Part shown: positions 1 through 64,000 of the stretch, piece by piece
How positions within the stretch are numbered: the first letter of the stretch is position 1
How the letters are laid out: every line of letters starts with the position of its first letter
From: Escherichia phage vB_EcoP_PAS59
Direction: 5' to 3' (one strand)
Sequence record: OQ921332.1
Length of the DNA stretch: 64,000 nt
Notes under the pieces: generated by a model
Database searches by the model: none
The model's input: the letters and a program-made list of their open reading frames with translations, nothing else
What the model was told of the DNA's origin: nothing
Position numbers and translations under genes: made by a program

Positions 1-21
1 GAAGAGAATGTTCTCGAAAAC

Positions 22-996
22 ATGATGCCTATGTCCGAAATCAAGTACATCTGGAACTCTGGTACACACCTTCCCGCTTATGGTGTAAAACGTTATGGCG
101 ATAAAGAGCCTATTACCACTCAGTATTTCCGCGAAGGGTTGGAGAATGGAGACCCTCGTCCTCCGTCTCATGTAGAAACATGGGCAGAAGAAAACAACCG
201 TCCTGATATTACTGATCGCGCTGTAATGGAAACCTTTGAAGCATTCATGGATAAAGACCTCGATTCATGTCTGGTGTGGCATGAAGCAGGATTCATGGGT
301 GTTTGTACTGATGGTTGTCCTGCTGATCGCGCTCTGTTCTATCTGATGCTGAATCGCACATTCTATACAGATGATGAAAAATCTGCTGTGTATGAAATGT
401 TGAACAAGATGTATAAGAAGGGCTGGTCTCCTTTAGCCTCTCTTGCATTCAGCCGACTGATCAACTCTTCAGTGGATGTGTTCGGTAACGAACGTGTTGC
501 TTTAACAGGGAATGATTACGATTCCTGTATCTTCCAAGCATCTCTGTATACAGTGGGTGTTGGCAGTACAATGGTTGAACCTCGCCAGACCAAGTGGCGA
601 CAGTGTGAATACACCGAAGGTGAAGGGCATCTTCGTGATGAAGACTTCCCCAGTCTGCTCTACCGTAGTGAAGGTGTGCGAGACTGTCGAGTGAATAACT
701 CAATGTTCTTACCAATCCTTCTTCCTCAGTATTGCAATCTGCCGAATGGTGAACGTCCGGTCATCACAGAGAAGTCACTCTTGGTTGAATTTATCCGAGA
801 AGTAGCTGAATCTGAAACATCTTTTGATAAAATTGTGTTCGGTTATAACTGGAACAATGAAACAGCTTCAGCTCGAAGCTACAACACGTATAACATTATC
901 AGTAGTATGTCCAATGGACTGACAGGTAGTAATTATACAGTACGTCCCTCAGAAGAGTGGGAAAACATTTTGGAAAAATTATTCTTCAATAAATAG
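22..996 (+). CDS. hypothetical protein; frame is open to position 1, so the 5' end may lie outside the window
   Basis: Long ORF, no recognisable motif; no in-frame stop upstream of the first ATG. Confidence 0.45.
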   Translation: MMPMSEIKYIWNSGTHLPAYGVKRYGDKEPITTQYFREGLENGDPRPPSHVETWAEENNRPDITDRAVMETFEAFMDKDLDSCLVWHEAGFMGVCTDGCPADRALFYLMLNRTFYTDDEKSAVYEMLNKMYKKGWSPLASLAFSRLINSSVDVFGNERVALTGNDYDSCIFQASLYTVGVGSTMVEPRQTKWRQCEYTEGEGHLRDEDFPSLLYRSEGVRDCRVNNSMFLPILLPQYCNLPNGERPVITEKSLLVEFIREVAESETSFDKIVFGYNWNNETASARSYNTYNIISSMSNGLTGSNYTVRPSEEWENILEKLFFNK

Positions 997-1004
997 AGGC
1001 GAAT

Positions 1005-1955
1005 ATGTCAATCTCCGCATCGATTGCTCCGGTAACACCGGCAGAGGATTTCGGTGAGTCAGTGTTTAAAGGAAGGGCTTGCTTTGGTACTTTTAACTGT
1101 ATGCACATGTACTCTGTTACAGACATTAATGGCGACAGTCTTAGACAAACAAACCTTCGTGATAGAACTTCAGAAATTGAAGTTATTAACTTCTGGCCTC
1201 ACAATTTTTATGGCGTACCGTCTAAAGATATCGAAAGAGCTTTAGTTGAAGCAACAGACATTTTTAACTCAATGTCTTGCTATAAAGATATGTTCTCTGT
1301 CACTTCGGTGAACTCTATTGCCGTGAACCTTCGAAACCATCCAGCAGACAAGGTGTTTACTGGACTAATGACCATCCGTAGCTATTTGGATGGTGATTTT
1401 AATGGAATGGAGTTCCTTCAGGAAGGCGTACAAGACAAGGAAGAGTTGCTTAAGCGACAACGAATCGGTTTAGCTCTACGCCTAGCTGGTTTAAGTCGTA
1501 ACTTCTTTGGTCGCTGGTGTTATAGTAATGACGTAGACTCAACTGATGAGTCAGCAGCGACTTATTTTGATGGTGACATGAGTGCAATTGCATTTCTGCC
1601 ACTAATTTGCACCACTGATGAATTTTCTGAAAACGTATGGGTTCAGAATGTGTTCGGTGTTGATGATAACCGAGATGGTTATGTACGAAACCATAATGAT
1701 GGAGTTCTCCGTCGTATGGCACGTCGTCGTGACCAAGACCCTGACCATTATGAGAGTATGAGTGAGTGGTTGCGTCTCTGGTCAACTTGTGCAGGTCACA
1801 AGCGAGAAGTATTAGATCAGCGTATGGACAGAATTACTGTTCGCAGTTTTATTGAACGTCTGATGCAAGCAGTACCTTCCTCAATGACACCAGAAGAAGC
1901 TGGTGCCCGTGTTGTTTCCCTTTTTGATGAACTCGTGGAGTATTACAATGACTAA
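1005..1955 (+). CDS. hypothetical protein
   Basis: Long ORF packed between neighbours; no recognisable motif. Confidence 0.45.
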   Translation: MSISASIAPVTPAEDFGESVFKGRACFGTFNCMHMYSVTDINGDSLRQTNLRDRTSEIEVINFWPHNFYGVPSKDIERALVEATDIFNSMSCYKDMFSVTSVNSIAVNLRNHPADKVFTGLMTIRSYLDGDFNGMEFLQEGVQDKEELLKRQRIGLALRLAGLSRNFFGRWCYSNDVDSTDESAATYFDGDMSAIAFLPLICTTDEFSENVWVQNVFGVDDNRDGYVRNHNDGVLRRMARRRDQDPDHYESMSEWLRLWSTCAGHKREVLDQRMDRITVRSFIERLMQAVPSSMTPEEAGARVVSLFDELVEYYND

Positions 1956-2754
1956 GCGCGCTTTCCTTATTGGCTCTGACCCTGAAATGTTTGTTCGTAC
2001 TGCTTCCGGTATTATCACCTCTGTGGCTGGTAAGCTGGGCTGTTCTAAAGATAATAAAATTGATCTGGCTCCTGATGTTCGTCTTCAAGAAGACAACGTT
2101 CTGGCTGAATTCGATATTAACCCACAGAAAGGGTTTGAAGCGTTTGATGATAATATTCAGCGTGGTATTGATCTGACTAACAAAGTTCTCAATGAACGTG
2201 GCATGGAGGCAGCACTTGGGATTAGCTCTCATGTGTTCACTTCAGAAGAACTTGAATCATTCCACCCGTCAGCTTTTGTATTTGGCTGTACTCCTGATTT
2301 CAATGCCTTCACTGGACAAAAGAACCCTTCACCAGTCGCAACCGATAAGGGTTTGCGTACTGCTGGGGGTCATGTGCACCTTGGTGTCTCCGGGACTTTA
2401 GAGATTACTCGACAAACTCAAATGATGTTGGGTGTGTTATGTGATTACTTCCTGTCCTTGCCAGCTGTGATCATGGATAAAGACACTCGTCGTAAAGAGT
2501 TGTACGGAAAGGCTTCTGCCATTCGCTACAAAGATTACGGTATTGAATATCGTTCTCTTTCTAACTTCTGGATTGGTGATAAGTCCACTCGCAAGTTTGT
2601 TTACGAGCAAGTGGATAAGGTTGTTCAGGGTTGTGATATGGAAGTGTTGATGTCACTTCACTCTCGCCTTCCAATTGAAAAGCTTCATAACATCATCAAC
2701 AGCAACGATGTTAAAGAAGCGGATAAATTCTCCTCTAAACTCCAGATTGTATAA
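1948..2754 (+). CDS. GCS2/YbdK-like carboxylate-amine ligase (amidoligase)
   Basis: Start ATG at 1948 overlaps upstream stop (ATGACTAA); 'FLIGSDPEMFV' and 'GGHVHLGV' resemble the G-x-E-x-E strand and GxHVHvG motif of YbdK-type ligases. Confidence 0.5.
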   Translation: MTKRAFLIGSDPEMFVRTASGIITSVAGKLGCSKDNKIDLAPDVRLQEDNVLAEFDINPQKGFEAFDDNIQRGIDLTNKVLNERGMEAALGISSHVFTSEELESFHPSAFVFGCTPDFNAFTGQKNPSPVATDKGLRTAGGHVHLGVSGTLEITRQTQMMLGVLCDYFLSLPAVIMDKDTRRKELYGKASAIRYKDYGIEYRSLSNFWIGDKSTRKFVYEQVDKVVQGCDMEVLMSLHSRLPIEKLHNIINSNDVKEADKFSSKLQIV

Positions 2755-2763
2755 GGTGATATT

Positions 2764-3390
2764 GTGAGCTTGTTAAGAGATTTTCAACACTATTATTGTG
2801 GAACATGGATTGCTCAGCGATCACCTGATGGTAAAAACCTCCCTCTATATGTGCTTGATGTTCGTCAGCAAGGTAACTTTGATATCGACGACTACTCACA
2901 CGACGCTGAAAGGTCTTTAGTGTTTGAGGCGGAACGCTGGACTAAAAACTCTGAAGGTCAGTTTGAACGTCAGATTGTTAGTAATATCCCAGTGTTTGAT
3001 CACAGCCTCATTCTAGAGTCTCCAGATGTAGGATACCTTCAGCATGGTAATAACATGGTGAGCTGGACCCATATCAACCCTGTTCGTCAGCGAGCTAAAG
3101 GCTTGATGGGGAATAAACTTCGTGGTGCTGCACCTTCTCTCGGACGTTCGATTCCGGGTGATTTGGTGTACAACTTGTTTAATCCAGAGTTTGAAGGGTT
3201 GGTTACTCGTTTCATCTATATCAACCCTGTCGATGGAAAAGTGTATTACAAAGGGGCTTACGTTGGAAACGTGCTTCTTGAAGCTGGCTATGGCGACAAC
3301 GGTCGCCAATCTTTAAACCTTCTGGAGAAGTTCAAGCACATTTCTTCAGACCTGTCATCATATAATGTAGAGTTGGTGGAATCACTATGA
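2764..3390 (+). CDS. hypothetical protein (GTG start)
   Basis: ORF embedded in the amidoligase island; no motif recognised. Confidence 0.4.
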   Translation: MSLLRDFQHYYCGTWIAQRSPDGKNLPLYVLDVRQQGNFDIDDYSHDAERSLVFEAERWTKNSEGQFERQIVSNIPVFDHSLILESPDVGYLQHGNNMVSWTHINPVRQRAKGLMGNKLRGAAPSLGRSIPGDLVYNLFNPEFEGLVTRFIYINPVDGKVYYKGAYVGNVLLEAGYGDNGRQSLNLLEKFKHISSDLSSYNVELVESL

Positions 3391-4487
3391 CAACCGTAGC
3401 ACAAGTTTTTGGATACCGTAACCCTCGCTTATCTGAACCGCATCCAAGCATTGCTTTTCAGTGTGGTGTTGGTATTGAGTTAGAAGTCGAAGGTACTACT
3501 GACATTGACGTTGATATGTGGGTTTGTACTGAAGACGGCTCTCTTCGTGATGGTTGTGAGTTAGTGTGTTCACGACCTTACAACGGTGAAGAATTACTTC
3601 GTGCTATTAACAATCTGAGTGAAGCAGTACAGGATTCTGGAGCCGAGGGGACTTGGCGCTGCTCCACTCACGTTCATATGGATATGCGGGACGCTGATAG
3701 TAATATCCTTAAGAAAGTTATTCTTGGGTGGACGTTCTATGAAAAGATGATGTTCAAATGTTCTGGATATCATCGTTACCGTAGTAACTTCTGCCCAGCT
3801 TTTGCTGTTGTTCAAGCTCAAGTTATGAATGCTTCATCAGCGTTCAACCGAGATGGGGAAGATTTCTTCCGTACTCTTGTTAATAGCTGGGACAAGTATA
3901 CCTCCCTTAACCTGTTGCCTCTATCTCAGTTTGGTTCTGTTGAGTTTCGTATTTCAGAGCCGAAGTGGAAAAAGAGTCAGCTGCTAAATCTGGTCAATCG
4001 CTTCTTGGTTCTCAAGAAACTGGCTGTTGAATATGCAGATTTAGATAATGAAGCTTATGTTGAGAAGTTGAATGAGCTGCGCTTCGCTCCTATGATTCAA
4101 CATCTACCTCTAGACTATACTCCAAGAGATAGCGATCTCACTGAAGGGTATCGTCTTGCCCGTGATATTCTGTTCTGTCGTGAGCAATCTGTAACTTTGG
4201 TTGGTCGTGTTCGTGTGCAACAGACTGGCCCTGATGGTGAAGTCCTTATCAACTTACGTGACATGAATGACTTCTATGGTTTCTTGGGATATGTGCGCGG
4301 TAATGCCAACACTGTCTATGAAGAGATCATGACCTACTACACCCCTCAGATTGAAAGCACTCGAATCGCAACGGTTCGTGAAATTCGTCACATGTTTGCA
4401 TTGATGCGTGAATCAGGTAGCAGTGATAATAACATCACTGATTACATTCCAGACCATCTGGAAATGCAATTAGAACGACTGCTGTAA
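3387..4487 (+). CDS. amidoligase-like protein (glutamine-synthetase-like fold)
   Basis: 'GVGIELEVEG', 'DGSLRDGCELV', 'STHVHMD' resemble the amidoligase/GCS2 superfamily. Confidence 0.5.
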   Translation: MTTVAQVFGYRNPRLSEPHPSIAFQCGVGIELEVEGTTDIDVDMWVCTEDGSLRDGCELVCSRPYNGEELLRAINNLSEAVQDSGAEGTWRCSTHVHMDMRDADSNILKKVILGWTFYEKMMFKCSGYHRYRSNFCPAFAVVQAQVMNASSAFNRDGEDFFRTLVNSWDKYTSLNLLPLSQFGSVEFRISEPKWKKSQLLNLVNRFLVLKKLAVEYADLDNEAYVEKLNELRFAPMIQHLPLDYTPRDSDLTEGYRLARDILFCREQSVTLVGRVRVQQTGPDGEVLINLRDMNDFYGFLGYVRGNANTVYEEIMTYYTPQIESTRIATVREIRHMFALMRESGSSDNNITDYIPDHLEMQLERLL

Positions 4488-4564
4488 CACAATGGGCGCT
4501 CTGATAAAGGGCGCATTTAAAGGTTAATTAGATGAAAGGGTTTACCCTTCAGGTGGATTAGAAA

Positions 4565-6598
4565 ATTTGTGGTATCGTATTAGCTGGCGGCAACATGACC
4601 TCAACAGATTTGGATATTTTCAACCAACTTCTGTATGCTGGTGTTTTCCGTGGACAGCACTCAACTGGTGTGTTTGGTCAGCGTAAAGGTGAAAAGCAAG
4701 TCTTCTCTTATAAAGAAGCTCTTCCTTCTTATGCTTTTATGCTCCAGACAGAATATACAAATATTACCAAAGGGCTTACGAACTACGTAGTTCCTCCTTC
4801 GTGGATTGTTGGTCACAGCCGACATGCCACTCGTGGGGCTGTCAATGCTCGAAATGCTCACCCATTTACTCACGGGGATATTACTCTGGTTCATAATGGA
4901 ACCCTGTTAGATCAAGATCTCCTTCCTGACAGTAAGCGTTTCGAAGTTGATAGTGAAAACATCTGCCACTCAATTAATACCATTGGAGCAGCAGAGACTA
5001 TCCAAAAACTGGATGGTGCATTCACTTTGATTTGGCATGATGCTAAAGACAACACGCTTCACATTATCCGTAATGATGAGCGTCCTTTCCACCTAGCCCG
5101 TTGTGGTTTAGATTGGTTTGGGGCTTCTGAAGAAGCTATGCTTATGTGGATTTTAGAGCGTTCTAAATCCCACAAGAACCGTATCAATGACCACTTCGAA
5201 TGTAAAGTGGGAACTGAGTATATCTTTGATGTGTCTAACAGTCGTATGACTCTGGTTCAAGAGGTGGAGCACAAGCTTCCGGTTTTTACGATAACGAGTC
5301 GCTGGGGCGGCTATTACTCGAACTCCTCTCTATATCAGAACCGACAGACAAACAAATCAAGCAGCAGCACAAGCGACATTTACGGAAACAAAGACGACAA
5401 GCCCGGCGTGACAAGCGGAGACATTCGTCGTCGTAAAGCGATTGAAGACCAGAACAAACTGGCTGCCGATCGTGGTCTTCCTTATCGTCGTGATGGTCGT
5501 GTGGATATTATTCCTCACGAGTTCCATGCTTATAACAACACAGATCGTGGTAAGATGGTTGGTTACATCTACGACGATAAAGCCCAAGAGTATGTCGAAG
5601 GGGATGTTCACAACGTAGCCAAAGATGAATATCTTAAGGCTCTTGAAAACCCAAAGGTAGTATATCGCGGGACGATTGCTTGTATCTCCGAAGTGGACAG
5701 TATGATTCGCCTCGTACTAACTTCAGGGCTGTTTGTTGATGCTACAGATAAGGAGCCTCAAAGCACTACTGCTGATTTTGATGATGATATCCCTTTTGAT
5801 GCAGAGGACTCCTTCATCACTAAAAATGGTGTAGAAGTCACTCGTAAGTTCTGGGAATCTCACTCTCATGGAGATTGTGGTGGCTGTGATAAGCACATTG
5901 ACTGGAAAGATGCTCGTAAGGCTGTGTTTGCTTACCAAGCGTACTGGCATCCAGAATGCTTCGAAGCGTTGTCTAAAACCTCTGAAGAGGAAGAAGACGT
6001 ACCTTTGGGTGTATGTGCTGTCTGTGGTGAAGTCAAGACTGATTTCGAGTTTGACAACGAAATGAGTAAACTTCGTGGTGAAGATATTTGTTATATCTGC
6101 TCCAAAGAAATCAAAGATAAAGTAAAAAATGTTACTCTGTCTGAAGGTTATATTTGGACTAAAGCAGTAGACACAACTAATCCGCGTCGTCCTGAAGTGG
6201 CTGTTCGTGTTGATGAACGTATGCTTAGCCGTATGATTGTAATGGTCAGCTCAGCAAAACGTTCAGGGGATATTACACTCGCAGATGTTCCTAACTCATA
6301 TTTGGAAAAACGTGGTGGCGATACTTATGCCATTTCCGTTTACGGTCCAAAGAATGCCCCAAAGGAGGTACCCGCTGAGAAAGCGGAGACATTTCCAGAA
6401 AAATCAACCTCTCTCCGAAAAACAGTTGTCAGTTATGACGGACAACGAACAGCTGAGTTCACAAAAGCCCTCTGGACTTCAATTGGGTTTTGTGCAGTCT
6501 GTTATAAACAAATTCCGTGGCGTGATGCAGAAACTTGCTCACTAAACAAAGAAAATAGAGTGATCTGTAATTCAGATTACTGTAAAGGTAAACACTAA
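4565..6598 (+). CDS. class-II (Ntn) glutamine amidotransferase domain protein with Cys-rich C-terminal region; predicted AUU start
   Basis: In-frame 'I-CGIVLAGG...RGQHSTGV...HPF...LVHNGTL' begins right after an in-frame TAG; AGGTGG 8 nt upstream of ATT at 4565; C-terminal CxxC clusters. Confidence 0.6.
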   Translation: MCGIVLAGGNMTSTDLDIFNQLLYAGVFRGQHSTGVFGQRKGEKQVFSYKEALPSYAFMLQTEYTNITKGLTNYVVPPSWIVGHSRHATRGAVNARNAHPFTHGDITLVHNGTLLDQDLLPDSKRFEVDSENICHSINTIGAAETIQKLDGAFTLIWHDAKDNTLHIIRNDERPFHLARCGLDWFGASEEAMLMWILERSKSHKNRINDHFECKVGTEYIFDVSNSRMTLVQEVEHKLPVFTITSRWGGYYSNSSLYQNRQTNKSSSSTSDIYGNKDDKPGVTSGDIRRRKAIEDQNKLAADRGLPYRRDGRVDIIPHEFHAYNNTDRGKMVGYIYDDKAQEYVEGDVHNVAKDEYLKALENPKVVYRGTIACISEVDSMIRLVLTSGLFVDATDKEPQSTTADFDDDIPFDAEDSFITKNGVEVTRKFWESHSHGDCGGCDKHIDWKDARKAVFAYQAYWHPECFEALSKTSEEEEDVPLGVCAVCGEVKTDFEFDNEMSKLRGEDICYICSKEIKDKVKNVTLSEGYIWTKAVDTTNPRRPEVAVRVDERMLSRMIVMVSSAKRSGDITLADVPNSYLEKRGGDTYAISVYGPKNAPKEVPAEKAETFPEKSTSLRKTVVSYDGQRTAEFTKALWTSIGFCAVCYKQIPWRDAETCSLNKENRVICNSDYCKGKH

Positions 6599-6609
6599 GA
6601 GGTATAGTT

Positions 6610-6843
6610 ATGGAAGTTCGTAAACTGATGTTGGATAACGTGGTAACTACCCGTCGTATTCCGATGACAAGCACAGGATGTGATAACCTCCGAGCAATTC
6701 AGAAGTGGATGCAAGAAGGTATTGGGAAGCTGGTTGACTCTCCAGTAGAAATCCCTTTTCCAACCGTTATCAATAACGTGTTGGCTGACTATGTTAAAAT
6801 GAAGGGGATTAAAGTTGAGCCTCATGTCAAGCAAGGGAGCTAA
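6610..6843 (+). CDS. hypothetical small protein
   Basis: ORF only. Confidence 0.3.
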   Translation: MEVRKLMLDNVVTTRRIPMTSTGCDNLRAIQKWMQEGIGKLVDSPVEIPFPTVINNVLADYVKMKGIKVEPHVKQGS

Positions 6844-7045
6844 GCCTCACCTGACAATGCTGGAGTATCAACAACTCCGACTTCAACAACTGGTAACGGA
6901 GCAGCGAAAGCTGTATCCGTTTGCTTTTAACTTAATCGACTCTCCAAGTGATGCCCAAGAAGACGAAATGTTCGCCGAGTATTGGGCAATCGAAGCTAAA
7001 ATTCAATCCTGTCGTAACGAAATTCTTAAACTAAAAGGTATCTAA
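6815..7045 (+). CDS. hypothetical small protein (start uncertain)
   Basis: ORF only; overlaps the previous ORF. Confidence 0.3.
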   Translation: MSLMSSKGAKPHLTMLEYQQLRLQQLVTEQRKLYPFAFNLIDSPSDAQEDEMFAEYWAIEAKIQSCRNEILKLKGI

Positions 7046-7047
7046 AA

Positions 7048-8295
7048 ATGACTACTCGTATCCGTGTTCTTCCGTATGGCCCGTCTGATTCTGTTAACGC
7101 TCTGGTATCTGCTATCAGTGATACTATCCGTGATGAACGTATCAACGCTAACATAATGGGTCTTCTTTCAGAGAACAGTCGCTGGCGTTCTCGTGAGGAT
7201 GATGTGGTTGTGAACTACGGGAACCGTCGCTATCCTGAATCCTTCTTTGGTTCTGCAACTGTCCTTAACCGTACCGCAGCCTTACATATGGCAGCGAACA
7301 AACGTCGTGCTTTCAGCGTGATGGACCAAGCAGGTGTTAAAACTGTTGAGTATACAGATGTTCAAGAGATTGCTCAGGAGTGGTCAAACTCTGGCAACAT
7401 TGTGTATGAACGTCATGAACTGACTGGTCACTCTGGTTCGGGTATCGTTGTTGTTGAGCCTCGTGATTCAATTGGTCAAGCTGAACTGTACACCAAAGGT
7501 ATTCAAGGTCCACGTCGTGAATGGCGTGTCCATGTGTTCAAAGGTGTTATCACCTATGTTCAGAAGAAGATTCGTCGTAACGGCTATCGTGAAGACCCTA
7601 ACTATCGTGAAGATGTTCGTAACCATCACACTGGTTGGGTTTACTCAAGTTCCTTCACAGACGCTCCAAATGATGCATCTCTGATCAACGCAGTGAAGGC
7701 CGTTGAATCGATGGGTCTGGATTTTGGTGCAGTTGATATCATTACCAAAGGCCGAGAAGCATGGGTACTGGAAGTTAACACAGCACCGGGCCTGACTGGT
7801 ACAACTCTGGATATCTACCGTCACAACATCCTTGAGTTTGTTAAAGCTCAAAATCCTCTCTATACTCCTCAGTATAAAGTGGGTTACCAGACTCCTGTTG
7901 AAGCTCCAATCGAAGACGGAGATGGAGAGTTGGTAGATGACAGCGAAAGCGCTAATGATGAAAACTTTGCACTGGAAGGTCAGGTAGCACAGCCGGTTGA
8001 GTTGGTAGATGTAGTTCCTGAAGAGATGCAACTGGAAGGTCAGATGAATACTCAAACTATTCGTAATGCACCTACTGGTTACACTTTATCTCGTGGTTAT
8101 TGGATTGCAGATATCCGTCATGTCCATAACAACCTGCAACCGAATGCAATGTCTTCCAATGTCATTTTGTTCTGTGATGGTCGTAACTTCTACCGTAGTG
8201 GCTGGAACGTTCCGGTCAATCCAGTCCAGATTCATAACCCTCGCAAGTTAGAATCTGTCAATGTTGAAGGTAGCGAAGTAGCAGTAACTCTGTAA
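7048..8295 (+). CDS. ATP-grasp family ligase
   Basis: 'EWRVHVFKG...LDFGAVDIITKGREAWVLEVNTAPGL' matches the ATP-grasp C-terminal signature. Confidence 0.65.
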   Translation: MTTRIRVLPYGPSDSVNALVSAISDTIRDERINANIMGLLSENSRWRSREDDVVVNYGNRRYPESFFGSATVLNRTAALHMAANKRRAFSVMDQAGVKTVEYTDVQEIAQEWSNSGNIVYERHELTGHSGSGIVVVEPRDSIGQAELYTKGIQGPRREWRVHVFKGVITYVQKKIRRNGYREDPNYREDVRNHHTGWVYSSSFTDAPNDASLINAVKAVESMGLDFGAVDIITKGREAWVLEVNTAPGLTGTTLDIYRHNILEFVKAQNPLYTPQYKVGYQTPVEAPIEDGDGELVDDSESANDENFALEGQVAQPVELVDVVPEEMQLEGQMNTQTIRNAPTGYTLSRGYWIADIRHVHNNLQPNAMSSNVILFCDGRNFYRSGWNVPVNPVQIHNPRKLESVNVEGSEVAVTL

Positions 8296-8321
8296 TTAAA
8301 TTAAACAAAAAGGAATTTGTA

Positions 8322-8564
8322 ATGTTGTCTATCGAAGATTTGATCAGCCGTGGAATGACCGAAGAAAAAGAGCCTCTGATTGTAGGCTCTCGTAAAGCTA
8401 TCAACCAACTCTGTGAAGAGTTCGGTATCACAAATAAGAGAATGATTGGTAATCAGTTCTCTGCAATCATCACCTTCCTCAAACGAGGTGATAAATATTC
8501 AATGGAAAGTGCTGAGCGTATCATCGCAATTGCACAAGCAGATAAGGGAGTAACAAGTCTGTGA
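8322..8564 (+). CDS. hypothetical protein
   Basis: ORF only. Confidence 0.35.
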   Translation: MLSIEDLISRGMTEEKEPLIVGSRKAINQLCEEFGITNKRMIGNQFSAIITFLKRGDKYSMESAERIIAIAQADKGVTSL

Positions 8565-8746
8565 ATAAATATACAATCATGTTTCGTACAGTAACATCAG
8601 AAGGGAATATTCAATCTCTGGATATTCAAGCAGACCGCTTTGAATCACTTGGAACAAATGTCAATTTCTTCCGAGGCGCAGAGCTAGTAGGTACGTTCCA
8701 ATCTGATGTATTAACTGGTGTGATCAAACACTTCGAAGTAGAATAA
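8561..8746 (+). CDS. hypothetical protein
   Basis: ORF overlapping upstream stop. Confidence 0.3.
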   Translation: MNKYTIMFRTVTSEGNIQSLDIQADRFESLGTNVNFFRGAELVGTFQSDVLTGVIKHFEVE

Positions 8747-8812
8747 TTTGCTTTAGCCTCTTCGAAAGAGGAGGCTAGTTCGAATTTAACTGAAACACTA
8801 AAAGGTAATATA

Positions 8813-9244
8813 ATGTCTGATAAAGTACTAGTTGCAACTTACGGAAGCTTGAGAAAAGGTCAACACAACCACGCTATCAATGCTCGTGCAGGTGGTGTGT
8901 CTATTGGTGAAGGGTGGACAGTAAACAACTGTAACCTGTATCAGTATTGCACAGCATACTTCCCAAGTGTATCTTTGGAGCATGACAGCAATGGTAAGCC
9001 TGTTCGTGTAGAAGTCTTTGAAACAACCCAAGCTGGTCTGGAAGGTCCGTATGACGGTCTGGAAGGTCATCGTGGTAATGATAACCCATACACCTTTTAT
9101 AAGCGTACACTGATTCCAGTATTATTGGACAGCGGTGAAACTGTGGAAGCGTGGATTTATCACATCGACGAAGAACAAGATGTTCTGGTTGAATCGGGTG
9201 ACTGGACAGCATATCTGGCAGGTGAGAAGGATGACAGTAACTGA
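8813..9244 (+). CDS. gamma-glutamyl cyclotransferase / AIG2-like protein
   Basis: N-terminal 'VATYGSLRKG' (YGSL motif typical of the GGCT/AIG2 fold), about 140 aa. Confidence 0.5.
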   Translation: MSDKVLVATYGSLRKGQHNHAINARAGGVSIGEGWTVNNCNLYQYCTAYFPSVSLEHDSNGKPVRVEVFETTQAGLEGPYDGLEGHRGNDNPYTFYKRTLIPVLLDSGETVEAWIYHIDEEQDVLVESGDWTAYLAGEKDDSN

Positions 9245-9437
9245 CAGGCAGAAGTTAAGAAAGCTTGAATCTGACTACTTAAAGATGCGGTGGAAGATTA
9301 ATCGCTATGAAAAGTTTGTCAGTATGCTCACACCTGATAAGCACTCTGAAGAGTTTATTCACAGAACAAAGCAAACCTTGCAGGGTTTTCGAAACTTGCA
9401 AGATGACGTGTGGGAAGAAATACGATCGTTTTATTAA
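9230..9437 (+). CDS. hypothetical small protein
   Basis: ATG at 9230 preceded by GAGAAGG; overlaps the end of the upstream gene. Confidence 0.35.
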
Positions 9438-9472
9438 GAAGATTGCTCAAGGAATTCCAAGGAGGATAGAGC

Positions 9473-11263
9473 ATGTCAAAGATCATTTTGGGAGACACAG
9501 GCTGTAAAGAGTGCATCTCTCATGGTCGTGATAAGACCCATAATCACATGATTCTCTTCCGAAATGAAGAGTCCGGTGAGGAGTGGGGTTCATGTAACAG
9601 ATGTGGTGCGTATGAAATCTTCGAGAAAGGAACGACGCCCACTCCTAATGAAAAGAAAGAGCTGTCCCCTGAAGAACTTCGAGAAGTCTTAGACGATTGC
9701 TTAGAGCTTCCTCAGGGAGAGTTGACTCGTCGCTTAATCCCTAAAGCTGTGTCTGAACGCTATGGATGCCGTATTGGTTTAAGTCAAACAGACGGTCAAA
9801 CTCCTGACAGCTACTTCTTCCCTCGTGAACGTGATGGGAATATTGTTGGATATGAAGTAAAACTTCTAGACAGCAAGAAATTCTATTATGTAGGTAATGT
9901 GAAAGAAGCCGACTTATTTGGTATGGCTCAAGCACAACGTGGTGACGTATACAACAAGAAACTCTTCATCTTTGAAGATCCTCTCTCTTGTATGTCTGGG
10001 TTCCACGTACTTACCGCGTTTACAAACGCAACTAACATCAAACCTGCTTGCGTCTCTCTTCCGTTCGGTGCAGGTTCAATCTCTTCTGTCTTATCAAGAA
10101 ACCGTGATTTTATTAATGGTTTCGAGGAGATTGTACTCTGCATGGACAATGATGATGCAGGTGAGATTGCTTTAACTAAGGGTCGTTCTCTGTACCCGCA
10201 TGTTAAGTTTTCAAGGATTCCAAAAGGTACGTTCACTTATAACGGACAAGAAAAGGAAATCAAAGATGCAAACGACATGTTACTGGCAGGGAGAGGTCAA
10301 GAGCTTTTCAATAATCTTAAGTATTCAGCTAAGCGGGAATCTCCTGCTGGAGCTGTTACAGTTTTTGATTGCCTCGAAGATGCTCTGAAGAAAGCGGAAT
10401 GGGGTATTCCTTATCCGTGGAAAACTCTTAACGACATGACCTTTGGTATTCGTTGGGGAGAGATGGTTGCAATCGGCGGTGGTGTTGGTTCAGGTAAAAC
10501 CTTAATCGCACACGAACTGGTAGCATGGCTTTGCCTTGAGCATGGTTTTAATGGTGGTGGCTTCTTCTTGGAAGAGAAGGTAGGCATGTCTGTTAAGAAC
10601 ATTGCTGGTAAGTCTGCATCTGTTCCATTTCACCGACCAGATGTTGAGTATGAAGAAAGCCAGCTACGAGATGAAGCACTTCGATACGCTGATAAGTTTT
10701 TCTTATACGACAACTTTGGACAGAATGAGTGGGAAGACATTAAGCAGTGTATTCGCTTTTGGGTAGTTGAGAATCAATGTAAGTTTATCATCCTTGATAA
10801 CATCACTGCATTGGTATCTCACTTAACTCCATCCGAAGTGAATACAGAAATCAGTAAGATTGCTTCAGAGCTTGCTGGTATGTGTAAGGAATTAGACTTC
10901 ACTGCTTTTGTGTTATCTCACTTGAATGCTCCGGCGGGCGGTGCCCCTCACGAAGAAGGTGGTCAGGTTAAAGAAGTACAGTTTACTGGCTCACGTTCAT
11001 TAATGCGCTGGTGTCAATGTATTATCGGTTTCGAACGTAATAAACAAGCGGATGGGTTAGGTAAAAACTTGTCAATCATACGTCTGCTCAAAGAGCGTAA
11101 CTATGGACAGACGGGGGTTTGCTATACCAAATATATTAACGAAACAGGTCGTCTTGTAGAACGAGAAGATCATGAAGTTGATGAAGATAATCCGTTTACA
11201 GTCACCAACGGAGAAGATGCAGCTTCCTTACTCTCACAAGAAGGGGAGGCGCGTCCGTGGTAA
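9473..11263 (+). CDS. DNA primase/helicase (T7 gp4-like)
   Basis: N-terminal Cys4 zinc ribbon (CKEC...CNRCG), DnaB-type Walker A 'GGGVGSGKT'; AGGAGG before ATG. Confidence 0.85.
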
Positions 11264-11805
11264 AGAAACTGTATGCGTTTGATATTGAAGGTGATAACCT
11301 CTATGACGGTATTCAGAATGTCTGGTGTATATGGATATTTGATGTACTGTCTGGAGAACGGTGGGGGTATCGCCCTCACCAAATTGAAGAAGCACTACAC
11401 AAACTGAAAGAAGCTGATGTAGTAATAGGTCACAATATTATTGATTTTGACCTTCCTGCTTTGTTTAAATTCTATTCTCATGTGATACCTTTTCGTTTTA
11501 ATGTCTTTGATACTCTGTGCCTGAGTCGATACCTCAAGCCTGACCGTATTGGTGACAGTCCAGAATACCCCAAAGGCGACCCTAGACATGGCCCTCGCGG
11601 TCATGGCCTCAAGCAATGGGGTGAATTTCTGGGAGAGCTGAAGGGTGATTATGGTGAACAGGAAGAAGCATGGGACGCATTCACTGAAGACATGTTCACA
11701 TATTGTGAGCAAGACGTTAACTTGACAGTTAAGGTTTACATGTGTCTTTGCCAAATGGCAGGATTTGATTATAAGAATCCCCCATCTCTCAACTGGAAAA
11801 TGTAG
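11257..11805 (+). CDS. DNA polymerase 3'-5' exonuclease domain as a separate gene
   Basis: Exo I 'FDIEGDN', Exo II '[12 protein letters not shown]', Exo III 'YCEQDV'; 182 aa. Confidence 0.75.
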
Positions 11806-11807
11806 AA

Positions 11808-13280
11808 ATGATTAAGATTCCATTATCTGAATTGAACCTTCAAGAAGGAGAAGCCCTCAGTGTAGGGCTTGACCTGATTCGTAATTTGATCAGAGATAAC
11901 GTAGTCCCTGATGGCATCTATCCTGTTATTGCAGGTGGTGCTATCCGTGATACGTTCTTTCAAAATAGAACTCCGAATGATGTTGATATCTTCCTAGTTC
12001 AAGGAGGATTACGTTGGAACGCTCGTCAGGAAAATAGCCCTGCTAACGTAGGTAATGCTGCACTTTTCCTTGACAACTTCTTATCTTGGACAGAAAGTAA
12101 AGGGCTTCAGGTTACATCTCGACTAATTCAGCCTGTTAACGGGACAACCTATGCTGAAGCGCTTTTCACTTTCCAAGAGATTCTGGAAATCGAGATTGAT
12201 CAAGTTAAAATCCAGATGATGATTAATCTACCTTTGGATATGGATACTTTAAGCCGTCGCTTCCCTATGATCTGTCAAGGGTTTATGACTCTTGGTAATC
12301 TGTATGTGTCAAACGAAGGTTTGTTTGCAATGTCATACACTCGTGACATTCCTGTGGTGTCCAGTCGTGAAATGAAGTATGTTCACAAGAAGTGGCCTGA
12401 AGCAACTGTTGCAGTTTATAGCAGTTCTACCGAATATATGCACCTTGCAATGGGAGCTTTCGGTGAGCCAGAAGTTCACCTGATTAGTGATTTAGTTGGA
12501 CCTATGGCTGGTGTAAATTTATATCAGAATCAGCGTCGTCATTATACCCTGAAGATGATGGAAACTACATTAAACATTCCTCAGGAAAGGGGTCGTAGTT
12601 ATCTGGACGAGGAAGTTAACCTACAGACAGAATGGTCTAGTGGATTAACCACTATAGGTGCTGAAGCAATTACACGACCTTGGACTCCGGGAACTAACAG
12701 ACGAGATCTTCAAGCTTTTAATGAAGAAACTTCTCGAACTGTTCGAGGAGGTGTTGTAGGGTATAACGTACAACCTCATGAAAGACCTCGTGATACTTTC
12801 ACTGGTAGTTTTGGTAGTGCACACTCTTCTGGAATGGATACTCGTACATGGCATGTCCAAGGAGGAACTGCTCGTCCTATTCCCTCTCCGTCAATGGATG
12901 ATTTGCAGCGTTCTCGTCGTTCATGGGAAACAGTAAGCTCTGTTGTTCAGGGTCTACGTGCTAGTGATATTGAACGTGTAGAAGTTGGTGATTTGCCAAC
13001 CTCTACAGAAGATCGAGTATCAGCTATAGCGGCTCGTGAAGCTGCTCATATTGGTTTTGCATCATTAGCTAATGACGCTAACGAAGCTCCTCGACCTGTT
13101 GGTCGTCGTAATGGTCTAGCTCACTCTGACACTGCACTTGGTGCAGAACTACGAGCAGCAGCTCGTGAGCTATCTGGTGAGCTTCACAACAACCTGGCAG
13201 GTGTTACACTATCTCGTGAAACAGCTCGTAATATGATTAATAATTTGGCATCATCTGTACAAGGAAACAGAAACTCATGA
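11808..13280 (+). CDS. nucleotidyltransferase-like protein (Pol-beta superfamily head motif) with low-complexity C-terminal half
   Basis: 'IAGGAIRDTFFQNRTPNDVDIF' matches the GGxVRD...DxD motif of CCA-adding/poly(A) polymerase heads. Confidence 0.4.
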   Translation: MIKIPLSELNLQEGEALSVGLDLIRNLIRDNVVPDGIYPVIAGGAIRDTFFQNRTPNDVDIFLVQGGLRWNARQENSPANVGNAALFLDNFLSWTESKGLQVTSRLIQPVNGTTYAEALFTFQEILEIEIDQVKIQMMINLPLDMDTLSRRFPMICQGFMTLGNLYVSNEGLFAMSYTRDIPVVSSREMKYVHKKWPEATVAVYSSSTEYMHLAMGAFGEPEVHLISDLVGPMAGVNLYQNQRRHYTLKMMETTLNIPQERGRSYLDEEVNLQTEWSSGLTTIGAEAITRPWTPGTNRRDLQAFNEETSRTVRGGVVGYNVQPHERPRDTFTGSFGSAHSSGMDTRTWHVQGGTARPIPSPSMDDLQRSRRSWETVSSVVQGLRASDIERVEVGDLPTSTEDRVSAIAAREAAHIGFASLANDANEAPRPVGRRNGLAHSDTALGAELRAAARELSGELHNNLAGVTLSRETARNMINNLASSVQGNRNS

Positions 13281-13810
13281 GTCTTTTAGGTTCTCAAGAA
13301 TTACACAGCGTTATTGATAATGGCTTTTTAGATGCGGAGCATAAATATGTTAACGCTGCTAGTGTGGATATCCGTATTGGTGATACTATCCTTGTTGAAG
13401 AGCAGGCTGATGGTATTGTTGACATTGATGCTAAAGAAAACCTCAAGTGGAAAGAAGTAAAAATCCCTGAAGATGGTATCGTTATCACTCCGGGACAGTT
13501 CTTCTTAGCTCACTCAATGGAAGAGTTTAACCTTCCAGACAATATTTCAAGTCTGTTTGTACTCCGCTCCTCAATGGCTCGTTGTGGTTTAAACCATCTC
13601 CATGCTGGTTGGGCTGATGCAGGGTTTAATAACAGTAAGCTGACCTTTGAGTTCCATAACGTTACTCACAATCACAGCTTACGAGTTCGTGCTGGGATGC
13701 GTGTCGGTCAAATGGTTATGTTTGAACACTCTCACGCTGGTGATGATTCCTATGCAGTGAAGGGTCGTTATAACAACTCCGATGGGGTTGTTGCTTCTAA
13801 AGGTGTATAA
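13277..13810 (+). CDS. dcd: dCTP deaminase (dUTPase superfamily)
   Basis: 'ASVDIRIGD', 'ITPGQFFLAHSMEEFNLP', 'LRSSMARCGL', 'WADAGFNNSKLTFEFHN' track the Dcd signature. Confidence 0.7.
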   Translation: MSLLGSQELHSVIDNGFLDAEHKYVNAASVDIRIGDTILVEEQADGIVDIDAKENLKWKEVKIPEDGIVITPGQFFLAHSMEEFNLPDNISSLFVLRSSMARCGLNHLHAGWADAGFNNSKLTFEFHNVTHNHSLRVRAGMRVGQMVMFEHSHAGDDSYAVKGRYNNSDGVVASKGV

Positions 13811-13813
13811 CTG

Positions 13814-14026
13814 ATGGAGTTTGGAACAATGAAAAGACGTTGGGTTGTTCGTGTTCACTGGAGCAGTGGTACAGAATCAATGGGTATCAGAAACACTCGT
13901 CAAGAAGCTCGCGCTCATAAGAAGTTCCTATTAAGCTGCGAAAGTACTATTGACAAGATCACTATCCACAAAGCTCAGGACTTTAAATCAGGTCGTTTCT
14001 ATATCAGCGGAAAGGTACATTACTAA
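13814..14026 (+). CDS. small protein, tandem paralog A
   Basis: 'WVVRVHWSSG...TRQEARAHKKF...KVHY' parallels the next ORF. Confidence 0.45.
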   Translation: MEFGTMKRRWVVRVHWSSGTESMGIRNTRQEARAHKKFLLSCESTIDKITIHKAQDFKSGRFYISGKVHY

Positions 14027-14232
14027 TGGCTAAATTATGGGCAGTTCGTGTTAAATGGGCTAACAAAGATCTCGGTGGTGACTGTCTTAAATTATTCGAC
14101 ACACGACAAGAAGCTCGTCTTGCTAAGAAAGCTACAAAAGCTTTAGGACTCGCTGAAAAAGTGGATATTCATCGCTGGTTTCAAAATGATAATAACAGTG
14201 CTGGGTCCTTGACTAGCAAGGTCCACTACTAG
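14026..14232 (+). CDS. small protein, tandem paralog B
   Basis: 'WAVRVKWANK...TRQEARLAKKA...KVHY'. Confidence 0.45.
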   Translation: MAKLWAVRVKWANKDLGGDCLKLFDTRQEARLAKKATKALGLAEKVDIHRWFQNDNNSAGSLTSKVHY

Positions 14233-14256
14233 TTGGTAGTAGATATGATAACTCTC

Positions 14257-14265
14257 AAATGTATA
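14257..14265 (+). promoter_or_regulatory. promoter-like element AAATGTATA (8/9 to TAATGTATA)
   Basis: Intergenic, about 40 bp before ATG 14303. Confidence 0.3.
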
Positions 14266-14302
14266 TACAGTATAAGAATATTGTATGAAACAGGAGAGAG
14301 TT

Positions 14303-14632
14303 ATGTTAGATTTGAGTAAAGTGGCCCCGCCATCTGAAGAGATTAGCAAAGCTAAAGTTATGCAGCAGTTCTATCATCGTGACATGCTTGGTCGTTATAT
14401 CAAGAATCGTGATGTTGTTGCATGGTCTATTGGAAACCAAGGCTATCTTCTCAAAGTGTTGCAAGTTACTGGCTCAACAGCCAAGCGAGTCAAAGTCTAT
14501 GACCCTGAGATGGGGCGTTCTAAATCGGTAGACCCACAGAATTGCATTGTTATTACACAGCAGGTCATGGATAACATTGCTCGTAATGTAGCTAATTCAA
14601 CTAACTTAGAAGGGGATGCACCTAATGCATAA
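14303..14632 (+). CDS. hypothetical protein
   Basis: CAGGAGAGAG before ATG at 14303. Confidence 0.4.
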   Translation: MLDLSKVAPPSEEISKAKVMQQFYHRDMLGRYIKNRDVVAWSIGNQGYLLKVLQVTGSTAKRVKVYDPEMGRSKSVDPQNCIVITQQVMDNIARNVANSTNLEGDAPNA

Positions 14633-15191
14633 TAATGTCTTCGACTTACCAGAACTAACAAGAGTGGGTTCTAGTAATCCATTCTCTACTACTGATTCTT
14701 CTATCTCTCGTCTTGAGGGAATGAATAAACTGATTAGCAGTAACAGCCTAGAGCACATTCTTTGTGGTGTGCAGGCTAACCTTGAACTTCTACACATCAA
14801 AGCAAAGAACTACCACTGGAACGTCTCTGGAGCTGGTTTCCAAGGTGTTCATGGGATGTTCGATGAGTTAGAAGATTATGCTCGTGAGGCAGGCGACCGA
14901 ATAGCAGAGCGTATGCGCTTCCATTGTGTTAAGGTGGATGCCACTGCTAGTAACTATTTAGGTCACGCTTGGTTCCGAGAAGGTAACGCTGATCTCGACA
15001 TGGACGGTATGCTTTCCGACATGTGCATGACTCTTATGTGTATCATTGAGAAGATGGACGAGTTTGATTCAGACTTGTGCACCTATCCAGTTGATCAGAG
15101 TATGCTTCAAGAAATTAATGAAGGTCTTGGCAAGTTCTGTTACTTTGTCAAGAGCAACATGTCCCACTCTGGTGGTGATGTGTCTTACTAA
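14625..15191 (+). CDS. Dps-like ferritin-family protein
   Basis: 'KAKNYHWNVSGAGFQGVHGMFDELEDYAREAGDRIAER' closely matches the Dps ferroxidase-region signature. Confidence 0.65.
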   Translation: MHNNVFDLPELTRVGSSNPFSTTDSSISRLEGMNKLISSNSLEHILCGVQANLELLHIKAKNYHWNVSGAGFQGVHGMFDELEDYAREAGDRIAERMRFHCVKVDATASNYLGHAWFREGNADLDMDGMLSDMCMTLMCIIEKMDEFDSDLCTYPVDQSMLQEINEGLGKFCYFVKSNMSHSGGDVSY

Positions 15192-15254
15192 TCAAACCTC
15201 CGCCCTGTCTCGTTTGTTCAAGAGGTGGGGCGAACTTTTTATAAGGATGTGAAT

Positions 15255-15434
15255 ATGTTTTCAGCAATCGTATGGTCTGTGTGGGCAATTCTTGTTGGCG
15301 GTATCGTTTATCTGGCTCAGAAGCAGATGCTTAAAGAGAATCCGAATGATGCCAAACCTATTAAACATGGTAGCATTGCTCTGGTAGTTTTCTCTGTTGT
15401 CATTCCTTTCCTTCTCCACCTGTTGACTGCATAA
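15255..15434 (+). CDS. small two-TM membrane protein, tandem paralog A
   Basis: Two hydrophobic segments flanking 'KENPNDAKPIKHGS'. Confidence 0.4.
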   Translation: MFSAIVWSVWAILVGGIVYLAQKQMLKENPNDAKPIKHGSIALVVFSVVIPFLLHLLTA

Positions 15435-15443
15435 GGGTTTGAT

Positions 15444-15629
15444 ATGATTTCACTGATTGTGTGGGCCGTGTGGTCGTTAATAGTTGGTACTGTTATATAT
15501 AAAGCTCGAAATTTAGCAATTAAAGAAAACCCAGCAGAAGAGGATGTTAAAGCTATCAAGCTAGGTAGTGTTGTTCTGGTACATTTTGCTATAACACTAC
15601 CTCTTGTTATTATTCTTTGTATGCTATAA
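15444..15629 (+). CDS. small two-TM membrane protein, tandem paralog B
   Basis: Same architecture, 'KENPAEEDVKAIKLGS'. Confidence 0.4.
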   Translation: MISLIVWAVWSLIVGTVIYKARNLAIKENPAEEDVKAIKLGSVVLVHFAITLPLVIILCML

Positions 15630-15819
15630 GGAACCCAAAGAGTGAAACTAAACCTACCTGAAGAATTACAAGCACATGCCATTATCGTTAGTGGCTGTGT
15701 GATGGGTCTTGGTCAGACAAAGAAGATTGCTCATGACTTAGCAAAAGGTCAGTATAAATCTTTTATTGTTGTTCCTGCTACCCAGCGTCATATCAATCTG
15801 TTTATTAACAAGGAATAGA

Positions 15820-16095
15820 ATGAGTAAAGTAATTAAGTTTTATAGTGATCAGTGTGCTCCATGTAAAGCAATGGCTCCTACCTTTGAGAAGGTTGTTAAG
15901 GAGTTTGATGTAGAAGTGGAAGAGATTAACATCCTTGAAGGTGATGGTCGTGAACAAGCTGTTAAGTATGGTGTACGAAGTATCCCTGCTTTCGTTGTGC
16001 CTGACCGTAACAGTGGTGCACACTACAGCCTCTCCGGTATGCAGACTGAAGCAAACCTGAAAGCATTTTTGGATACAGCTCTAGGCAATAAATAA
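15820..16095 (+). CDS. thioredoxin-like protein
   Basis: 'KFYSDQCAPCKAMAP' CxxC active site in thioredoxin context; about 90 aa. Confidence 0.6.
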   Translation: MSKVIKFYSDQCAPCKAMAPTFEKVVKEFDVEVEEINILEGDGREQAVKYGVRSIPAFVVPDRNSGAHYSLSGMQTEANLKAFLDTALGNK

Positions 16096-16110
16096 TAAGG
16101 GTATTCACGG

Positions 16111-16602
16111 ATGAATAATATTGACCCGTCAATAAAAGAAGCTCTTGATTACGACCCTTTGACTGGAGATTTCCGATGGGTTAAAACTTATGGAAAAGGA
16201 CACAAAGGGTCTATAGCTGGTTCTGTAAATACCAATGGGTATTTGAGAATCGTTTATAAAGGTGCTAGATACTACGCTCATCGACTTGCTTACTGGTGGG
16301 ACACTGGATTGCTTCCTGAAGAAGTAGATCACATAGACCGCAACAGGATAAACAACAAAAGAGAGAATCTTAGGGGGACTACTAGATCAGGAAATGGCCT
16401 AAACAAAGTAGCTCAGAGTAATAATTTATCAACCGGAGTGATTGGAGTGACTGTCCATAGAAGGAAAAGTGGCTCTATTGCTTACCGGGCGGTATTTAAA
16501 TCTAAGCACATAGGACTCTTCTCAACCATAGAAGAAGCCTCTAGGGAATATAATAAAGTCAAGGAGACTTACATAAATGACAATCAAAGCTTCATTAATT
16601 GA
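16111..16602 (+). CDS. HNH homing endonuclease with AP2-like DNA-binding domain
   Basis: 'LDYDPLTGDFRW...AHRLAYWW...DHIDRNRINNKRENLR' plus 'GVIGVTVHRRKSGSIAYRA'. Confidence 0.7.
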   Translation: MNNIDPSIKEALDYDPLTGDFRWVKTYGKGHKGSIAGSVNTNGYLRIVYKGARYYAHRLAYWWDTGLLPEEVDHIDRNRINNKRENLRGTTRSGNGLNKVAQSNNLSTGVIGVTVHRRKSGSIAYRAVFKSKHIGLFSTIEEASREYNKVKETYINDNQSFIN

Positions 16603-17224
16603 TAACTTCGGTTCAGATCTTACAGTAGTCAATGCTGCTCGTGTAACTATGGGGGTAGAAAGGGAAGAATTAAAAGAAAGTGACACTCGTCTAATAAATT
16701 TTCTAGCTCGGGAACGGCACGTAAGTCCTTTTCGTCACCCACAAGCGAGCTTCAGATGCGAAGCTCCTATAGCAATTGCACGACAGTTACAGAAGCATCA
16801 AGTTGGTTTTTCTTGGAACGAGATGAGTCGTAGATATAAAGATGGAGCAGTGGATATTTTCATACCTAAAGAAATCTTCTCCCGTCCAGATGATCTACAT
16901 TCTGGTTCTGGAATACTTCTTGAAGGGGAGGAAGAGGCAAAAGCTTTAGCTTTGTTTAACTCTGCGTACGAGGCATCTCTTGCTAGTTATGACGAATTGA
17001 TTAAGTTCGTAGCTCCTGAACAAGCTAGATTTGTTTTACCTCAAGGTATGGTAACTACTTGGTACTGGACTGGTAGCTTGTATGGCTGGTTTGAATTGTG
17101 TCGTCAACGACTATCATCCCATGCTCAATATGAAGTTCGACTATTTGCTCAGTCATTAGATGAAGAGATGGCTAAACTCTATCCAATCTCATGGGCAGCT
17201 TTGAAGAAAACTTTGGAGAGTTAA
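16577..17224 (+). CDS. thyX: ThyX-family (flavin-dependent thymidylate synthase-like) protein with variant signature
   Basis: 'HVSPFRH...ARQLQKHQVGFSWNEMSRRY' parallels ThyX 'SPFEH...RHR-x7-S..RY', but RHR is replaced by KHQ. Confidence 0.55.
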   Translation: MTIKASLIDNFGSDLTVVNAARVTMGVEREELKESDTRLINFLARERHVSPFRHPQASFRCEAPIAIARQLQKHQVGFSWNEMSRRYKDGAVDIFIPKEIFSRPDDLHSGSGILLEGEEEAKALALFNSAYEASLASYDELIKFVAPEQARFVLPQGMVTTWYWTGSLYGWFELCRQRLSSHAQYEVRLFAQSLDEEMAKLYPISWAALKKTLES

Positions 17225-17369
17225 TTTTGGAAGAAAACGATGATGATGTTTTCTGTACACGGTGCGGTATGACAGTTGATGATGCTTACGACCCTACAGT
17301 AGAGATTTGTCCTTGCTGCGGAGTTTGTGAGTATTGTTGTAGTCACAATTCAGATGAATAGGTAAAACT

Positions 17370-17555
17370 GTGGACTTATACAAAACATGTAGCTTCTGTC
17401 AAAAGCAGAAGCTTCTTATCAACTTCAAGCTGAACGAGGAAACAGGTTTGGGTCATGCTTTTTGTCATGATTGCAGACACTACCTTGAACAGAAACAATA
17501 TATAAACTGGTTGCATTATTTCAACCCCAGCATCTACGAGCACAAGGTTATCTAA
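17370..17555 (+). CDS. small Cys-rich (zinc-ribbon-like) protein
   Basis: CSFC...CHDC pattern. Confidence 0.4.
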   Translation: MDLYKTCSFCQKQKLLINFKLNEETGLGHAFCHDCRHYLEQKQYINWLHYFNPSIYEHKVI

Positions 17556-17876
17556 ATGATCAACGATAGTACATTTAGGACTGGTAACGGAAATGAAATC
17601 AGTCCTGCTGAAGTGATTAAACGACACAGAACACAGATGCTTATCCACTCCTATTTGTATTATTGGTTGGATGACCCAATCTGGTCTGACGATAAGTGGC
17701 AACAAGTGGCTGATGACTTAACCACCTTGCAAGAGATGTATCCTGAGCCTATTGGATTCTTCGATTCAGAGTTCAATGGATGGAATGGCTCCACTGGTAT
17801 GCATCTTCCTCATGACGAGCGTATAGCTTGTATGGCTACTGAAGTATACCGTTTACATAAGGACAAATCAATCTGA
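17556..17876 (+). CDS. hypothetical protein
   Basis: ORF abutting upstream stop. Confidence 0.4.
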   Translation: MINDSTFRTGNGNEISPAEVIKRHRTQMLIHSYLYYWLDDPIWSDDKWQQVADDLTTLQEMYPEPIGFFDSEFNGWNGSTGMHLPHDERIACMATEVYRLHKDKSI

Positions 17877-18054
17877 AATGTTTTAAATGTGAATCAACTC
17901 TTCTCCATTTGGACTCGAAAGTAATACGGGAGCTTGCCAAAGGCTCCCCGACTAAAGGGAAGAATAAGAAGTTTGTCGAAATTAAGGTTATAGGTATCCA
18001 TTGCTCAGAGTGTAAATCCTGTAGCTTCTTATATGAAGAACACGGAGGTAGGAA

Positions 18055-18792
18055 ATGAGTCGTAGAGAATCTCGGAAAGCATCACGGAGAGAATTACGTC
18101 GTGAAGCTCTCGTCACCAAGAAAGGAAAGCGGGAATTTGAAGAAGTAGTTCTTGCTAAGCCGGTAGTACCTCAGAACCAATTCCAGAGTGAGCTGCTTGA
18201 TGCAATTAAAACCAAACAGGTTGTATTCACAGATGCTCCTGCTGGCTGTGGTAAGACATTCGTAATCACTTCTACAGTGATCGATGCTCTGAAGAGTGGG
18301 AAGATTGAGAAGATTATCCTAAGCCGACCTGCTGTTGGTATGGGTAACAGTCTAGGATTACTTCCCGGTGGGCTTCGTGAGAAATTTGAACCATACCTGA
18401 TGCCAATTGTTGATGTTATCACTCAGCGTTATGGTAAAGGCTTCTATGAGTGTCAAATTGGTAATGGTAACATTGAGTTTGTACCTCTGGAATACCTCCG
18501 TGGCCGTTCATTCAACGATGCTATTGTGATTGTTGATGAGTTCCAGAATACCACTCCTGATGAAGCATATTCAATTATGACTCGTCTTGGTGAAACCTCT
18601 CAGATGTTCTGTATGGGGGACACCAATCAGCACGATATGCGTGGTGAGAGTGGTCTAGATTGGGCTACTGATTTCATATACCGTCACAAATTGTTTGAAT
18701 TTGCCGCTCTAGTAGATGGTGAATCGGATGATATTGTTCGTTCAGGTTTCTGTAAAGCTATTGTCAAAGCAATGGAATCTGAAAAATCATAA
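18055..18792 (+). CDS. phoH: PhoH-like ATPase
   Basis: Walker A 'DAPAGCGKTF', Walker B 'IVIVDEFQN', size typical of PhoH. Confidence 0.75.
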   Translation: MSRRESRKASRRELRREALVTKKGKREFEEVVLAKPVVPQNQFQSELLDAIKTKQVVFTDAPAGCGKTFVITSTVIDALKSGKIEKIILSRPAVGMGNSLGLLPGGLREKFEPYLMPIVDVITQRYGKGFYECQIGNGNIEFVPLEYLRGRSFNDAIVIVDEFQNTTPDEAYSIMTRLGETSQMFCMGDTNQHDMRGESGLDWATDFIYRHKLFEFAALVDGESDDIVRSGFCKAIVKAMESEKS

Positions 18793-18795
18793 ACA

Positions 18796-18804
18796 TAATG
18801 TATA
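18796..18804 (+). promoter_or_regulatory. TAATGTATA promoter-like element
   Basis: Exact 9-mer, 33 bp upstream of ATG 18837. Confidence 0.4.
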
Positions 18805-18836
18805 CTCCTTAGTGTACACTGATATATTAAGGAGTT

Positions 18837-19154
18837 ATGATGACCGATAAGGCGAAAAGAGATTATGCACAAGAACGAAGAACTGCAATCAAACGTGGGG
18901 AGACAGGTGTTGGTAGCAAGAGCGGAGATGCTCAGCGCCACCGTGCACGTCGCATCGTTGAAAAACGCGATGGAAAAGCTGCTGTCCGAGGTAAAGATGT
19001 TGGACACAAACGATCAATCAAGTCGGGAGGTTCTAATGCGTCAAGTAACTTACGTGTTGAATCAGTCTCTCGAAATCGCTCGAACGGCGGCAAAAGTGGA
19101 GATCGTGCTGGAAAATCAGCAGGCGGTCGCAAAGGAGCTTTAAGCTCAAGCTAA
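18837..19154 (+). CDS. basic Gly/Arg/Lys/Ser-rich small protein (frame uncertain; an alternative ORF 18865-19143 overlaps)
   Basis: AAGGAG before ATG at 18837; TAATGTATA element at 18796; terminator follows at 19160. Confidence 0.35.
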   Translation: MMTDKAKRDYAQERRTAIKRGETGVGSKSGDAQRHRARRIVEKRDGKAAVRGKDVGHKRSIKSGGSNASSNLRVESVSRNRSNGGKSGDRAGKSAGGRKGALSSS

Positions 19155-19159
19155 TATAA

Positions 19160-19190
19160 GGCTACCCATTTCGGGTGGCCTTTTCTTTTA
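19160..19190 (+). terminator. intrinsic terminator (8-bp stem with G-U, AUUUC loop, U-run)
   Basis: GGCUACCC-AUUUC-GGGUGGCC then UUUUCUUUU. Confidence 0.6.
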
Positions 19191-19210
19191 TGTAACCTAA
19201 GGTAATAAAT

Positions 19211-19462
19211 ATGTCTAAAGTAACTTATATCACTGTAACTGATTTCCTTCCTTCTCTGAACACAACTGAGAGTTATACTTTTCCTGTAGAAAATGTTACA
19301 AGCTCTGTTGAGATGATTCAGTTTAACAAAACAACAGCTCGTACTAATGTAACCCTTCGTGGCCCTGATGGCAAGTTCATCTCCTTCCGTGATAAGGGTG
19401 TTCCTAAGCGTATTGCTAAATCTATTGAAAATCTGAAACCTTTCCCCAACTTTGGTGCATAA
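19211..19462 (+). CDS. small protein, tandem paralog A
   Basis: 'KTTARTNVTLRGPDGKFISFRD...NLKPFP'. Confidence 0.45.
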   Translation: MSKVTYITVTDFLPSLNTTESYTFPVENVTSSVEMIQFNKTTARTNVTLRGPDGKFISFRDKGVPKRIAKSIENLKPFPNFGA

Positions 19463-19721
19463 TATGAAGATTAGCTTAATCCAAATTCGTGATCATCTCT
19501 TTAATGGTGACGCTCAGACTCATGACTACAAGGTTAATCAAGGACAACACCCTACCAATCACCTGATTGGAGGGATTTCTTTATTGCCTAATAAAACAGC
19601 ACGGACTAATGTAATGATTCGTGGTAAGGATGGTAAATTCCTCTCTTATCGTGACCCTGAAATCTGTGCTATTGTTCGTACAGCCATGAACAACCTAAAA
19701 CCATTCCCGACAGTGGAGTAA
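19452..19721 (+). CDS. small protein, tandem paralog B
   Basis: 'KTARTNVMIRGKDGKFLSYRD...NLKPFP'. Confidence 0.45.
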   Translation: MVHNMKISLIQIRDHLFNGDAQTHDYKVNQGQHPTNHLIGGISLLPNKTARTNVMIRGKDGKFLSYRDPEICAIVRTAMNNLKPFPTVE

Positions 19722-19724
19722 GTT

Positions 19725-20075
19725 ATGCCAGTACCTCAACGCCTAGAACGTCACTGCGTTCTCAAATGGGACAATATTCATGACAACCTCTCTAGTCAAG
19801 AGTTTCGTCAGTTTATTGAATTGACAGCGAAGATTAACCGAAACCGACCAGCTCGAAATTATGTGGTGGTTAGTGACAAGTATCCAGAGCTGTATGAGCA
19901 GGTGTGGGGTATGAAACTTGCACAAGTTCAGAGGAACAGTAACGAACGGAGAGAAGCTCGTAGACAGAGAGCAGAAGATATTCCAGCAGTCTTTTATGTG
20001 GATGAAGCGGAATCCTACGAACAGTTAGATATTGTTGAGGATAACCAAGCGTTCACTGATTTAATATACCGATAA
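19725..20075 (+). CDS. hypothetical protein
   Basis: ORF only. Confidence 0.4.
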   Translation: MPVPQRLERHCVLKWDNIHDNLSSQEFRQFIELTAKINRNRPARNYVVVSDKYPELYEQVWGMKLAQVQRNSNERREARRQRAEDIPAVFYVDEAESYEQLDIVEDNQAFTDLIYR

Positions 20076-20088
20076 CTATAAGGAGTGG

Positions 20089-21783
20089 GTGATGGATAAC
20101 CCTGATAAGTTACCTTTCATAACGGAGATGACAGTCGCTGATATAATCTCAAAACAGGCGAAGCATGGAGTCAACTTCAACAGAAGAAACGCTCGGTGGT
20201 TTGTTCATCTTCTCAAAGAGATTATTGTCAATATTGATAAAGAACTGATTCCTCTCCTCCCCAAAATGCGGGTGGATGGTTCAACTTATTCTAAACCTTT
20301 TAAGAAATCAGGTGCTTTACAGAAGTGGCCTCAGCTCTATTGCGATAGGGTTGGTCTTAAAAGAGAAGATATCGGTGGGGCGTTTACTTGCGTTGAGTAT
20401 GTAGATTTTGACCCATCAAAAGATGCACGTATTAAAGAAGCCTTGATGGATGAAGGTTTTATACCTCCAGAGTGGAATTATTCTAAGAAACCTTGGAATA
20501 CTTTTGAAATTCGTAAAGCTATGAAGAAGTATGGTACATACTCTGCATGGTATTCTGCTTGGATTCGAGGTAACGCTAAAGAGAAACAGACAGCAGAGAT
20601 GATAGATGCTGATATCCGAAGGTTTTTGGATAAGCACTTCCGTTATCACACTGTCAATTATATGAAAGCCTATGTCAGCGGTTTAGGTCTTAACCCTAAC
20701 AGGAAGAAGCCTGTAACCTTTGATGAAATCAAAAAAGCTTTGGCTACATCAAACAAGTGGCCTACAGCCCCTACAAACCTTGAGGAGACTCTTGAAGAGG
20801 GGCTTGGGGGTGAACTAGGGGGTGTAGGAAGTTTGCTTAAGAGACGCGTTGTAGCGGCTCACAGGCTAGGTTTGATTAGCGGGCTTATCGACAAGGAACG
20901 TAAAGATGGTAAACTGTCCGCCGAAGCTAATAGCTGCGCTACTCCGACATTTCGTTTTAAACATCGCATTGTTGTTAATATTCCTTCTCGCGGTTTGTTT
21001 GGTCACGAGTGCCGCAGTCTTTTTCAATCTGACTATTCCTCAGACGATAGTCATAACCATCCTTTCATCATTACCAACCATATCCCTGATGGGTGTTACG
21101 TACGAAAGGGTACTAACATTATCTACGAAATGGGAAAACCGGGCAAGAAAGACAAACCAATAGGTGCTTATAAATTTTATGTACCTGCTGGTCGTGAAGT
21201 CTTCTTAGGTTATGATGGCTCTGGTCTTGAGCTGAGGATGCTTGCTCATTACCTTATCAAAGAGTGTCGTGAGATGCTCGCTGAAGCAGAGCGGGAAAAC
21301 AACCCAGCTAAGAAACGGGAAGCTGAACGCGGTCTAGCTTCTGCTGTTATGTACAGAGATATTCTTTTAGAAGGGGATATTCACTCACATAACCAAAAAC
21401 TTGCTGGCCTTCCTACTCGTGATAATGCTAAAACGTTTATCTACGCATTCAACTACGGAGCTGGTGACGCTAAGTTAGGAAGCATCGTAGGTGGTGGCTC
21501 TGATGAAGGGGCTGTCATGAGGGCAAGATTCTTAGCAGAGAATCCTTGTATTGCAATTCTTATTGAACGTATGACAGAGAAAGCACAAAGTGGATACATC
21601 TACGGTGTGGATGGACGTCGTATTACAATGAGGAGGGATGCAACTGGAAAGGTTATGGTTCATAAAGCCTTAAACACCCTCTTACAGAGCGCTGGGGCGA
21701 TTGTTATGAAGTATGCAATGCTATTCCTTAATAAATGGATTGAGCGTGATGGTGTTCGTTGTGCGAAGGTTATTGACATGCAT
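20089..21783 (+). CDS. DNA polymerase (family A, T7-like), polymerase domain exon 1
   Basis: Motif A 'YDGSGLELRMLAHY', motif B 'RDNAKTFIYAFNYGAGDAKLG', 'ALNTLLQSAGA' as in T7 gp5; frame runs into intron (stop at 21811). Confidence 0.8.
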
Positions 21784-22390
21784 AAACTTCATTGTGCATG
21801 TAAAAGTTGGTGAACTCGGTGAAACCCGACCATTAAGTTGAGGGCAATACCGAGCTAAGCTATTAGGAGGTGATATGGCTAAGAAAGATCTAGTGTTAGA
21901 AACTACTGACACAGGATGTATCATCCCTATCTCACACAAACTTAATAAAGATGGTTACTTCAGAAAGGTAATAGATGGCAAATGGGTCATGTATCACCGA
22001 TACGTCATGGAAGAAAAGTTTGGAAAGATTCCTGATGGGTTTGAAGTAAACCATAAATGCAAGAACAGAGCTTGCTGTAACACAGACCACCTAGAGATTC
22101 TATGGGGGAGTGCTCATGCAATAGAATCCAATACAGGTAGAAACAGAGAAAGACAGGAAGCTGCTAAAGAATTCTGGCTTAATAATGAATGTACCGGTGT
22201 TGCTCTTGCGGAAAGATTTGGTGTGAGCTTTGGAATCGCTTGTAGATGGATTCGAAAGTGGAAAGTGTAGAGACTATCCTTTGGGAGTAGGGGGTTAACA
22301 GGGAAACCCTCGAAGCGCCAACAACAGCAAATTAGCTATGCTGTTATGATATAGTCCGATACCCGAAGTAATTTGGGAATAACATAAATG
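21784..22390 (+). mobile_element. group I intron (IA-like) carrying an HNH endonuclease ORF
   Basis: 5' exon ends in U; P1 pairing of AUGCAU (21778-83) with GUGCAU (21794-99); R-like 'AGAGACUAUC' (about 22266-75) and S-like 'AUGAUAUAGUCC' (about 22346-58); terminal G at 22390. Confidence 0.6.
21875..22270 (+). CDS. intron-encoded HNH homing endonuclease
   Basis: 'EVNHKCKNRACCNTDHLEILWGS'; AGGAGG before ATG. Confidence 0.7.
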   Translation: MAKKDLVLETTDTGCIIPISHKLNKDGYFRKVIDGKWVMYHRYVMEEKFGKIPDGFEVNHKCKNRACCNTDHLEILWGSAHAIESNTGRNRERQEAAKEFWLNNECTGVALAERFGVSFGIACRWIRKWKV

Positions 22391-22543
22391 GATGAAGGTC
22401 AGTTCACTGTACATCGTGATGATGTTAACAAACTTCGTACCCTCACTGAAGAGTGTGTTCGTAAAGCAGGAGAGTACCTCAAGATGGAATGTCCTCTGGC
22501 ATCTGATTGCAAAATTGGATTAAACTGGAATCACACCCACTAA
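22391..22543 (+). CDS. DNA polymerase exon 2 (motif C and C-terminus)
   Basis: Splicing gives '...VIDMH|DEGQF...' restoring HDE; ends 'KIGLNWNHTH' like family-A polymerase C-termini. Confidence 0.6.
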   Translation, partial: DEGQFTVHRDDVNKLRTLTEECVRKAGEYLKMECPLASDCKIGLNWNHTH

Positions 22544-22560
22544 TTTGTAGTGGAGGAATA

Positions 22561-22752
22561 ATGACTAGACATGTACATGAAACATGGGCCATTACGGGAG
22601 CAAAAGATGCAATTGTTTGCTGTAATGGACATTTCTGCATCTATAACACAGAAAGAAAAGCTATTCAAGAAGCGGCTGAGTTAATGGAAGAGTTTCCTGA
22701 TAAAGATTTCTCCATTAAGAATTTAACCATCAATCTCCCGTGGAAGAGCTGA
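22561..22752 (+). CDS. hypothetical small protein
   Basis: GGAGGAATA before ATG at 22561. Confidence 0.4.
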   Translation: MTRHVHETWAITGAKDAIVCCNGHFCIYNTERKAIQEAAELMEEFPDKDFSIKNLTINLPWKS

Positions 22753-23107
22753 ATCGTATTACGAAATGAACTAGTCTTATTGATTAGTTCTTTTTAAGGA
22801 GACAAGGAAGTGGAAGAAGTAAAAAGTTCTGAATGGTGCTTGAAGCAACAAAAACTCGCACAGGAAGAAGGACGTTTTGATGATGCCAAAGTGTATGGGG
22901 AGCTTTTCCGTACATGGGTTGAACGAGAGGAGAAAGATCAATGATGGATTTGATTCGTAAACCTGCTCCAAAATGGAATGTATATTTCCAAGATGCTACA
23001 GGAAAATTTCACAACCAACTGGTTTATTCTGACGAAGAACGCGATGAAGTCGCTGCTCAGATTAAAGCAGGCGGTGGTACAGTTCTCAAAATTTATGAAA
23101 GGGAGTA

Positions 23108-23353
23108 ATGATGACTTTAACATCTAAAGAATTAAAAGAGACTTTGGAAACAACTGAAGGTAAGCAATTCTTTGTTGCACAGATTCATTCTATGGGCAAA
23201 GATTCACTACGTCAGGCTTTGTATGAACTAACTACTGCGGTTCTTCAAACAGAAGCTGACGCTGAAGAAGCTCTAATTAAGCTAGAAGCCGCTCAGGCTG
23301 AAATTAATGGTTTGAAAGTTCGTATCAGTGAACTGGAAACACAGAATAAATAA
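23108..23353 (+). CDS. hypothetical coiled-coil protein
   Basis: ORF followed by terminator. Confidence 0.4.
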   Translation: MMTLTSKELKETLETTEGKQFFVAQIHSMGKDSLRQALYELTTAVLQTEADAEEALIKLEAAQAEINGLKVRISELETQNK

Positions 23354-23378
23354 GCTACCTTCGGGTGGCTTTTCTTGT
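23353..23378 (+). terminator. intrinsic terminator AGCUACC-UUCG-GGUGGCU plus U-run
   Basis: Read directly; after ORF 23108-23353. Confidence 0.6.
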
Positions 23379-23391
23379 CTAAGAGGCTAGT

Positions 23392-23784
23392 ATGAATATT
23401 GGTTTAGATTATGATGATACTTTTACAGTGGACAAGGAGATGTGGACCCACATTGTAGGTCTTATGAAATCTCGTGGACATGATGTTCGTATCGTCACTT
23501 ATCGTTTTGCTCAGCCCAATGGGTATTCAAATGAAGAGCTTCTAGCAGATGCAGCAAGTCTAGATATTCCTGTTATCTTTTGCAACGGTGTTCAGAAGGA
23601 TTCTGTCACTCAGAGCTTGGGTTTCTTTGTGGATGTTTGGATTGATGACTTCCCTGTCGGTATCCCTAAAATGGACCACCTAGATGGAATGCTAAAGGGT
23701 GTAAGACTTAATGACCTTAAAGCAGCACCTCCGGTAGAAATAGCCTCTCCTGTGTACTCTGAAGAGCCTCTGGTGATACGATGA
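23392..23784 (+). CDS. hypothetical protein
   Basis: ORF only. Confidence 0.4.
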   Translation: MNIGLDYDDTFTVDKEMWTHIVGLMKSRGHDVRIVTYRFAQPNGYSNEELLADAASLDIPVIFCNGVQKDSVTQSLGFFVDVWIDDFPVGIPKMDHLDGMLKGVRLNDLKAAPPVEIASPVYSEEPLVIR

Positions 23785-23956
23785 AGAAGTTTCTAATCTG
23801 GTCTATTGTAATTGCTCTGTTTCTTTGGGTGATGGATGCTCTTGGAGATTATAGCAAAGAAGACTGTGAGACTCGAATCTCTCAAGAGTTTAAATCAGAG
23901 ACCAAGTGGGTTGATGGTCGCTGTTACATCAAGGATTGGGGAAGGGTCTTATCAAG

Positions 23957-24136
23957 ATGAAGAAATACAGCGTGTGGTTCAATGAGGTAGAAGAGGGTTT
24001 TGATGAAGTTGGTGGTTGGGTTAATATCCTAAACACAGACGACATAGAAGAGGCCGAGAAATGCGCCCTAAACTACAACTCTGGATATTATGAAAGAAAT
24101 TGGGAGCACGATGAAATACTACAAAGTAGTTTATAA
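23957..24136 (+). CDS. small acidic protein, dispersed paralog A
   Basis: 'KYSVWFNEVEEGFDEVGGWVNILNTDDIEEAEK...YYE'. Confidence 0.4.
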   Translation: MKKYSVWFNEVEEGFDEVGGWVNILNTDDIEEAEKCALNYNSGYYERNWEHDEILQSSL

Positions 24137-24685
24137 GTTAAATTTATACCTTCGTGGAACAGGCAGTCTTGAAGTGTCAGGGTGTAAAGTTGTAGAAGAA
24201 GAAAACCCTATTAAAGCTGTTGAGAAGGTTAAAGAGACTATTAAGCTTGAAGAAATAGGAAGTTTTGAATTAGTTGATATTGAGGAAGTTAAATGATTTG
24301 GGTTCATACTTATAAGATTGGAAAGAAAATAGTTGACCGAATTCACTATGATGAAGCAGAAGCTCAGGCTTCTCTGGCAGTTCTTGGTGGTAAGGTGAGG
24401 AATTATGTAGAGGCTGGTAAGCCAGTTAACAATCCACCTGTTCTAGAGTATCTCGGAACAAACAATCCAATCACAGCAATGTCAATCATCAACAATAAAC
24501 AAAGGGAGTTGTTATAATGACTAATGAATATATTATTAAAAATGATGCGACAGGTTTGTTTCAATTCATCACAGATGCGACAGACTATGGACAACTTATC
24601 AATTTCGTAGAACTTGCAAAGCTCAAGGAAGAAATTGATGCTCTATATGCCGACGAGCAATCTAAACTCCTACAAGAGTCTCTAA

Positions 24686-24871
24686 GTGGAGATTACATCT
24701 GTGATGGTTGCACAATCTAAACGATATAAAGTCTGGCTAGATGAAGGAGCTGAGTATCCTGAAGGTTTTGGCTGGAAAGTTATTCTGGAAACAGATGATA
24801 TGGAGGAGGCTGAAACGAAAGCTGAATCTTTCAACTACTCATATTATGAGGACACATACGAGAATGGCTGA
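24686..24871 (+). CDS. small acidic protein, dispersed paralog B
   Basis: 'RYKVWLDEGAEYPEGFGWKVILETDDMEEAET...YYE'. Confidence 0.4.
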   Translation: MEITSVMVAQSKRYKVWLDEGAEYPEGFGWKVILETDDMEEAETKAESFNYSYYEDTYENG

Positions 24872-25370
24872 AGTTTATTTTGCAGGTGATGGTCACCTAG
24901 GCCATCGTAATATTTGTAACTTTAGAAAGAAGTTTAGTAGTATTGAAGAGCATGACAAAGCTATCTTAGCAGCGTTTGATCATGTTACTAAACGTGATAA
25001 AACTTTCTTTACAGGTGACTGGGTGTTTGAGAAGTATGCACTTGATATTATCGCTGAAGTAAAAGGAGAGAAGCATCTTGTCTTAGGGAACCATGACAGA
25101 TTAGAACTTCTCCCTGATATGATGAAAGTCTTTAGACACATCAGTGGTGATTATAAGTACAAAGAGTTTTGGGTAACTCATATTCCTATTCACTCTGATG
25201 AAATGAGAGGAAAGTATAATATCTATGCTCATACTCATAATCATGTGATTGATGATTGGAGATACTTCTGTACTTCGATGGAACAAATCAACTTTAAAGC
25301 TGTATCTCTGCAAGAGATTAGGAAGACCTTTGATGAAAGAAGAAAAGAACAAAGTATCATCACTATTTAA
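24864..25370 (+). CDS. calcineurin-like metallophosphoesterase
   Basis: 'GDGHLGH...GDW...LVLGNHD' metal-binding motifs; start ATG 24864. Confidence 0.6.
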   Translation: MAEVYFAGDGHLGHRNICNFRKKFSSIEEHDKAILAAFDHVTKRDKTFFTGDWVFEKYALDIIAEVKGEKHLVLGNHDRLELLPDMMKVFRHISGDYKYKEFWVTHIPIHSDEMRGKYNIYAHTHNHVIDDWRYFCTSMEQINFKAVSLQEIRKTFDERRKEQSIITI

Positions 25371-25605
25371 ACCACCTGTTGTTTATAAAGATAGTCTCAG
25401 AGATCAATACAGTAAGATGTTAAAAGATCAAGCTGAATCTAACTTACTTTATCAGCGAATAGTAGAAGAATCTAGATTAAAAGGAATGATGGAGTGGTAA
25501 CTTATGTTCTTTACTTCTTAGCTTTCTTAGGAATAATCTTTTTATCTATTATTATTGAATTTGGTTTAAGTAAGTTAGTTAACTATTTAGGTAGTAAGTA
25601 ATTAA

Positions 25606-25671
25606 TATTCTTTTAAATAGAGAATCAAAGTCCCTAGGAGTCCCCACAACCTAAATCAAGGATTCCTTAAT
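25606..25671. repeat. perfect 11-bp inverted repeat AAATAGAGAAT/ATTCTCTATTT with 44-bp spacer
   Basis: Read directly; lies in a 415-bp non-coding AT-rich region. Confidence 0.6.
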
Positions 25672-25775
25672 TCTCTATTTTTATCTCGCAGGTGTCTCCT
25701 GCCCTTCGGTACTTGCAAGGGTTACAATGATTGCCCAATATACAAGCCTGCAATAGCTTTACTAGCTATACCATA

Positions 25776-25784
25776 TATACATTA
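25776..25784 (-). promoter_or_regulatory. TAATGTATA element in leftward orientation (no obvious target gene)
   Basis: Plus-strand TATACATTA. Confidence 0.25.
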
Positions 25785-25846
25785 CTACTTGTCATTATCT
25801 ACTACCAAAAAGGTTATAGTATAATAGAACCTTATCTGTATAGGTG

Positions 25847-25855
25847 TAATGTATA
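25847..25855 (+). promoter_or_regulatory. TAATGTATA promoter-like element upstream of SSB-like gene
   Basis: Exact 9-mer about 60 bp before ATG 25915; a perfect TATAAT also at 25820-25825. Confidence 0.4.
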
Positions 25856-25914
25856 TAGTATACAAACCGCTCAAAGAGAGCAACAATCTTAAATCTATAT
25901 AAGGAAATATTAAT

Positions 25915-26655
25915 ATGTCTATGATCCCTGAACTGTCTGTATCCCGTAAATCCAACTACGATGTAATCCCTGATGGTGAGTACGAAGCACGTATTGTTCG
26001 TGTTGTAGGTTTGGGTGTTCACAATCGTGACCCTTGGATTGACCCTAAGACCAAAGCAGTTACCCCTAAGAACCCAGCTTTCCGTATGGACTTAGCTTTT
26101 GAGCTGATTGGCGTAGATGCAACAGGGACTGATAATGAAGGCAAACCTCTGGACCCTCGTCCTGCTTGCCAGTTTAAATCTTTCGATGTAAACCCACGAG
26201 CTAAGAACTCTGGTATTCTAAATCTGATTAAAATGATCGACCCAAGTGTTCAAGCACTGAAAGGTGATTTGGGTTGGTTTAAAGATATGCTGTTAGGTCA
26301 GCCTGTTAACATTCTGGTTAACTCTTACACCAATAAAGCTGGTGAGAAGAAAAACTCCATTAAAAGCATCACTCCAATCCCGACTAAATATCGTGACGCG
26401 GTAGGTGCTCCTCGTAGTGAGTTGATCTTCTTCGAACCGTATGCTGAGACTGACGCTAACTTAGCTGCTTATCAAGCAATCTTCCCATTCCAACGTAACC
26501 TCTTGACTCAAGCTAACGATGCTAAGAATATCCCTCTGGCTGGTCGTGAAGTTACTAAAGCTTCTGATACTGAACAGAAAGATGCTACTCCAAGCATCCC
26601 TACCATTAATGAAGAGCCGCAATCAACCTTTGAAGAGGATGATTCGCCTTTCTAA
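25915..26655 (+). CDS. single-stranded DNA-binding protein (putative)
   Basis: Acidic C-terminal tail ending '...EEDDSPF' (as in SSB DDDIPF); sits after a large regulatory region and before a terminator. Confidence 0.5.
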   Translation: MSMIPELSVSRKSNYDVIPDGEYEARIVRVVGLGVHNRDPWIDPKTKAVTPKNPAFRMDLAFELIGVDATGTDNEGKPLDPRPACQFKSFDVNPRAKNSGILNLIKMIDPSVQALKGDLGWFKDMLLGQPVNILVNSYTNKAGEKKNSIKSITPIPTKYRDAVGAPRSELIFFEPYAETDANLAAYQAIFPFQRNLLTQANDAKNIPLAGREVTKASDTEQKDATPSIPTINEEPQSTFEEDDSPF

Positions 26656-26677
26656 GAATCTCTCCTTGTAACAGCTT

Positions 26678-26702
26678 AGCCACCTTCGGGTGGCTTTTTT
26701 CG
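26678..26702 (+). terminator. intrinsic terminator AGCCACC-UUCG-GGUGGCU plus UUUUUU
   Basis: Read directly; after the SSB-like gene. Confidence 0.65.
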
Positions 26703-26713
26703 TTGGAGTTAAA

Positions 26714-27055
26714 ATGGAAAAGCTTCAAAACAATATAGGTTTTTTAATCTTCACAGCTCTGGTTTTCTTTGGTGGTGTCAAGTTTGAGCAATACAGAAGT
26801 GATAGTAATGCTCTTGACCATGAGAAGAAACAGCAAGAGATTGAGGTTGAGAGAGCTAAGGCTGCTGATGAAGTGGCTCAGAAAGTTCTGACTGGTTTAT
26901 CTAACTGGAAGAAGAACACGGAAACTATTTACAAAGAGATGCATTATGAAAAGACTAAGCCAGTTTTTTACAATGTGTGTGCTAGTGATGAGTATGTAGG
27001 ACTTTTCAATGAACGACAGCAACAAGCAGCGGAGGCACTGAAATTAAAGAATTAG
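26714..27055 (+). CDS. i-spanin-like protein (N-terminal TM plus periplasmic coiled coil)
   Basis: 'IGFLIFTALVFFGGV' TM, charged helical remainder; C-terminal 'GLFNERQQQAAEAL' duplicated downstream. Confidence 0.4.
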   Translation: MEKLQNNIGFLIFTALVFFGGVKFEQYRSDSNALDHEKKQQEIEVERAKAADEVAQKVLTGLSNWKKNTETIYKEMHYEKTKPVFYNVCASDEYVGLFNERQQQAAEALKLKN

Positions 27056-27537
27056 TTAAATATCTATCTTACAATGAGGTTTCTGGTCTTCTCTGCTGGA
27101 AACAGTCTGAGGATAAGAGCGCTCAGTGGAATTCAAGATTCGCTGGAAAGGTGGCAGGTTGTAAAGCCACAGATGGCTATACAGTGATTACCTATCAATA
27201 TAAACAGTACAAAGCTCATAGAATTGCTTGGTATATCAAAACTGGAGAGATTCCTGATTTTCAAATAGACCATAAAGATTTAGACAAATCTAATAATTCT
27301 TGGAGCAATCTAAGAAGAGCAACACCTGTCCTTAATAATGCCAACAAAATAGTTCAAAAGAACTCTTTAACTGGAATAAAAGGTGTAGGGTACAGGTCGG
27401 ATATTAACAAATGGAGTGCTCGCATCGGATATCAAAACAAAGTAATTTGGCTTGGTTATCACAGCACTCAAGATGGTGCAGAAAATGCTTACAAAGAAAA
27501 AGCAAAAGAGTTGTTTGGTGATTTTTCTCGCTTCTAG
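27043..27537 (+). CDS. HNH-AP2 homing endonuclease; predicted AUU start
   Basis: Frame open from 27013 with no ATG/GTG/TTG until 27151, yet encodes conserved N-terminus 'IKELVKYLSYNEVSGLLCWK...AHRIAW'; GGAGG 7 nt upstream of ATT 27043. Confidence 0.55.
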   Translation: MKELVKYLSYNEVSGLLCWKQSEDKSAQWNSRFAGKVAGCKATDGYTVITYQYKQYKAHRIAWYIKTGEIPDFQIDHKDLDKSNNSWSNLRRATPVLNNANKIVQKNSLTGIKGVGYRSDINKWSARIGYQNKVIWLGYHSTQDGAENAYKEKAKELFGDFSRF

Positions 27538-27751
27538 TTTGATGGCTTGTTCAACGAGCGACAACAGCAGGCAGCTAATGCCCTTACCAACAAACCTAAA
27601 AGCTGAATGTGATGTAGACCTCCCTTTACTTCAGAGTGGACAGGGAGTAGCACTTGCAACAACACTCGAGTGGTATCAGGACAATTATACAACCTGTGCC
27701 GCTAACCACAACGGTTTGCTTAAAGCTCTCAAGGAGAGAGGAATACAATGA
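27485..27751 (+). CDS. o-spanin-like lipoprotein (putative; start uncertain)
   Basis: 'MLTKKKQKSCLVIFLASSLMAC|STSD' signal/lipobox-like, Pro-containing mature part with further Cys; overlaps HNH 3' end in another frame. Confidence 0.3.
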   Translation: MLTKKKQKSCLVIFLASSLMACSTSDNSRQLMPLPTNLKAECDVDLPLLQSGQGVALATTLEWYQDNYTTCAANHNGLLKALKERGIQ

Positions 27752-27972
27752 TCAGAGCGGAACTTACAATACCAGAAGGTGTTACTCAGTTTCATGCAGT
27801 ATGGGAACACAATAACCAAATCTTTGGTTGTACCTTCAAGTTCTTTATTAATGAAAATGGGTCTTATTGGGCTTATTATGTCCCTGAAGATGATATATGG
27901 TCTCGGATTGGGCATCCAAGTCAACACATTCCTTGCCCTGAAACAGCAATGTATTTATTCTGCGTAGTTTAA
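27748..27972 (+). CDS. hypothetical protein
   Basis: ORF only. Confidence 0.35.
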   Translation: MIRAELTIPEGVTQFHAVWEHNNQIFGCTFKFFINENGSYWAYYVPEDDIWSRIGHPSQHIPCPETAMYLFCVV

Positions 27973-27996
27973 TATAAAGTAAGTTAAGGATGACTT

Positions 27997-28647
27997 ATGA
28001 AGAAAAAGACAACACCCACACGCTATCGTATTCATGGCATACCTATTAAATACTACCCAACCTTCGATGAATTCTATCGAGAGAATTGGAAAGTTGTGCA
28101 TAAGTATTTTATGTACGACATTAAAGATTATCACGAAGCAGAGGATGTTGCTCAGGAAGTGTTACTGAACTCTTGGCGTTTTGTATTTGCAAAGCAAGAA
28201 GAACTGCTGCTTACCGATGAAAAAGATATTGAACACATGACTTATCGTGTGAAGAATATCATCTGGTCGATTCGTTCTAATCGACAGACAGTTGGAGACA
28301 GACGTATCTATTCTATTCCAGAGGCTGATATGTTTAGACCTCCCGAGATGAATTCATGGGAAAGTCCTTTAGAGATTGCTATGGATAAGCATGATTCTAC
28401 TGGAGACCCATTCTTGGAATCTAGAATCTTTTTCTTCTTCCAAGACCTAAGTGATATTATGGAAAACCGCAAGATGGCAAGTATGTTCTCAATGCTCTTC
28501 CTCGGTATTCCTCATGATCACATCCAACAAGAGCTGGGAATTTCACACGGAACCTTCTATCGCCGTTATTCGGAGAATCGTGATCTGTATGAAGCGGTAG
28601 TAGAGAAGCACTTTGATAAAGAAGATCTTCAAGGGATGATTCAATAA
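27997..28647 (+). CDS. phage-encoded sigma-70 family (ECF-like) sigma factor
   Basis: Region-2-like '[17 protein letters not shown]' and C-terminal HTH-like '[22 protein letters not shown]'. Confidence 0.5.
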
Positions 28648-29243
28648 TGAGTAAACCTTTAGTAGTAATCCTAAATGGACCTCCGGGTTGTGGTAAAGAT
28701 ACAATCGCTAATGCTTGGTTAGAGAAGACAGCTGGTAACACTGAGTTTAGACCGCATGTAAAGGCTTTTAAGGAGCCTATGTATCGGGTGGCTGCTGCTG
28801 CATTAGGTCTCCCTCTTTATGAGTTCATGGAGCTGTACAACGACCGTGAGTGGAAAGAACTTGTCCGTCCTGAATGGGGAGGTAAGTCAGTTCGAGATTT
28901 GATGATTGCAACTAGCGAGAATTATCTGAAGCCTATGTTTGGTGAGACCTGCATGGGTAAACTTGCTGTTAGCAGTATCCAACAACATATCCCATCACAG
29001 AATGATGTTATCGTCTTCTCTGATGGTGGTTTTAGAGCAGAAGTTGAAGAACTAGAGAGACACTTCCATGTTCGAGTAGTTCAGGTTCTCCGCGATGGCT
29101 GCTCCTTTGAAGGAGACTCCCGTTCTTATATTGAAGGAACAAACCTACCAACCTACCTCCTCTTTAATGACCGTTCTGTAGAAGAGGCAGTTGAGGATTT
29201 AGAGTGGATTATTGAAGGGACACGGAGAGATCTCTATGTCTGA
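28647..29243 (+). CDS. P-loop nucleotide kinase-like protein
   Basis: Walker A 'LNGPPGCGKDT' near N-terminus, about 200 aa. Confidence 0.5.
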   Translation: MSKPLVVILNGPPGCGKDTIANAWLEKTAGNTEFRPHVKAFKEPMYRVAAAALGLPLYEFMELYNDREWKELVRPEWGGKSVRDLMIATSENYLKPMFGETCMGKLAVSSIQQHIPSQNDVIVFSDGGFRAEVEELERHFHVRVVQVLRDGCSFEGDSRSYIEGTNLPTYLLFNDRSVEEAVEDLEWIIEGTRRDLYV

Positions 29244-30054
29244 TGTAATCTATCCTGAAGTGGCAATTGTGGATGCAGATGTTCTACGATATGAAGTCGG
29301 TGCTCTTACACAAGAGCATCCTTTTCTAGACACAGGTCGTGTTCCAGTTGATTATGGATTCTTGATTGAACGACTTCAACATAAAATAGATGTAATCATT
29401 GCAAGGTCTGGTTGCGAGAAAACAATCTTTTACTTCAGCGAAGGTGGTAATTTTCGGTTTGATATTGCTAAGCAGCAAGGCTATAAAGCTAATCGACCAC
29501 CGGGAGAAAGACCTCACCACTGGCAAAATGTCAGTGATTACATTAAAGAGAATTACGAATACGTAGAAGTTTTTGGGAGAGAGGCGGATGATGCCCTAGC
29601 TGAAAGACAGAGACGTGATAAGAACACTATCATTTGCACCCGTGATAAAGATTTGTTAATCACTCCCGGATGGCATTACCGTTGGGCTTGCGGGGAGAGA
29701 CAGAAAGAAGTACCTCCTCACTATGTATCAGAGGAAGTAGCATGGCAGAACTTCTTCTACCAGATGCTGATCGGGGATAGCACAGATAACATTCCCGGAT
29801 GCGGTGAGAAGGTTGAAATGATGTGGGGTGGCAATCTAGTAATGCGTCGTAAAGGCATTGGTAGTAAGGCTGCAATCAAACTTATTGAGAAGGTATTCGA
29901 TAAGTGGACTCTTTATCATATTATACGAATGGAATACTATAAAAGGTTCGAGGAAGAAGCAGAAGCTAAGATGTTAGAAAATGCTCGATTGCTCTTCGTT
30001 GGACAAGCTGAAGGTGACCTCTTTGATTGGTCATGGTTAAACAAGGAATGGTGA
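29236..30054 (+). CDS. 5'-3' exonuclease / flap endonuclease
   Basis: 'LIGDSTDNIPGCGEKV...GIGSKAAIKLI' H3TH-type motif, acidic clusters. Confidence 0.65.
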   Translation: MSDVIYPEVAIVDADVLRYEVGALTQEHPFLDTGRVPVDYGFLIERLQHKIDVIIARSGCEKTIFYFSEGGNFRFDIAKQQGYKANRPPGERPHHWQNVSDYIKENYEYVEVFGREADDALAERQRRDKNTIICTRDKDLLITPGWHYRWACGERQKEVPPHYVSEEVAWQNFFYQMLIGDSTDNIPGCGEKVEMMWGGNLVMRRKGIGSKAAIKLIEKVFDKWTLYHIIRMEYYKRFEEEAEAKMLENARLLFVGQAEGDLFDWSWLNKEW

Positions 30055-30542
30055 TCTTGGATAGAGAAGAGTTAAAAAGGCTTCTCAAGTATGATCCAAA
30101 TAGTGGTCAGTTTACTTGGAAAGTTAAGAAAGGTAGGAAGAATGTTGGAGATGCGGCTGGATGCTTTTATGGAAAACATAGATACCGCTGCATCAAGTTA
30201 AATCAAATATTGTATCAATCTCATAGACTTGCATACCTTTACATGGAAGGTTACATTCCTGATTGTGTAGACCACATAGACGGAGACCCTTCTAATAACA
30301 AGTGGTGCAATCTAAGAGAAGCAACTTTAAGTCAGAATCAGTGGAACAGAAAGATCTCTATAAACTGCACTTCCGGAATCAAGGGAGTCTCTTTCCATAA
30401 AAGAGCTAATAAGTGGAGAGCTATTATTGGAGTGTCTGGGAAATCTATCCATCTAGGGTATTATGCAACTAAAGAAGAGGCTGAAGAAGCCCTGAGACTG
30501 AAAAGAGAAGACCTACACTTAGGCTTTCATCGTCACAAATAA
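30027..30542 (+). CDS. HNH-AP2 homing endonuclease (start uncertain)
   Basis: 'LKYDPNSGQFTWK...SHRLAYLY...DHIDGDPSNNKWCNLR' plus 'GIKGVSFHKRANKWRA'. Confidence 0.65.
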   Translation: MVMVKQGMVILDREELKRLLKYDPNSGQFTWKVKKGRKNVGDAAGCFYGKHRYRCIKLNQILYQSHRLAYLYMEGYIPDCVDHIDGDPSNNKWCNLREATLSQNQWNRKISINCTSGIKGVSFHKRANKWRAIIGVSGKSIHLGYYATKEEAEEALRLKREDLHLGFHRHK

Positions 30543-30565
30543 AACTTGGGAATAAGGATATTATA

Positions 30566-30757
30566 ATGGGTAAATTTGACTATCGTTCGTATGATGAAAA
30601 CTTCTCTACTCGCGAATCTCGTAAAGATCAAAAGATTAAGCACCAAGCATTTGATCGTCGCACAGGTCGTATCCCTCGTGCTGATAAAGAATCACACCGA
30701 GTCAATAAACGCATTTGGGAAGACGCTGATATGGATGTAGGTTATGGCGAAAGCTGA
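30566..30757 (+). CDS. hypothetical small basic protein
   Basis: ORF only. Confidence 0.35.
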   Translation: MGKFDYRSYDENFSTRESRKDQKIKHQAFDRRTGRIPRADKESHRVNKRIWEDADMDVGYGES

Positions 30758-31148
30758 GAAGACAAGATGCTCTGGTCAGTGGACTGAAGCACGTTATAAC
30801 TCCTTCATTAAGTCAGGGATTCGTTCTCTGACTAGGAAATGGAAACCTATGTTTGATTCTCTCAAAGAGGCTCAGACAGAACGTAAAATCAACCCTAAAA
30901 CTGGCAAACTGGCAATGCACTATAAGTGTGCTATGTGTGGTAATGATTCTCCTCTTAAAGACGTAGCAGTAGACCATATAGAGCCTATTGTTCCAGTGGA
31001 CCATGAAGCTACTTGGGATGAAATCATCGAGAGGGCTTTAGTTGAGAAAGATGGTTTTCAAGTCTTATGCAAAGAGCCTTGCCATAAGATAAAAACTAAG
31101 GAAGAGAATGATGCAAGACGTGAATTTAAAAAATCTAGAGACTCCTGA
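30744..31148 (+). CDS. HNH endonuclease
   Basis: 'CAMCGN...VAVDHIEPIVP...CKEPCH'. Confidence 0.55.
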   Translation: MAKAEKTRCSGQWTEARYNSFIKSGIRSLTRKWKPMFDSLKEAQTERKINPKTGKLAMHYKCAMCGNDSPLKDVAVDHIEPIVPVDHEATWDEIIERALVEKDGFQVLCKEPCHKIKTKEENDARREFKKSRDS

Positions 31149-31410
31149 AGAAAAGGAAGTCTTTGAATCCATGAACAAGGAAAGCACAAATGATCAAGTA
31201 TCTACGAAACAAGTTCTTCGCTTTAGCTATCGTAATTGGAGAGGCGAGATTGCAGACCGCTCCGTTATTCCTATACGAACCTCAGTTGCTTCTTCCCGTT
31301 ATCATAATGGGGGCAAACCTTGTTGGATAATGACCGCTTGGGACAATGACAAGAATGACATTCGAGAGTTTAAGCTCTCTGATATTATTAAGTATTATGA
31401 TTTAATCTAG
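31108..31410 (+). CDS. hypothetical protein (start uncertain)
   Basis: ORF only. Confidence 0.3.
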   Translation: MMQDVNLKNLETPEEKEVFESMNKESTNDQVSTKQVLRFSYRNWRGEIADRSVIPIRTSVASSRYHNGGKPCWIMTAWDNDKNDIREFKLSDIIKYYDLI

Positions 31411-31418
31411 GAGGTCTT

Positions 31419-31922
31419 ATGAATGAAGAGAAGTGGACCCATTTTCTATACTCCTCTGAATCTCCTTCTGGATTTCTCTGGAGGAGTAAACCAGCCCCTT
31501 TTGTAAAAATAGGAAGCGTGGTAGGTACGAAAAACAAGAAAGGTTATTGGGAAATCAACACCAAAAACTCTGGAAGAATTAAAGCTCATCGGTTGGTTTG
31601 GGAGTACCATAATGGACCTATCCCAGAAGGGTTTTTGGTAGACCACATAGATAATAACCTAGACAACAATACAATAGAAAATCTTAGACTTTGTAATGCG
31701 AAGGAAAGTGCTAGGAATACTAGAGGTTGGAGCAGTAAAAGAGATTCTTTACCTAAAGGTATTCATGACAACTCTCATGGAGGAAAGAATCCGGGATACT
31801 ACCAAGCTCGAATTTACATATCAGGTAAATCTTACACGAAATCTTCATACGATATCTTATATTTACACAGATGGCTTAAGAGTAAAAGAGAGGAACATCA
31901 TGGAGAGTTTAAAAAAGATTGA
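31419..31922 (+). CDS. HNH-AP2 homing endonuclease
   Basis: 'SPSGFLWRSK...AHRLVWEY...DHIDNNLDNNTIENLR'. Confidence 0.65.
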   Translation: MNEEKWTHFLYSSESPSGFLWRSKPAPFVKIGSVVGTKNKKGYWEINTKNSGRIKAHRLVWEYHNGPIPEGFLVDHIDNNLDNNTIENLRLCNAKESARNTRGWSSKRDSLPKGIHDNSHGGKNPGYYQARIYISGKSYTKSSYDILYLHRWLKSKREEHHGEFKKD

Positions 31923-31956
31923 TGAATTCGATGGATTCTAACATCTAGAAATAAAG

Positions 31957-31994
31957 AAGCCCCCTTCCTTTTCAGGTTGGGGGCTTTTCTCGTT
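31957..31994. terminator. putative bidirectional terminator between the convergent blocks
   Basis: GAAGCCCC / GGGGCUUU stem with T-run on + strand and A-run upstream. Confidence 0.45.
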
Positions 31995-34900
31995 TTACTC
32001 CTTAGCTCGAACTCTAACACGGAGTTTAGCTTGACGCTTACTTCTCTCCAACTTGTCAGACAGAGAACCACGTTTGACTTTCAACTCTCCCTCGTCATTA
32101 TACTTCTCCAAGAACTGTAAATACTCTTGTCGAGTAGTTGTCTTGTAAGAAGGAATCTTAGCATTAGGATTCGCTTCAATCACACGTCTAATCTTAGCTA
32201 CATCATCCCTCCCTAAAAGTTTCCCTTTAGCTTGTTCTGCTGTAGAACCAAAGATCTTCTCAAGTGCTCGAGATTTGTTACCACCTGCCGAAGCAGCACC
32301 AAGTTTCGCAATAGCAGAATAATCATCAGCACTAAACCAAGCCACTGGATTATCTCCATAACGTTTCTTGTTCTCAGCAGCAGTCTGTAGAGCACGCACA
32401 AATCGACGGTTGTTACCAGCCTTATCTGCACCATGAACCCTATCTAGAACCTCTGCAACACTCGCCAACTCCTGCAAGTCTTTCCCTTCAATAAAAGCTT
32501 TCTCTGCTTTGTTAGCAAAGTCGTCTTCCTGCTTCTTAATACTTTCAAGAATATCAGAGTTAGCCTGAGATCTTTCATCCTCAGGTAGAGCCGAACGAAT
32601 CTTCTCCATTTCTTTCTCTTCATCTAAAAGTTTCTTAAAGTCAGAATCAACTTTACGAGCATCTTCGATAGCTTTTGATGTTTCTGCATCAAGGTCAGAA
32701 GTTTTCCCATCTGCATCACCAGTTGCCTTAGCAATCTCTCTTTCGATTGGAGTAGCTGTTTCATACTTCTTAACAAACTTCTCTACGTCAGATTCGATAC
32801 GAGCACGAGCATTCTGATGTTCCACTGGAGTCATAGGTTTCTCTAACAAAGCATACCGATTGTCCATATAAGAACCAGCATACGCTTCAGCATCCTCCCT
32901 AGAAACCCCCTTCTCTTCCAAAGTGTTGACTAAACGCTTATGAATGTCGTCACGTTGACGTTGAACTGCCATTAGGTCATTCTCTCGTTCCTGAGCTTCT
33001 TTCAGAGCCTTATCTCTCTTCACTCTAGAATCAATATCAAACCTACGGTTCATTTCCTCAGCCTGTTCATACATCCTATTCCACTTAGCCTCACGAGCAT
33101 CTTCCTCTGCTTCGGTCAAACGACGTTTGCGATCGAGGTAATCACTCTCAGCGTTGTGAATACGTTCAATAATACTACGGAAACGCTCTGGTGGTACTGG
33201 AGAGTTTTTATCATGGTGAGCAGCAAGCTGCTTCAAAGTACGACCTTCCTGAGCTTCTCTGACACTTTCAGGCAATTCTTTGAACATCTTCTCCATCTCG
33301 GACTTCTGAGCCGCTATAGCTTCCAAGGACTGCTTTTCAGCTTCCATAGCTGCCTTGGCATCATTACGAGCCTTAGCTCTGTTACGGAGCGTCTCAAGAC
33401 GTTCTTGACGTGCTTGCAAGTGTTTAGCCGCTGCTTCGTATTGAGAGTTCTTGTTAGCCTTGTTGAACATGTTAACTTCTCGGTTATATGTATTGATAAA
33501 CCCATCCCACACATCCTTCATTTGACCAACTTCCAAAGCCTCAACCCTTCCAGCTTTCTCTGAAGATTTAAACTTACTCTCCACGAAGTCTTCCATAATC
33601 CTACGCATAGCATCTTTCTGAGCAGGACGTAACGGTTCTGCATCAAGCAGTGTACCAATTTCATCCTGAAGCTCTTTCTTCTGATCTACCAGTTTAGGAG
33701 CATCTTTCTTGTCAAAAGCTTTATTCTCTTCCAGAGCCTCTCGATAGAGACGGTCAAATTCATCATCTCTCTGTTTCTGATATAAACGCTCAGCTCTTCG
33801 TTTCAGTGAGTCTAGACTTGTGACGTTTCCACCCAAACCCTTCTCTTCAGCACGTAAAGCCTTAGTAGCAATATCAGAAGGCAACCCACGCTCTTTTACC
33901 CAATCAGCAAAAGAAGAACGAACATGTTGAGACTTAGCAGAAGCAATACCTTGCTGTGAAGCTAGCTGGTTTCTAGCCATCTCTTCATGACGCTGTGTGT
34001 TGTTTGCTTGGTCTTCCTGACGGATACGACGCATAAGCTCTTTAGGGTCTCCTTTATAAGAAAGGAAGTTTTCCGCAGTAGCTTTGGCTTTAGCAGCAGC
34101 CGAATACAAAGAACGAGCAAATCGGTCAGCACGATCTTTTGTTGCCTGACGGGCAGCAGTTGACATAGAAGCCAGACGCTCTACACCGAGTGATGGTTTA
34201 ACAGGCTCAGGAGCCTTCTCAGGAGCTTTGGGCGCACGAGCAGGTAATGGCTCAGGTTTCTCTTGAGGTTCCTCTACGGTCTTCTCAGGAGCTTCTTTAG
34301 CACGTTCTGCTTCCTCTGCTTCTTGACGTTTCTTCGCTTCTGCTACAGCTCTGCGCTGAGCTACTAGTTCTCTTGCTGTCAGTGCTTCTTGCTGTGGTTC
34401 AGGTTCTGGAGTAGTGCTTTCTTGAGCCTGAGCAGCTTCCGCTTCTTGACGTCTAAGTTCTGCTTGTTGTAGAGCACGTCTTTGAGCAACTAAATCTCTT
34501 GCCGTAAGAGGTGTTTCAGTAGGAGCTGGAGAGGAAGGAATTTCTTCCGTCACAGTAGTAGCAGAAGGCTCCTCACGAACCGGTTCGGAAGGGGCATCAT
34601 TTTGGGTACGGAATTTGATGTCTTCTGTGGTTGGTTCTTCTTCCATTTTTGCTCTTGCTTCTTCGGCTTGAGTTCTAGCTCGTTGTACTTCTAAATCCGC
34701 TCTAGCCAAAGAACGAATAGCTTCACTATTAGCTGACTGTTGTTTCTCTCGTTGAGCACGAGCACGATCAGAAGTGAAACGATTAAGTACATACTTAGCC
34801 GCACCAAGAGGATTCTTAACCAAGACAGGAGCTGGAGCTTCACGGAAACCATCATCAGTCAGAGAGGTCCAACCGCGATCTTGGTTGCTCATGAACTTAG

Positions 34901-36440
34901 CCGTGTTATTTAAAGTGAAAGCATCTTGAATAGGATTAAACCCTTCAGGCATACCTTTCAGTTTCTTCAACCCACCAATAGCCTTCTTCATCTCTGGAGA
35001 AACATTATCAGAGAGCTTCTGCAACTGAGTAGCTTTCTCAATGAAGTTATTTAGATCTTCGCCATCACGAGCTTTGAAACGATTTGCTTCGCTGTAGAAG
35101 GTCTTGTAGGCATCAATAAAGTCACGGTCAGCTTGTGTACGGTTCTTAATGTCAATAGCACTACCAGTAAAGTCACCACTCGCTCGGAGAGCTACTAACT
35201 CTCGGTCTAGGTTGTCTAGAACATCAGTAAGAGCCTTGGTGTTGTCTTTAGTGTAGTCAGCCATCGCATCTTTCATTGCTACAGCTTGTTTCTGGTTATA
35301 CTCATTGTCAGCAAAAGCTTTACCTTGAGTCTTCTTAGGAGAAGCTAAAGGATTGAGACCGGGAACGTTAGAACTGTCTTTCTGAACAGTAGCAGCCTTC
35401 TCTGCACGACTTTGGTCTGTATTTAAGATGCGCTGAACAGCAGGAGAATCCATAGCAACTGCATCAGTGATACGGAAACCATTTTCATCTAGAAGATTTA
35501 AAGCAGAAGCAGCATTAGCATTCTCAGCTTTAGAGTAGGCTTCACGAAGTTCATCAGCATTAGCAGCTTTACGAATAGCTTCATCTTCAGCAGCAATATC
35601 AGTTTTAACATGCTCAGGAGTACGGTCAAATACTTGAGGGCTAGAACGACTTATCAATCCATGAACCCCACCAATTGCCCCACCATAAGCAGCACCAAGT
35701 GCACCCTCTTCAATAGCCCCTTCTAAGACATTAGCGAGAGTAGTATCATCCCCATATTTGTTCTGAGCTTCAGCAGCACCTACAATAGCACCACCCTTAG
35801 CACCCGCAACTGCGTTGGAAGCTACGCTCTGTCCTACACGACCAAGAGTCGTAGAAGCTGTACCAGTCATACCCGGAAGGATTTTCTGAGCAGCGTAGTT
35901 AGCACCACCAACAAGAGCAGCATCCAGAACTGACTTGTCTTCGTCTTCTTTTGGAGTTTGGTCAGCATATGCACGACCTGTTTCACGAGCCGCAATAACA
36001 GCAGCAGCAACAGCAGGGTTTGCAACTGTCAAACCAATATCAGCAGCAACTCCAGCATACTGACCAGCTGTTTTACCAAAACCATCTTCTATTTTAGATA
36101 AGCGCTCTTCTAACAATTGCTTGGAGTTCTCTTGAATACGCTTACCGTAGCTTGTTTCTGAACCAGTTAAGTTTTCACCAATCTCTACCAGCCCACCTAT
36201 ACCCCTAGCAGCACTAGCTGCAATGTTAGCACCACCAGATTGAAGAGCGTTAGACACACCTTGAGCAAACTCCCCAATAGCACCTCGTTCTTCTTGTTGT
36301 GGTTGCTCTTGTGGTTGAGTCTCAGGAATAGTGCCCCCTGCTGCCTTGTATTGTTCTCTCATTTGAGCCTGTTGCTCTGGAGAGGCATTCAGATACGCAG
36401 GAGCTTTGGAAGCTTCTTCCCACGATTTTAAATTAGCCAT
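31995..36440 (-). CDS. large internal virion / ejection protein (putative)
   Basis: 1481 aa, Gly/Ala-rich N-terminus, long coiled-coil and acidic/basic repeats; last gene of the late operon. Confidence 0.4.
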   Translation of the reverse strand: MANLKSWEEASKAPAYLNASPEQQAQMREQYKAAGGTIPETQPQEQPQQEERGAIGEFAQGVSNALQSGGANIAASAARGIGGLVEIGENLTGSETSYGKRIQENSKQLLEERLSKIEDGFGKTAGQYAGVAADIGLTVANPAVAAAVIAARETGRAYADQTPKEDEDKSVLDAALVGGANYAAQKILPGMTGTASTTLGRVGQSVASNAVAGAKGGAIVGAAEAQNKYGDDTTLANVLEGAIEEGALGAAYGGAIGGVHGLISRSSPQVFDRTPEHVKTDIAAEDEAIRKAANADELREAYSKAENANAASALNLLDENGFRITDAVAMDSPAVQRILNTDQSRAEKAATVQKDSSNVPGLNPLASPKKTQGKAFADNEYNQKQAVAMKDAMADYTKDNTKALTDVLDNLDRELVALRASGDFTGSAIDIKNRTQADRDFIDAYKTFYSEANRFKARDGEDLNNFIEKATQLQKLSDNVSPEMKKAIGGLKKLKGMPEGFNPIQDAFTLNNTAKFMSNQDRGWTSLTDDGFREAPAPVLVKNPLGAAKYVLNRFTSDRARAQREKQQSANSEAIRSLARADLEVQRARTQAEEARAKMEEEPTTEDIKFRTQNDAPSEPVREEPSATTVTEEIPSSPAPTETPLTARDLVAQRRALQQAELRRQEAEAAQAQESTTPEPEPQQEALTARELVAQRRAVAEAKKRQEAEEAERAKEAPEKTVEEPQEKPEPLPARAPKAPEKAPEPVKPSLGVERLASMSTAARQATKDRADRFARSLYSAAAKAKATAENFLSYKGDPKELMRRIRQEDQANNTQRHEEMARNQLASQQGIASAKSQHVRSSFADWVKERGLPSDIATKALRAEEKGLGGNVTSLDSLKRRAERLYQKQRDDEFDRLYREALEENKAFDKKDAPKLVDQKKELQDEIGTLLDAEPLRPAQKDAMRRIMEDFVESKFKSSEKAGRVEALEVGQMKDVWDGFINTYNREVNMFNKANKNSQYEAAAKHLQARQERLETLRNRAKARNDAKAAMEAEKQSLEAIAAQKSEMEKMFKELPESVREAQEGRTLKQLAAHHDKNSPVPPERFRSIIERIHNAESDYLDRKRRLTEAEEDAREAKWNRMYEQAEEMNRRFDIDSRVKRDKALKEAQERENDLMAVQRQRDDIHKRLVNTLEEKGVSREDAEAYAGSYMDNRYALLEKPMTPVEHQNARARIESDVEKFVKKYETATPIEREIAKATGDADGKTSDLDAETSKAIEDARKVDSDFKKLLDEEKEMEKIRSALPEDERSQANSDILESIKKQEDDFANKAEKAFIEGKDLQELASVAEVLDRVHGADKAGNNRRFVRALQTAAENKKRYGDNPVAWFSADDYSAIAKLGAASAGGNKSRALEKIFGSTAEQAKGKLLGRDDVAKIRRVIEANPNAKIPSYKTTTRQEYLQFLEKYNDEGELKVKRGSLSDKLERSKRQAKLRVRVRAKE

Positions 36441-36476
36441 AACGTCTCCTTATAAATAAAAATGTCCTACCTCCTA

Positions 36477-36485
36477 TATACATTA
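36477..36485 (-). promoter_or_regulatory. TAATGTATA promoter-like element upstream of the 1481-aa gene
   Basis: Plus-strand TATACATTA in the 70-bp gap between 36511 and 36440. Confidence 0.4.
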
Positions 36486-36510
36486 TAAGAGATAGGACTT
36501 AGGTCTTAGA

Positions 36511-38178
36511 TTACTGTAACATCCAACTTGTGTCCGCTGGAGCAGAAGAAAGAGCACCTGTTAATCGAGGATTTGTAGCATCCCCACCAACAGCTGCTTC
36601 AGCTTCACTCTCAAACGTACCGAATGGGTCATAGAAACCAGCAGAAGGAATAGCACGGTTGACAAGAGCTGTCGCTCGTTTCTTATCCATACCAGAGCCA
36701 ATATACGCTTCGATCGTTGCTTTCTTAGCATCCTTAACACCCTTCTCAGCGGAAGTAGCACCAACAGTTGCCTGCTTACGAGCATATGACAGAGCAGCAT
36801 CAGAGGGACGATAACCTGCTTTAAGTGACCATGTATTACCCAACTTAACAAAGATGGACGGGTCTTCTGCAAAGTGGGCTAAGTCATCAGCTTGGAGAGA
36901 ACGGTTAGCACCGATTTCTGCCCTTGCGGAGTTCATAATAGCCTGCATGTAAGCAGAACGAGCAGTTTGGTAATCCTTATCCTTAACAGCTTTGTCTGCC
37001 AAATCCAAGTCCTTATGAGACTGGTTGAACAGACCTGCTTTCTCTGCCCACTGCTTAGCAACTGTACCTTCTGCTGTGTTCTGAGCCAGACGAACTTCTT
37101 TCGGATTGAAAGTAAAGCTCTGAGCAGCTTTCTCTGCACGATCTGCTTTAACTTGATCACGATATCCAATAAGTTCTTTCTGTTTCTCAAACTGAGCATT
37201 AGCACGTTCTTCAGCAGCACGGCGAGTTTCAGCAGCACGCTCCCGCATAGAGTTCTCTTGAATCTGCTGACGTCTATCCCATTCACGGTTAGCACGTTCT
37301 TCATCTTGAGCAGCAAGAGCCATTTTCTCCTGAGGACTAATTTGACGCATTTTAAGAAGAGAAGGATCTCCTGAAGCAATTGCAGCAGCAACCGAGTCTT
37401 GAGAGTAGCCTTGCTCTAACAGAGCGTCACGATTAGCTTCTAACTGTTGTTTAGTTTCATCCTGAGCAGCCAAACCAGAGCCAATCTGGAAAGCTTCAAT
37501 AGGGGACTTACCAGACATAATAGAAAGACCAACACCCATCAACCCTGTATAGAAACTAGACTTCTGATAGAAAGGTTGTTTTTGAAGTTCATTCCAAGCT
37601 TGAGCTGGGTCTTTGGCTTTAGCAACTTCCATAATATCATTATTGATACGCTCTTGATCTTTAGCACGGGTAGCACCAGCCATACCTTCAGGAGCAGGAT
37701 TACTATTAGCTAGAGTATTAATAACGTTCTGAGCCTGTTCCACCTGAACTGGAGAAAACTCTTTATCTGTTTCTTCCAGAGGTTTACGAGGGGGGGTAAC
37801 AGGAAGAGGATCACTAGGCATTAATCCAGCAGCCTGTAAACCTTCATCAGAGGAAAGATCTGGATTAGCCACAGCAGGAGCTGGTTCACCGATATCAATA
37901 CCCTGAAGGCTCGTAGGGGTTCCTTGATTCTCTGATTCCAGAAGTCTCTGTCTGAATCCTGGGTTTAACATAGCCTCTTGATCTTCCTGAGCAGTAGCAA
38001 CAAGAGAAGATAAACCTACAGGAGAGGCAGGAGGTCTCTGACTATACATTGAAACATCAGCAGCTGGGTAAGCAGGTCTTGCCATGTATGGAGAGGCCGA
38101 AGCGGCCCCTTGTTTAACACCATAAATCTGATTTCTTGGGTCTTGACTGCGAAGATACGCATAAGAAGTTTGTTGCAT
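36511..38178 (-). CDS. internal virion protein (putative)
   Basis: 555-aa ORF in the structural block; no motif. Confidence 0.35.
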   Translation of the reverse strand: MQQTSYAYLRSQDPRNQIYGVKQGAASASPYMARPAYPAADVSMYSQRPPASPVGLSSLVATAQEDQEAMLNPGFRQRLLESENQGTPTSLQGIDIGEPAPAVANPDLSSDEGLQAAGLMPSDPLPVTPPRKPLEETDKEFSPVQVEQAQNVINTLANSNPAPEGMAGATRAKDQERINNDIMEVAKAKDPAQAWNELQKQPFYQKSSFYTGLMGVGLSIMSGKSPIEAFQIGSGLAAQDETKQQLEANRDALLEQGYSQDSVAAAIASGDPSLLKMRQISPQEKMALAAQDEERANREWDRRQQIQENSMRERAAETRRAAEERANAQFEKQKELIGYRDQVKADRAEKAAQSFTFNPKEVRLAQNTAEGTVAKQWAEKAGLFNQSHKDLDLADKAVKDKDYQTARSAYMQAIMNSARAEIGANRSLQADDLAHFAEDPSIFVKLGNTWSLKAGYRPSDAALSYARKQATVGATSAEKGVKDAKKATIEAYIGSGMDKKRATALVNRAIPSAGFYDPFGTFESEAEAAVGGDATNPRLTGALSSAPADTSWMLQ

Positions 38179-38192
38179 AATTATTCTCCTAA

Positions 38193-39164
38193 TTAAGAGC
38201 TAGCTAAGCCACCGATAACACCGCCAGCTAAAGCACCCCAAGGGCCAAAAGCTGAACCAGCAGCAGCACCACTCGCAGCACCGCCTAGGAAGCCTCCACT
38301 ACCACCAGATGTTTTAGTAGTTGTGGTTGTTCCCAAAGCCCCGTTAAGAACCCCGGCAGCACCTAGTTGATTGTTAATATCCTGCCAACCCCAATTAGCA
38401 GCATTCTGAGCATTCTCATAAGCATTGTTCAAATCAGACTGCTGTTGTTGCTGCTGTTGCAGTCCTGCATTCCACTGATTCATCATTTGCTGTTGTGATA
38501 GCTGACCAGCTTGGTTTCCTAGATTAGCAAGGTTGGAGCCAATGTTAGATAAACCACCTAAAGCAGATGCTTGTGTTTGTCTATTACCAGAAAGAATGTT
38601 CTGTGCTTGAGTTAGAGCAGAGTCATAGGCACTATTAGTAATATTAGTTGCTGTGTTCTGCATCTGGTTCAGAGCATCACCCTGAGCAAAAGATTTAGCC
38701 ATACGTGCACCAGAACCTTGCTGACCAGCAAACTGCTGAGAGATTTGAGGAAGTGCATTCCTAGCCAAACTCTGTTGGGTTTGTTCATTATTCGCTGCAA
38801 TAGCTGCTTGCACAGCCTCGTCGTCATAGAGCTGGCCTGCAAGAGCCCCAATCTGTTCTCCAGTGATTTGACCAGAGTTTGCAAGGTTGTTATATCCAGA
38901 GTATGTGTTATCTAGATACCCTAAACCAGATTGAGCAGCATCCATGTATTGAGAAGAAAGTGCACCTAATGCACCAGATTGTGATAGGTTGTTCAGAGCC
39001 TCTTGCTGGTTTTGATTAAGTCCAACATTTTCTCGATACACATAATCGCCTGAACTAGTGTTATTAACCTGATTGACCAGCTGATCAATATAGGATTGAA
39101 TGTAGTCAGGTCTTGTCATTTTAGAAGTAGTCTTGCTACTCCCACCACCAAATAAACCTGCCAT
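38193..39164 (-). CDS. Gln/Asn/Gly-rich virion protein, tandem paralog 1
   Basis: 'M-x-x-FG...KTT', 'EALNNLSQS', 'NAGLQQQQQ...NWGWQ', Gly-rich hydrophobic C-terminus. Confidence 0.4.
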   Translation of the reverse strand: MAGLFGGGSSKTTSKMTRPDYIQSYIDQLVNQVNNTSSGDYVYRENVGLNQNQQEALNNLSQSGALGALSSQYMDAAQSGLGYLDNTYSGYNNLANSGQITGEQIGALAGQLYDDEAVQAAIAANNEQTQQSLARNALPQISQQFAGQQGSGARMAKSFAQGDALNQMQNTATNITNSAYDSALTQAQNILSGNRQTQASALGGLSNIGSNLANLGNQAGQLSQQQMMNQWNAGLQQQQQQQSDLNNAYENAQNAANWGWQDINNQLGAAGVLNGALGTTTTTKTSGGSGGFLGGAASGAAAGSAFGPWGALAGGVIGGLASS

Positions 39165-39613
39165 TATTTACCTCCTCGCAGATATTTAATTGCATTTTCT
39201 AGGTTTTCTGGTGAATCTTTAAAAAGACCTAAACCAGTGTTACAACTAGAACACAGCAAACCTCTAATGTGAAGACCTTCATGACAATGATCGACAGCAA
39301 GTCTCTTAACAACCCCTTTCAGGGTTGCTGTCTCTGGTTGACCACAGATTGCACAAAGTCCTTCTTGCTTTTCAAACAGTGCATCATATTCTGCAAGAGT
39401 TATTCCATAAAGTCTTCTCAGGTTTCGGTCTGTTATATTCTCAACAGGTTCACCATAGAGTTTTTTATAGTATGACGGACTGGTTGTTTCTAAACCAGAG
39501 CTTTTGAGTTTTCTTTTTTCTTTCTCTCTCTGGCGGCTAGCCAGATATTTAGATACATCCCTATAACCTTTCTTACGAGCAGCAGCTATAGTGGATTCTG
39601 AGTATTCTTCCAT
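39164..39613 (-). CDS. endonuclease VII-like (His-Me finger) nuclease, putative junction resolvase
   Basis: 'CAICGQ...LAVDHCHEGLHIRGLLCSSCNTGLG' matches the endo VII signature. Confidence 0.55.
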   Translation of the reverse strand: MEEYSESTIAAARKKGYRDVSKYLASRQREKEKRKLKSSGLETTSPSYYKKLYGEPVENITDRNLRRLYGITLAEYDALFEKQEGLCAICGQPETATLKGVVKRLAVDHCHEGLHIRGLLCSSCNTGLGLFKDSPENLENAIKYLRGGK

Positions 39614-39622
39614 AGCTCCTCC

Positions 39623-40675
39623 TTAATTTGCTCCAAAGGCTCCTAGAACACCACCTAAGATATTACTCCCTGCGGTAGATAGCCAGTTGCTCTGACCGTT
39701 CTGTTGAGACAGGTTTGAGCCACCAATCATAGGACCAGCCATCCCAGCTTGACCTCCAGAAGCATTGTACGAATTCCAAGCATTAGTAGTTTGCTGGTTA
39801 GGGGTAAAAGCACCTAGACGACCAGCAATACCAAGACCAGTAATCCCAGCACCAAGGATTTGTTGTGAAGCATTAGGGGCAGCACCTCTATTAGTAATAG
39901 TGTACCCAGCCATTGGACTTACTGAGTTTAATACATTAAGCTGATTGTTAAGCTGATTCCAACCATACTGCTGACTACCAATAGCATTCTCCCAATTGTT
40001 GTTAGCTTGGAGTTGATCTTGCTGCTGTTGAAGGTTTCCAGCAATGAGCTGATTCTGTATTGCCTGTTGACCAGCTTGTACTCCAGCAGCACCTAGATTC
40101 AAGTTCTGACCTGCTAAACCAGATTGAGCATTTAGCAAACCTTGCTGATAAGAGTTGTTATTCAGAAGATTACTAACACCCATATTTTTACCCTGAATAG
40201 AGCGAGAGAGGTTAGTATTCGCTGAAGAAAGAGCAGCACCTTGGGCAGCAGCACGTCTCAGAGAACCTGAGTCAGATCCATTGCCAAGGGATACATTAGC
40301 AGCAGCTTTACCTGTAGACTTAGCTAGTGCAGAATTATTCAATCCAGAACTAAAGTTATTAACATCCTGAGCAGAGATACCACCTTTATTAACTAGGTTT
40401 TGGTATTTCTGAGCCAACTCATTCATCTGGTCTAGCCCTTGTTGAGTTCGAGGAGTATACATCTGACTAAGTTGGTTAAGTGTATTAGAGTTTGCTAAAT
40501 TAGAAAGAGCTGCCGTTTGGCCTTCATTAAAGCCCGCTATATTACGACTGATGAACCCTTGGTCATTTTGATTCATAGCTTGGGCATTGGCTACAATCTG
40601 TTTCAGAAGAGCATCAACCTGAGAAGACGGAGCTACCGTAGTCTTAGATTTAGGAGCAGAACCGAAAAGAGACAT
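39623..40675 (-). CDS. Gln/Asn/Gly-rich virion protein, tandem paralog 2
   Basis: 'MSLFG...KSKTT', 'TAALSNLANSN', 'LQQQQDQLQANNNWEN', Gly-rich C-terminus. Confidence 0.4.
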   Translation of the reverse strand: MSLFGSAPKSKTTVAPSSQVDALLKQIVANAQAMNQNDQGFISRNIAGFNEGQTAALSNLANSNTLNQLSQMYTPRTQQGLDQMNELAQKYQNLVNKGGISAQDVNNFSSGLNNSALAKSTGKAAANVSLGNGSDSGSLRRAAAQGAALSSANTNLSRSIQGKNMGVSNLLNNNSYQQGLLNAQSGLAGQNLNLGAAGVQAGQQAIQNQLIAGNLQQQQDQLQANNNWENAIGSQQYGWNQLNNQLNVLNSVSPMAGYTITNRGAAPNASQQILGAGITGLGIAGRLGAFTPNQQTTNAWNSYNASGGQAGMAGPMIGGSNLSQQNGQSNWLSTAGSNILGGVLGAFGAN

Positions 40676-40684
40676 ATGTCCTCC

Positions 40685-41482
40685 TTATCTGTAAATGTCA
40701 GTGCCTATGCTAGACAGACGTCTAAGCACGGCTTGTGTTTGTGGACTATATCGAGAACCTGCCTGAGTGGGAGCATGTGCTCTTTGCACAGTTTGAGAGT
40801 TAGGTTGCTTTCCTGCAAGCATAGAGGCAGCTGCCAATACAGCATTACCAAAATTCTGTTGAGGTTTTTGATCCTCTCCGGAAGATTGTTCGTCAGAGTA
40901 AAACTCTACAGGACTACCACCTAAAGCTCCAGCCTTACTTGCAGCTATCTCTGCCTGAGTTGGAGCATTAGCAGCTCCTTCTTTAGTAAGTGTGTTAGAG
41001 CCGAATTGGTCTACAGGTTGTGCTGCTTTCAAAGCACCGACAGGGTTAGCCACTTGAGATGCTGCTGTATTCTTATCAAAGAATGGTAGGAACAGTTTGT
41101 TATTCATCGAATCCAAAGCCTGAGGCGTAAACCCCTTCTTACCAGAGAACATCTGTTTAGCACCGCCAGTCCCTTCTGAATATCCCACCAAAGCCTTCCT
41201 CACATCGCCATCAAAAGCTTTTAGATTATCTCTTAAATATCTAGCACCCATGTCAATATTCTTTGCAGGGTCTAGCCTATCTTCAAGTTTGTACCCATAA
41301 TCTTTAGCCAACCCCTTACTAATTTGCATTAAACCTACTGGCCCTGTACCTGATGCAACAGAGGGTCTACCACTAGACTCCCTCTGGATAACTGCATGGA
41401 TAAGAGCAGCAGGAATGCCGTACTTCTTAGAAGCTTGCTGGACCATAGGATCTAGCTCAGACACTCCCATTCTTATTGTCAT
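40685..41482 (-). CDS. virion protein with lytic transglycosylase (SLT) domain
   Basis: 'QRESSGRPSVASGTGPVGLMQI' SLT catalytic motif. Confidence 0.6.
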   Translation of the reverse strand: MTIRMGVSELDPMVQQASKKYGIPAALIHAVIQRESSGRPSVASGTGPVGLMQISKGLAKDYGYKLEDRLDPAKNIDMGARYLRDNLKAFDGDVRKALVGYSEGTGGAKQMFSGKKGFTPQALDSMNNKLFLPFFDKNTAASQVANPVGALKAAQPVDQFGSNTLTKEGAANAPTQAEIAASKAGALGGSPVEFYSDEQSSGEDQKPQQNFGNAVLAAASMLAGKQPNSQTVQRAHAPTQAGSRYSPQTQAVLRRLSSIGTDIYR

Positions 41483-41494
41483 ACGTCCTCCTTG

Positions 41495-42529
41495 TTATAT
41501 ACTTGCAAAAACTTTAGTTGCATCTAATACAGGAACGGAGATCCCTATAGTTGAGTTAGAGCCTAGGTCGTAGGAGTTATCCCACTGGAACATATACCTC
41601 CCATACCCTGTACCAAAAGAAGAACCATTCATAGTGTGTGACCTAGCATGTTGGAAATACCAACCACTACCACTACCTCGGATAGCACCTACACCAGAAG
41701 ATAAAGGTATCATTGGGTATGAGATTCCTGTATTCCCACCACTATAAGGCATGAAATTGTGAATCATCATTGGTGTTCTGTAAGTAGAGAATACACACTG
41801 AGAGCCGTTAGGAGAATAAATGTTTAGTCCTCCATTGTGAGTAGGGACACTACCACCATCACAGAATACTGCAACCCTAACTGTTCCAATGTTACCACCT
41901 GCGTTGTTGTTTCCGTTATTGTAAGATCTGTTCTGATACACACGGATAGTTCTATCACCAGCTGTGTAGAGAAGACCTGCACCACTATTTGACCAGTTAG
42001 CAAATACCATGTATCTATTTGAGTCAAACCCGCTAATTGCTGGTATTTGCATAGAGCCGTTGATTGTTCCCTCCCAAGCATAGATACACTGACCAACTGT
42101 ACCACTATCAGAGATGGAGAAATAGTCAGCTGTGTTTGAAAAAGTAATACCGTAATTTCTATTAGCTCTAGGCCAAATCTGATATACGTTAAACCCACAA
42201 TCAAACAAAGGGTTGCTTCCGGGGTTTTGATTGATACTGACCCTAAAGGTAGAATTGTTAACCACAGATATTCCGGTGACACAATAAACATCAGGAACCA
42301 AGTTAGGAGGGACTTCCCATTGCCAACACAAACTACCAATCGGAGCAATAACAATCTGACCTGAACCATCCCAGCCAGATATAGGAAAATCTCTACTCCC
42401 ACCATTGAAGTTGTAATTACCACTTACTCTGTTCTTAAACTGAGGGAATGTTGAATCGCTATCAATATATAAGTCAGCTGGAGAAGCTGGTCCCGGACCT
42501 ACCGGAGTTGTCCAAATCCCATATGCCAT
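41495..42529 (-). CDS. structural protein (tail/receptor-binding candidate)
   Basis: Gly/Asn/Ser-rich composition typical of tail proteins. Confidence 0.35.
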   Translation of the reverse strand: MAYGIWTTPVGPGPASPADLYIDSDSTFPQFKNRVSGNYNFNGGSRDFPISGWDGSGQIVIAPIGSLCWQWEVPPNLVPDVYCVTGISVVNNSTFRVSINQNPGSNPLFDCGFNVYQIWPRANRNYGITFSNTADYFSISDSGTVGQCIYAWEGTINGSMQIPAISGFDSNRYMVFANWSNSGAGLLYTAGDRTIRVYQNRSYNNGNNNAGGNIGTVRVAVFCDGGSVPTHNGGLNIYSPNGSQCVFSTYRTPMMIHNFMPYSGGNTGISYPMIPLSSGVGAIRGSGSGWYFQHARSHTMNGSSFGTGYGRYMFQWDNSYDLGSNSTIGISVPVLDATKVFASI

Positions 42530-42530
42530 A

Positions 42531-43544
42531 TTACCATGTCCCTATTCTGATTCTCAAAACACCATTACCGTCATAGAAATCTATACGGCTTCCATTCATC
42601 CACAGCCTGTTACCACCAGAGCTTGGACCTAGTTGGAAATCTCCACCAACTGTAAGTCTCCAGTTAGTTCCGCTCATTGCACCAGCAGTGATTTTATTAG
42701 CTGCCAAGTTTTGAATCTGAGCATTACTAACAGACACATTATCAATTTGTGCCCATTGGATTCTAGCATTTGCTATCATTGCTGTCGTTATATTGACATT
42801 CTTGATGTCCGCAAATTCCATCCTAGCTCGACCGTTCTCAAAAACAAAAGGAGTGTTACCTGTTGTTCCGTTACCAACTATAAACTTGTTAGCAGTAACT
42901 TGAAATTGGCTATTAGTTCCGTTGTTGGTCAGCTTAACACCAGCATACTGACCGTTGACAGAAGAGTTGACACCCCAAGTAGCCTCATATGAAGAAAGTT
43001 TCATATATTGAGATAAAGAGTTCTGAACTGTAGTAACTTTACCATCTACCGTTGCTATCTGTTGACCTTGAGCGGTAAGCTCTGTTTGAACTAAAGCAAT
43101 CTCTTGACCTTGGTCATTTACAATACCTTCTACCGTTTGAATCTTAAGATTAGCCCCTTCAATAGAGGTCTTGAAGCCTGCTACCGTCCCATCTAGTTTG
43201 GTAGGAGGAACAGTTGAGTTATCCCAAATATCTTCAGTGGACAGATTACCCATTTGTGTCTGGATATCAGCAATAGCTGTTTCAATCTCTGTAGTAATTC
43301 TATTCTCAAGTTCGTCAAATTGAAGATTCATTGCATTAAGAGCTTTGATTCGAACATCAATCTCATCATGTATCTCATCAATTGCTTGGAACATTTGGTT
43401 TGTAGCGGTGCTGACTTTCTGGAGTTCATCATAAACCGCAACGTTGTATTTATCCGTATCCTCTACATTGTTGAGAAAGCCAACGTTGTAGGGAAGCGTG
43501 GTGTTGTTTCTTCCAGTATTCTTACGAAAACCTCCAGCACCCAT
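42531..43544 (-). CDS. structural protein (tail fiber/needle-like, coiled coil)
   Basis: ORF in structural block. Confidence 0.35.
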   Translation of the reverse strand: MGAGGFRKNTGRNNTTLPYNVGFLNNVEDTDKYNVAVYDELQKVSTATNQMFQAIDEIHDEIDVRIKALNAMNLQFDELENRITTEIETAIADIQTQMGNLSTEDIWDNSTVPPTKLDGTVAGFKTSIEGANLKIQTVEGIVNDQGQEIALVQTELTAQGQQIATVDGKVTTVQNSLSQYMKLSSYEATWGVNSSVNGQYAGVKLTNNGTNSQFQVTANKFIVGNGTTGNTPFVFENGRARMEFADIKNVNITTAMIANARIQWAQIDNVSVSNAQIQNLAANKITAGAMSGTNWRLTVGGDFQLGPSSGGNRLWMNGSRIDFYDGNGVLRIRIGTW

Positions 43545-43560
43545 AAGTACCTCCCATTAT

Positions 43561-43587
43561 AAACAATAAAAGGGGCCGAAGCCCCTT
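43561..43587 (-). terminator. hairpin GGGGC-UUCG-GCCCC followed by U-rich tract
   Basis: Immediately after stop of 43592-46591. Confidence 0.45.
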
Positions 43588-43591
43588 GTCG

Positions 43592-46591
43592 TTACCTTCG
43601 ACCGCCAACAGCAAACTCTATAGTGAGTCCATTCATAGAGGCATTACTATTAACATCATTATCTATAACATTATAGAATAGGTATGGATGGTTCAATCTG
43701 ACCGATACGTGACGATCTACACCAACCCTAAACTCTTTAGTTGAGTGATTATGTCCATACTCATTAGAGAATTGACTTCCACCTGCTTCGAACACATAAG
43801 TACCTGTTCCAGTTACTTGTGGTCTAAACTTGTTGATGTGTTTTTGATTCCATTCATTAGTGACATTATCAAAGTCAATACCAGTCCTCTCTAGCCTCAT
43901 TTCTAAAGGCCTTTCTATAACTGTATCATTTGATCTGTCATAAAAATAATCTAAAGCACCAACATCTACTTGATAGAACCCTCTCAAGAAAGAACCTACT
44001 ATTGTAACCCTCTGACGGAAGTTTGTTGCATCCTTTCTCCAGACAAGTTTGTCAATAGATGGATCATCCCAAGTGACTTCTTGAAAGTCTGCCCAAATAG
44101 GACCACGCTCAAGAACAGGAGGATCAACCAAACCAATACAGTAAGAGTATGGAATAGTACGGAAAGACCAAGTATCAAATTCGTAGTTCCAAACAGCAGC
44201 TTTGGTACAAGCGAAACTCTCTTTTGGCTCTCCCGGTCCTACATATAGAATCCAAACTTCTTTCTTATCTTGATGTAGATGGACTTTGGTAGCTATAGGA
44301 TTTACTAGGCATATTTCATTGATTAGCATATTCTTAACACGGTTAGAAGCAATAGACTTCTTAGATGCCCCATTATGAAGAATAACATCGTTCTGAGTAA
44401 CTACAAAATGACCACCCTCTACTTCCACAACACATTCGGGAGCAAGAATTCCTGAATCGTTAAACAACTTCTTAAACATCAGAGGTTGATATGTGTTATT
44501 AGTGGGTGACCCAATGTATGTCTCAAATTCAGTGTAAACAAACAAATAGTCCTTCAGAGGTAACACTTCTATAAGACTACCGTTCGAATCTGCAAGATCA
44601 ATATACCCTGCATACCCATTCTCAAGAGCTTCAGTCTGTCCGACAATATTAGCAGCAAGATCAGAGCTGACAGCCCTATCATATGCATAATCATCCCACA
44701 GCTCTGGAGCCTTGTTCTCTTCTGCAAAATTAGACCAACGAAGACGCAACGGGTAATGTGTTGTAACGCCAGAAGCATTAGATTCTCTCATATTCAGAGC
44801 AAACAATCTGTTGTTAAATGCACGAATGCGCTCACACTTCCAGTTATACTTCTTAACAGAAGGGTTCCCTGATGCATCTACTACTGTCTGTTCACCCCAT
44901 CCCGGCAAGTCAACAAAGTATTCAGAATCAAACTCTTTAACTTGAGGAGTTTCATAATGGGTGGTTGCAACTGCACAGTTAGAGATGATAGTATGATACC
45001 ACGGGTAATCTTCAAAAGCATCGTAGTCTTTTTGAACCATCTGACTTACAGTGCAGGTAACTTTCACTTCACCCTTACGGAGAGCTGTGAGCTTGAGAGT
45101 AGGACTACTGGTGTTGGTAGTAGACACATAACCACTCTTATCTACGGTCCATTTATAGGAATAGTTACCAGTCGGAGAAGCTGTTGCTGTCAATACAATC
45201 TCTTCACCAACATCCAGAGAGGCATCTATAATATCCAAAGTCACGCCACTTAAAGGAGGATCATTAGCTAGAAGAGCAGCTCTGCCAAAACCTTCAAGGT
45301 CCATTACGTTAGAGTAGTCATAGAAATTGTTACCTTCTGCCATACCTGTTGTATCAATTCCAGTGTTCTCTGATGCAAAATATACCACATCTTCTTTCTC
45401 AATCACAGGCTCTTCTACCGGAGCTTCAGGAGTAATAGAGTAAGACAAAGAACGAGCCATTCTAGAAGCCAAACCAACTTGAACTTCACAAGTAGCGGTA
45501 CGATTACCTTCTACAGTTGTTGCTGTAATTTGAGTATACCCCGCTACTAAACCAGTAATAGTTGCTTCTGTACTAGAACCACTAACAGTAGCAATGTTGG
45601 GGTTAGAACTTGTCCAAGTGATTGCTTTGTTAGGGGCATTGGCTGGATTAACCGTAGCTGTTAGTATGTACTGAGTCCCTCTATTCATTGTTACATTCTC
45701 TTGACTTAGAGAGATGCTATCAATCTGAGGAATTGCAGAAACTACACAAGATGCAGTTTTTGTCCCATTATCAGCTGTAATGGTTACGTTACCTTCTCCT
45801 GAAGCCCTCAATACTGCGGTTAAAGAGTTTGAGTTAGGTGTGACTGACACAATACTTGGGTTAGAGCTTGTCCAAGTGACGCTTGGTTTTCCTGTAATAG
45901 CAGTAAGTGTTGAAGTTCCTCCTTTTCTCACTGTCAATGTATCCTGACTTAAGAAGATTCCAGAATCTCCATCAATAATGTTAACAGCAATCTGAGTGGA
46001 CACAGATTCATCTGCTGTTCGAACTGTAACTACTAGATTTCCTTCAACAGCTTTAGAAGTAAGTGTTGCTTTTTTGGAATCTGTAGGGTCAACAACAATG
46101 CTACCATATGCTGAATTACTTACTGACCAAACTAGATTAGTATTCTGTGCATCTTCCGGGGTTATACTGACTTCTAAAACCTTTGTCTTGTTGAAAGTCA
46201 TTGAGACAGAAGACTCTTTAGGGGTAATAGAAGATACAACCGGATAGATCTTGAGTGTCGCTGTTGCTTTCTTAGTTGCCGTAGCAACCTTGCGGCTGAT
46301 ATCAGTAAGCCCTTCATCAGTTAATTTGTACAACTTCTTGTCTGTACCAACTACAAGGAAACTATTGCCAGCACTGTAATAATCAAAAGGCATAGAGATA
46401 AAAGAAAGAGGGGTTAGGTCTTTATCTTCATCAACGTAAGAAAGAGGGGCATTGCCCCCCGTCTTAAATACCCTCTGCTCTACAAAGCGAGCATTAATAG
46501 CGTTAGTGAAAGCATTTGGTGCTAAGTCAGTAGGTGCTTGGTCAGCGATAACCCCAACTGCCCCTAATGATTTTATTGGATATAAAGCCAT
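43592..46591 (-). CDS. large structural protein with tandem Ig-like (Big_2-type) domains
   Basis: At least three repeats such as 'VSITPEDAQNTNLVWSVSNSAYGSIVVDPT', 'SVTWTSSNPSIVSVTPNSN', 'AITWTSSNPNIATVSGSS'. Confidence 0.5.
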   Translation of the reverse strand: MALYPIKSLGAVGVIADQAPTDLAPNAFTNAINARFVEQRVFKTGGNAPLSYVDEDKDLTPLSFISMPFDYYSAGNSFLVVGTDKKLYKLTDEGLTDISRKVATATKKATATLKIYPVVSSITPKESSVSMTFNKTKVLEVSITPEDAQNTNLVWSVSNSAYGSIVVDPTDSKKATLTSKAVEGNLVVTVRTADESVSTQIAVNIIDGDSGIFLSQDTLTVRKGGTSTLTAITGKPSVTWTSSNPSIVSVTPNSNSLTAVLRASGEGNVTITADNGTKTASCVVSAIPQIDSISLSQENVTMNRGTQYILTATVNPANAPNKAITWTSSNPNIATVSGSSTEATITGLVAGYTQITATTVEGNRTATCEVQVGLASRMARSLSYSITPEAPVEEPVIEKEDVVYFASENTGIDTTGMAEGNNFYDYSNVMDLEGFGRAALLANDPPLSGVTLDIIDASLDVGEEIVLTATASPTGNYSYKWTVDKSGYVSTTNTSSPTLKLTALRKGEVKVTCTVSQMVQKDYDAFEDYPWYHTIISNCAVATTHYETPQVKEFDSEYFVDLPGWGEQTVVDASGNPSVKKYNWKCERIRAFNNRLFALNMRESNASGVTTHYPLRLRWSNFAEENKAPELWDDYAYDRAVSSDLAANIVGQTEALENGYAGYIDLADSNGSLIEVLPLKDYLFVYTEFETYIGSPTNNTYQPLMFKKLFNDSGILAPECVVEVEGGHFVVTQNDVILHNGASKKSIASNRVKNMLINEICLVNPIATKVHLHQDKKEVWILYVGPGEPKESFACTKAAVWNYEFDTWSFRTIPYSYCIGLVDPPVLERGPIWADFQEVTWDDPSIDKLVWRKDATNFRQRVTIVGSFLRGFYQVDVGALDYFYDRSNDTVIERPLEMRLERTGIDFDNVTNEWNQKHINKFRPQVTGTGTYVFEAGGSQFSNEYGHNHSTKEFRVGVDRHVSVRLNHPYLFYNVIDNDVNSNASMNGLTIEFAVGGRR

Positions 46592-46602
46592 TATAGCCCT
46601 CC

Positions 46603-47406
46603 TTAGCTAATACGTCTCCAAATGTGTGCTGCTCGGAACGGCGGCAATGTGTTAATAGGTTGGCGAGATGTATCATCACGACCAAAACTAACAGAACCTG
46701 TGATTGTGTGTGAGTGAGTATTAGTGTCAGTCACCTGAGTGTAACCACTACCCGGACTATACCAGTTAGGGCTGCTGTTATGACCACTTGCATCACCTCG
46801 TCCCATTCTGATATTGTGTGAGTGGGAATAAGAACTAACTTGGAAGCTAGAGCCATTGATTGTGGTTAGAGGTATGTTATCAGCACGAATCGTATTGAAT
46901 ACGCGACCACCTGTACCACCTGCTTGAAATTCTACACGTTGGGCGTTAGGAACAGACCCATCAGGGTTAACAACACCAGTACCCATAATAACACCTGTTA
47001 CTTTAGCCCAAGAGCCAAAACCAAGAGATGCAGAATCACCGGGGTTAATATCTTCTTCAGTGATGTAATAAGAACCAATACGGTACAACTTATTCTGCAT
47101 CCAGTTCAACATGAAAGCTTCCATCTGACCTTTTGTTACAGCATCCCTATCCCCGGTTCCCGGAGTAAGGTTCTTAATCATGAGATTACCAACATCCATA
47201 GCATCACCAGTAAAAGTGATCTTCTCTGATAGAGCTTTAAAAGATTCAGAAGAAAGGTTTACTGGTTCTGTAATATTTGGGAATGTGTTAATCAAAACCT
47301 GCTTAATAAGGCGGAGTTGAGCCGCCCCTTCATAAATGTAATCTCTGTCTCTAGGGTACAGAGGGTTTAAATCGGTAGTCACTACCGCAGTTGTTTCGAT
47401 AGCCAA
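46603..47406 (-). CDS. tail fiber-like protein
   Basis: 'TGDRDAVTKGQMEAF' resembles the D-A-V-x-x-Q-L motif in both large fibers. Confidence 0.4.
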   Translation of the reverse strand: MAIETTAVVTTDLNPLYPRDRDYIYEGAAQLRLIKQVLINTFPNITEPVNLSSESFKALSEKITFTGDAMDVGNLMIKNLTPGTGDRDAVTKGQMEAFMLNWMQNKLYRIGSYYITEEDINPGDSASLGFGSWAKVTGVIMGTGVVNPDGSVPNAQRVEFQAGGTGGRVFNTIRADNIPLTTINGSSFQVSSYSHSHNIRMGRGDASGHNSSPNWYSPGSGYTQVTDTNTHSHTITGSVSFGRDDTSRQPINTLPPFRAAHIWRRIS

Positions 47407-47418
47407 AAGGCACCTCCA

Positions 47419-47943
47419 TTAATATTTTCCTGTGGTGTATAGGTCTGCTTCTGCAACCCTACGATTGTGAAGTCCCGGACTCTGTTGTTTTACACCCTTA
47501 ACAGTTATCTTATCCCAACGCAAGAATTCTGAATAAACATCACCCTTTACGTCCCCGTTAATCACTTTCCTAAGTTTTGAGGTTGATAGAGCACCACCAC
47601 CAACATTAAAGTTGAACGAGGTGACAGCATCAAACTCATGAGCTAACATAGGAACTCTTATGTTTTTCTGAGTAGCACGAACAGAGTCTTGTGTGTCTCT
47701 ATCTAGCAGAGCTAGACAATCCTCTATAGAATACGTTAATCCTTGTCTTACTGGATACCCATTCATATCGCGCGTAGCCCCTACACATATTGTCCAGATT
47801 CCAGCGGAGTCTTTATAGGCTTTAGTTCTCATGCCTTCATGTTTCATGATAAACTCCATACCGTCCGGACTCAGGCTCATTTGTACAGGTGGCAATGCGA
47901 TAGCGTCCATCTTGACCTCCTTTTTGTTATTATGATAGGTCAA
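47419..47943 (-). CDS. lysozyme (GH24, T4 e-like) endolysin
   Basis: 'MKHEGMRTKAYKDSAGIWTICVGAT' catalytic motif; start may be the internal Met near 47910. Confidence 0.7.
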   Translation of the reverse strand: MTYHNNKKEVKMDAIALPPVQMSLSPDGMEFIMKHEGMRTKAYKDSAGIWTICVGATRDMNGYPVRQGLTYSIEDCLALLDRDTQDSVRATQKNIRVPMLAHEFDAVTSFNFNVGGGALSTSKLRKVINGDVKGDVYSEFLRWDKITVKGVKQQSPGLHNRRVAEADLYTTGKY

Positions 47944-48162
47944 TTAAGGAAGAATTTTTCTCAGAGCTGAAGATTGAGCATCTGGGCAAATAACAACCAA
48001 ATTATTTTGAATGGTCCTTTGTTTACATTGAGAACTAAGCTTCTCTACGGGAGCTTCTATAACAGAATGAGAGCTTACCGCATTTACAGGCACTGCCGTA
48101 GAAATCACAAAACCAGTCCCTAAGCAAGCAAGACCATAAGTTACTTGTTTCATCATTTTCAT
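47944..48162 (-). CDS. small hydrophobic-N-terminus protein (possible holin or signal-anchored protein)
   Basis: 'VTYGLACLGTGFVISTAVPVNA'; abuts lysozyme gene. Confidence 0.3.
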   Translation of the reverse strand: MKMMKQVTYGLACLGTGFVISTAVPVNAVSSHSVIEAPVEKLSSQCKQRTIQNNLVVICPDAQSSALRKILP

Positions 48163-48229
48163 TTTCTTCTCCTTTTCGTTTTCCTTTTGGATATAATAGT
48201 TTCATTACTTATTCATCAGTTTCACTCCT

Positions 48230-48249
48230 AAAAGCCCCCGAAGGGGCTG
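48230..48249 (-). terminator. hairpin AGCCCC-UUCG-GGGGCU (weak U-tract)
   Basis: After stop of 48254-50377. Confidence 0.3.
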
Positions 48250-48253
48250 TTAA

Positions 48254-50377
48254 TCATTTAGCAGCTTTCAGCGTAGCAACCTCCTTCTTCAACTCATCAA
48301 CCTGCTTCATCAACTCTAAAATAGCTTCATGATGAAGTGCCGCAGCAACACCATAAGTGTCTACAGACTTTGTATCTTTAACAATCGAACCATCTTGAAG
48401 CTCTGTATCCCCGGTAACTTTGACAGCATCAGGGAAGATTTTTTCCACATCTTGTGCAATAAACCCATAACCCACTTTATCACCGGATGTTTTAAGTTTC
48501 CAAGAAACACCTTTTATCTCTTTCATCTTGTCCAAAGGTTTTTCTATTCTAGAAATATCATCTTTTATTCTTTCATCAGAATCAGTGCTCCAACCACCCG
48601 GGCAAACAGCTCTTCCATCCTTGAGAAATTGAAAATGTTTTAGATTAGTTCCGGCTGTAGATGTTGATATGGTAACGTCACCATCACGCTCTGTGTAAAG
48701 TCTTCCATATATAGCAGTGTTAGCGCTGTTTTTAAATTCAATGAAAGATTGATTATTGTTGTTACCTACAAAAGTTGCTTTACCTTCACGAGAAATTAAC
48801 TGACCTTTAGCATCAACGTTCCCACTGCGAACAATTAAGTTAGTTGGAACGTTTAAGTTACCATCACTGCCAAAATCAAAGGCTTCATTAGCACCCGAAG
48901 TTTTATTGAAAACAGTAACACGGGCAGCATAGGTAGATCCAACAGTCCCTACCATCCTGAACGAAGCATACCCTTCAACATCAGTGCCAGTTTTATATTC
49001 AGATATAATAGAGCCGCCGTTAATAGAAGTTCCAGTGTTTGGAAGAACACTATCACTGTTAATGACGGACCAAGAGGTATTAGCTGCTACGAAACCACCT
49101 TTAGCTCGAATAACCCAAACACCTACGAAAGAGTTAGGGCGGATTTCTGATACGTTTTGTCGTCCGTAAACGGCGCTGGAGTTGGATGCTTTGAAGTTAA
49201 CAGCAAGACCCCTGTTGGAACCAGTTCCTGCTCCAGTACTTGCCTGCAAGAGTTGAAGGTCGAGACCTGTGTCGGTCACATAAAGAGAACCACTCGCAGA
49301 GTTTGCAACAAATAGCCTAGCAAAGTTACTACTCGACCCAGTAGATACAGCACCAGTAATCTCCGGGGCCGCAGACTCGTGTATCTTCTGGGTAAAATCC
49401 CCACTACCCCGACCGAACAATCCTTTTAGAGAACCGCTTTGAACACCATTCTTATCTGGAACACGGAAAGTAGTAGAACCGTCCCCTAAAGAGTATTGAG
49501 AGCGTTTAAGAGGGTCTGCCAGCCAATCAGCATCAGAGATAGGTGTTATCATTTGCGCATATGCCCAAAGCTCTGGATAATCTGTACGAGAAAGAAGTTG
49601 ACCATCTGACGGGATATCATTAGATGGGATATAAGCCCTACTGTCAATTAAACGGAAATCACCAATGTTGAAATTGGAGATACCATTCATGGTAGGGCCA
49701 CCAGAACCTCCACCACTGTTACGAAGCTGCCTTAGTGTGACTGCATCATAGTCACCTACAGCATCTGCTACAGTAACCGGTTGCTGAAAGGTAACTTTCT
49801 CGGTAAATTGTTTGATATCAGAGTTGATACCAGTTCGAGTTACACCAATGGTGCGTCCTTTGGAATCTTTTACATAGGAACCGATTGAAGCGAAAGGTAA
49901 ATCCTCAATCTCAGGACGATAACGTTTAGAGTAAATAGGATACTTGGTTTCTACACCACCATCATTCAAATCTACAACTTGAAGACGACCAGCAGTATGA
50001 ACTTCTACTCCCTGAACAGAAGAAGCATAGCTCCCAATCTTAATTGCGTTCTCTGGTGTAACTTTAATCATATCTACAGATTCTACACCATTAGCCCCTT
50101 CTGACCGGAAAGGTACATCATTAGCTACAAATGGATCAGCTTTGAATAAAGCACCTTCCATAACAGGGTCAATAGCATCCGTAACATATTGCTTGGTTGC
50201 ACCTTCTGCCTTGGTCATATAAGTTGCGCTCGCATCAGACTTCTGGAGGTACTTGTCAGTCAGATCAATAGCACCAGCAACACCATCTACAGTAGATACG
50301 CCCACCACAGCAGCATCACGAGTCACAACCACATGTGGCATCATAATGCCAGATTTGGGCATTAATTCTCTAGACAT
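48254..50377 (-). CDS. tail fiber with collar-like domain and C-terminal intramolecular chaperone (S74-like) domain
   Basis: 'DAVGDYDAVTLRQL', 'DGQLLSRTDYPELWAYAQ...GSTTFRVPDKNGVQ', C-terminal 'DERIKDDISRIEKP...GFIAQDVEKIFPDAV...'. Confidence 0.6.
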   Translation of the reverse strand: MSRELMPKSGIMMPHVVVTRDAAVVGVSTVDGVAGAIDLTDKYLQKSDASATYMTKAEGATKQYVTDAIDPVMEGALFKADPFVANDVPFRSEGANGVESVDMIKVTPENAIKIGSYASSVQGVEVHTAGRLQVVDLNDGGVETKYPIYSKRYRPEIEDLPFASIGSYVKDSKGRTIGVTRTGINSDIKQFTEKVTFQQPVTVADAVGDYDAVTLRQLRNSGGGSGGPTMNGISNFNIGDFRLIDSRAYIPSNDIPSDGQLLSRTDYPELWAYAQMITPISDADWLADPLKRSQYSLGDGSTTFRVPDKNGVQSGSLKGLFGRGSGDFTQKIHESAAPEITGAVSTGSSSNFARLFVANSASGSLYVTDTGLDLQLLQASTGAGTGSNRGLAVNFKASNSSAVYGRQNVSEIRPNSFVGVWVIRAKGGFVAANTSWSVINSDSVLPNTGTSINGGSIISEYKTGTDVEGYASFRMVGTVGSTYAARVTVFNKTSGANEAFDFGSDGNLNVPTNLIVRSGNVDAKGQLISREGKATFVGNNNNQSFIEFKNSANTAIYGRLYTERDGDVTISTSTAGTNLKHFQFLKDGRAVCPGGWSTDSDERIKDDISRIEKPLDKMKEIKGVSWKLKTSGDKVGYGFIAQDVEKIFPDAVKVTGDTELQDGSIVKDTKSVDTYGVAAALHHEAILELMKQVDELKKEVATLKAAK

Positions 50378-50390
50378 ATTTAATTCTCCT

Positions 50391-50410
50391 TAAAGCTCCC
50401 CGAAGGGAGC
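50391..50410 (-). terminator. hairpin GCUCCC-UUCG-GGGAGC between the two fiber genes
   Basis: Followed by UUUAAGGAG (SD of the next gene), so more likely a stabilising hairpin than a full terminator. Confidence 0.3.
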
Positions 50411-50419
50411 ATTGTTAGT

Positions 50420-53400
50420 TTATTTAGCAGCCAGCTTAGCTTCCAGCTCTTCTACTTTCTCAGACAAGCACTTAATTGCTGCAAGAGCATCTAATAAAAG
50501 CGGGTTAGTGTCGAGAGTCATAACTCCACTTTTTTCCGCACTGTGAACATACTGAGGGTCAACCTGTTCTGCCTGTTGTGCAATCACCCCTCGACGTGGA
50601 GATTTCTTCTCATCACTCTTATATGTAAAATTCTTAAACTCAAGAGCTTTAATGTTACTTAGAGCGACACTTAAATCTAAATCGTCTCCAATGTCCTTAA
50701 CACTCGCGTCAGAGGTTCCAGCATTCTGAAGAGTTGTCCACGGAAGGTTGGTTTTGAGTTCTTTTGGATTGTTGTTTATGGTGTTAGTTCTAACATAAGC
50801 CGAACCATTCAAGCTTATCCAAAACTGGCAGATTCTGTTTACGGCATAAGAAGTTTGGAAACCTCCCCCATTTGCAGCTGCCCACGGCGAATTACCATCC
50901 GAGTCTGTTATGAACTGGTTATAGTTAGAATCAGGTAACACTGTACCACCCTGAACACCAACACCATAATCATCCTTCACCAAAACACGACCCCTAGGAG
51001 TCTCTATATTCCCAGCTTCAGTGAAATCAAAAGTTGTACCTTTCGAAGAAGTTTTATTATAAACCCCAATTCTTGCAGAGTATGAACCACCAACAATGCC
51101 TTGCATTTTGAACTCAGCTGATCCTTCTGGCTCTGTGCCAACCCTATAATCGGATATCAAGTTGCCACCTGTAACGGTTGTACCGTCCGACGGTCTTATG
51201 TCATCGCTATTAATAACAGACCAAGAAGTGTTAGCTGCAATGAAAGCACCCTTAGCACGAATCACCCATACACCGACGAAAGATCTAGGCCTAACTTCGT
51301 CTGCCTGTCCATAAATAGGGTTATAAGAATTAGCATTAAAATACACATAAGTGTATCGGTTTGGTGTGCTGGTAGCCGCTGTCGTAACAAATCCGTTTGT
51401 GAGATCAGTCTCGCGAACACTAAAGGCATCTGTCCCGCTGGATATTACCGCCCTCCCGTTTGCATCAACAGCACCAATACGCCCTGATATGTTAGGCGCG
51501 GCACTTTCGTAAACGTTACCCGCTGTCAATAATCCACCCTGATCGCCCCGACCAAATAGCCCCGGAATTGACCCGCTTTGAACCCCGTTGCGGTCAGGAA
51601 CTCGGAAGGTCGTTGTTCCGTTCCCTGAAGAGTATTTACCCCTCTGTTGGGGGTCTGCCAACCAAGCTGAATCCGTTATGGGGGTGAGCATTTGAGCATA
51701 TGCCCATAACTCAGGGTAATCAGCACGGTTAAGAAGCTGTCCGTCTGATGTTACATCATTTGGGTGAATAAAAGCACGACTGTCTACTAGTCGGAAGTCT
51801 CCAATATTGAAGTTGGAGATACCATTCATTGTAGCCCCACCACCGCCACCACCTTGGTTCTTCAACTGACGATAAGTAACAGCGTCGTAATCACCTACAG
51901 CATCAGGAACAGTAACCGGTTGCTGGAAAGTAGCTTTCTGTGTAAACGTTTTAAGATCAGAGTTTACACCGTCAGTAGTTACAGCAGCAGCACCTATAGC
52001 AGCAGGTGTTGGCTTATTGTTCTCTGCATAGAACAAATAGTCCCCAGAGGGTGTTGACAGATAAGGTACACTGGAACTAGCAATAACTGTACGGGCTAAG
52101 TGATCACCAAACACAGATGAATCTGAACCACTTCTAGAAACCATGTTGACTTGACTGCTGTCATCTTTAATACGTCTTAAAGAGATTCCATTGTTCAGAA
52201 CCAAGTTACCATCCATGATACCACCAGCTTTGGCAATAGCTCCAATTGTTGCAGGGGTGAGATTTACATTACCAGTATTGTCATTAGGGGATAACCCATT
52301 AACTGTTACAATATAAGGCTTCTGAGCTTGCACTTGGCCTTTGTATTCAGTATCTGTAGCCGAGTTAGGAGATCGAATTGTTTCACCACCAGTCCAGTCT
52401 GGGAGTCGGATGTTAACATAGTTAGTAGAATCTGCATCAGTAATACCGTCAGCTTGCTTACCCCAAGAGAAGTATTGCTTAGCACCTGCTTGCCATTCTG
52501 TTTCACTGACAACAGGGAGCTGACCACTGAGTAAAGATGGACCCAAATCTGCTGCCGATTCTTTAGAAACAAGACGACCATCAGCAGGAAGAATCCCGGG
52601 ATATGAAATATTCTTAGCTGGGTCATAAGGGAACATTACCATTTCACCAAGATACAGAGAAGGGTTTCCTGTAGGAATGGTGATATCAATGTTACCAGTG
52701 GAGTCTGGGATTCTAGAGTTAACAGTAACAACGCGAGGTTCTGTTTTCAAAGGCTCTAAGATTTTATCAGAAGCCACGGTGTAGAATGAATACTTAGTAT
52801 CTTCCCAAACTAGAATTGTCTCACCAGCCTTTCGGTTAATCGCATCAGCATCAGCATCAGCTTTAGTATTATAGGCTTTGATGAACCTGTCAACTTTCTT
52901 GTCGGTTTCTTCTTTACTGTAAGAAGCTACGTTTTCTACTTTATCCAACCCTACCGTGCTTTTATCAATAGTCAAAGAGACGTTACCGCTTTCGGCAGGT
53001 CCACCATTAACACTGATATCTCTAACAGAAGGGATTAGGTTTGCAATGTTTTCCAAAGTGGTTTTATGGACTGTGTTATCAGTTTGGTCTACGTAAAAAC
53101 CTAAATCCCCAGCGACAGGAACACCAGTATCAACAGTATTTAAATCTTTAACCGATCCATCTTTACCCGGAAGACCCTCAGGAATACCAAGGCTGATCTT
53201 ACCAGTGGTGGGGTCAAAATCTCCAGTAGCAGGTTGTCCCGGACTTAAAGTTGTCACTTCTACAGTCATTCCTAACAAGATATCCAGCTGTTTGTCAACT
53301 TCTACTAACTTTTGATTGATTAATGCGATAGCATTATTGGCATTAGCAACGGCAGCGTTAGATTGAGCAACAAGTTGCATCAAACGAGCATCTTGATCTC

Positions 53401-53641
53401 TGAAGTCTTGTTTAAGAGCTTCAATATCTTCACGTAACAGAACACCTTGCTGGTAGAGCTTCTCAACTTCTGCAATCAGATCATCAACCGTACCAAATTT
53501 AGCCTCTGCCAACAGTGACCAATATTTAGCATCAGCAGCATATTCAGCTGCTTGCTTATAGGCTCCAATAGAGCCTTCTGTTGCACCAAACTGACCAACG
53601 TTGTTAGGATTAGTTGGCTCTTGGTTGTTATAAACGATCAT
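50420..53641 (-). CDS. large tail fiber/spike, paralog of 48254-50377 with about 530-aa N-terminal extension
   Basis: Shares about 300 aa of collinear blocks with the neighbour; C-terminal S74-like domain 'GVIAQQAEQVDPQYV...'. Confidence 0.6.
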   Translation of the reverse strand: MIVYNNQEPTNPNNVGQFGATEGSIGAYKQAAEYAADAKYWSLLAEAKFGTVDDLIAEVEKLYQQGVLLREDIEALKQDFRDQDARLMQLVAQSNAAVANANNAIALINQKLVEVDKQLDILLGMTVEVTTLSPGQPATGDFDPTTGKISLGIPEGLPGKDGSVKDLNTVDTGVPVAGDLGFYVDQTDNTVHKTTLENIANLIPSVRDISVNGGPAESGNVSLTIDKSTVGLDKVENVASYSKEETDKKVDRFIKAYNTKADADADAINRKAGETILVWEDTKYSFYTVASDKILEPLKTEPRVVTVNSRIPDSTGNIDITIPTGNPSLYLGEMVMFPYDPAKNISYPGILPADGRLVSKESAADLGPSLLSGQLPVVSETEWQAGAKQYFSWGKQADGITDADSTNYVNIRLPDWTGGETIRSPNSATDTEYKGQVQAQKPYIVTVNGLSPNDNTGNVNLTPATIGAIAKAGGIMDGNLVLNNGISLRRIKDDSSQVNMVSRSGSDSSVFGDHLARTVIASSSVPYLSTPSGDYLFYAENNKPTPAAIGAAAVTTDGVNSDLKTFTQKATFQQPVTVPDAVGDYDAVTYRQLKNQGGGGGGATMNGISNFNIGDFRLVDSRAFIHPNDVTSDGQLLNRADYPELWAYAQMLTPITDSAWLADPQQRGKYSSGNGTTTFRVPDRNGVQSGSIPGLFGRGDQGGLLTAGNVYESAAPNISGRIGAVDANGRAVISSGTDAFSVRETDLTNGFVTTAATSTPNRYTYVYFNANSYNPIYGQADEVRPRSFVGVWVIRAKGAFIAANTSWSVINSDDIRPSDGTTVTGGNLISDYRVGTEPEGSAEFKMQGIVGGSYSARIGVYNKTSSKGTTFDFTEAGNIETPRGRVLVKDDYGVGVQGGTVLPDSNYNQFITDSDGNSPWAAANGGGFQTSYAVNRICQFWISLNGSAYVRTNTINNNPKELKTNLPWTTLQNAGTSDASVKDIGDDLDLSVALSNIKALEFKNFTYKSDEKKSPRRGVIAQQAEQVDPQYVHSAEKSGVMTLDTNPLLLDALAAIKCLSEKVEELEAKLAAK

Positions 53642-53650
53642 AATCTCTCC

Positions 53651-54421
53651 TTAACTGTAATGTTTAATTCCGTATAATTCACGAGAGCTGTGAAGACGGT
53701 CGATAGTTCGAGGGATAACTAGAGGAGAACCTGAATACTCAGCTTTCTTGCTCTGTTCAACTACTTCATCTAAGATGGCTTTCCCTAAAGCCGACCACTT
53801 CTGAACCCCATTATCATCTTGAACAAACAAGCTTGCATGACGTAATGTGAAATATAGAAGAAGCTCTGGAGCTATTGTTAAAATTGCACTTGTATCAGAA
53901 TCCTCATGAAACTCCGGAGGGTCTGCATAATAGCTAAGAATTACCGAATTCTCCGCTGGAATAAGAGGGCTTCCATCATCAGGGTAGACCGGAGTATCGG
54001 CGTTGATGGCTGGGTAGAACAGGAACCGACTTCCCAACCTAGTAAAACTCACCTCTCCCTGATTCCATTTAGTTGGGTTTACTGAGTTATTTCTTTTCAG
54101 CCAATCTAACTCTTCTGGAGAAGTTACTCGGAACATATGTCCATTACTTGCTCTCATCATCCACTGAGCTTCTAAGTAGTCTGGTGGAATAAAAGCCACA
54201 CCATCTTTAATATCTAAATATACTTCTTTTTCCAGAGGAGGAATTCGTAAGTTACGATAGATTTCTTTCTCTGCAAAGTTAATAAAGTTTGGAATCTGAT
54301 TAACAAATTCATCATCATCCCTGTCAGCCCAGAGGGACACAGCTTTCTTGAGCCATCCGTAGGTATTGATGGGATATTGAACGTCAGGCAACATAGGATA
54401 CCTCCTTCCAGTTTGTGCCAT
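53651..54421 (-). CDS. tail/adaptor structural protein (putative)
   Basis: Position between capsid and fibers. Confidence 0.3.
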   Translation of the reverse strand: MAQTGRRYPMLPDVQYPINTYGWLKKAVSLWADRDDDEFVNQIPNFINFAEKEIYRNLRIPPLEKEVYLDIKDGVAFIPPDYLEAQWMMRASNGHMFRVTSPEELDWLKRNNSVNPTKWNQGEVSFTRLGSRFLFYPAINADTPVYPDDGSPLIPAENSVILSYYADPPEFHEDSDTSAILTIAPELLLYFTLRHASLFVQDDNGVQKWSALGKAILDEVVEQSKKAEYSGSPLVIPRTIDRLHSSRELYGIKHYS

Positions 54422-54896
54422 TGATTATTAGGCTTATTGTGCTTGAAGAGACTCCAAACTTCCTAGCTAAAGCTCTAGCTCCGAACTGTCTGTCCCTCGG
54501 TTTATAGTTCTCTAAACAGAAAAGAACTTGTTCTTTAGTAAGTTTGGAATTAGGATTATCCTCAAGATTCCTTGGTGTTGAGAGTTTTGTTTCATAAGCA
54601 TGTACACAGTTTTCTTGTTGAGTACACCACTCTAGATTCTCAATCCTGTTGTCATCTTTTATTCCATTCTTATGGTTGACATACTCCTTCCCTTCTACTT
54701 TAGGAAGAAAGAGTTCAGCTATGACTCTATGTTCTAGGTAAGATTTCTTCTTGAAGGTTAACACACGATATCCCTTACTATTAATACATCCAGCACGTTG
54801 ACCTTTCTGTTTATTGAATATGTTACTCATAGACCAGAAAAGATGCCCTGTATTCGGGTTATATGTAAAAGCTCCTCTGAAATCTGGCATTGCCAT
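54384..54896 (-). CDS. HNH homing endonuclease with C-terminal HTH
   Basis: 'YVNHKNGIKDDNRIENLEWCTQQEN'; C-terminal 'ALARKFGVSSSTISLIINGTNWKEV'. Confidence 0.65.
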   Translation of the reverse strand: MAMPDFRGAFTYNPNTGHLFWSMSNIFNKQKGQRAGCINSKGYRVLTFKKKSYLEHRVIAELFLPKVEGKEYVNHKNGIKDDNRIENLEWCTQQENCVHAYETKLSTPRNLEDNPNSKLTKEQVLFCLENYKPRDRQFGARALARKFGVSSSTISLIINGTNWKEVSYVA

Positions 54897-54929
54897 AGGT
54901 TGTCCTCCTTGTTATATGTAGACAAAGAA

Positions 54930-54938
54930 TATACATTA
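54930..54938 (-). promoter_or_regulatory. TAATGTATA promoter-like element after the capsid terminator
   Basis: Plus-strand TATACATTA between terminator 54961-54991 and HNH start 54896. Confidence 0.4.
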
Positions 54939-54960
54939 CACACTAGCTTGTATAGGTCTT

Positions 54961-54991
54961 AAAACGAAAAAACCCCGCCCGAAGGCAGGGT
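54961..54991 (-). terminator. strong intrinsic terminator CCCUGCC-UUCG-GGCGGGG plus UUUUUUCGUUUU
   Basis: Immediately after the capsid/Ig-extension stop. Confidence 0.65.
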
Positions 54992-54998
54992 CTAGTTT

Positions 54999-55511
54999 TT
55001 AAACAGGTGTTACACCAGTAAAAGTGCATGTTGCATTGATGGACGGGTCAGCTGTCAAACTTGCTTGAACAGTAACTTCGCCACTTGCAGCAGCATCTAA
55101 GGTTAACGCACCAGCGGCGCTTACTGTACCAGCTTCTGTAGGAGTTACAACAAACGTGTAATCCGCAGCAGCAGAATTAGTTACAGTAAACATGGTAGTG
55201 AAGTTAGTGGAAGAACCACCAGTTTTACCCGTAATTGGACCCTTAGCTACAATAGTAGGAGCAGGAGCAACAATTTCAGAAATGGTTGCTGTACCAGAAA
55301 CACCTTCTAAAGTTGCAGTAATGGATACATCAGTGGATTGAGACGCACTCGGAGCAGTATACAAACCCGACTGAGTGATAGAACCACCTCCTGTCACTGA
55401 CCAAGTAAAGCCAGTTGTTTCGGTAGAACCATCACTTTTCTCCGCGCTTGCAGTGAACTGCCGAGTAGCCCCTGTCTCTAGGCTTGCTAAAGACGCAGGG
55501 CTAACAGTCAC
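54999..55511 (-). CDS. Ig-like (Big_2-type) domain, probably made as a C-terminal capsid extension by -1 frameshifting
   Basis: In the -1 frame relative to the capsid ORF and open across its stop; 'SPASLASLETGATRQFTA...TWSVTGGGSITQSGLYTA'. Confidence 0.55.
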   Translation of the reverse strand: MTVSPASLASLETGATRQFTASAEKSDGSTETTGFTWSVTGGGSITQSGLYTAPSASQSTDVSITATLEGVSGTATISEIVAPAPTIVAKGPITGKTGGSSTNFTTMFTVTNSAAADYTFVVTPTEAGTVSAAGALTLDAAASGEVTVQASLTADPSINATCTFTGVTPV

Positions 55512-55522
55512 ACTGTCTACTG

Positions 55523-56578
55523 TTACGCCGCCACCTTTCCCGCAGCAGTGAACAGAACGCCGGAAGCATACGGGTTGCGGTGACGCAGACCAACTTCCAT
55601 TTCAATCATCCACTTCTCGTAAGAACCATCTTTAGCCAGTTCAGTACGTTTCGGAGCACGAAGAACCATCTGAGTCCAGTCAGAGCTGCGGAAGAAGTAA
55701 ACTGCATCAGCAGGCATCCAACGGTTAACGATGATTTTATAGCTCTGGCCCAGCGGGTCAGTGATGCTGTTAACTTCATAGATGAACTGTTTGGTGTTCT
55801 CAAAGATACGCTGACGAGAACCAACAGAGTTTTCCTGAAGCTTAGCAAAGATGCTAGCGTGAGCAGGGTTGATCATGATGATATCTGCTTCAGAACCAGC
55901 GGTATACAGTTGCAGAGTCATATCAAAGATATCAGCTTCATCAAAACCGATGTTCGTAGTCGGGTTAGAAGCATTCTGTGCAACTTTAACAGTTACTGCA
56001 CCAGTATCCGGGTCAGCAGGACCATTTTCTTTCTTAACAACACCGCCAGCAACACCATTGTGTGCACACAGGAACTGGAAAGCACCAGTCTTACGAGCAG
56101 CTGAAGTGTCGTTCTGGCCTACAACAGCAGGATCAGTTGCAGAGTTGGTCAGATACTGGTCTGCCAGAATATCGGTACGAGCCTGACCGGACAGCAAGAT
56201 TTTCTCGAGGTCACGTTTAATCTCTTTACCTTTCTTCTCCAGCTGATACATCAGTTCACGACCACGACCGTAGTTAGCGGTGGTGTTAGCAGTATCAGAA
56301 ACACGAACAACTTTACGCAGGATCTGAGTAACGTTGGACTTGATTACAGTCGGTTTCATTTCGCCGTCTTCAGCACGAGAGCCTTCGACGTGGGCGTTGT
56401 TAGCATCTACGCTCGCCAGAGCATCGGTCTGCCAGCTGAAAATAGTCTGATTGATAGACTCTTTACCAGTCATAGACACAAACGGAGTGTCTTGCGGAGA
56501 CAGGACAGAAATCCAGTTAGCAAAAGAAAGTTTTTTACCATTCTGGTCGTAAGATACAAATAAAGTTGGATTTGCCAT
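55523..56578 (-). CDS. major capsid protein
   Basis: 351 aa after scaffold, before strong terminator; frameshift extension. Confidence 0.6.
   Translation of the reverse strand: MANPTLFVSYDQNGKKLSFANWISVLSPQDTPFVSMTGKESINQTIFSWQTDALASVDANNAHVEGSRAEDGEMKPTVIKSNVTQILRKVVRVSDTANTTANYGRGRELMYQLEKKGKEIKRDLEKILLSGQARTDILADQYLTNSATDPAVVGQNDTSAARKTGAFQFLCAHNGVAGGVVKKENGPADPDTGAVTVKVAQNASNPTTNIGFDEADIFDMTLQLYTAGSEADIIMINPAHASIFAKLQENSVGSRQRIFENTKQFIYEVNSITDPLGQSYKIIVNRWMPADAVYFFRSSDWTQMVLRAPKRTELAKDGSYEKWMIEMEVGLRHRNPYASGVLFTAAGKVAA
55535..55541 (-). promoter_or_regulatory. candidate -1 slippery heptamer G_GGA_AAG, 4 codons before the capsid stop
   Basis: Plus-strand CTTTCCC at 55535-55541; possible hairpin AACAGU...ACUGUU about 10 nt downstream. 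Confidence 0.5.
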
Positions 56579-56618
56579 GTTATATTAGCTCCTATACTAT
56601 TAAAAATAAATTTGTCGA

Positions 56619-57701
56619 TTAATCTACGAGATACTTAAATGCGTCTTCGTGACGAATACGACCCTCTGAGAATGCCTTGGCAACCTTAGCGTTGTCTGGC
56701 GTATTGGAAGAACGAGACTTAGAAGCATCGGACTTCACAACCTTGCGTGGAGAGCCGGGACGTTTAATCTTAGCCATCACTTGCTGCTTACCTTTATCAA
56801 ATTGGTATGCTTTGTGCAGAGCTAGGAAAATTGACGGACGGTTCTCTTTCAGCACTTCTTCTTCTGTAGCACCTAAGTCGATTGCATACTGCATCAGGTT
56901 CTGATACAAGTTGTCATCCCAATTAGGAATCTCACGTTTAAGTACGCTTACACATTCGGTACACTTAGCTTGGAAGAGCTGTTGTTCTTTTGCTTGTGCT
57001 TCCTGCTTGATTTTAAGCTGAGCTTGTTCAAGCTGTTGGCGACGAGCTGTATATTTTTCTAAGAAACGTTTGTTTTCTACATAAGCTTGAGGATCTTCTT
57101 GTGCGAGTTTGTCCCAATCAAAACCGTTGTAATCTTCAATTACTCGGTCTGCTTCTAGGGCAGCTAGTTCTAATACATCACCCAAACCAGAAACACGTTC
57201 TTCAAAAGCTTCAACATGACGCTGCAAAGTAGTCTCACGTTCGGACATTTCTGCACCAGTCAAATAGCCATTAGACAACTCTTCAATAGTCATCTCACGA
57301 CCATCAGGAAGGGTGATAACAGTTTCGTAATCTACGTCAAAGACTTCGCCTTCTTCGCCATCTTCATCACTGTCAGCAGCTTCATCGTGATCTGCTTCAC
57401 TGGAATCATCATCTTCATCTTCTCCATCAGAGAACTCAGACTCTTCCTCTTCTTCTTCACCTTCCTCTTCACGATCTTCCCAACCATCTTCATCTTCGAA
57501 CGCTAACGTATCGTCATCACCGAGAAGGTCGGAAGCATCAAGATCAAAAGTCTCAGACTGTTCTGGGAATTCATCATCAATGTTCACTTCTGGTTCACGT
57601 TCTGATTCTAATTGACTAAGCTCTTCTTTGAAGGAGCCTTTTAAGTCGTCTAGTTGGAGGAAAGATTTAAAATCGTTCGGGTCAATATAATCATTTGCCA
57701 T
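56619..57701 (-). CDS. scaffolding protein
   Basis: Highly acidic with long D/E runs and helical C-terminus, between portal and capsid. Confidence 0.55.
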   Translation of the reverse strand: MANDYIDPNDFKSFLQLDDLKGSFKEELSQLESEREPEVNIDDEFPEQSETFDLDASDLLGDDDTLAFEDEDGWEDREEEGEEEEEESEFSDGEDEDDDSSEADHDEAADSDEDGEEGEVFDVDYETVITLPDGREMTIEELSNGYLTGAEMSERETTLQRHVEAFEERVSGLGDVLELAALEADRVIEDYNGFDWDKLAQEDPQAYVENKRFLEKYTARRQQLEQAQLKIKQEAQAKEQQLFQAKCTECVSVLKREIPNWDDNLYQNLMQYAIDLGATEEEVLKENRPSIFLALHKAYQFDKGKQQVMAKIKRPGSPRKVVKSDASKSRSSNTPDNAKVAKAFSEGRIRHEDAFKYLVD

Positions 57702-57937
57702 TAGGAATTATCTCCTGCATTATTGATAGCAGCTTTTATGACCTCTTTTAAGCTACCAACCATTTTATACTTTTGATAACACTCTTCGCGTTTCTTATTC
57801 TCATGAGCCTCGGTTAGTACGATATCTTTCATGAGGGTTTCTTTCAATGCCTCTAATGCTGCGTCAAGAATGCCGTTGTGATTGAGAGCCGCCAAAGCGG
57901 CGGCGTGCTCTTTATTGAATTGCTGTCTTGTATTCAT
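57701..57937 (-). CDS. hypothetical small protein
   Basis: ORF between portal and scaffold. Confidence 0.35.
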   Translation of the reverse strand: MNTRQQFNKEHAAALAALNHNGILDAALEALKETLMKDIVLTEAHENKKREECYQKYKMVGSLKEVIKAAINNAGDNS

Positions 57938-57946
57938 TCAGTATCC

Positions 57947-60190
57947 TTATTTTCTACTACCAAGACGACGGTTAGGAATCCGTGAATCTTTGATTGAACT
58001 TTGCTGTTCTTTCTTAGTTTCATTTGCTTCTTTCTTTTGGAGTTCCAAAGTCTTATCTTGAATTTTAGCCTGATTTGCAACTTTCTCAACATCGACCTGA
58101 TGATCAAGAGTCATCTGCAATTCTTTAAGTACAGATTCATACTGACGGACCTGTTGCTGGAGTAAAGCCAACTTATGCTTAGCTTGTTCAAGTGTAGCAC
58201 TGTTATCTTCTTTACGATTCTCCAGAGTCATCTGATCAGCAGCATTCTCTTGCTTAAATTGCAGTTCTTCTTGACGTAAGCTAAACTCGTCCGCAGCTTT
58301 CTGCTGTTCAAACGTAGTACGTTCACGCTGGTCGAATGCATCAGCAATCATCTTCTGAGAAGAAGCCTGTACGTTCTCAACCTGTGCTTTAGTCATCTCA
58401 AGCTGGAGGATTTCCATCGGAGTTGGCTCAGGAGGTTGATACTGTTCCAGAGGCATCAAGTATTTGTGAGTATCTTTAATTCCCATCAACTCAAAGATCT
58501 GTGCAGTCATATAACGATCCTGTTCTAGAGTAAACAGAGGTGCTAACTGAGCATCAGCAGCAATCAATTGCTTCAGGCTAATGAGTTTCTGTGCACGTTC
58601 TGATTTCTCACTAGGAGAGATAGCTACAACAACCTGTAAGTTATGACGAGCAGGTAATTGTTTAGGGTGAACCTGAACCATACCACGAGGAGTTTGTACC
58701 TGTAAAGGAACTTCACCATTTTCTCGAACTAAATTATAAATACCACGCATCAATTCAACCATACCGTTGTGAGCAATGTTACGACAGACCATACGGAGAC
58801 GGTTCTGAGCAGCATTCATCATCAACCCAACAGTTGCATACGCGTTATCATTCTTAAACACATCAGGGTTAATACCCATACCGAGTTTAGTAACACCAGT
58901 ACGAGTTTCTTTCAATTCATCAGACATTCCCAGCAAGCCATCAATACCTTGAGGTAGATTATGGTATGGGAAGAGATCAATCGCATCCTGACGCTCCATT
59001 TCTACTACACCACCCGGACGGTTGTCTAACAAAGAACGACGGTCATACGCGCCTACAAGCGCCTTATATCGACCATAGTTAGCGTTATTTACGTTATCAA
59101 TGTAACCACGGACCAAAGCGGTACGTAAATCCTGAATATCTTTAGTAATATCATAAACCGACTGTCCATAGAATGAACCCGGAATAGGATAAGGGCAGAA
59201 AGTTACAAAAGGAATGCTAGTTACTTCCTCACAAGAGAGAATATGCTCACCTGCTTGAATGACTTGGTAGAGTTTTGATTCTTTATTCTTATCAAGTACA
59301 CCAGTACGGATATAGTGTTCATAAACCCATACCATACTTGCAATATCATCAGTATCAACACCGATATCAGCATCAGTGTCCTGTCTCCAGTCAGTACGTG
59401 ACCATGCAACAGTAGACTGAGTGGTGTCCATTGTGTCAGTCCAGTCGTTAAAAGCTTCGATTTCATCTTTAGGGAAGCCCATAGCAACCAAATCTTCTTT
59501 AGATTTACGTGTGCGATGACAGAAATATTGAGCATCTGCAAAAGAGGTAGCGTGTTCATCAACAAAGATCTGCTCTGAAGGAACATATTCTACTTTAACA
59601 CGTTTTACTGTTTGTTTGTAAGTTACTTTAACGTCCACTGTACCATCTTCATTGTCAGTGGTAAAAATTTCTAAATCTTGAAGCCCACCAGCTTCTAAAC
59701 CTTGGACATATGCAGCCAAAGCTTCCGGAGGAACACCCTCTGCTTCTTCTGTTTGAGTAGAAGTCTGTTCATCCCAATAGTATTTAATAAAAGAGTTACG
59801 TGTAACCAGACACTCTTGTGCCGCTGAAGAGATAATATTGTATCCCGGATTATCACGTAACAAAATTTGATTGACAAGTTTAGTGGCTACATCAGCAGCA
59901 TCACTATCTTCTTGGTTATCGGCTACGAAAGTTACCGCTTCGTCACCAGAACAGAACACGTTAATGATATCTTGGAGCGTACCATTCACTGATTCCCATA
60001 CCGTACGGTCTACCCAACTAGAACTACCAGCAGTAACTGGAGCAGGAAGGTTCCCATAGAAGTATTCCCAAGCCTCACGAGCATAGCCTTTTACAGCTAA
60101 GTCTACATAGCCTTGAGCATAATTGAATCGACGTTGAAGGTCAACGCGTAATTCATCCAAAACATCTTCACTAAATTTCTTCTTAGCCAT
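57947..60190 (-). CDS. portal protein (T7 gp8-like) with C-terminal coiled-coil extension
   Basis: 'FCPYPIPGSFYGQSVYD' resembles T7 gp8 'CPYIPIRMVRLDGESYGRSY'; size and position. Confidence 0.7.
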   Translation of the reverse strand: MAKKKFSEDVLDELRVDLQRRFNYAQGYVDLAVKGYAREAWEYFYGNLPAPVTAGSSSWVDRTVWESVNGTLQDIINVFCSGDEAVTFVADNQEDSDAADVATKLVNQILLRDNPGYNIISSAAQECLVTRNSFIKYYWDEQTSTQTEEAEGVPPEALAAYVQGLEAGGLQDLEIFTTDNEDGTVDVKVTYKQTVKRVKVEYVPSEQIFVDEHATSFADAQYFCHRTRKSKEDLVAMGFPKDEIEAFNDWTDTMDTTQSTVAWSRTDWRQDTDADIGVDTDDIASMVWVYEHYIRTGVLDKNKESKLYQVIQAGEHILSCEEVTSIPFVTFCPYPIPGSFYGQSVYDITKDIQDLRTALVRGYIDNVNNANYGRYKALVGAYDRRSLLDNRPGGVVEMERQDAIDLFPYHNLPQGIDGLLGMSDELKETRTGVTKLGMGINPDVFKNDNAYATVGLMMNAAQNRLRMVCRNIAHNGMVELMRGIYNLVRENGEVPLQVQTPRGMVQVHPKQLPARHNLQVVVAISPSEKSERAQKLISLKQLIAADAQLAPLFTLEQDRYMTAQIFELMGIKDTHKYLMPLEQYQPPEPTPMEILQLEMTKAQVENVQASSQKMIADAFDQRERTTFEQQKAADEFSLRQEELQFKQENAADQMTLENRKEDNSATLEQAKHKLALLQQQVRQYESVLKELQMTLDHQVDVEKVANQAKIQDKTLELQKKEANETKKEQQSSIKDSRIPNRRLGSRK

Positions 60191-60231
60191 CTAATCTCTC
60201 CCTCGGTGATAGCTTGGAAGGAACTACTAAA

Positions 60232-60259
60232 GGGAGGACAAAGCCTCCCCTATTTTTAG
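60232..60259. terminator. hairpin GGGAGG...CCTCCC between terminase and portal (orientation ambiguous)
   Basis: T-run follows on the + strand, not the - strand. Confidence 0.25.
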
Positions 60260-61809
60260 TAGGTCTGATTCCATCTGTTAATATTGTCTTGATAAAGCGA
60301 TGAACTACCATAACTAGCATCATGCTTACTACGTCCACGATGTGTTACAGAACAAGCTGAATATCGCATAGCATCCATCAAGTCATCATGTTCCTTAACA
60401 ATCTTGCCAACCTTACGGTGATAGCGAGCTTTCTCTTCAAAGAGTTTAGCACACGAAGCAATGTTAAAGATTTTGAAACGACCTGACATCATACGTTCAC
60501 GAATATCAGTAATTCCTGGCTCTACAAAGAAGTTCTTCTTACCATCCATTCCAATCTTGTTGTAGAAGGTCTCACTCTGTACATTAACTCCTGCATTCTT
60601 ATAGAATTGAGCAACAGATGAACCACTTCCCTTCTCAGTGTTATCGGCATCATGAGGAAGAATCACTGGAATCCACTGACCACGACCATTAATAGCTGGT
60701 GCATGATACACTGGAGTAAACCCACCTTCTTTATAGCAGTCATAAACATAAATCGTATCAGTGTTAGCATCATATGCTGTCCAAACAGCGGCTGTCGGGT
60801 GATCAATACCAATATCAATAGCACAAACACGTTTCCACGTATCTGGTATTTCGAAAGGATCGCACTTAACCATGTCATCTGATACATCATAAATTAAACC
60901 AGAACCAAGCAACGGCATACCTTTTGAACGCATCTCTAACTGCCATGCTGGAATACCTTCAGTCATATCTTTAATATCTTGGTCAGTGATGTGTCCACCT
61001 AAATCTACGTGAGCATCCCACCAAGAAGCGTTCTGGAAATATAGAGAACCTGTGTTCTCGTCCCCTTCACCTTTCATAAATTTATCCACCAGTTCTGTTA
61101 AACCGTTCTCTGGTGTAGCTGTAATAGTAACTAAACCTTTAGTTGTAAGTGTACGTGTTACACACTGAGAGAAGATTGCCATAGATTCATATGGATCTTC
61201 TTCGTCCAGCCAAATGTAATCAACCGTAGCACCCATCAATGTATGTTCACCCTGTTGGGTAGAACGGAACTCCAGTGTACTCAGACCGTCAAACTCGCCT
61301 CTCGCGTTTTGATGCTTAATCTGTACAATCTGTAATTTGTTCCCATCTCGTTCTATTGTGTCAATGACAATAGCATCACGAGGAATAACACCTGTTCCTA
61401 TTAGATTCATATCCTTTCCGATAGGTGTTCCAAACAATTCCTTTTGCAATACCTTTCTTGTAGAGTCCCCTGTAATCCCTACTGCCCAAGCCAATATGGG
61501 TCGATTAAATCTATAACCTGTCCACCAAGTTGGATAGCGACCTGTGACATGACAAGCAAACTCGTATGCCTCGCTGTAAGATTTACCAACACGGTTAGCT
61601 GCACACAGGAATCGGAAGCGATGCTTCAACCCTGCTGCATAGAATTTCTTCTGAAAGTCATAAGCTTTAAAAGCTAACATCTTGTTATATTTTCTCCACT
61701 GGTCCCTTTCTTTTAACATATTGAGCAAAGCTTTCTTTTCCTCTATACTCAACTTGTCTCCAGTTAGAGCTTCATAAATTTCTTTATCTAACGACATATA
61801 TTCCTCCAA
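60256..61809 (-). CDS. terminase large subunit
   Basis: Walker A-like 'LCAANRVGKS', 517 aa, directly upstream of portal. Confidence 0.7.
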   Translation of the reverse strand: MEEYMSLDKEIYEALTGDKLSIEEKKALLNMLKERDQWRKYNKMLAFKAYDFQKKFYAAGLKHRFRFLCAANRVGKSYSEAYEFACHVTGRYPTWWTGYRFNRPILAWAVGITGDSTRKVLQKELFGTPIGKDMNLIGTGVIPRDAIVIDTIERDGNKLQIVQIKHQNARGEFDGLSTLEFRSTQQGEHTLMGATVDYIWLDEEDPYESMAIFSQCVTRTLTTKGLVTITATPENGLTELVDKFMKGEGDENTGSLYFQNASWWDAHVDLGGHITDQDIKDMTEGIPAWQLEMRSKGMPLLGSGLIYDVSDDMVKCDPFEIPDTWKRVCAIDIGIDHPTAAVWTAYDANTDTIYVYDCYKEGGFTPVYHAPAINGRGQWIPVILPHDADNTEKGSGSSVAQFYKNAGVNVQSETFYNKIGMDGKKNFFVEPGITDIRERMMSGRFKIFNIASCAKLFEEKARYHRKVGKIVKEHDDLMDAMRYSACSVTHRGRSKHDASYGSSSLYQDNINRWNQTY

Positions 61810-61863
61810 TAAAATAAAAAAGGGAGAGATCCCTCGCGAAAAGAACCCTCCCCTCTATTCCTA

Positions 61864-62331
61864 TTAACTCTCGTCCGCTTCCTCCTCCTTTTCAGCGTCC
61901 TCAGAGTCCTCTGGAGGTAGCACATCCACTTTCAGTGCACCAGTCAAGAAGTCTCGAATCTGTGCGTTCAGTGATTCTTCATTGATTACATTCTCTTCCT
62001 CAATCTTAACCTCAACAGAAGCTGCCTTAGGATATACCAGATCAGCGACTTTACTTGCAGCCTTGAATCTAAGATCAGGTGGAATATTTGGATCTTCATA
62101 AATCTGAATCAACACTTCATCAGGAGACAGATGACTAGCAGCAACACGATCGAGCATGAGCTGTGTCAATTTACCTCTACTACCTTTGGGACGTCCAAAT
62201 TTATTACCTTTAGTGAACTTCCCTGTGTTTGGCTCCATACCCTTGGATTCAAGTTCTTCCGTTACTCCGGGTAATCTTCCTGTAATCTCAGCTACCTGTG
62301 CAGGCGTGAGTTCTCCTTTTTCTCCAAACAT
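61864..62331 (-). CDS. terminase small subunit (putative)
   Basis: 'GNKFGRPKGSRGK' DNA-binding-like motif, acidic C-terminus. Confidence 0.45.
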   Translation of the reverse strand: MFGEKGELTPAQVAEITGRLPGVTEELESKGMEPNTGKFTKGNKFGRPKGSRGKLTQLMLDRVAASHLSPDEVLIQIYEDPNIPPDLRFKAASKVADLVYPKAASVEVKIEEENVINEESLNAQIRDFLTGALKVDVLPPEDSEDAEKEEEADES

Positions 62332-62396
62332 CTTATACTCCTTCTACATTATCGTTATAACAAAAAGCCTCCCACGAGAGGAGGCAACACCTTTTA

Positions 62397-62897
62397 TTAG
62401 TCTACATCACCTACGTGTAGGTTGAACAAAGTCTGGAGAGCTACAGTTTCACCTTCCCAGCCAACTGGAATAGATTTGTCATTCTCTACCTCAAAAGAAG
62501 AGGACGCCAAAATTTTTTTGTATTCTTCAAGCTCGGGGTCCAGAGCTTGTTCACTAACATGCACCCACGTAACTACTTCATTACCTTCTTCATCAATTAC
62601 TACATTACGAGACCATTGCTCTTTTGAATTTAAATAATTATTCAGAGCCTCATACTCGGCTTCTTCAATCATCTCAATCATCTCACGGGCATAATCCGGT
62701 AGGTGTGCATGTTTGTCAGCTACATACGGAACAACTTCTAAATTGGATGGACACTTACGTTTAACTTCTGTGCAAAGAATGTCCTCTGATAAAGGACGAA
62801 GGTGGTCGAGAGCTGCATACTTAATATCGCCTTTACATCCCATGTTCTCATAGATTGCATTCAGTGTAGTAGTTCCTGTCATATTGTTATTCATCAT
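62397..62897 (-). CDS. hypothetical protein
   Basis: ORF only. Confidence 0.4.
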   Translation of the reverse strand: MMNNNMTGTTTLNAIYENMGCKGDIKYAALDHLRPLSEDILCTEVKRKCPSNLEVVPYVADKHAHLPDYAREMIEMIEEAEYEALNNYLNSKEQWSRNVVIDEEGNEVVTWVHVSEQALDPELEEYKKILASSSFEVENDKSIPVGWEGETVALQTLFNLHVGDVD

Positions 62898-63204
62898 TCT
62901 CTCCTTCAGTATTTACGTTATCACTATAACGATAATCTTTAAACGTCTCAGCCTTGTAACTCACAAAGCATCTCATGTATAACCAGCCCAATGAACTAAT
63001 GTCCATCGTAGCATCAAAATCTTCATCATCGTCTAGGTCTACTAATCTACCCAAACAAGTTATTACTTCAGTGTCTCCAACTTCTTCAACTTTAAATGCA
63101 CATTTCTCAGTGCGGAAGTAAGGAAGCAGCTCTGATAAAAAGTCTAGAATCATTTTATATCTCCTCTGATAAAGGGAGTGATCAACCCATAAAGGCGTAC
63201 TCAT
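62887..63204 (-). CDS. hypothetical acidic protein
   Basis: ORF only. Confidence 0.35.
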   Translation of the reverse strand: MSTPLWVDHSLYQRRYKMILDFLSELLPYFRTEKCAFKVEEVGDTEVITCLGRLVDLDDDEDFDATMDISSLGWLYMRCFVSYKAETFKDYRYSDNVNTEGENDE

Positions 63205-63735
63205 CTAAAGGCCTACCCATGTATGAACCCATGTACGCTGATGTAAAGGGGACTCCATAAAGGCCATGTCATGTTAAGGCTTACCCATTAAGGCTTATCC
63301 ACCCATTTACTATTCCTCACCTTACCACAGTCTGCACATCTCCATGTACTCTTGTAATAAGCGTGTAATCGTTCATCACCTCTTGATATCCGGATTGGAT
63401 AGTACTCGTGATTACATTTAATCTGTCGAATAATCATCTTCAATTTCCACATAAAGTTGTTCCTCACTCTTAAATCCACAACTAACGTTGGGGCATATAG
63501 TTATATATAAGGGTTTAAAATTCTGATTTGACCGGATGGACCTAGCCTCTCCGAGCGCGTTTCCTAAAAAGGGGGAGTCCTCATTTAAAAAAGGGTTATT
63601 ACCGATGCAATTGCCTTTAGGAAAACAACCAGCCTTTAAGCCCTAAGCCCTAGCTCCCTTGCTACCAGTGGTATGCCTACCCATTAATACCCTACCCATT
63701 GATATTAGACATTGATTATCTACCCATGTATATCT
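63184..63735. repeat. dispersed CTACCCAT(G/T)-type short repeats (at least 5 copies)
   Basis: Copies near 63214, 63282, 63677, 63692, 63721. Confidence 0.45.
63288..63479 (-). CDS. small Cys-containing (zinc-ribbon-like) protein
   Basis: 'CNHEY...CADCGK'. Confidence 0.35.
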   Translation of the reverse strand: MDLRVRNNFMWKLKMIIRQIKCNHEYYPIRISRGDERLHAYYKSTWRCADCGKVRNSKWVDKP

Positions 63736-63845
63736 AACCAGTGAATACATACCCGTATTTCTCTTACTCATGTTGAGAAGGGATGAAAGGCTAGACTCTG
63801 ATGTACTGTACAGGCATACTGATAGTGACTATAATAACTGACATA

Positions 63846-63926
63846 ATAACCTATGATAACTAATGATAACCTATGTAAACTATATCAATCCTCACACTAC
63901 CCCAAGTTTAATAGTGATAACCTATG
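63846..63926 (+). repeat. direct repeats GATAACCTATG (2 exact, 1 lacking the first G, 1 degenerate)
   Basis: 63846-55, 63865-75, 63916-26. Confidence 0.5.
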
Positions 63927-64000
63927 TTAATGTTTCATGAGTGGATTATTGATGTATGTATCATTAGACTGGTATTAGTTTCTTTTATCATTCTTTTAGG

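Follow-up and report, generated by a model that had tools for sequence, protein, structure and literature searches.

Identity, recurrence and distribution of the cassette

What do the amide-bond enzymes encoded side by side in an Escherichia phage make, and on which substrate do they act? The window analysed here, 64,000 nt of Escherichia phage vB_EcoP_PAS59 (OQ921332.1), belongs to a Suseptimavirus, a phiEco32-like E. coli podophage with 97% identity to Escherichia phage EK010. The features of the region are the following:

1..996, + strand: ORF A, the C-terminal 324 of about 405 residues, cut at the window edge; lineage-specific accessory
1005..1955, + strand: ORF B, 316 residues, overlapping the Lig1 start by 8 nt
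1948..2754, + strand: Lig1, phiEco32-type COOH-NH2 ligase (PF14395, 34.1 bits against a cutoff of 25, 2e-8; phrog_3815, 1e-112)
2764..3390, + strand: ORF C, core non-enzymatic component, its stop overlapping the Lig2 start (ATGA)
3387..4487, + strand: Lig2, Amidoligase_2 (PF12224, 35.8 bits against a cutoff of 22, 1e-8; phrog_7469, 6e-142)
4497..4564, + strand: leader of the amidotransferase gene, with hairpins at 4497-4518 and 4536-4549 and a Shine-Dalgarno-like site at 4551-4557
ATG 4532 to TAG 4561, + strand: leader mini-ORF, MKGFTLQVD and stop
4565..6598, + strand: class-II (Ntn) glutamine amidotransferase (GATase_6, 53.7 bits against a cutoff of 27, 2.7e-14; phrog_4736, 1e-183)
6610..6843, + strand: DUF7195 small basic protein (PF23825, 3e-19; pI 9.3)
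6815..7045, + strand: small ORF of 76 residues (phrog_13464), Gordonclarkvirinae-specific, 9/88 loci
7048..8295, + strand: RimK/MptN-like ATP-grasp ligase (phrog_2599, 2e-170), 82/88 loci
8322-8564 and 8561-8746, + strand: two lineage-specific small ORFs, in Gordonclarkvirinae loci only (9/88 and 7/88)
8813..9244, + strand: GGACT/AIG2-type gamma-glutamyl cyclotransferase (PF06094, 59 bits against a cutoff of 22.8, 9e-16; phrog_2520)

The five enzyme ORFs lie on the + strand exactly where a preliminary description of this DNA had placed them, carry every motif that it quoted and, according to Pfam and PHROG profile searches (PHROG matches of 1e-41 to 1e-183), belong to the families to which it assigned them, with catalytic residues that are intact and conserved in related loci. 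It had also remarked that no substrate gene was in sight, and indeed no obvious one is present in the island. The island at 1948-9244 is the already known 'amidoligase - GATase - ATP-grasp - AIG2' cassette of phiEco32, LUZ24 and RIO-1, with direct synteny to LUZ24 gp16-22, RIO-1 and Privateer-like phages and no difference in kind. Pfam PF14395 is a family named after phiEco32, and the RefSeq record of EK010 names a COOH.NH2 ligase, an amidoligase, an aminotransferase, an ATP-grasp enzyme and a gamma-glutamyl cyclotransferase. The cassette was described earlier by computational means (Iyer et al., 2009, Mol Biosyst; Hardies et al., 2013, J Virol), and PMC5498523 calls it a 'peptidoglycan modification cassette'. 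The searchable literature yielded no experimental paper and no experimentally established product, in agreement with the preliminary statement that the association had been noted computationally and its product never characterised. Our analysis adds to the known cassette ORF C as a core member, a B-like family, the alternation of two gamma-glutamyl-cleaving enzymes within phages, an ATT start and the truncation of public gene models.

One and the same gene order is shared by 88 loci, corresponding to 54 lineages when counted at 80% identity of Lig1, which is present in 88/88 loci by construction of the locus set. This order is Lig1-C-Lig2-GATase-(DUF7195)-ATP-grasp-(GGCT), in which Lig1, ORF C, Lig2, the amidotransferase and the ATP-grasp ligase form a conserved core in almost fixed succession, and its recurrence is far beyond chance. 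The amidotransferase is present in 320 phage records, and the cassette is found in virulent phages only. Among 100,044 species genomes, Lig1 is essentially absent, except for 8 MAG or short contigs; the cassette is phage-restricted. Its neighbourhood consists of nucleotide-metabolism and replication genes, the replication genes always adjoining it. No transmembrane segments were found in the cassette proteins, all of which are cytoplasmic, and the PADLOC models of anti-phage defence gave no match to ten proteins at E <= 0.01.

The two carboxylate-amine ligases

In Lig1, residues D11, E13, E54, H142, H144, R193, E200 and R202 are conserved in 89/89 sequences and include the acidic N-terminal strand, HxH and ExR that serve as metal and phosphate ligands in GCS/GS-type ligases. 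Lig2, found in 88/88 loci, carries the conserved ExExE, HxH and ExR motifs of Amidoligase_2, with E31, E33, E35, E58, H95, H97, R130, E186 and R188 conserved in at least 89/91 sequences. The likeness to YbdK/GCS2 that had been proposed for both proteins stands at the level of motifs and Pfam families but does not extend beyond it, since only the HVH and ExR motifs align to YbdK with hhalign (the HVH motif of Lig1 to GQHVHVG and GSVEFR of Lig2 to GTVEVR). Sequence and profile searches detected no solved structural homologue of either ligase, and a glutamine-synthetase-like fold is predicted for both from the Pfam and Iyer 2009 classifications.

The amidotransferase and its ATT start

The amidotransferase consists of an Ntn domain (approximately residues 1-200), a middle part without a recognised domain and a C-terminal region with Cys clusters. 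Residues C2, R29, G30, H84, R86, N111, G112 and D129 are conserved in at least 87/88 sequences, the catalytic Cys in 88/88 homologues and R86, N111-G112 and D129 in 87/87 sequences. In Ntn amidotransferases, the Arg binds glutamine, the Asn-Gly pair forms the oxyanion hole and the Asp binds the alpha-amino group. The gene is adjacent to Lig2 in nearly all loci.

The start at 4565 given in the preliminary description is correct, although non-trivial. The start codon, ATT, comes after a TAG stop and an AAA codon and is followed by the Cys codon at 4568, with a Shine-Dalgarno-like aGGTGGa upstream at 4551-4557. In the homologues, ATG directly precedes the catalytic Cys in 76/88 and ATT occupies the same position in 11, and the phrog_4736 alignment begins at residue 2. 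Because the TAG stop lies two codons upstream, no other start is available and translation must begin at ATT 4565, a predicted AUU initiation. Public annotations place the start downstream, thereby losing the catalytic Cys.

The Zn-ribbon-like Cys clusters that had been noted at the end of this protein are present, three of them (CxxC...CxxC/HxxC) lying in its C-terminal third, but they are lineage-specific, the number of CxxC pairs ranging from 0 to 6 across homologues. The name GlmS, used in many public records, is not supported, as TIGR01135 glmS scores 33.7 bits against a cutoff of 418 and profile scans revealed no SIS or synthase domain. GlmS is the L-glutamine:D-fructose-6-phosphate aminotransferase and has C-terminal SIS isomerase domains.

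The ATP-grasp ligase and the alternation of gamma-glutamyl-cleaving enzymes

In the ATP-grasp ligase, an acidic linker joins the catalytic domain (approximately residues 1-270) to a C-terminal domain that is variable. K85, E158, K174, D230, E242 and N244 are conserved in 82-83 of 82-83 sequences and comprise the ATP-binding Lys and Glu and the Mg-binding D...E-x-N triad. The protein scores just under the Pfam RimK cutoff (20.8 against 21; 35.2 for a Proteus-phage orthologue), matches RimK of the PDB (5zct) at 1e-3 and, among NCBIfam models, is best matched by MptN (4e-9), followed by rimK_fam (6e-7), far under every equivalog cutoff. The RimK / LysX / MptN / CofF clade of alpha-L-glutamate ligases thus provides its best profile matches, and the ATP and Mg ligands are conserved; in contrast to this clade, the cassette protein has an additional variable C-terminal domain and its scores are 10 to 15 times under the equivalog cutoffs. 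RimK proper, the name in many public records, is rejected (NF007764, 24.2 bits against a cutoff of 331; rimK_fam, 29.2 against 143), and the scores likewise give no support to the public label 'ribosomal protein S6 glutaminyl transferase'. In both the amidotransferase and the ATP-grasp ligase, the catalytic domain is conserved while the C-terminal extension is highly variable.

The cyclotransferase retains the YGSL motif and catalytic Glu of its family, with Y10, G11, L13 and E84 conserved in 53/53 sequences. It is present in 52/88 loci, and 26 others encode a Peptidase_C26 gamma-glutamyl hydrolase instead. Counted by lineage, GGCT occurs in 27 and Peptidase_C26 in 22, one or the other in 48/54 and both in only 1. 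The two enzymes are mutually exclusive alternatives, which implies that the cassette forms a gamma-glutamyl bond and later cleaves it.

ORF C and the accessory proteins

The preliminary description had suggested that three uncharacterised ORFs might belong to the same system. This was partly borne out: ORF C is a core component (78/88 loci, 48/54 lineages) and ORF B a frequent accessory (39/88 loci, including a family joined by hhalign at 89.5% probability). The third, proposed at 22-996, is ORF A, which is confined to Gordonclarkvirinae-like phages (9/88 loci, 4/54 lineages). ORF A matches phrog_13063 (5e-157, profile positions 81-399), its full-length gene of 405 residues being annotated in EK010; it has no Pfam or PADLOC match and only a weak hhalign relation to ORF B (46% probability, E 2e-4). 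ORF B is probably translationally coupled to Lig1, given their 8-nt overlap.

The C and Lig2 ORFs overlap in 7/8 annotated genomes. Modelling of ORF C gave SH3/Tudor-like barrels; a basic loop is conserved, but no D, E, H or C residue is invariant. Its presence in 48/54 lineages, together with this modelled architecture, suggests that it is probably an adaptor or subunit. It has no conserved acceptor Lys or Glu and, therefore, is not obviously the substrate of the cassette. DUF7195, located between the amidotransferase and ATP-grasp genes, occurs in 28/88 loci (16/54 lineages), and its strand-helix-helix pattern may resemble that of ribbon-helix-helix proteins.

A proposed pathway and its alternatives

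Three ATP-dependent carboxylate-amine ligases (two GCS-type and one RimK-like ATP-grasp) keep their catalytic residues, as do the Ntn amidotransferase and the gamma-glutamyl-cleaving enzyme (53-91 homologues per family), so to judge from their sequences all of the cassette enzymes look active. Our best reading is that several enzymes act in the cytoplasm as one pathway, in which a gamma-glutamyl conjugate is built, amidated and trimmed on a substrate encoded elsewhere. One GCS-type ligase would activate the gamma-carboxylate of glutamate as an acyl-phosphate and couple it to an amine, while the other, with ammonia released from glutamine by the Ntn amidotransferase, would convert a carboxylate into a carboxamide. 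The ATP-grasp ligase would then extend a terminal carboxylate by at least one alpha-linked amino acid, Glu being the most likely, and GGACT, or Peptidase C26 in other lineages, would take off the gamma-glutamyl group as 5-oxoproline or Glu; given this removal, the group would be a transient handle, a protecting group or turned over. Recruitment of the target may fall to ORF C and to the C-terminal domains that vary by lineage in the amidotransferase and the ATP-grasp ligase, although these domains could serve complex assembly instead of target recognition. We infer the order of the steps, and which ligase is paired with the amidotransferase, from adjacency only. That the general chemistry consists in forming and editing amide bonds is likely. 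We lean towards a macromolecule as the target, most likely a host or phage protein, over a universal small metabolite, but the protein target by itself is tentative, and for the whole explanation, chemistry plus protein target, our compromise estimate falls somewhat short of even.

Several known systems resemble this pathway. In the gamma-glutamyl cycle, a gamma-glutamyl amide is formed by a GCL/GS-type ligase and extended by an ATP-grasp enzyme, and a cyclotransferase takes off gamma-Glu as 5-oxoproline. Glutathione synthesis and this cycle (GshA, GCL fold; GshB, ATP-grasp; GGCT/ChaC) share three folds with the cassette, which differs in its second GCS-type ligase, its Ntn amidotransferase and its adaptor protein, and sequence similarity to GshA, GshB and YbdK is not significant beyond motifs. 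For putrescine (PuuA/PuuD) and butirosin (BtrJ/BtrG), a GS-like or ATP-grasp enzyme gamma-glutamylates an amine and the Glu is later removed, by PuuD (a hydrolase of the Peptidase C26 family) or by BtrG (a cyclotransferase of the AIG2 type). The phage cassettes carry one removal type or the other but, unlike these pathways, have no linked carrier protein, oxidase, decarboxylase or other tailoring enzyme; this suggested parallel draws on established pathway knowledge and not on sequence membership. The Pup ligase and depupylase (PafA/Dop) and other GS-fold protein-tagging enzymes are also counted among the closest known systems.

Such parallels are the starting point for a rather unlikely alternative, that the cassette makes or remodels a small metabolite or cofactor, gamma-glutamylation having a carrier or protecting role like that in the Puu and butirosin pathways. 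Candidate products are a gamma-Glu peptide that is amidated or resembles glutathione, a polyamine carrying a gamma-glutamyl group, and the glutamyl tail of a cofactor of the folate kind. The enzyme set, which parallels GshA, GshB and GGCT as well as PuuA (GS-like) and PuuD (Peptidase C26), the GGCT/C26 alternation across loci, the match of the ATP-grasp ligase to MptN, a cofactor glutamate ligase, and the surrounding nucleotide-metabolism and replication genes all agree with it. Nevertheless, the proteins score far under family cutoffs against every characterised small-molecule enzyme, the non-enzymatic adaptor C and the Zn-ribbon or variable domains are unusual in soluble metabolite pathways, and neither a transporter nor a dedicated downstream user is linked to the cassette. 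The published hypothesis, attributed to Iyer 2009 and Hardies 2013 in PMC5498523 and PMC10580990, is that the ligases and the amidotransferase alter cytoplasmic precursors of the peptidoglycan stem peptide (UDP-MurNAc-L-Ala-gamma-D-Glu-mDAP...), for example by amidation of D-iGlu or mDAP or by residue addition; the cell wall would thus be changed after infection, for superinfection exclusion or lysis control. Gamma-glutamyl bonds and glutamine-dependent carboxylate amidation fit this chemically, the listed cultured hosts are all Proteobacteria with mDAP-type walls, and the precursors are made in the cytoplasm, where all cassette proteins are. However, the cassette has no Mur-ligase-type, MurT/GatD-type, lipid II-related or membrane protein, a small universal substrate leaves the SH3/Tudor-like adaptor and the highly variable C-terminal domains unexplained, and removal at the gamma-D-Glu would destroy the stem peptide, not modify it. 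With experimental support not found in the searchable literature either, we consider this hypothesis unlikely.

The highly improbable alternative that the cassette attaches or processes an amino-acid-derived group on phage DNA (or RNA), accounting for the strong RM resistance of the Gordonclarkvirinae, draws on the BASEL report (PMC11990801) that these phages are remarkably RM-resistant and have no known modification pathway or inhibitor. Restriction sites are not depleted in the window (observed against expected: EcoRI, 14 and 22; EcoRV, 30 and 15.6; EcoKI, 7 and 6.2; EcoP1, 118 and 120) and, therefore, site avoidance does not explain this resistance. In addition, nucleic-acid binding is conceivable for C, with its basic loop and KOW/Tudor-like barrels, for the Zn ribbons and for the basic DUF7195, and replication genes adjoin the cassette. 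In contrast, a Pfam scan of one part of the window, the island and ten ORFs between 11.8 and 28.6 kb, revealed no ThyA-type hydroxymethylase, 5-hmdU kinase, aGPT-Pplase, DpdA/TGT or glycosyltransferase, and none of the hallmarks of the 5-hmdU-derived thymidine or 7-deazaguanine pathways (including preQ0 genes). The ten ORFs include ThyX, dCTP deaminase, PhoH, Pol A, HNH and a metallophosphatase, and ThyX with dCTP deaminase is consistent with an ordinary dTTP supply. Furthermore, no carboxylate or amine acceptor is evident on canonical DNA, many phage groups with the cassette have no documented restriction resistance, and anti-restriction proteins explain the RM resistance equally well. It is very unlikely, in our estimation, that a novel covalent modification of a macromolecule made by the cassette underlies the broad RM resistance of the Gordonclarkvirinae, whose recognition sites are undepleted. 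Either the phage DNA would carry an adduct derived from an amino acid, or a key protein of the host or the phage would be tagged by glutamylation or amidation.

The leader of the amidotransferase gene and the small ORFs

The small ORFs at 8322-8564 and 8561-8746 are probably outside the system. The folding energy of the amidotransferase leader is not exceptional (z -0.73), and its first hairpin (4497-4518) shows compensatory changes. About 55 nt of this leader are 100% identical across Suseptimavirus and Kuravirus, whereas the flanking coding sequence varies.

Enzyme families and catalytic residues

Bases 1-10000 of the window match 98 phage records by megablast, nearly all from Escherichia or Shigella, and the closest, Escherichia phage EK010 of the genus Suseptimavirus (Gordonclarkvirinae), aligns with 100% of the query at 97% identity, from which the window is assigned to a phiEco32-like podophage. 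Its plus strand carries the early and replication genes and its minus strand, after ~32 kb, the structural genes. The five ORFs recognised in the preliminary description, with all the motifs quoted for them, are present in the window.

Pfam assignments of the five enzyme genes (score versus cutoff)
1948-2754, plus strand, Lig1: PF14395 "Phage phiEco32-like COOH.NH2 ligase-type 2" (34.1 versus 25)
3387-4487, plus strand, Lig2: PF12224 Amidoligase_2 (35.8 versus 22)
4565-6598, plus strand, amidotransferase: GATase_6 (53.7 versus 27)
7048-8295, plus strand, ATP-grasp: RimK ATP-grasp (20.8 versus 21)
8813-9244, plus strand, GGCT: GGACT (59 versus 22.8)

These matches and those to PHROG (1e-41 to 1e-183) agree with the families proposed earlier, the RimK match being marginal. 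The RefSeq labels for the island in EK010 are COOH.NH2 ligase, putative amidoligase enzyme, aminotransferase, putative ATP-grasp enzyme and gamma-glutamyl cyclotransferase. In NCBIfam, the amidotransferase N-domain is closest to GlmS, PurF and AsnB, and the ATP-grasp enzyme to MptN and RimK, all with scores far under the equivalog cutoffs; the labels "GlmS" and "S6 glutaminyl transferase" that public records give to cassette genes are unsupported.

In family alignments built on 88 related phage loci (designated L001, L002 and so on), the catalytic residues are essentially invariant: D11, E13, H142, H144, E200 and R202 in Lig1; E31, E33, E35, H95, H97, E186 and R188 in Lig2; C2, R86, N111-G112 and D129 in the amidotransferase; K85, E158, K174, D230, E242 and N244 in the ATP-grasp enzyme; and Y10, G11, L13 and E84 in GGCT. 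Because the families match and these residues are conserved, the observation of an amide-bond enzyme island stands. Profile-profile comparisons gave no significant relation between Lig1 and Lig2, between either ligase and E. coli YbdK, or between the ligases and ORF-A, ORF-B or the LUZ24 gp15-like family; alignment was confined to the HVH and ExR motifs.

Past approximately residue 200, conservation of the amidotransferase is lost across the family: length varies between 372 and 846 aa, and the number of CxxC pairs between 0 and 6. The Zn-ribbon-like Cys clusters noted previously are a lineage-specific addition, and the amidotransferase has no acceptor domain of its own. In other phages, the long extensions at the C-termini of amidotransferase, ATP-grasp, Lig2 and ORF-C variants held no domain recognised by Pfam. 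All cassette proteins are cytoplasmic; none has a transmembrane segment or matches the PADLOC defence models.

Start codon and leader of the amidotransferase

Before the Cys codon (4568) stand ATT at 4565, AAA and the stop codon TAG (4559-4561), with a Shine-Dalgarno-like aGGTGGa at 4551-4557, and no upstream ATG, GTG or TTG start is available. An ATG occupies exactly this position (M-C-G-[ILV]) in 76 of the 88 homologues, and the PHROG profile alignment begins at residue 2. Taken together, these observations indicate that translation must initiate at AUU, directly before the catalytic Cys, with a predicted N-terminal peptide CGIVLAGGNMTSTDLDIFNQLLYAGVFR. The ATT start is found in 11/88 homologues (besides the window, loci L001, L002, L010-L013, L020, L029, L079 and L087), each with AAA directly before it and a Shine-Dalgarno-like site 7-10 nt upstream; the set comprises all Suseptimavirus and Kuravirus (Gordonclarkvirinae) loci plus three unrelated metagenomic lineages. 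Because the gene starts at ATT, the GenBank/RefSeq models of Gordonclarkvirinae begin at ATG 4595 or further downstream and lose the nucleophile Cys, and an amidotransferase cloned according to these annotations would be a dead enzyme.

Suseptimavirus and Kuravirus share ~55 nt of 100% identical sequence before the ATT, though the flanking codons differ. This leader contains an in-frame mini-ORF of nine codons (ATG 4532 to TAG 4561, MKGFTLQVD*) that stops 3 nt before the ATT, a small hairpin (4536-4549) and an upstream hairpin (4497-4518) with compensatory changes; the stability of the leader RNA fold is not above that of shuffled sequence. The leader (4497-4564) may act in regulation or reinitiation, and the mini-ORF and hairpin within conserved sequence suggest controlled, possibly coupled, low-level initiation of the amidotransferase.

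Distribution and composition of the cassette

The amidotransferase matches 320 phage records by tblastn, led by Pseudomonas (121) and Escherichia (93), followed by Vibrio, Aeromonas, Proteus, Salmonella, Cronobacter, Pseudoalteromonas and other genera. In the annotated regions of ES17, Proteus 3H10_20, RIO-1, LUZ24, Aeromonas LAh_6, Vibrio Vp_R1, Pseudomonas Bjorn and Vibrio BA6, the same block lies directly upstream of the primase/helicase. Scanning IMG/VR with the Lig1 alignment added 79 loci, and components were counted with iterated HMMs over all 88.

Occurrence of cassette components among the 88 loci
Lig1: 88/88
Lig2: 88/88
Amidotransferase: 87/88
ATP-grasp: 82/88
ORF-C (2764-3390): 78/88
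GGCT: 52/88
DUF7195 (6610-6843): 28/88
ORF-B (1005-1955): 14/88
ORF-A (22-996): 9/88

The components follow a nearly invariant order (Lig1, C, Lig2, amidotransferase, optional DUF7195, ATP-grasp, optional GGCT). Dereplicating the loci at 80% Lig1 identity leaves 54 lineages, all of which have Lig2 and the amidotransferase; the ATP-grasp enzyme is present in 52/54 and ORF-C in 48/54. Judged from these alignments and counts, the five enzymes, all catalytically intact, form one inherited unit with an adaptor-like protein.

Among genomes of 100,044 species, one genome each, Lig1 was found on just eight MAG or short contigs, none of which showed an informative bacterial operon around it. The cassette is therefore a feature of virulent phages, and not of bacteria or typical prophages. 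It makes up ~10-16% of the genome in several widespread virulent groups, and carriers include Kuravirus, Suseptimavirus, LUZ24-like Bruynoghevirus, Privateer-like phages and many marine podophages, some cassette-bearing groups being used in phage therapy.

When leftover neighbouring ORFs were clustered, one family appeared in 27 loci, 26 of them without GGCT. Pfam identifies it as Peptidase_C26 (1e-16), a gamma-glutamyl hydrolase of class-I GATase fold, located just upstream of or inside the cassette (e.g., 5204-5896 in locus L009 and 6664-7305 in L058). By lineage (n = 54), GGCT occurs in 27, C26 in 22, either in 48 and both in one. These unrelated cleavers of gamma-glutamyl amides replace one another, and therefore the pathway contains a gamma-glutamyl linkage that must be removed and requires an activity that cleaves it. 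The same alternation in bacterial neighbourhoods is mentioned in the Pfam Amidoligase_2 entry, so its occurrence in phages confirms a known theme rather than being a discovery.

In EK010 and several relatives, an HNH homing endonuclease lies directly upstream of GGCT (11799-12335 in locus L001), and is missing from the window (8747-8812). The region's best match to a sigma-70-like promoter (TTAACT-17-TATAAT, 8786-8814) falls at this insertion spot; promoter and terminator scans performed no better than chance.

Accessory ORFs

The suspicion that ORFs A, B and C belong to the same system is borne out for C, partly for B and weakly for A. In 25 marine loci, the gene directly upstream of Lig1 codes for a member of a 305-aa family related to B (hhalign, 89.5% probability, E 2e-6). 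Neither the C nor the B family profile matched anything in PDB sequences or Pfam. The idea that C or DUF7195 might act as a carrier or substrate of the LysW or Pup type was rejected because both lack a conserved C-terminal residue and the conserved loop of C has no invariant Lys or Glu. DUF7195 is small and basic, with a strand-helix-helix pattern that may resemble ribbon-helix-helix proteins. RIO-1 (locus L004, 6264-6700, gene 10) has no separate ORF-C, and its Lig1 bears an N-terminal extension of ~130 aa without a Pfam match, which may substitute for C. Any reconstitution of the cassette must contain ORF-C.

Mechanism and target

The cassette is already known and annotated. It was described by Iyer et al. 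(2009), as cited in PMC10580990 and PMC7824862, and by Hardies et al. (2013); PMC5498523 names it the "peptidoglycan modification cassette" and lists RIO-1, phiEco32, 7-11, PA11, tf, MR299-2, LUZ24, PaP3 and CW02 as carriers. We found no experimental test of its role in the literature, and its product has not been reported 17 years after the computational description. Its remaining value is that of a well-defined problem that can now be tested directly. The cassette is present in BASEL phages Bas86-94, which plate on an E. coli K-12 derivative. As practical corrections, the amidotransferase gene starts at ATT, ORF-C counts as a core member and the public names mislead.

The earlier interpretation, a set of enzymes to make, aminate and trim gamma-glutamyl-type linkages, is supported by the family matches and the intact catalytic residues. 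In the proposed pathway, one GCS-type ligase would make a gamma-glutamyl amide, the other would amidate a carboxylate with glutamine-derived ammonia, the RimK-like ATP-grasp enzyme would add alpha-linked residues, and GGCT or C26 would take off the gamma-glutamyl group. We lean tentatively towards a protein, a macromolecule, as the target, because the cassette has an adaptor and because, next to conserved catalytic cores, the non-catalytic domains differ strongly from one host lineage to another. As an alternative, a small metabolite or cofactor is doubtful. Peptidoglycan precursors, in line with the role proposed in the literature (cell-wall modification that blocks superinfection), seem unlikely, and the little probability left beyond these and nucleic acid falls to something else.

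A nucleic acid target is quite improbable; no hallmark enzymes of known DNA hypermodification were found among the window ORFs scanned. The BASEL study reported strong, unexplained resistance of the Gordonclarkvirinae subfamily to RM systems (PMC11990801). Relative to shuffled sequence over the whole window, observed versus expected sites are 14 versus 22 for EcoRI, 30 versus 15.6 for EcoRV (~2x; 0/100 shuffles reach 30), 7 versus 6.2 for EcoKI and 118 versus 120 for EcoP1. Site avoidance was rejected as the cause, since recognition sites are not depleted, and the strong resistance to these systems reported for relatives of this phage needs another one.

Nucleotide- and DNA-related genes of the window
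11808-13280: 490-aa ORF, "nucleotidyltransferase" in the annotation of relatives, flanked by the exonuclease part of the DNA polymerase and by the dCTP deaminase
13277-13810: dCTP deaminase-like protein
16111-16602: HNH endonuclease, overlapping the start of the adjoining ThyX gene
16577-17224: ThyX, flavin-dependent thymidylate synthase
18055-18792: PhoH

ThyX speaks against the idea of dU instead of dT in these phages. The 490-aa ORF, without a Pfam or PADLOC match, was put forward by the BASEL authors as a candidate DNA-modification gene.

Follow-up and report, generated by a model that had tools for sequence, protein, structure and literature searches.

Probable initiation at an AUU codon in the class-II glutamine amidotransferase gene of a phiEco32-like phage

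The glutamine amidotransferase gene of an E. coli phage of the phiEco32-like Gordonclarkvirinae (vB_EcoP_PAS59; ~98% identity to EK010 and SU7) is very probably translated from the AUU codon at position 4565, as part of a fixed weak-start initiation module, to give a protein of 677 residues. The analysis covered a window of 64,000 nucleotides (record OQ921332.1), and all coordinates given here refer to its plus strand. The coding frame is shown to begin at or just before a Cys codon, where a canonical start is unavailable; AUU initiation is strongly supported by the homologue alignment, by identity of the leader in 96/96 records, by non-conservation of the first ATG (4595), by third-position variation ahead of that ATG, and by alignment of the Cys with residue 1 of known enzymes. 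The preliminary description of this DNA, which had proposed the AUU start, is thus upheld, except that the start is no isolated oddity, because AUU and AUC starts recur throughout the phage amidotransferase family.

Reading frame and enzyme identity

The corrected gene (4565..6598) follows an amidoligase gene (Amidoligase_2; 3387..4487, stop TAA 4485-4487; Pfam PF12224, E=1e-8; PHROG 7469, E=6e-142). Its frame is closed upstream by an in-frame TAG (4559..4561), after which come AAA (4562-4564), ATT (4565..4567), the putative initiation codon, and TGT (4568..4570), encoding the catalytic Cys nucleophile (residue 2 as translated, residue 1 after Met removal); GGT ATC GTA TTA GCT GGC GGC AAC then lead to an ATG (4595..4597; Met12), the first canonical start of the open frame 4562-6598 in the ORF listing. 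Sequence and listing agree in these points with the preliminary description, whose peptide ahead of the ATG (K-I-C-G-I-V-L-A-G-G) omitted Asn11, the true sequence being K-I-C-G-I-V-L-A-G-G-N-M. As it had also stated, ATT 4565 is the sole near-cognate codon that places Cys second; the TAG is separated from the TGT by AAA and ATT only.

The protein consists of an N-terminal class-II glutamine amidotransferase domain (residues ~1-230), a phage-specific middle and a Cys-rich C-terminal region; residues 2-514 match positions 2-497 of the PHROG 4736 profile (E=1e-183). Pfam GATase_6 matches with 53.7 bits (cut-off 27) and GATase_7 with 25.1 (cut-off 25), and GATase_4 is also matched. A single-sequence search returned no PDB relative, and a match needed the family profile (alignment A1), which finds the glutaminase domain of GlmS (1xff) with E=5.7e-10 and aligns the MCGIV of the family with the N-terminus (residue 1) of GlmS and human GFAT1, in keeping with the earlier assignment to class-II amidotransferases with a CGIV N-terminus. 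Neither Cys2 nor the residues that we take to correspond to GlmS Arg73, Thr76, the HNG oxyanion hole (Asn98-Gly99) and Asp123 vary in either alignment, A1 or A2. In A1, Arg/Gly29-30, His-Asn-Gly 110-112 and Asp129 are invariant; R86, T89, H110-N111-G112 and D129-S130, likewise invariant, align with HTRWATHG, VHNG and ETDTE of GlmS. These comparisons support a class-II (Ntn) glutamine amidotransferase, which would share with GlmS, PurF and AsnB the N-terminal Cys nucleophile after Met removal and the R-x-x-T, HNG and D residues, as well as profile homology, but which differs from them in its C-terminal two thirds, which are phage-specific (PHROG 4736). Only with ATT 4565 as start does the protein have the N-terminal Cys of the class.

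Pfam and PHROG matches at 1903-2754, 3387-4487, 4565-6598, 7048-8295 and 8813-9244 place the gene in a phiEco32-type cluster in which COOH-NH2_lig (PF14395), Amidoligase_2, GAT-II, DUF7195, a RimK-like ATP-grasp protein and GGACT all co-occur. Iyer and co-workers are said to have described, in Mol Biosyst in 2009, a phiEco32-type cluster of amidoligase, GAT-II, ATP-grasp and GGCT genes, the same gene set as in the window; to our knowledge that work contains nothing on the start codon. Judging from gene context, the synthase partner of the amidotransferase is probably one of the neighbouring amidoligase or ATP-grasp enzymes.

Conservation of the initiation region

Among Gordonclarkvirinae, 96 of 96 records agree at each of the 43 nt of 4530-4572, the ATT included, and no reversion of ATT to ATG was found among them, though one T-to-G change would suffice. 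With KBNP1711, at 73% identity over 4.7 kb, no exact run is longer than the 68 nt at 4517..4584, which comprise leader, ATT and the first six codons, the second longest run being 37 nt; Aeromonas phage BUCT695 has a protein of only 58% identity, yet its counterpart of 4530-4572 is nearly identical and the codon is again ATT. The block 4517-4584 is the translation-initiation region as a unit, and on the strength of these alignments the leader is shown to be under extreme purifying selection. That this is a decaying gene, whose start codon a mutation or a sequencing error has removed, is a practically negligible possibility: ATG to ATT needs one transversion, but 96 independent genome records share the sequence, the ORF of 677 codons is intact and its catalytic residues are conserved, no frameshifts or stops were seen accumulating in orthologues, and the gene belongs to the core set of phiEco32-like phages (supplement of PMC8948821).

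Between ATT and position 4595 (codons 2-11) the variable sites comprise 8 third, 2 first and 2 second positions, and this mostly third-position variation argues that the stretch is translated in the amidotransferase frame. The codon at 4595 itself is not conserved, being CTG in Kuravirus, CTC in Nieuwekanaalvirus and AAC in BUCT695. Initiation at ATG 4595, the annotated start in SU7, EK010 and ECBP2, would yield a Cys-less, non-catalytic scaffold; the preliminary description had noted the loss of the nucleophile. This ATG is the first canonical start and the one picked by automatic pipelines; however, it is absent from the sister genera just named, the 10 codons upstream of it evolve as coding sequence, the catalytic residues are all conserved and the distant homologues all start MCG. 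A start there is accordingly very improbable, and ATG 4595 is very probably an internal Met.

Upstream of ATT 4565, a Shine-Dalgarno sequence of moderate strength, AGGTGG (4551..4556; anti-SD duplex -5.9 kcal/mol), lies at the distance of 8 nt noted previously. Two hairpins are predicted further upstream. The first (GCGCUCU-GAUAA-AGGGCGC; 4496..4514) is intercistronic, just past the amidoligase stop, and its stem is kept by compensatory changes (GCGC/GCGC in the window versus GUGCC/GGCAC in Kuravirus and Nieuwekanaalvirus; alignment A3). The second (AAGGG-UUUA-CCCUU; 4536..4549) had been missed in the preliminary description; it ends 1 nt before the SD and has counterparts in BUCT695 (AAGGG-UUAA-CCCUU) and, with one base pair more, in a related leader, L198 (AAGGGA-UUUA-UCCCUU). 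Also missed was an in-frame upstream ORF of 9 codons (4532..4561; ATG AAA GGG TTT ACC CTT CAG GTG GAT TAG, MKGFTLQVD-stop), for which the TAG at 4559 serves as stop, 3 nt before ATT; it is retained in BUCT695 as MKGLTLQAD-stop and is missing from the related leaders L198, L112 and L194.

Folding of the whole leader shows no extra stability relative to shuffled sequence (z=+0.5 and -0.5); the local hairpin alone stands out. No sigma-70-like promoter or intrinsic terminator was found adjoining the leader, and Rfam, searched with 4380-4720 under a permissive threshold, yielded nothing beyond chance matches below threshold. With up to 1 mismatch allowed, the phi32_gp36 promoter consensus tAATGTAtA does not occur near 4500, and across the window it is no more frequent than chance predicts, so that a model in which the leader has its own promoter is unsupported; the supplement of PMC8948821 gives gene tables, and promoter coordinates are absent from it.

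Start codons across the phage family

At the aligned position the distant homologues examined (Grimontviridae, Zobellviridae, Bjornvirus and others) read ATG-TGT (MCGIV), and in at least 8 other phage lineages ATG-TGT-GG stands where the window has ATT-TGT (alignment A1). Because the distant homologues all open with ATG-TGT, the ATT aligns with their ATG; an alignment of homologues for Cys at position 2, which the preliminary description had suggested as a check, thus speaks for its reading. The family was surveyed at 258 loci, which form 136 clusters at 80% identity. By cluster, the codon before Cys is ATG in 105, ATT in 23, ATC in 4, TTG in 7 and GTG in 3; the 27 clusters with ATT or ATC (AUY) amount to about one lineage in five (~19%) and are nearly three times as many as the 10 with GTG or TTG. 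On an NJ tree, whose branches are long and poorly resolved, the 21 AUY tips lie dispersed and need at least 15 changes by Fitch parsimony; ATC and ATT interchange within one leader between close relatives, such as L056 and L287.

Of 27 distinct AUY leaders, 23 have a hairpin of 5 bp or more that ends 12-17 nt upstream of the start, versus 24 of 115 ATG leaders (Fisher p=6e-10); these family-wide counts are not phylogenetically independent. Against shuffled sequences the excess persists (22/26 observed; shuffled mean 7.6, maximum 16). The explanation that the enrichment is a by-product of longer intergenic spacers was rejected, as it is present in every intergenic-distance stratum. Whether one may go further, to a modular and transferable weak-start cassette (a hairpin of 5-7 bp, directly next to it a strong SD, then 7-9 nt of A-rich spacer and AUU/AUC or occasionally UUG) that has repeatedly replaced AUG leaders ahead of the amidotransferase in at least 7-15 independent events as a dedicated translational control device, we consider evenly balanced.

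The survey also bears on a quite different route to an N-terminal Cys. PurF of Bacillus subtilis has a propeptide of 11 residues. If translation of the phage gene began at ATG 4532 and read through UAG 4559, a propeptide of 12 residues could be removed autocatalytically as in that enzyme; the ATG is in frame, 11 codons upstream, and the length resembles that of the PurF propeptide. However, whereas the propeptide type of Ntn enzyme (B. subtilis PurF, GltB) has a continuous ORF from upstream start to Cys, here the TAG at 4559-4561 intervenes and excludes such an arrangement. No tRNA gene was found in the 64-kb window, hence no phage suppressor is available, and the natural hosts lack amber suppression of a general kind; 96/96 records keep the TAG, with no drift to a sense codon; an in-frame canonical start before the upstream stop is absent from 18 of 19 related AUY leaders; and in L066 and L198 a TAA immediately precedes the ATT. 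We regard read-through with propeptide removal as extremely improbable.

Two other candidates were rejected because SD spacing and coding frame fit AUU only, other frames not encoding the enzyme: initiation out of frame, at UUG, CUG or GUG within AUUUGUGG, and, for L044, L059 and L066, a start at ATGs close by with a -1 frameshift. A search of IMG/VR with GATTAGAAAATTTGYGG gave 14 matches, comprising 9 chance matches, one new homologue (L112) and 4 Gordonclarkvirinae contigs already in the set. The A1 profile found only 9 loci in genome contigs, on contigs of a few hundred bases to ~2 kb or of ~44-50 kb in MAG assemblies, all taken as phage DNA; the amidotransferase family therefore appears phage-restricted.

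Known AUU starts, initiation route and annotation

In the initiation scheme that we favor, the AGGUGG SD 8 nt upstream would position the 30S subunit, and initiator fMet-tRNA would read AUU 4565 as a near-cognate codon, presumably inserting fMet; deformylase and methionine aminopeptidase would then remove it and expose the Cys (TGT 4568) as N-terminal nucleophile. The weak start codon would be no accident, as the fixed module (small hairpin, strong or adjacent SD, A-rich spacer of 7-9 nt, AUU/AUC) may keep synthesis of the amidotransferase low and/or conditional, with possible roles for the hairpin and the upstream ORF. If infC and pcnB are a guide, the condition could be the level of IF3 or the nutritional state, a proposal made because AUU mRNAs are poor competitors and non-AUG starts proved sensitive in vitro to ppGpp as well as to nutrient limitation (PMC5499595). 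A single E. coli reporter study put expression from AUU at 6-8 times below that from AUG (PMC3592434).

Very few genes are well documented as AUU-initiated (infC and pcnB are the cited cases in E. coli), and the phage gene resembles both in having no canonical start for a conserved N-terminus, a functional SD spacing and a conserved AUU. The infC gene (IF3) has its AUU 3 nt after the stop of thrS (PMC3592434), with UAA-GGU-AUU corresponding to UAG-AAA-AUU in the phage gene, and AUU and AUC are interchangeable among infC orthologues (PMC3592434, PMC5499595). The two differ in that infC is autoregulated by its own product, whereas the phage product is a metabolic enzyme, and in that the upstream ORF is a full gene at infC but has 9 codons in the phage, where an SD-adjacent hairpin is part of the module. 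The pcnB gene (poly(A) polymerase) is likewise an enzyme gene with an AUU start, one that limits its translation according to Binns and Masters (2002) as cited in PMC3592434; however, pcnB is a single chromosomal gene, whereas the phage trait has been acquired repeatedly across a gene family, with a recognisable leader architecture.

The likeness to the thrS-infC junction raises the alternative that AUU 4565 is reached mainly by termination-reinitiation: translation of the 9-codon ORF from ATG 4532 would unwind the hairpin, and after termination at UAG 4559 the ribosomes, not yet released from the SD, would start again 3 nt further on. The ORF is in frame and its stop stands in the geometry of the infC site, where reporter expression was double that of an AUU construct standing alone (PMC3592434); BUCT695 keeps the ATG, length and stop of the ORF despite two substitutions, and an upstream ORF ends 4-7 nt before the start in the AUY leaders L033, L055, L066 and L092. 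However, both BUCT695 substitutions are non-synonymous, the ORF's own SD (AAGG) is weak, L198, L112 and L194 share the hairpin-SD-GGATTAG-ATT core without the upstream ATG, and the AUY leaders L044, L059, L056 and L073 have no nearby upstream stop. We consider reinitiation as the main route unlikely.

As an annotation, the AUU start is not new, since the deposited CDS begins at this ATT in phiEco32 (phi32_83, YP_001671828), SU10 (SU10_085), LAMP (gp83) and Bas92 (Bas92_0065), a fact that the preliminary description had also missed; phiEco32 gene 83 and these counterparts are orthologues with an identical leader, in which the AUU start is an annotation only. A literature search, to which the phiEco32 genome paper did not belong, found no N-terminal, ribosome-profiling or reporter evidence for the AUU start and no discussion of it, nor any earlier report of repeated AUU/AUC adoption with a hairpin and strong-SD leader in related phage genes. 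In SU7, EK010, ECBP2, KBNP1711, EP335 and NJ01 the annotated proteins are truncated and lack the Cys, and in most other records of the gene the annotation begins at a downstream codon or carries nothing across the ATT. In most of the group's deposited genomes, gene callers limited to ATG/GTG/TTG have thus cut off the catalytic Cys or left the region without annotation, with the result that dead-looking fragments enter protein databases.

If the cassette reading is true, synthesis of a glutamine-consuming enzyme could be tied to IF3 level or to the nutritional state of the host. Because the catalytic Cys must be residue 2, the start codon is unambiguous throughout the amidotransferase family, which offers a natural replicated system for asking why AUU was chosen over a weak SD and whether near-cognate initiation needs an SD-adjacent hairpin. 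Annotation may greatly understate how common AUU/AUC initiation is in phage genomes; at 27043 of the window, where EK010 has ATC, lies an ATT that is a second candidate start, that of an HNH endonuclease gene.

Identity and setting of the amidotransferase

The region is ~98% identical to that of the E. coli podophages EK010 and SU7 (Suseptimavirus, Gordonclarkvirinae, phiEco32-like group), and 96 Gordonclarkvirinae records match it at 75–98% identity. As judged from Pfam and PHROG matches, the amidotransferase gene (corrected CDS 4565–6598, + strand) is located inside a conserved phiEco32-type cluster that comprises COOH-NH2 ligase type 2 (1903–2754), Amidoligase_2 (3387–4487), DUF7195 (6610–6843), a RimK-like ATP-grasp protein (7048–8295) and a GGACT cyclotransferase (8813–9244); it is a core gene that phages 7-11 and GAP52 also carry (PMC8948821, supplement). 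When read from its listed GTG at 1903, the COOH-NH2 ligase ORF shares 53 nt with the preceding ORF (1005–1955), and the PHROG profile covers it only from residue 16 on, so that its true start probably lies downstream of 1903.

Pfam finds GATase_6 (53.7 bits, cut-off 27), GATase_7 and GATase_4 in the amidotransferase, and positions 2–497 of the PHROG 4736 profile align with its residues 2–514. A PDB search with the single sequence gave no match; a family profile built from 11 phage homologues for the structure search matches the GlmS glutaminase domain (1xff, E = 5.7e-10) as well as PurF and AsnB, and places the N-terminal MCGIV on residue 1 of GlmS and human GFAT1. Cys2, R86/T89, H110-N111-G112 and D129 are invariant among the phage homologues (protein alignment A1), the last three having HTRWATHG, VHNG and ETDTE of GlmS as counterparts in the profile alignment. 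These matches identify the protein as a class-II amidotransferase with a predicted Cys1 nucleophile, and uphold the reading of CGIV in the preliminary description as the N-terminus of that class. The C-terminal third (5950–6598) is rich in Cys and contains three pairs of the CxxC...CxxC/HxxC-like type (CGGCDKH...HPEC, CAVCGEV...CYIC and CAVCYKQ...CNSDYC), none of which is matched by Pfam. One lineage of homologue loci (L035/L133/L239) has ATG-TGC-TGT-GGA (M-C-C-G) at the N-terminus, with two Cys in succession.

Start codon of the amidotransferase gene

The sequence reads AGGTGG (4551–4556), TAG (4559–4561), AAA, ATT (4565–4567) and TGT (4568–4570), and the interval from TAG to the Cys codon holds AAA and ATT only; the first ATG of the frame is at 4595, where the ORF listing starts the 4562–6598 frame. 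At the aligned position all homologues of 44–61% identity compared, including those of Proteus 3H10_20, Vibrio Vp_R1, Cronobacter A24, Salmonella SE131, Aeromonas LAh_8, Pseudoalteromonas RIO-1 and Pseudomonas Bjorn, have ATG-TGT-GG, and the Met1 column of A1 holds the window's Ile1. The combination of ATT, TAG and Shine-Dalgarno sequence (SD) is shared by three Gordonclarkvirinae genera and by Aeromonas phage BUCT695 (Grimontviridae). The 43 nt at 4530–4572 are 100% identical in 96/96 records; together with the invariant catalytic residues this contradicts gene decay, the chance of which is negligible. KBNP1711 is 73% identical over 4.7 kb, and its longest unbroken match to the window spans 68 nt (4517–4584), the next 37 nt.

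Very little credence can be given to a start at Met12, although ATG 4595 is the first in the frame: its counterpart reads CTG (Kuravirus), CTC (Nieuwekanaalvirus) or AAC (BUCT695), and codons 2–11 evolve as coding sequence, with variable sites at eight third, two first and two second positions and only synonymous changes in codons 2–8. This third-position bias indicates that the stretch 5' of 4595 is translated in the amidotransferase frame. Read-through of TAG to yield a propeptide is scarcely credible: no tRNA gene is present in the window to supply an amber suppressor, and in 18/19 leaders of AUY (AUU or AUC) starts the frame offers no canonical start after the upstream stop and before AUY, which excludes propeptides. 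Six lines thus agree (homologue ATG, ATT conservation, leader identity, loss of ATG 4595, codon variation and absence of a suppressor) that the start must fall within 4562–4567, where ATT is the sole near-cognate codon. Initiation at AUU 4565 is therefore the best-supported reading of the sequence and is highly probable. The preliminary description had proposed this start, making Cys residue 2, from the same positions; each position was confirmed, and both observation and interpretation were right.

In the phiEco32 reference record NC_010324 the CDS (phi32_83) starts exactly at the aligned ATT, as do those of the SU10, LAMP and Bas92 records; the window gene is thus a further, unvalidated member of a known AUU-initiated class. 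A literature search found no paper discussing the ATT codon (the phiEco32 genome paper being outside its coverage). Mis-annotation is systematic (loci L001–L005, L018, L194 and L195, comprising SU7, EK010, ECBP2, KBNP1711, NJ01, EP335 and two Zobellviridae metagenomic phages): the CDS begins 11–114 codons late and so lacks the catalytic Cys codon, or the ATT region carries no annotation. The annotated start is the Met12 ATG in SU7, EK010 and ECBP2, a GTG 45 codons in for KBNP1711, and 58 and 114 codons in for EP335 and NJ01, respectively. Of 10 evenly sampled records, a CDS covers the ATT in two, none does so in six and two are unannotated.

AUU and AUC starts across the family

With the invariant Cys as anchor, the preceding codon was read in homologues from IMG/VR, metagenomes, bacterial assemblies and GenBank phages (258 loci, 136 clusters at 80% protein identity). 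By cluster it is ATG in 105, ATT in 23, ATC in 4, TTG in 7 and GTG in 3, consistent with counts in earlier subsets. AUY starts thus outnumber GUG and UUG starts by nearly 3:1, very different from start-codon usage in E. coli, for which infC and pcnB are the chromosomal AUU examples cited in the reference list of PMC3592434. The nine matches from bacterial assemblies seem to be phage DNA, since the contigs that hold them are either short or, in MAGs, ~44–50 kb long. In an assembly of the actinobacterium Herbiconiux daphne (NZ_JANLCJ01), amidotransferase fragments resembling those of enterobacterial phages, with TTG, ATT and GTG starts, occur on four contigs (560–924 bases; L197–L200), which are probably contaminating phage DNA.

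A poorly resolved NJ tree (102 distinct sequences) requires at least 15 changes for its 21 AUY tips, and at least seven AUY cases have close ATG sisters (L092/L082, L163/L190, L055/L039, L056/L078, the L144-145-158 group/L049, BUCT695/A24 and Gordonclarkvirinae/L024-L028). Within pairs of at least 80% protein identity the start differs as ATG/ATT, ATG/ATC, ATC/ATT or ATT/TTG; in the ATG/AUY pairs the entire leader is different, which indicates a putative module swap, and in L056/L287 ATC vs ATT is the sole difference. Among diverged genes, AUY leaders resemble one another more than ATG leaders do: leader identity reaches at least 70% in 7% of AUY-AUY vs 0.3% of ATG-ATG pairs, the pairs not being independent. 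BUCT695 (L016, 1500–1600) has the Gordonclarkvirinae leader with only two differing positions, and its amidotransferase, 58% identical to the window protein, groups with that of Cronobacter phage A24 (ATG start), which suggests that the leader-plus-ATT module was transferred horizontally; a like pattern is seen in the marine phages L092 and L163.

Leader architecture and a second candidate start

In the window a hairpin, AAGGG-UUUA-CCCUU (4536–4549), ends 1 nt 5' of the SD. SD-abutting hairpins (stem of at least 5 bp, loop 3–8 nt, 3' arm ending 12–17 nt before the start) occur in 23/27 distinct AUY leaders vs 24/115 ATG leaders (Fisher p = 6e-10), the stems of the latter being mostly AT-rich chance "hairpins". 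The excess persists in every stratum when leaders are grouped by their distance from the gene upstream (6/8 vs 13/69, 6/8 vs 4/17 and 11/11 vs 6/12) and against shuffled leaders (22/26 observed; shuffle mean 7.6, maximum 16). Mean MFE at positions -45 to -10 is -5.97 for AUY vs -2.79 kcal/mol for ATG leaders (p = 1.4e-8), and the SD is slightly stronger before AUY (-7.95 vs -6.98 kcal/mol, p = 0.03). At least 14 unrelated stem sequences are represented, so that structure rather than sequence is conserved. The window conforms to this pattern in its hairpin, SD, TAG-AAA spacer and ATT; GGAGGATTAGAAAATTTGTGG is common to L112, L194 and L236. The recurrence of AUU/AUC across the family and the hairpin-SD cassette are what this analysis adds; neither was found reported, and both are directly testable.

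Overlooked in the preliminary description is an in-frame upstream ORF of nine codons (4532–4561, MKGFTLQVD*), running from ATG 4532 to the TAG at 4559 that closes the amidotransferase frame, 3 nt before ATT. The same geometry is found at the thrS-infC junction, where the arrangement UAA, 3 nt, AUU gives twice the expression of a stand-alone AUU (PMC3592434). Reinitiation may add to AUU initiation here, which we consider unlikely: the ORF is retained in BUCT695 (MKGLTLQAD*), but the related leaders of L198, L112 and L194 lack it, L198 having the window's hairpin with one extra base pair and no upstream ATG. The upstream ORF is thus not required for AUY starts in general. For AUU initiation itself, reporter expression is 6–8 times lower than from AUG (PMC3592434); PMC5499595 describes AUU mRNAs as poor competitors in vitro, non-AUG starts as especially sensitive to ppGpp and nutrient limitation in vitro, and infC as autoregulated by IF3 via AUU/AUC. 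By analogy, the cassette would hold a glutamine-hydrolysing enzyme at a level that is low or depends on conditions.

The 4517–4584 block, identical across genera otherwise ~73% identical and the most conserved stretch in 4.7 kb, holds three ATTAG pentamers (4526, 4557 and 4579) and is under more constraint than SD and start codon require; no Rfam family, promoter or terminator accounts for its conservation. A separate hairpin 3' of the amidoligase stop (4496–4514) shows compensatory substitutions between Suseptimavirus and Kuravirus/Nieuwekanaalvirus; it was rejected as a canonical terminator, the U-tract being absent.

A scan of the window for open frames without a canonical start flagged an HNH_3+AP2 homing endonuclease (Pfam; 27013–27537, + strand), which follows the Rz-like spanin gene. 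Its frame opens at 27013, with GGAGG 7 nt 5' of ATT 27043, and its first canonical start is GTG 27151, the equivalent of which SU7 annotates. Homologues align from residues 1–3, their annotated starts lying 4–6 codons 5' of that, and EK010 (L288, 534–1028) has ATC at the aligned position and GAGGG 7 nt before it. ATT 27043 is a probable second AUY start in the same phage.

Follow-up and report, generated by a model that had tools for sequence, protein, structure and literature searches.

Escherichia phage vB_EcoP_PAS59 has a T7 gp5-type DNA polymerase that is distributed over two separate genes, one for the proofreading exonuclease and one for the polymerase itself, and the polymerase gene is in turn interrupted by a group I intron. 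The best overall explanation, which we consider likely to be correct, is that the exonuclease gene and the intron-interrupted polymerase gene together give rise to a gp5-like polymerase, and that a thioredoxin encoded between them is a member of a nucleotide-metabolism cassette. The phage is an E. coli podophage of the phiEco32-like type (Gordonclarkvirinae), and the region (positions 9,473 to 22,543 of the window, the whole analysed stretch of 64,000 nt) holds its block of replication and nucleotide-metabolism genes. Nucleotide comparison matched the region to Bas86 (95.7% identity across 94% of it) and yielded 98 related records.

Taken as a whole, the finding is unremarkable and has been described before. 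The split exonuclease/polymerase layout has been published for the phiEco32-like clade, all of which shares it according to PMC9965538, and for LUZ24-like phages, for which PMC3517423 mentions the split as well as an intron within the LUZ24 polymerase gene. The idea of the phage thioredoxin as the polymerase processivity factor, proposed in the Privateer paper, has been in print since 2021 (PMC7881722). The intron is a known element for which this lineage is a new host; a literature search found no published description of a motif C intron in this lineage.

The exonuclease and polymerase genes

9473..11263, + strand: T7 gp4-like primase/helicase (Pfam DnaB_C, 2.8e-10, and a weak Toprim match)
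11257..11805, + strand: stand-alone proofreading exonuclease (3'-5') of 182 aa, DEDDy class, of the type of the T7 gp5 exo domain (Pfam, phmmer, hhalign, AF2, Foldseek)
20092..21783, + strand: DNA polymerase exon 1, codons 1-564, covering thumb, palm, fingers and motifs A and B and ending with the motif C His
22391..22543, + strand: DNA polymerase exon 2, 50 codons and stop, beginning with the motif C Asp-Glu and running to the C-terminal His

The earlier note had located the exonuclease motifs in a 182-aa ORF. This ORF is present (GTG start), and all three motifs were found in it: Exo I (D9, E11), Exo II (H59, N60, D65) and Exo III (Y149, D153), with residues that are invariant in 35 homologues. 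The protein thus has the DxE, NxxxD and YxxxD signatures of a DEDDy exonuclease, and its AF2 model (pLDDT 92.9) has an RNase H-like fold. The match to Pfam DNA_pol_A_exo1 is barely over the cutoff (24.2 bits versus 23.6). The best PDB match by phmmer is T7 gp5 (residues 4-142, E 4e-8), and in hhalign residues 6-169 match gp5 2-190 (99.4% probability, E 6e-22). A better alignment to a stand-alone exonuclease family would have contradicted the earlier interpretation; in Foldseek, the top 27 matches of the model are all T7 gp5 (E 1e-10), and the match to any stand-alone exonuclease is much weaker (about 1e-4). The stop codon of the primase/helicase gene (TAA, 11261-11263) and the GTG with which the exonuclease gene starts overlap, a ribosome-binding site (GGGGAGG, 11243-11249) lies upstream of them, and the order helicase-exonuclease is kept in all relatives examined. 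Translation of the exonuclease would be coupled to that of the primase/helicase.

The polymerase ORF lies 8.3 kb downstream of the exonuclease, as previously stated. It can start at a GTG (20089), but the ATG at 20092, which is used in annotated relatives, is likelier. The spliced protein has 614 residues, of which 610 are identical in the uninterrupted polymerase of P0037. Motifs A (D..ELR), B (K...YG) and C (HDE), together with the thumb-palm-fingers architecture, identify it as a family A polymerase of the T7 gp5 type, and T7 gp5 is its closest match in sequence and structure. Its profile aligns to gp5 203-704 (hhalign, probability 100, E 4e-81), and the AF2 model (pLDDT 93.1) begins directly with the thumb helices. 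No exonuclease domain or DnaQ fold was found on the polymerase polypeptide, either in the profile alignment, which covers gp5 203-704 only, or in the AF2 model, so that the polymerase does not hold a complete exonuclease domain of its own.

With both pieces aligned to T7 gp5, as had been proposed, the exonuclease covers residues 2-190 and the polymerase 203-704. They are contiguous, non-overlapping parts of gp5 with all catalytic residues intact, and the break lies exactly at the domain boundary. The alignments and models of both pieces thus bear out a T7-type family A polymerase with its exonuclease domain as a stand-alone gene. We infer that the two proteins would re-associate non-covalently into a gp5-like proofreading polymerase, in analogy to the alpha and epsilon subunits of Pol III.

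The genes between exonuclease and polymerase

11808..13280, + strand: 490-aa ORF, putative nucleotidyltransferase (by annotation of the relatives Bas86 and SU7 alone)
13277..13810, + strand: dCTP deaminase (PF22769, 1.1e-34)
14616..15191, + strand: ferritin/Dps-like protein (PF00210, 7.3e-8; relatives annotated as DNA-binding/Dps)
15820..16095, + strand: thioredoxin, 91 aa, CAPC (PF00085, 1.8e-13)
16111..16602, + strand: free-standing HNH homing endonuclease (PF13392, 2.9e-10), its gene lying between those for thioredoxin and ThyX
16577..17224, + strand: ThyX flavin-dependent thymidylate synthase (PF02511, 4.7e-43)
18055..18792, + strand: PhoH-like ATPase (PF02562, 5.2e-56)
19158..19182, + strand: intrinsic-terminator-like hairpin (10-bp stem and T tract), located after the cassette and ahead of the small ORFs upstream of the polymerase gene

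Among the intervening genes named in the earlier note, Pfam confirms the dCTP deaminase, the Dps-like protein, the thioredoxin, ThyX and PhoH, but the 490-aa ORF called nucleotidyltransferase-like matched no Pfam family. The 8.3 kb between exonuclease and polymerase would represent a nucleotide-supply cassette (dCTP deaminase, thioredoxin, Dps-like protein, ThyX and PhoH) accompanied by homing endonucleases. In relatives, the size of this cassette ranges between 1.4 kb and about 10 kb. The SU7 annotation has a terminator at the place equivalent to the hairpin.

A group I intron in polymerase motif C

21784..22390, + strand: group IA2 intron, 607 nt, inside the polymerase gene (alleles without it, homologues, helices, Rfam)
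21875..22270, + strand: HNH homing endonuclease of 131 aa, encoded within the P6 loop of the intron (PF13392, 9.2e-12)

The polymerase reading frame ends at 21813 because the gene is split by a 607-nt insertion (21784-22390) that carries an HNH ORF. The insertion sits between His and Asp of the catalytic motif C (HDE). The polymerase genes of Bas86 and EK010 are intron-less; those of SU7, ECBP2 and PE006 carry the intron. At an identity of at least 80%, it occurs in only 13 records, compared to the 98 that are related to the region. Homologous introns are found at the same site in 13a, K1F, VSG32, JeanTinguely and Vp_R1, the H|D site being common to 13a, K1F-type phages and Vp_R1, and gene 5 is annotated as spliced in 13a, K1F and JeanTinguely.

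The 5' exon ends in a U that pairs with a G in P1 (CAUGCAU:GUGCAUG, the U.G pair being at the splice site), and the last bases of the intron are AAAUG, with a terminal G. Helices were assigned by hand, and P1, P3, P4, P5, P7, P7.1, P7.2, P8 and P9 are paired in five sequences, P3 to P9 completely; in 13a and K1F, six of the seven P1 positions pair. Compensatory changes on both sides affect 5/7 pairs in P3, 5/5 in P8, 3/6 in P9, 1/5 in P7.2, 1/3 in P5 and 2/7 in P1. A GUA linker joins P7.1 and P7.2 (GGA-GUA-GGG), which is typical of IA2 introns (PMC3428280). The Rfam match (RF00028, Intron_gpI) reaches 30.9 bits (E 6.8e-6), under the gathering score of 50, with a second piece at 10.9 bits; the score is probably low because the match is broken up by the 396-nt ORF that lies in P6. 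The HNH protein shares 57% identity with the ORF in the intron of phage 13a (E 3e-61), and the HNH motif, the same-site homologues and the existence of intron-plus and intron-less alleles point to a homing endonuclease. Judged by these sequence features, the insertion is a group IA2 intron, probably self-splicing, with a predicted HNH homing endonuclease. The polymerase mRNA would first have to lose the 607-nt intron before the 614-aa polymerase, with thumb, palm and fingers, can be made. The intron was missed in the earlier note, which had described a split into two; the separate exonuclease and polymerase genes stand, but the polymerase gene contains a third break.

Alternative readings of the breaks

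The insertion might stay unspliced, so that the polymerase consists of two polypeptides, one of 573 aa with a 9-aa foreign tail and one of 51 aa from the AUG at 22388. T4-like phages with a gene 43 divided by a homing endonuclease gene offer a model for this. An AUG in frame with exon 2 is indeed formed by the final three bases of the intron, and the 51-aa "ORF" begins there; the SU7 annotation marks a ribosome-binding site upstream of this AUG, the two polymerase pieces are separate CDS in the database annotation, and the Rfam score of the intron is under the gathering score. However, the insertion point cuts the catalytic HDE motif, the group I helices are complete and accompanied by the U.G at the 5' splice site and the terminal G, and the guide sequence of the intron co-varies with the exon. 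The same-site homologues in T7-like phages are annotated as spliced, and the introns of PhiI and W31 are, according to PMC3428280, which cites Bonocora and Shub 2004, reported to be self-splicing. We consider two unspliced polypeptides highly improbable. It is also quite unlikely that the exonuclease is an independent nuclease, acting for example in the breakdown of host DNA, in recombination or in removing primers, whose only link to polymerases is descent from an exonuclease domain of one. In favour of this reading, its gene is 8.3 kb away from the polymerase gene, with a terminator-like hairpin in between, and the gene it is coupled to is that of the helicase. Against this, its proofreading residues are all invariant, the exonuclease domains of T7-type polymerases are its nearest relatives by sequence and fold, and no part of gp5 is lost or doubled at the break. 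Every relative examined has both the exonuclease and an exonuclease-less polymerase, which without the stand-alone protein would have no proofreading.

The phage thioredoxin and the thumb insertion

The phage thioredoxin is 31% identical to residues 24-107 of E. coli TrxA and lacks the N-terminal beta-alpha unit (about 20 residues). It has the CxxC and the cis-Pro loop of the thioredoxin family, its RSIP loop corresponding to TrxA R73-P76. At polymerase residues 56-105 (approximately), an insertion is located at the position of the T7 thioredoxin-binding domain (thumb tip, helices H/H1). A check for the thioredoxin-binding loop, as suggested previously, thus succeeded in part: a homologous insertion exists, but it has about 50 residues compared to about 75 in T7 (262-337) and is not the full loop of about 76 residues. 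It aligns to T7 residues 291-337 (approximately), the C-terminal half of the domain, and the alignment reveals no counterpart in the thumb loop of the N-terminal half with basic loop A (about 262-290).

In the earlier note, the phage thioredoxin next to a T7-like polymerase suggested a self-contained replisome. On this reading, the thioredoxin would be a dedicated processivity factor on the thumb insertion, with exonuclease, polymerase and thioredoxin forming a host-independent holoenzyme. We regard this as rather doubtful, though not negligible; it has gained no support beyond plausibility. The polymerase is nearest to T7 gp5, and in its thumb loop REDIGGAFTCVEY matches REYVAGAPYTPVEH of T7, with equivalents of the thioredoxin contacts E319, T327, V329 and E330, which are also retained in SGF2; in T7, E319 and E330 touch thioredoxin (PMC5984650). 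The thioredoxin itself retains the equivalents of R73, I75, P76 and G92. On the other hand, TrxA residues G74, W31 and K90 are Ser, Gln and Leu in the phage protein, which in addition lacks the beta-alpha unit. Compared with that of T7, the thumb loop has about 25 fewer residues; AF2 predicts it to be a confidently folded subdomain by itself, and its length is the same and its sequence similar in split-polymerase relatives with or without this thioredoxin gene. The latter include ZCPS1, which has a split polymerase and no thioredoxin-like ORF in its whole genome; the loop is also alike in Aeromonas phage APT65, the sole thioredoxin-like gene of which adjoins nrdA/nrdB. The E319 and E330 equivalents are not retained in 7-11, Privateer and GAP52, all of which encode the thioredoxin, and TrxA is already available from the E. 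coli host. The comparative sequence data do not strengthen the case for a processivity factor. A polymerase role keeps some plausibility because the Glu equivalents are conserved in the window phage and the thioredoxin gene is kept in all C3-morphotype relatives, even where a phage ribonucleotide reductase (RNR) is absent.

Most likely, the phage thioredoxin is functionally part of the nucleotide cassette, as indicated by gene context: in relatives, its gene directly follows that for dCTP deaminase, inside the nucleotide-metabolism cassette. It would serve the cassette as a reductant for dNTP synthesis, e.g. for host NrdAB. The annotation of the window phage's closest relative contains no RNR, which is a point for the processivity-factor reading too.

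Comparison with known systems

Phages of the phiEco32/Kuravirus-like group (Gordonclarkvirinae) have separate genes for DNA polymerase, 3'-5' exonuclease and 5'-3' exonuclease, and share with the window the same genes in the same order with near-identical sequences. The exonuclease is 80% identical to that of phiEco32 and 100% to that of EK010, the polymerase is 87-99% identical in Kuravirus-like phages, and the thioredoxin is 98.9% identical to that of phiEco32. In most of these phages the polymerase gene is uninterrupted, whereas that of the window carries the motif C intron.

With T7, the window shares the exonuclease catalytic residues, motifs A, B and C, the position of the thumb insertion and an upstream gp4-type primase/helicase. 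T7 gp5 is, however, a single polypeptide of 704 aa, and its counterpart here is encoded by two genes 8.3 kb apart, with extra polymerase segments at about 136-222, 316-368 and 390-415. The partner in T7 is E. coli thioredoxin; in the window, the putative partner is phage-encoded and truncated.

Pseudomonas phages of the LUZ24/PaP3 group (Bruynoghevirus) have a homologous exonuclease (about 33% identity) and polymerase (about 41-44%), the order helicase-exonuclease-polymerase and the same thumb loop. The gap between exonuclease and polymerase is just 1.4 kb with four small ORFs, and their genome lacks both a thioredoxin gene and the nucleotide-metabolism cassette.

The intron resembles the gene 5 IA2/HNH introns of T7-like phages (PhiI, W31/I-TslI, 13a, K1F, Kayfunavirus, Teetrevirus) in its His|Asp site (Pol I position 881), nucleotide sequence (66-70% identity), the P6 position of the ORF, the HNH protein (57% identical) and the helices with their compensatory changes. 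It differs in its host gene, which belongs to another lineage of phages, one in which the polymerase is split. The helices P1 and P3 are adjusted to the local exon and core, and the sequences of P8, P9 and P7.2 differ.

In E. coli Pol III, the polymerase DnaE (alpha) and the DEDD proofreader DnaQ (epsilon) are separately encoded and work as a complex. The likeness to the separate polymerase and DEDD exonuclease genes of the window is a functional analogy: Pol III belongs to family C, not A, its polymerase subunit is not homologous, and the complex is established there but only inferred here. T4 NrdC exemplifies the phage thioredoxin/glutaredoxin-like reductants of ribonucleotide reductase. Like these, the phage thioredoxin is a small CxxC protein of the thioredoxin fold among nucleotide-metabolism genes; in contrast to them, its partner would have to be the host enzyme, as the closest relative has no annotated RNR.

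The split DNA polymerase

The earlier note had described a T7-type DNA polymerase that is split into a stand-alone exonuclease gene (exo, 11257-11805, 182 aa) and a distant polymerase gene (pol), and it suggested a self-contained replisome, based on a thioredoxin encoded between them. The split was confirmed, whereas the thioredoxin interpretation found little support.

In Pfam, exo only just passes the cutoff of the polymerase A exonuclease family (24.2 bits, cutoff 23.6), but further lines of evidence are far stronger. The only solved structure found by sequence search is T7 gene 5 DNA polymerase (gp5, residues 4-142, E 4e-8). A profile of 35 homologues aligns exo residues 6-169 with gp5 2-190 (probability 99.4%, E 6e-22), and the motifs D9/E11, H59/N60/D65 and Y149/D153 are invariant. 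For the AlphaFold model (pLDDT 92.9), the best 27 Foldseek matches are all T7 gp5 (E about 1e-10), while stand-alone exonucleases reach only about 1e-4. Because T7 gp5 outscores these, a better match to a stand-alone exonuclease family, which the earlier note had considered, can be set aside. All 36 close homologues are themselves stand-alone proteins (105-208 aa, 35 of them within 163-208 aa). Among the best 150 cluster representatives from an exhaustive profile search, 42 have at most 240 aa, some of which may be fragments, and 81 exceed 540 aa and match at the N-terminus. In these comparisons, exo nests among the exonuclease domains of fused T7-type polymerases.

For pol, two ORFs (20089-21813, 574 aa, and 22388-22543, 51 aa) match PF00476 consecutively (profile positions 143-334 and 335-380). 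Compared to the uninterrupted gene from Escherichia phage Bas86, there is a single 607-nt insertion between ...GTT ATT GAC ATG CAT and GAT GAA GGT.... Once 21784-22390 is removed, the encoded protein has 614 aa and agrees with database protein P0037 in 610 of 614 positions. A profile of 90 homologues aligns end-to-end with gp5 203-704 (probability 100, E 4e-81); loci from viral contigs, which mostly represent distant fused polymerases, were left out of further comparison. The pol model (pLDDT 93.1) starts with two long thumb helices and has no DnaQ-like fold anywhere, so that pol lacks an exonuclease domain of its own. The gp5 segments covered by exo (2-190) and pol (203-704) complement each other without overlap, and this alignment places the break exactly at the gp5 domain linker. 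Judged from sequence, exo and pol together hold everything that gp5 holds, with the catalytic residues intact, and they would re-associate to form a proofreading enzyme.

Compared to T7 gp5, pol has extra segments at residues ~136-222 (helical), 316-368 (beta) and 390-415 (helical). They are clade-specific and all confidently folded in the model. The segment 136-222, which comes immediately after the thumb loop, has a reduced length in LUZ24-like phages.

Extra segments of pol (approximate coordinates)
20497-20757, residues ~136-222, helical
21037-21195, residues 316-368, beta
21259-21336, residues 390-415, helical

The phage also codes for a FEN-like 5'-3' exonuclease (29212-30054, + strand), which is so annotated in relatives. 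Its Pfam matches (5_3_exonuc_N, 2.3e-6) are under the curated cutoffs. Counting exo and pol, it makes three separately encoded parts of a Pol I-like enzyme.

Phage group and gene order

The region 11257-22543 is 95.7% identical to Bas86 over 94% of its length and matches 98 phage records, nearly all from Escherichia/Shigella phages of phiEco32 type. By this similarity, the phage is assigned to the phiEco32 type within the Gordonclarkvirinae (Kuravirus, Suseptimavirus). The gene order is the same in annotated relatives, and the succession of helicase, exo, insert and pol is kept in LUZ24-, phiEco32-, 7-11-, Privateer-, GAP52- and APT65-like phages. The insert is 1.4 kb long in LUZ24-like phages but 5.6-9.6 kb in the other groups.

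The stop codon of the helicase gene overlaps the exo start, which has a good ribosome-binding site. The C-terminus of the primase/helicase (window 11200-11263, + strand) forms an acidic tail, the last residue of which is aromatic. We take it to resemble the tail of T7 gp4, which ends in Phe and docks on basic patches of gp5/thioredoxin; the thumb loop of pol is likewise rich in Lys and Arg. A strong terminator-like hairpin is found between the exo and pol genes (19158-19182). Promoter-like sequences in the region are no more frequent than expected by chance.

A group I intron in the polymerase gene

The 607-nt insertion is preceded by an exonic U and ends with G. At gathering thresholds, Rfam reported no match in the whole window. 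In a permissive Rfam scan of 21700-22500, Intron_gpI was detected at 22271-22378 with 30.9 bits (E 6.8e-6), which falls short of the gathering score of 50, and a weak second piece at 21816-21880. In blastn comparisons, gene 5 insertions of the T7-like phages 13a, VSG32, JeanTinguely and others share 66-70% identity with the insertion across 83-99% of its length. In Vibrio phage Vp_R1, the identity is about 69% across 82%, and in K1F-type phages about 70% across the first 30%. For 13a, K1F and JeanTinguely, the annotation gives gene 5 as a join of spliced exons. The insertion site is identical (IDMH|DEGQ in the window, AWVH|DEIQ in 13a, IMMH|DEFQ in Vp_R1). It is shared with the PhiI and W31 introns, which are reported to be self-splicing, encode I-TslI and reside at "site 881" in Pol I numbering (PMC3428280, citing Bonocora and Shub 2004).

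Helices were assigned by hand, with pairing checked by script, instead of using RNAalifold, because MAFFT misaligned the ORF-less intron cores (P7.2/P3'/P8). Pairing holds in five sequences for P1, P3, P4, P5, P7, P7.1, P7.2, P8 and P9 (6/7 pairs for P1 in 13a and K1F). Compensatory changes on both sides affect 2/7 positions in P1, 5/7 in P3, 1/3 in P5, 1/5 in P7.2, 5/5 in P8 and 3/6 in P9. P7.1 is joined to P7.2 by GUA, which is the IA2 signature (PMC3428280). Covariation is also seen between the guide sequence and the local exon (AUGCAU/GUGCAU in the window, GUGCAU/GUGCAC in 13a). The insertion is thus predicted from sequence and covariation to be a group I intron. A 131-aa ORF in the P6 loop codes for an HNH_3 protein (9e-12) with 57% identity to the ORF of the 13a intron.

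The intron would splice before translation. Unspliced RNA would yield a polymerase without the motif C carboxylates; read-through into the intron (21784-21813) adds nine foreign residues, KLHCACKSW, followed by a stop. Because the last bases of the intron (22388-22390) are an AUG in frame with exon 2, a spurious 51-aa ORF results, which is annotated in databases as a second small DNA polymerase. The triplet "DNA polymerase / HNH endonuclease / small DNA polymerase" should be annotated as one spliced gene in this phage, in SU7, ECBP2 and PE006, and in others, which corrects the records of several deposited genomes.

At 80% identity or more, the intron has matches in only 13 phage records, compared to 98 related records of the region, and most related phages have a plain 1842-nt pol gene. 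Our literature search returned no mention of an intron from the phiEco32-like lineage. The mobile element itself is known, but this host lineage is new for it. Other insertions occur in the same gene of the Kuravirus-like phages Bas89, KBNP1711, Bas93, Bas94 and LAMP (proteins P0050-P0053). They add 780 nt coding for an "endonuclease", 706 nt coding for an "endonuclease VII", or 304 nt in which no ORF is annotated. Truncated pol ORFs of about 450 aa end near motif B. The pol gene seems prone to invasion by mobile elements of several different kinds.

Besides the intron ORF, HNH_3 homing endonucleases are encoded at 16111-16602, 27151-27537 and 30027-30542 (+ strand), two of the three having an AP2 domain. 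Since two genes of Bas86, those for a spanin and a COOH-NH2 ligase, are annotated as spliced (join) with embedded HNH ORFs, further introns may be present in the window, e.g. around 26690-27537.

The genes between exo and pol

Between exo and pol lies a nucleotide-metabolism cassette of 8.3 kb. Among the genes that the earlier note had named there, dCTP deaminase, ferritin/Dps-like protein, thioredoxin (CAPC), ThyX and PhoH were recovered by Pfam, but the "nucleotidyltransferase" (490 aa) has no Pfam match. Further features are:

16111-16602, + strand, free-standing HNH endonuclease (HNH_3)
17556-17876, + strand, stand-alone NAD+-binding LigA domain Ia (106 aa, PF22745, 1e-33)

The adenylation domain is absent from the latter ORF, which relatives label "NAD-dependent DNA ligase".

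The thioredoxin (15820-16095) shares 98.9% identity with the phiEco32/Kuravirus type, against only 78-80% with the proteins from EK010 and SU7. The exo protein is 100% identical to that of EK010, and pol is 99% identical to the Suseptimavirus type, as scored with P0037. This mosaicism indicates that the cassette was exchanged between genera.

The role of the phage thioredoxin

On balance, the gene neighbourhood and sequence comparisons assign the phage thioredoxin to nucleotide metabolism. We consider it rather unlikely that it is the processivity factor of pol. The thioredoxin-binding loop, for which a check had been suggested, is present in part: the thumb insertion is homologous to the C-terminal half of the T7 thioredoxin-binding domain, but has about 50 instead of about 75 residues. 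It includes equivalents of E319, T327, V329 and E330, residues by which T7 gp5 contacts thioredoxin (PMC5984650). The Glu contacts are, however, not kept in 7-11, Privateer and GAP52, split-polymerase relatives that encode thioredoxin, and a loop of the same length and similar sequence occurs in ZCPS1, a complete genome without a thioredoxin-like ORF (best E 8.5). When thioredoxin gene presence was compared with thumb loop length, loop sequence or T7 contact residues, no link was found.

That the closest relative has no annotated ribonucleotide reductase (RNR) speaks for a role with pol. Gene neighbourhood points the other way, as the thioredoxin gene is just downstream of that for dCTP deaminase in 7-11, Privateer and GAP52 (directly in two of the three, after PhoH in 7-11). 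In APT65, a sister lineage that also has a split polymerase and codes for class Ia and class III RNR, the sole thioredoxin-like gene adjoins nrdA/nrdB, outside the exo-pol interval. This gene (locus L097:34766-34996) was missed by tblastn and was revealed by profile search and annotation; the small ORFs between exo and pol from APT65 and ZCPS1 showed no thioredoxin fold. Homologues of the phage thioredoxin are almost confined to C3-morphotype enterobacterial phages. Compared to E. coli thioredoxin (TrxA), to which it is 31% identical, the phage protein is missing ~20 N-terminal residues and has substitutions at W31, G33, G74 and K90. It is tempting, though speculative and improbable, to view this truncated protein, devoid of the N-terminal beta-alpha unit, as a dedicated clamp for the shortened thumb, with replication by a family A holoenzyme of exo, pol and thioredoxin that does not need host TrxA.

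Comparison with known systems

The split exo/pol is an already known feature. Separate polymerase, 3'-5' exonuclease and 5'-3' exonuclease are common to all Kuravirus-like phages as well as 7-11, Privateer, Vp_R1 and BUCT695 (PMC9965538). The separation of polymerase and exonuclease was noted earlier for the LUZ24 group (PMC3517423) and, as relayed there, for phiEco32. Coupling of a phage thioredoxin with a T7-like polymerase to improve processivity was proposed for Privateer (PMC7881722). As both have been published, the finding in its original form adds nothing new. The clade is, however, a convenient natural system to study how a family A polymerase proofreads with a detachable exonuclease, and whether a thumb loop of roughly 50 residues suffices to recruit thioredoxin. 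If the three-protein holoenzyme were real, it would represent a naturally occurring, minimal form of the T7 gp5-thioredoxin interaction in which the proofreading domain has become a detachable subunit. In Autographiviridae, Gordonclarkvirinae and Vibrio Grimontviridae, the same mobile intron is inserted at one identical position of a catalytic motif, which illustrates intron homing across unrelated phage lineages via a conserved polymerase motif.
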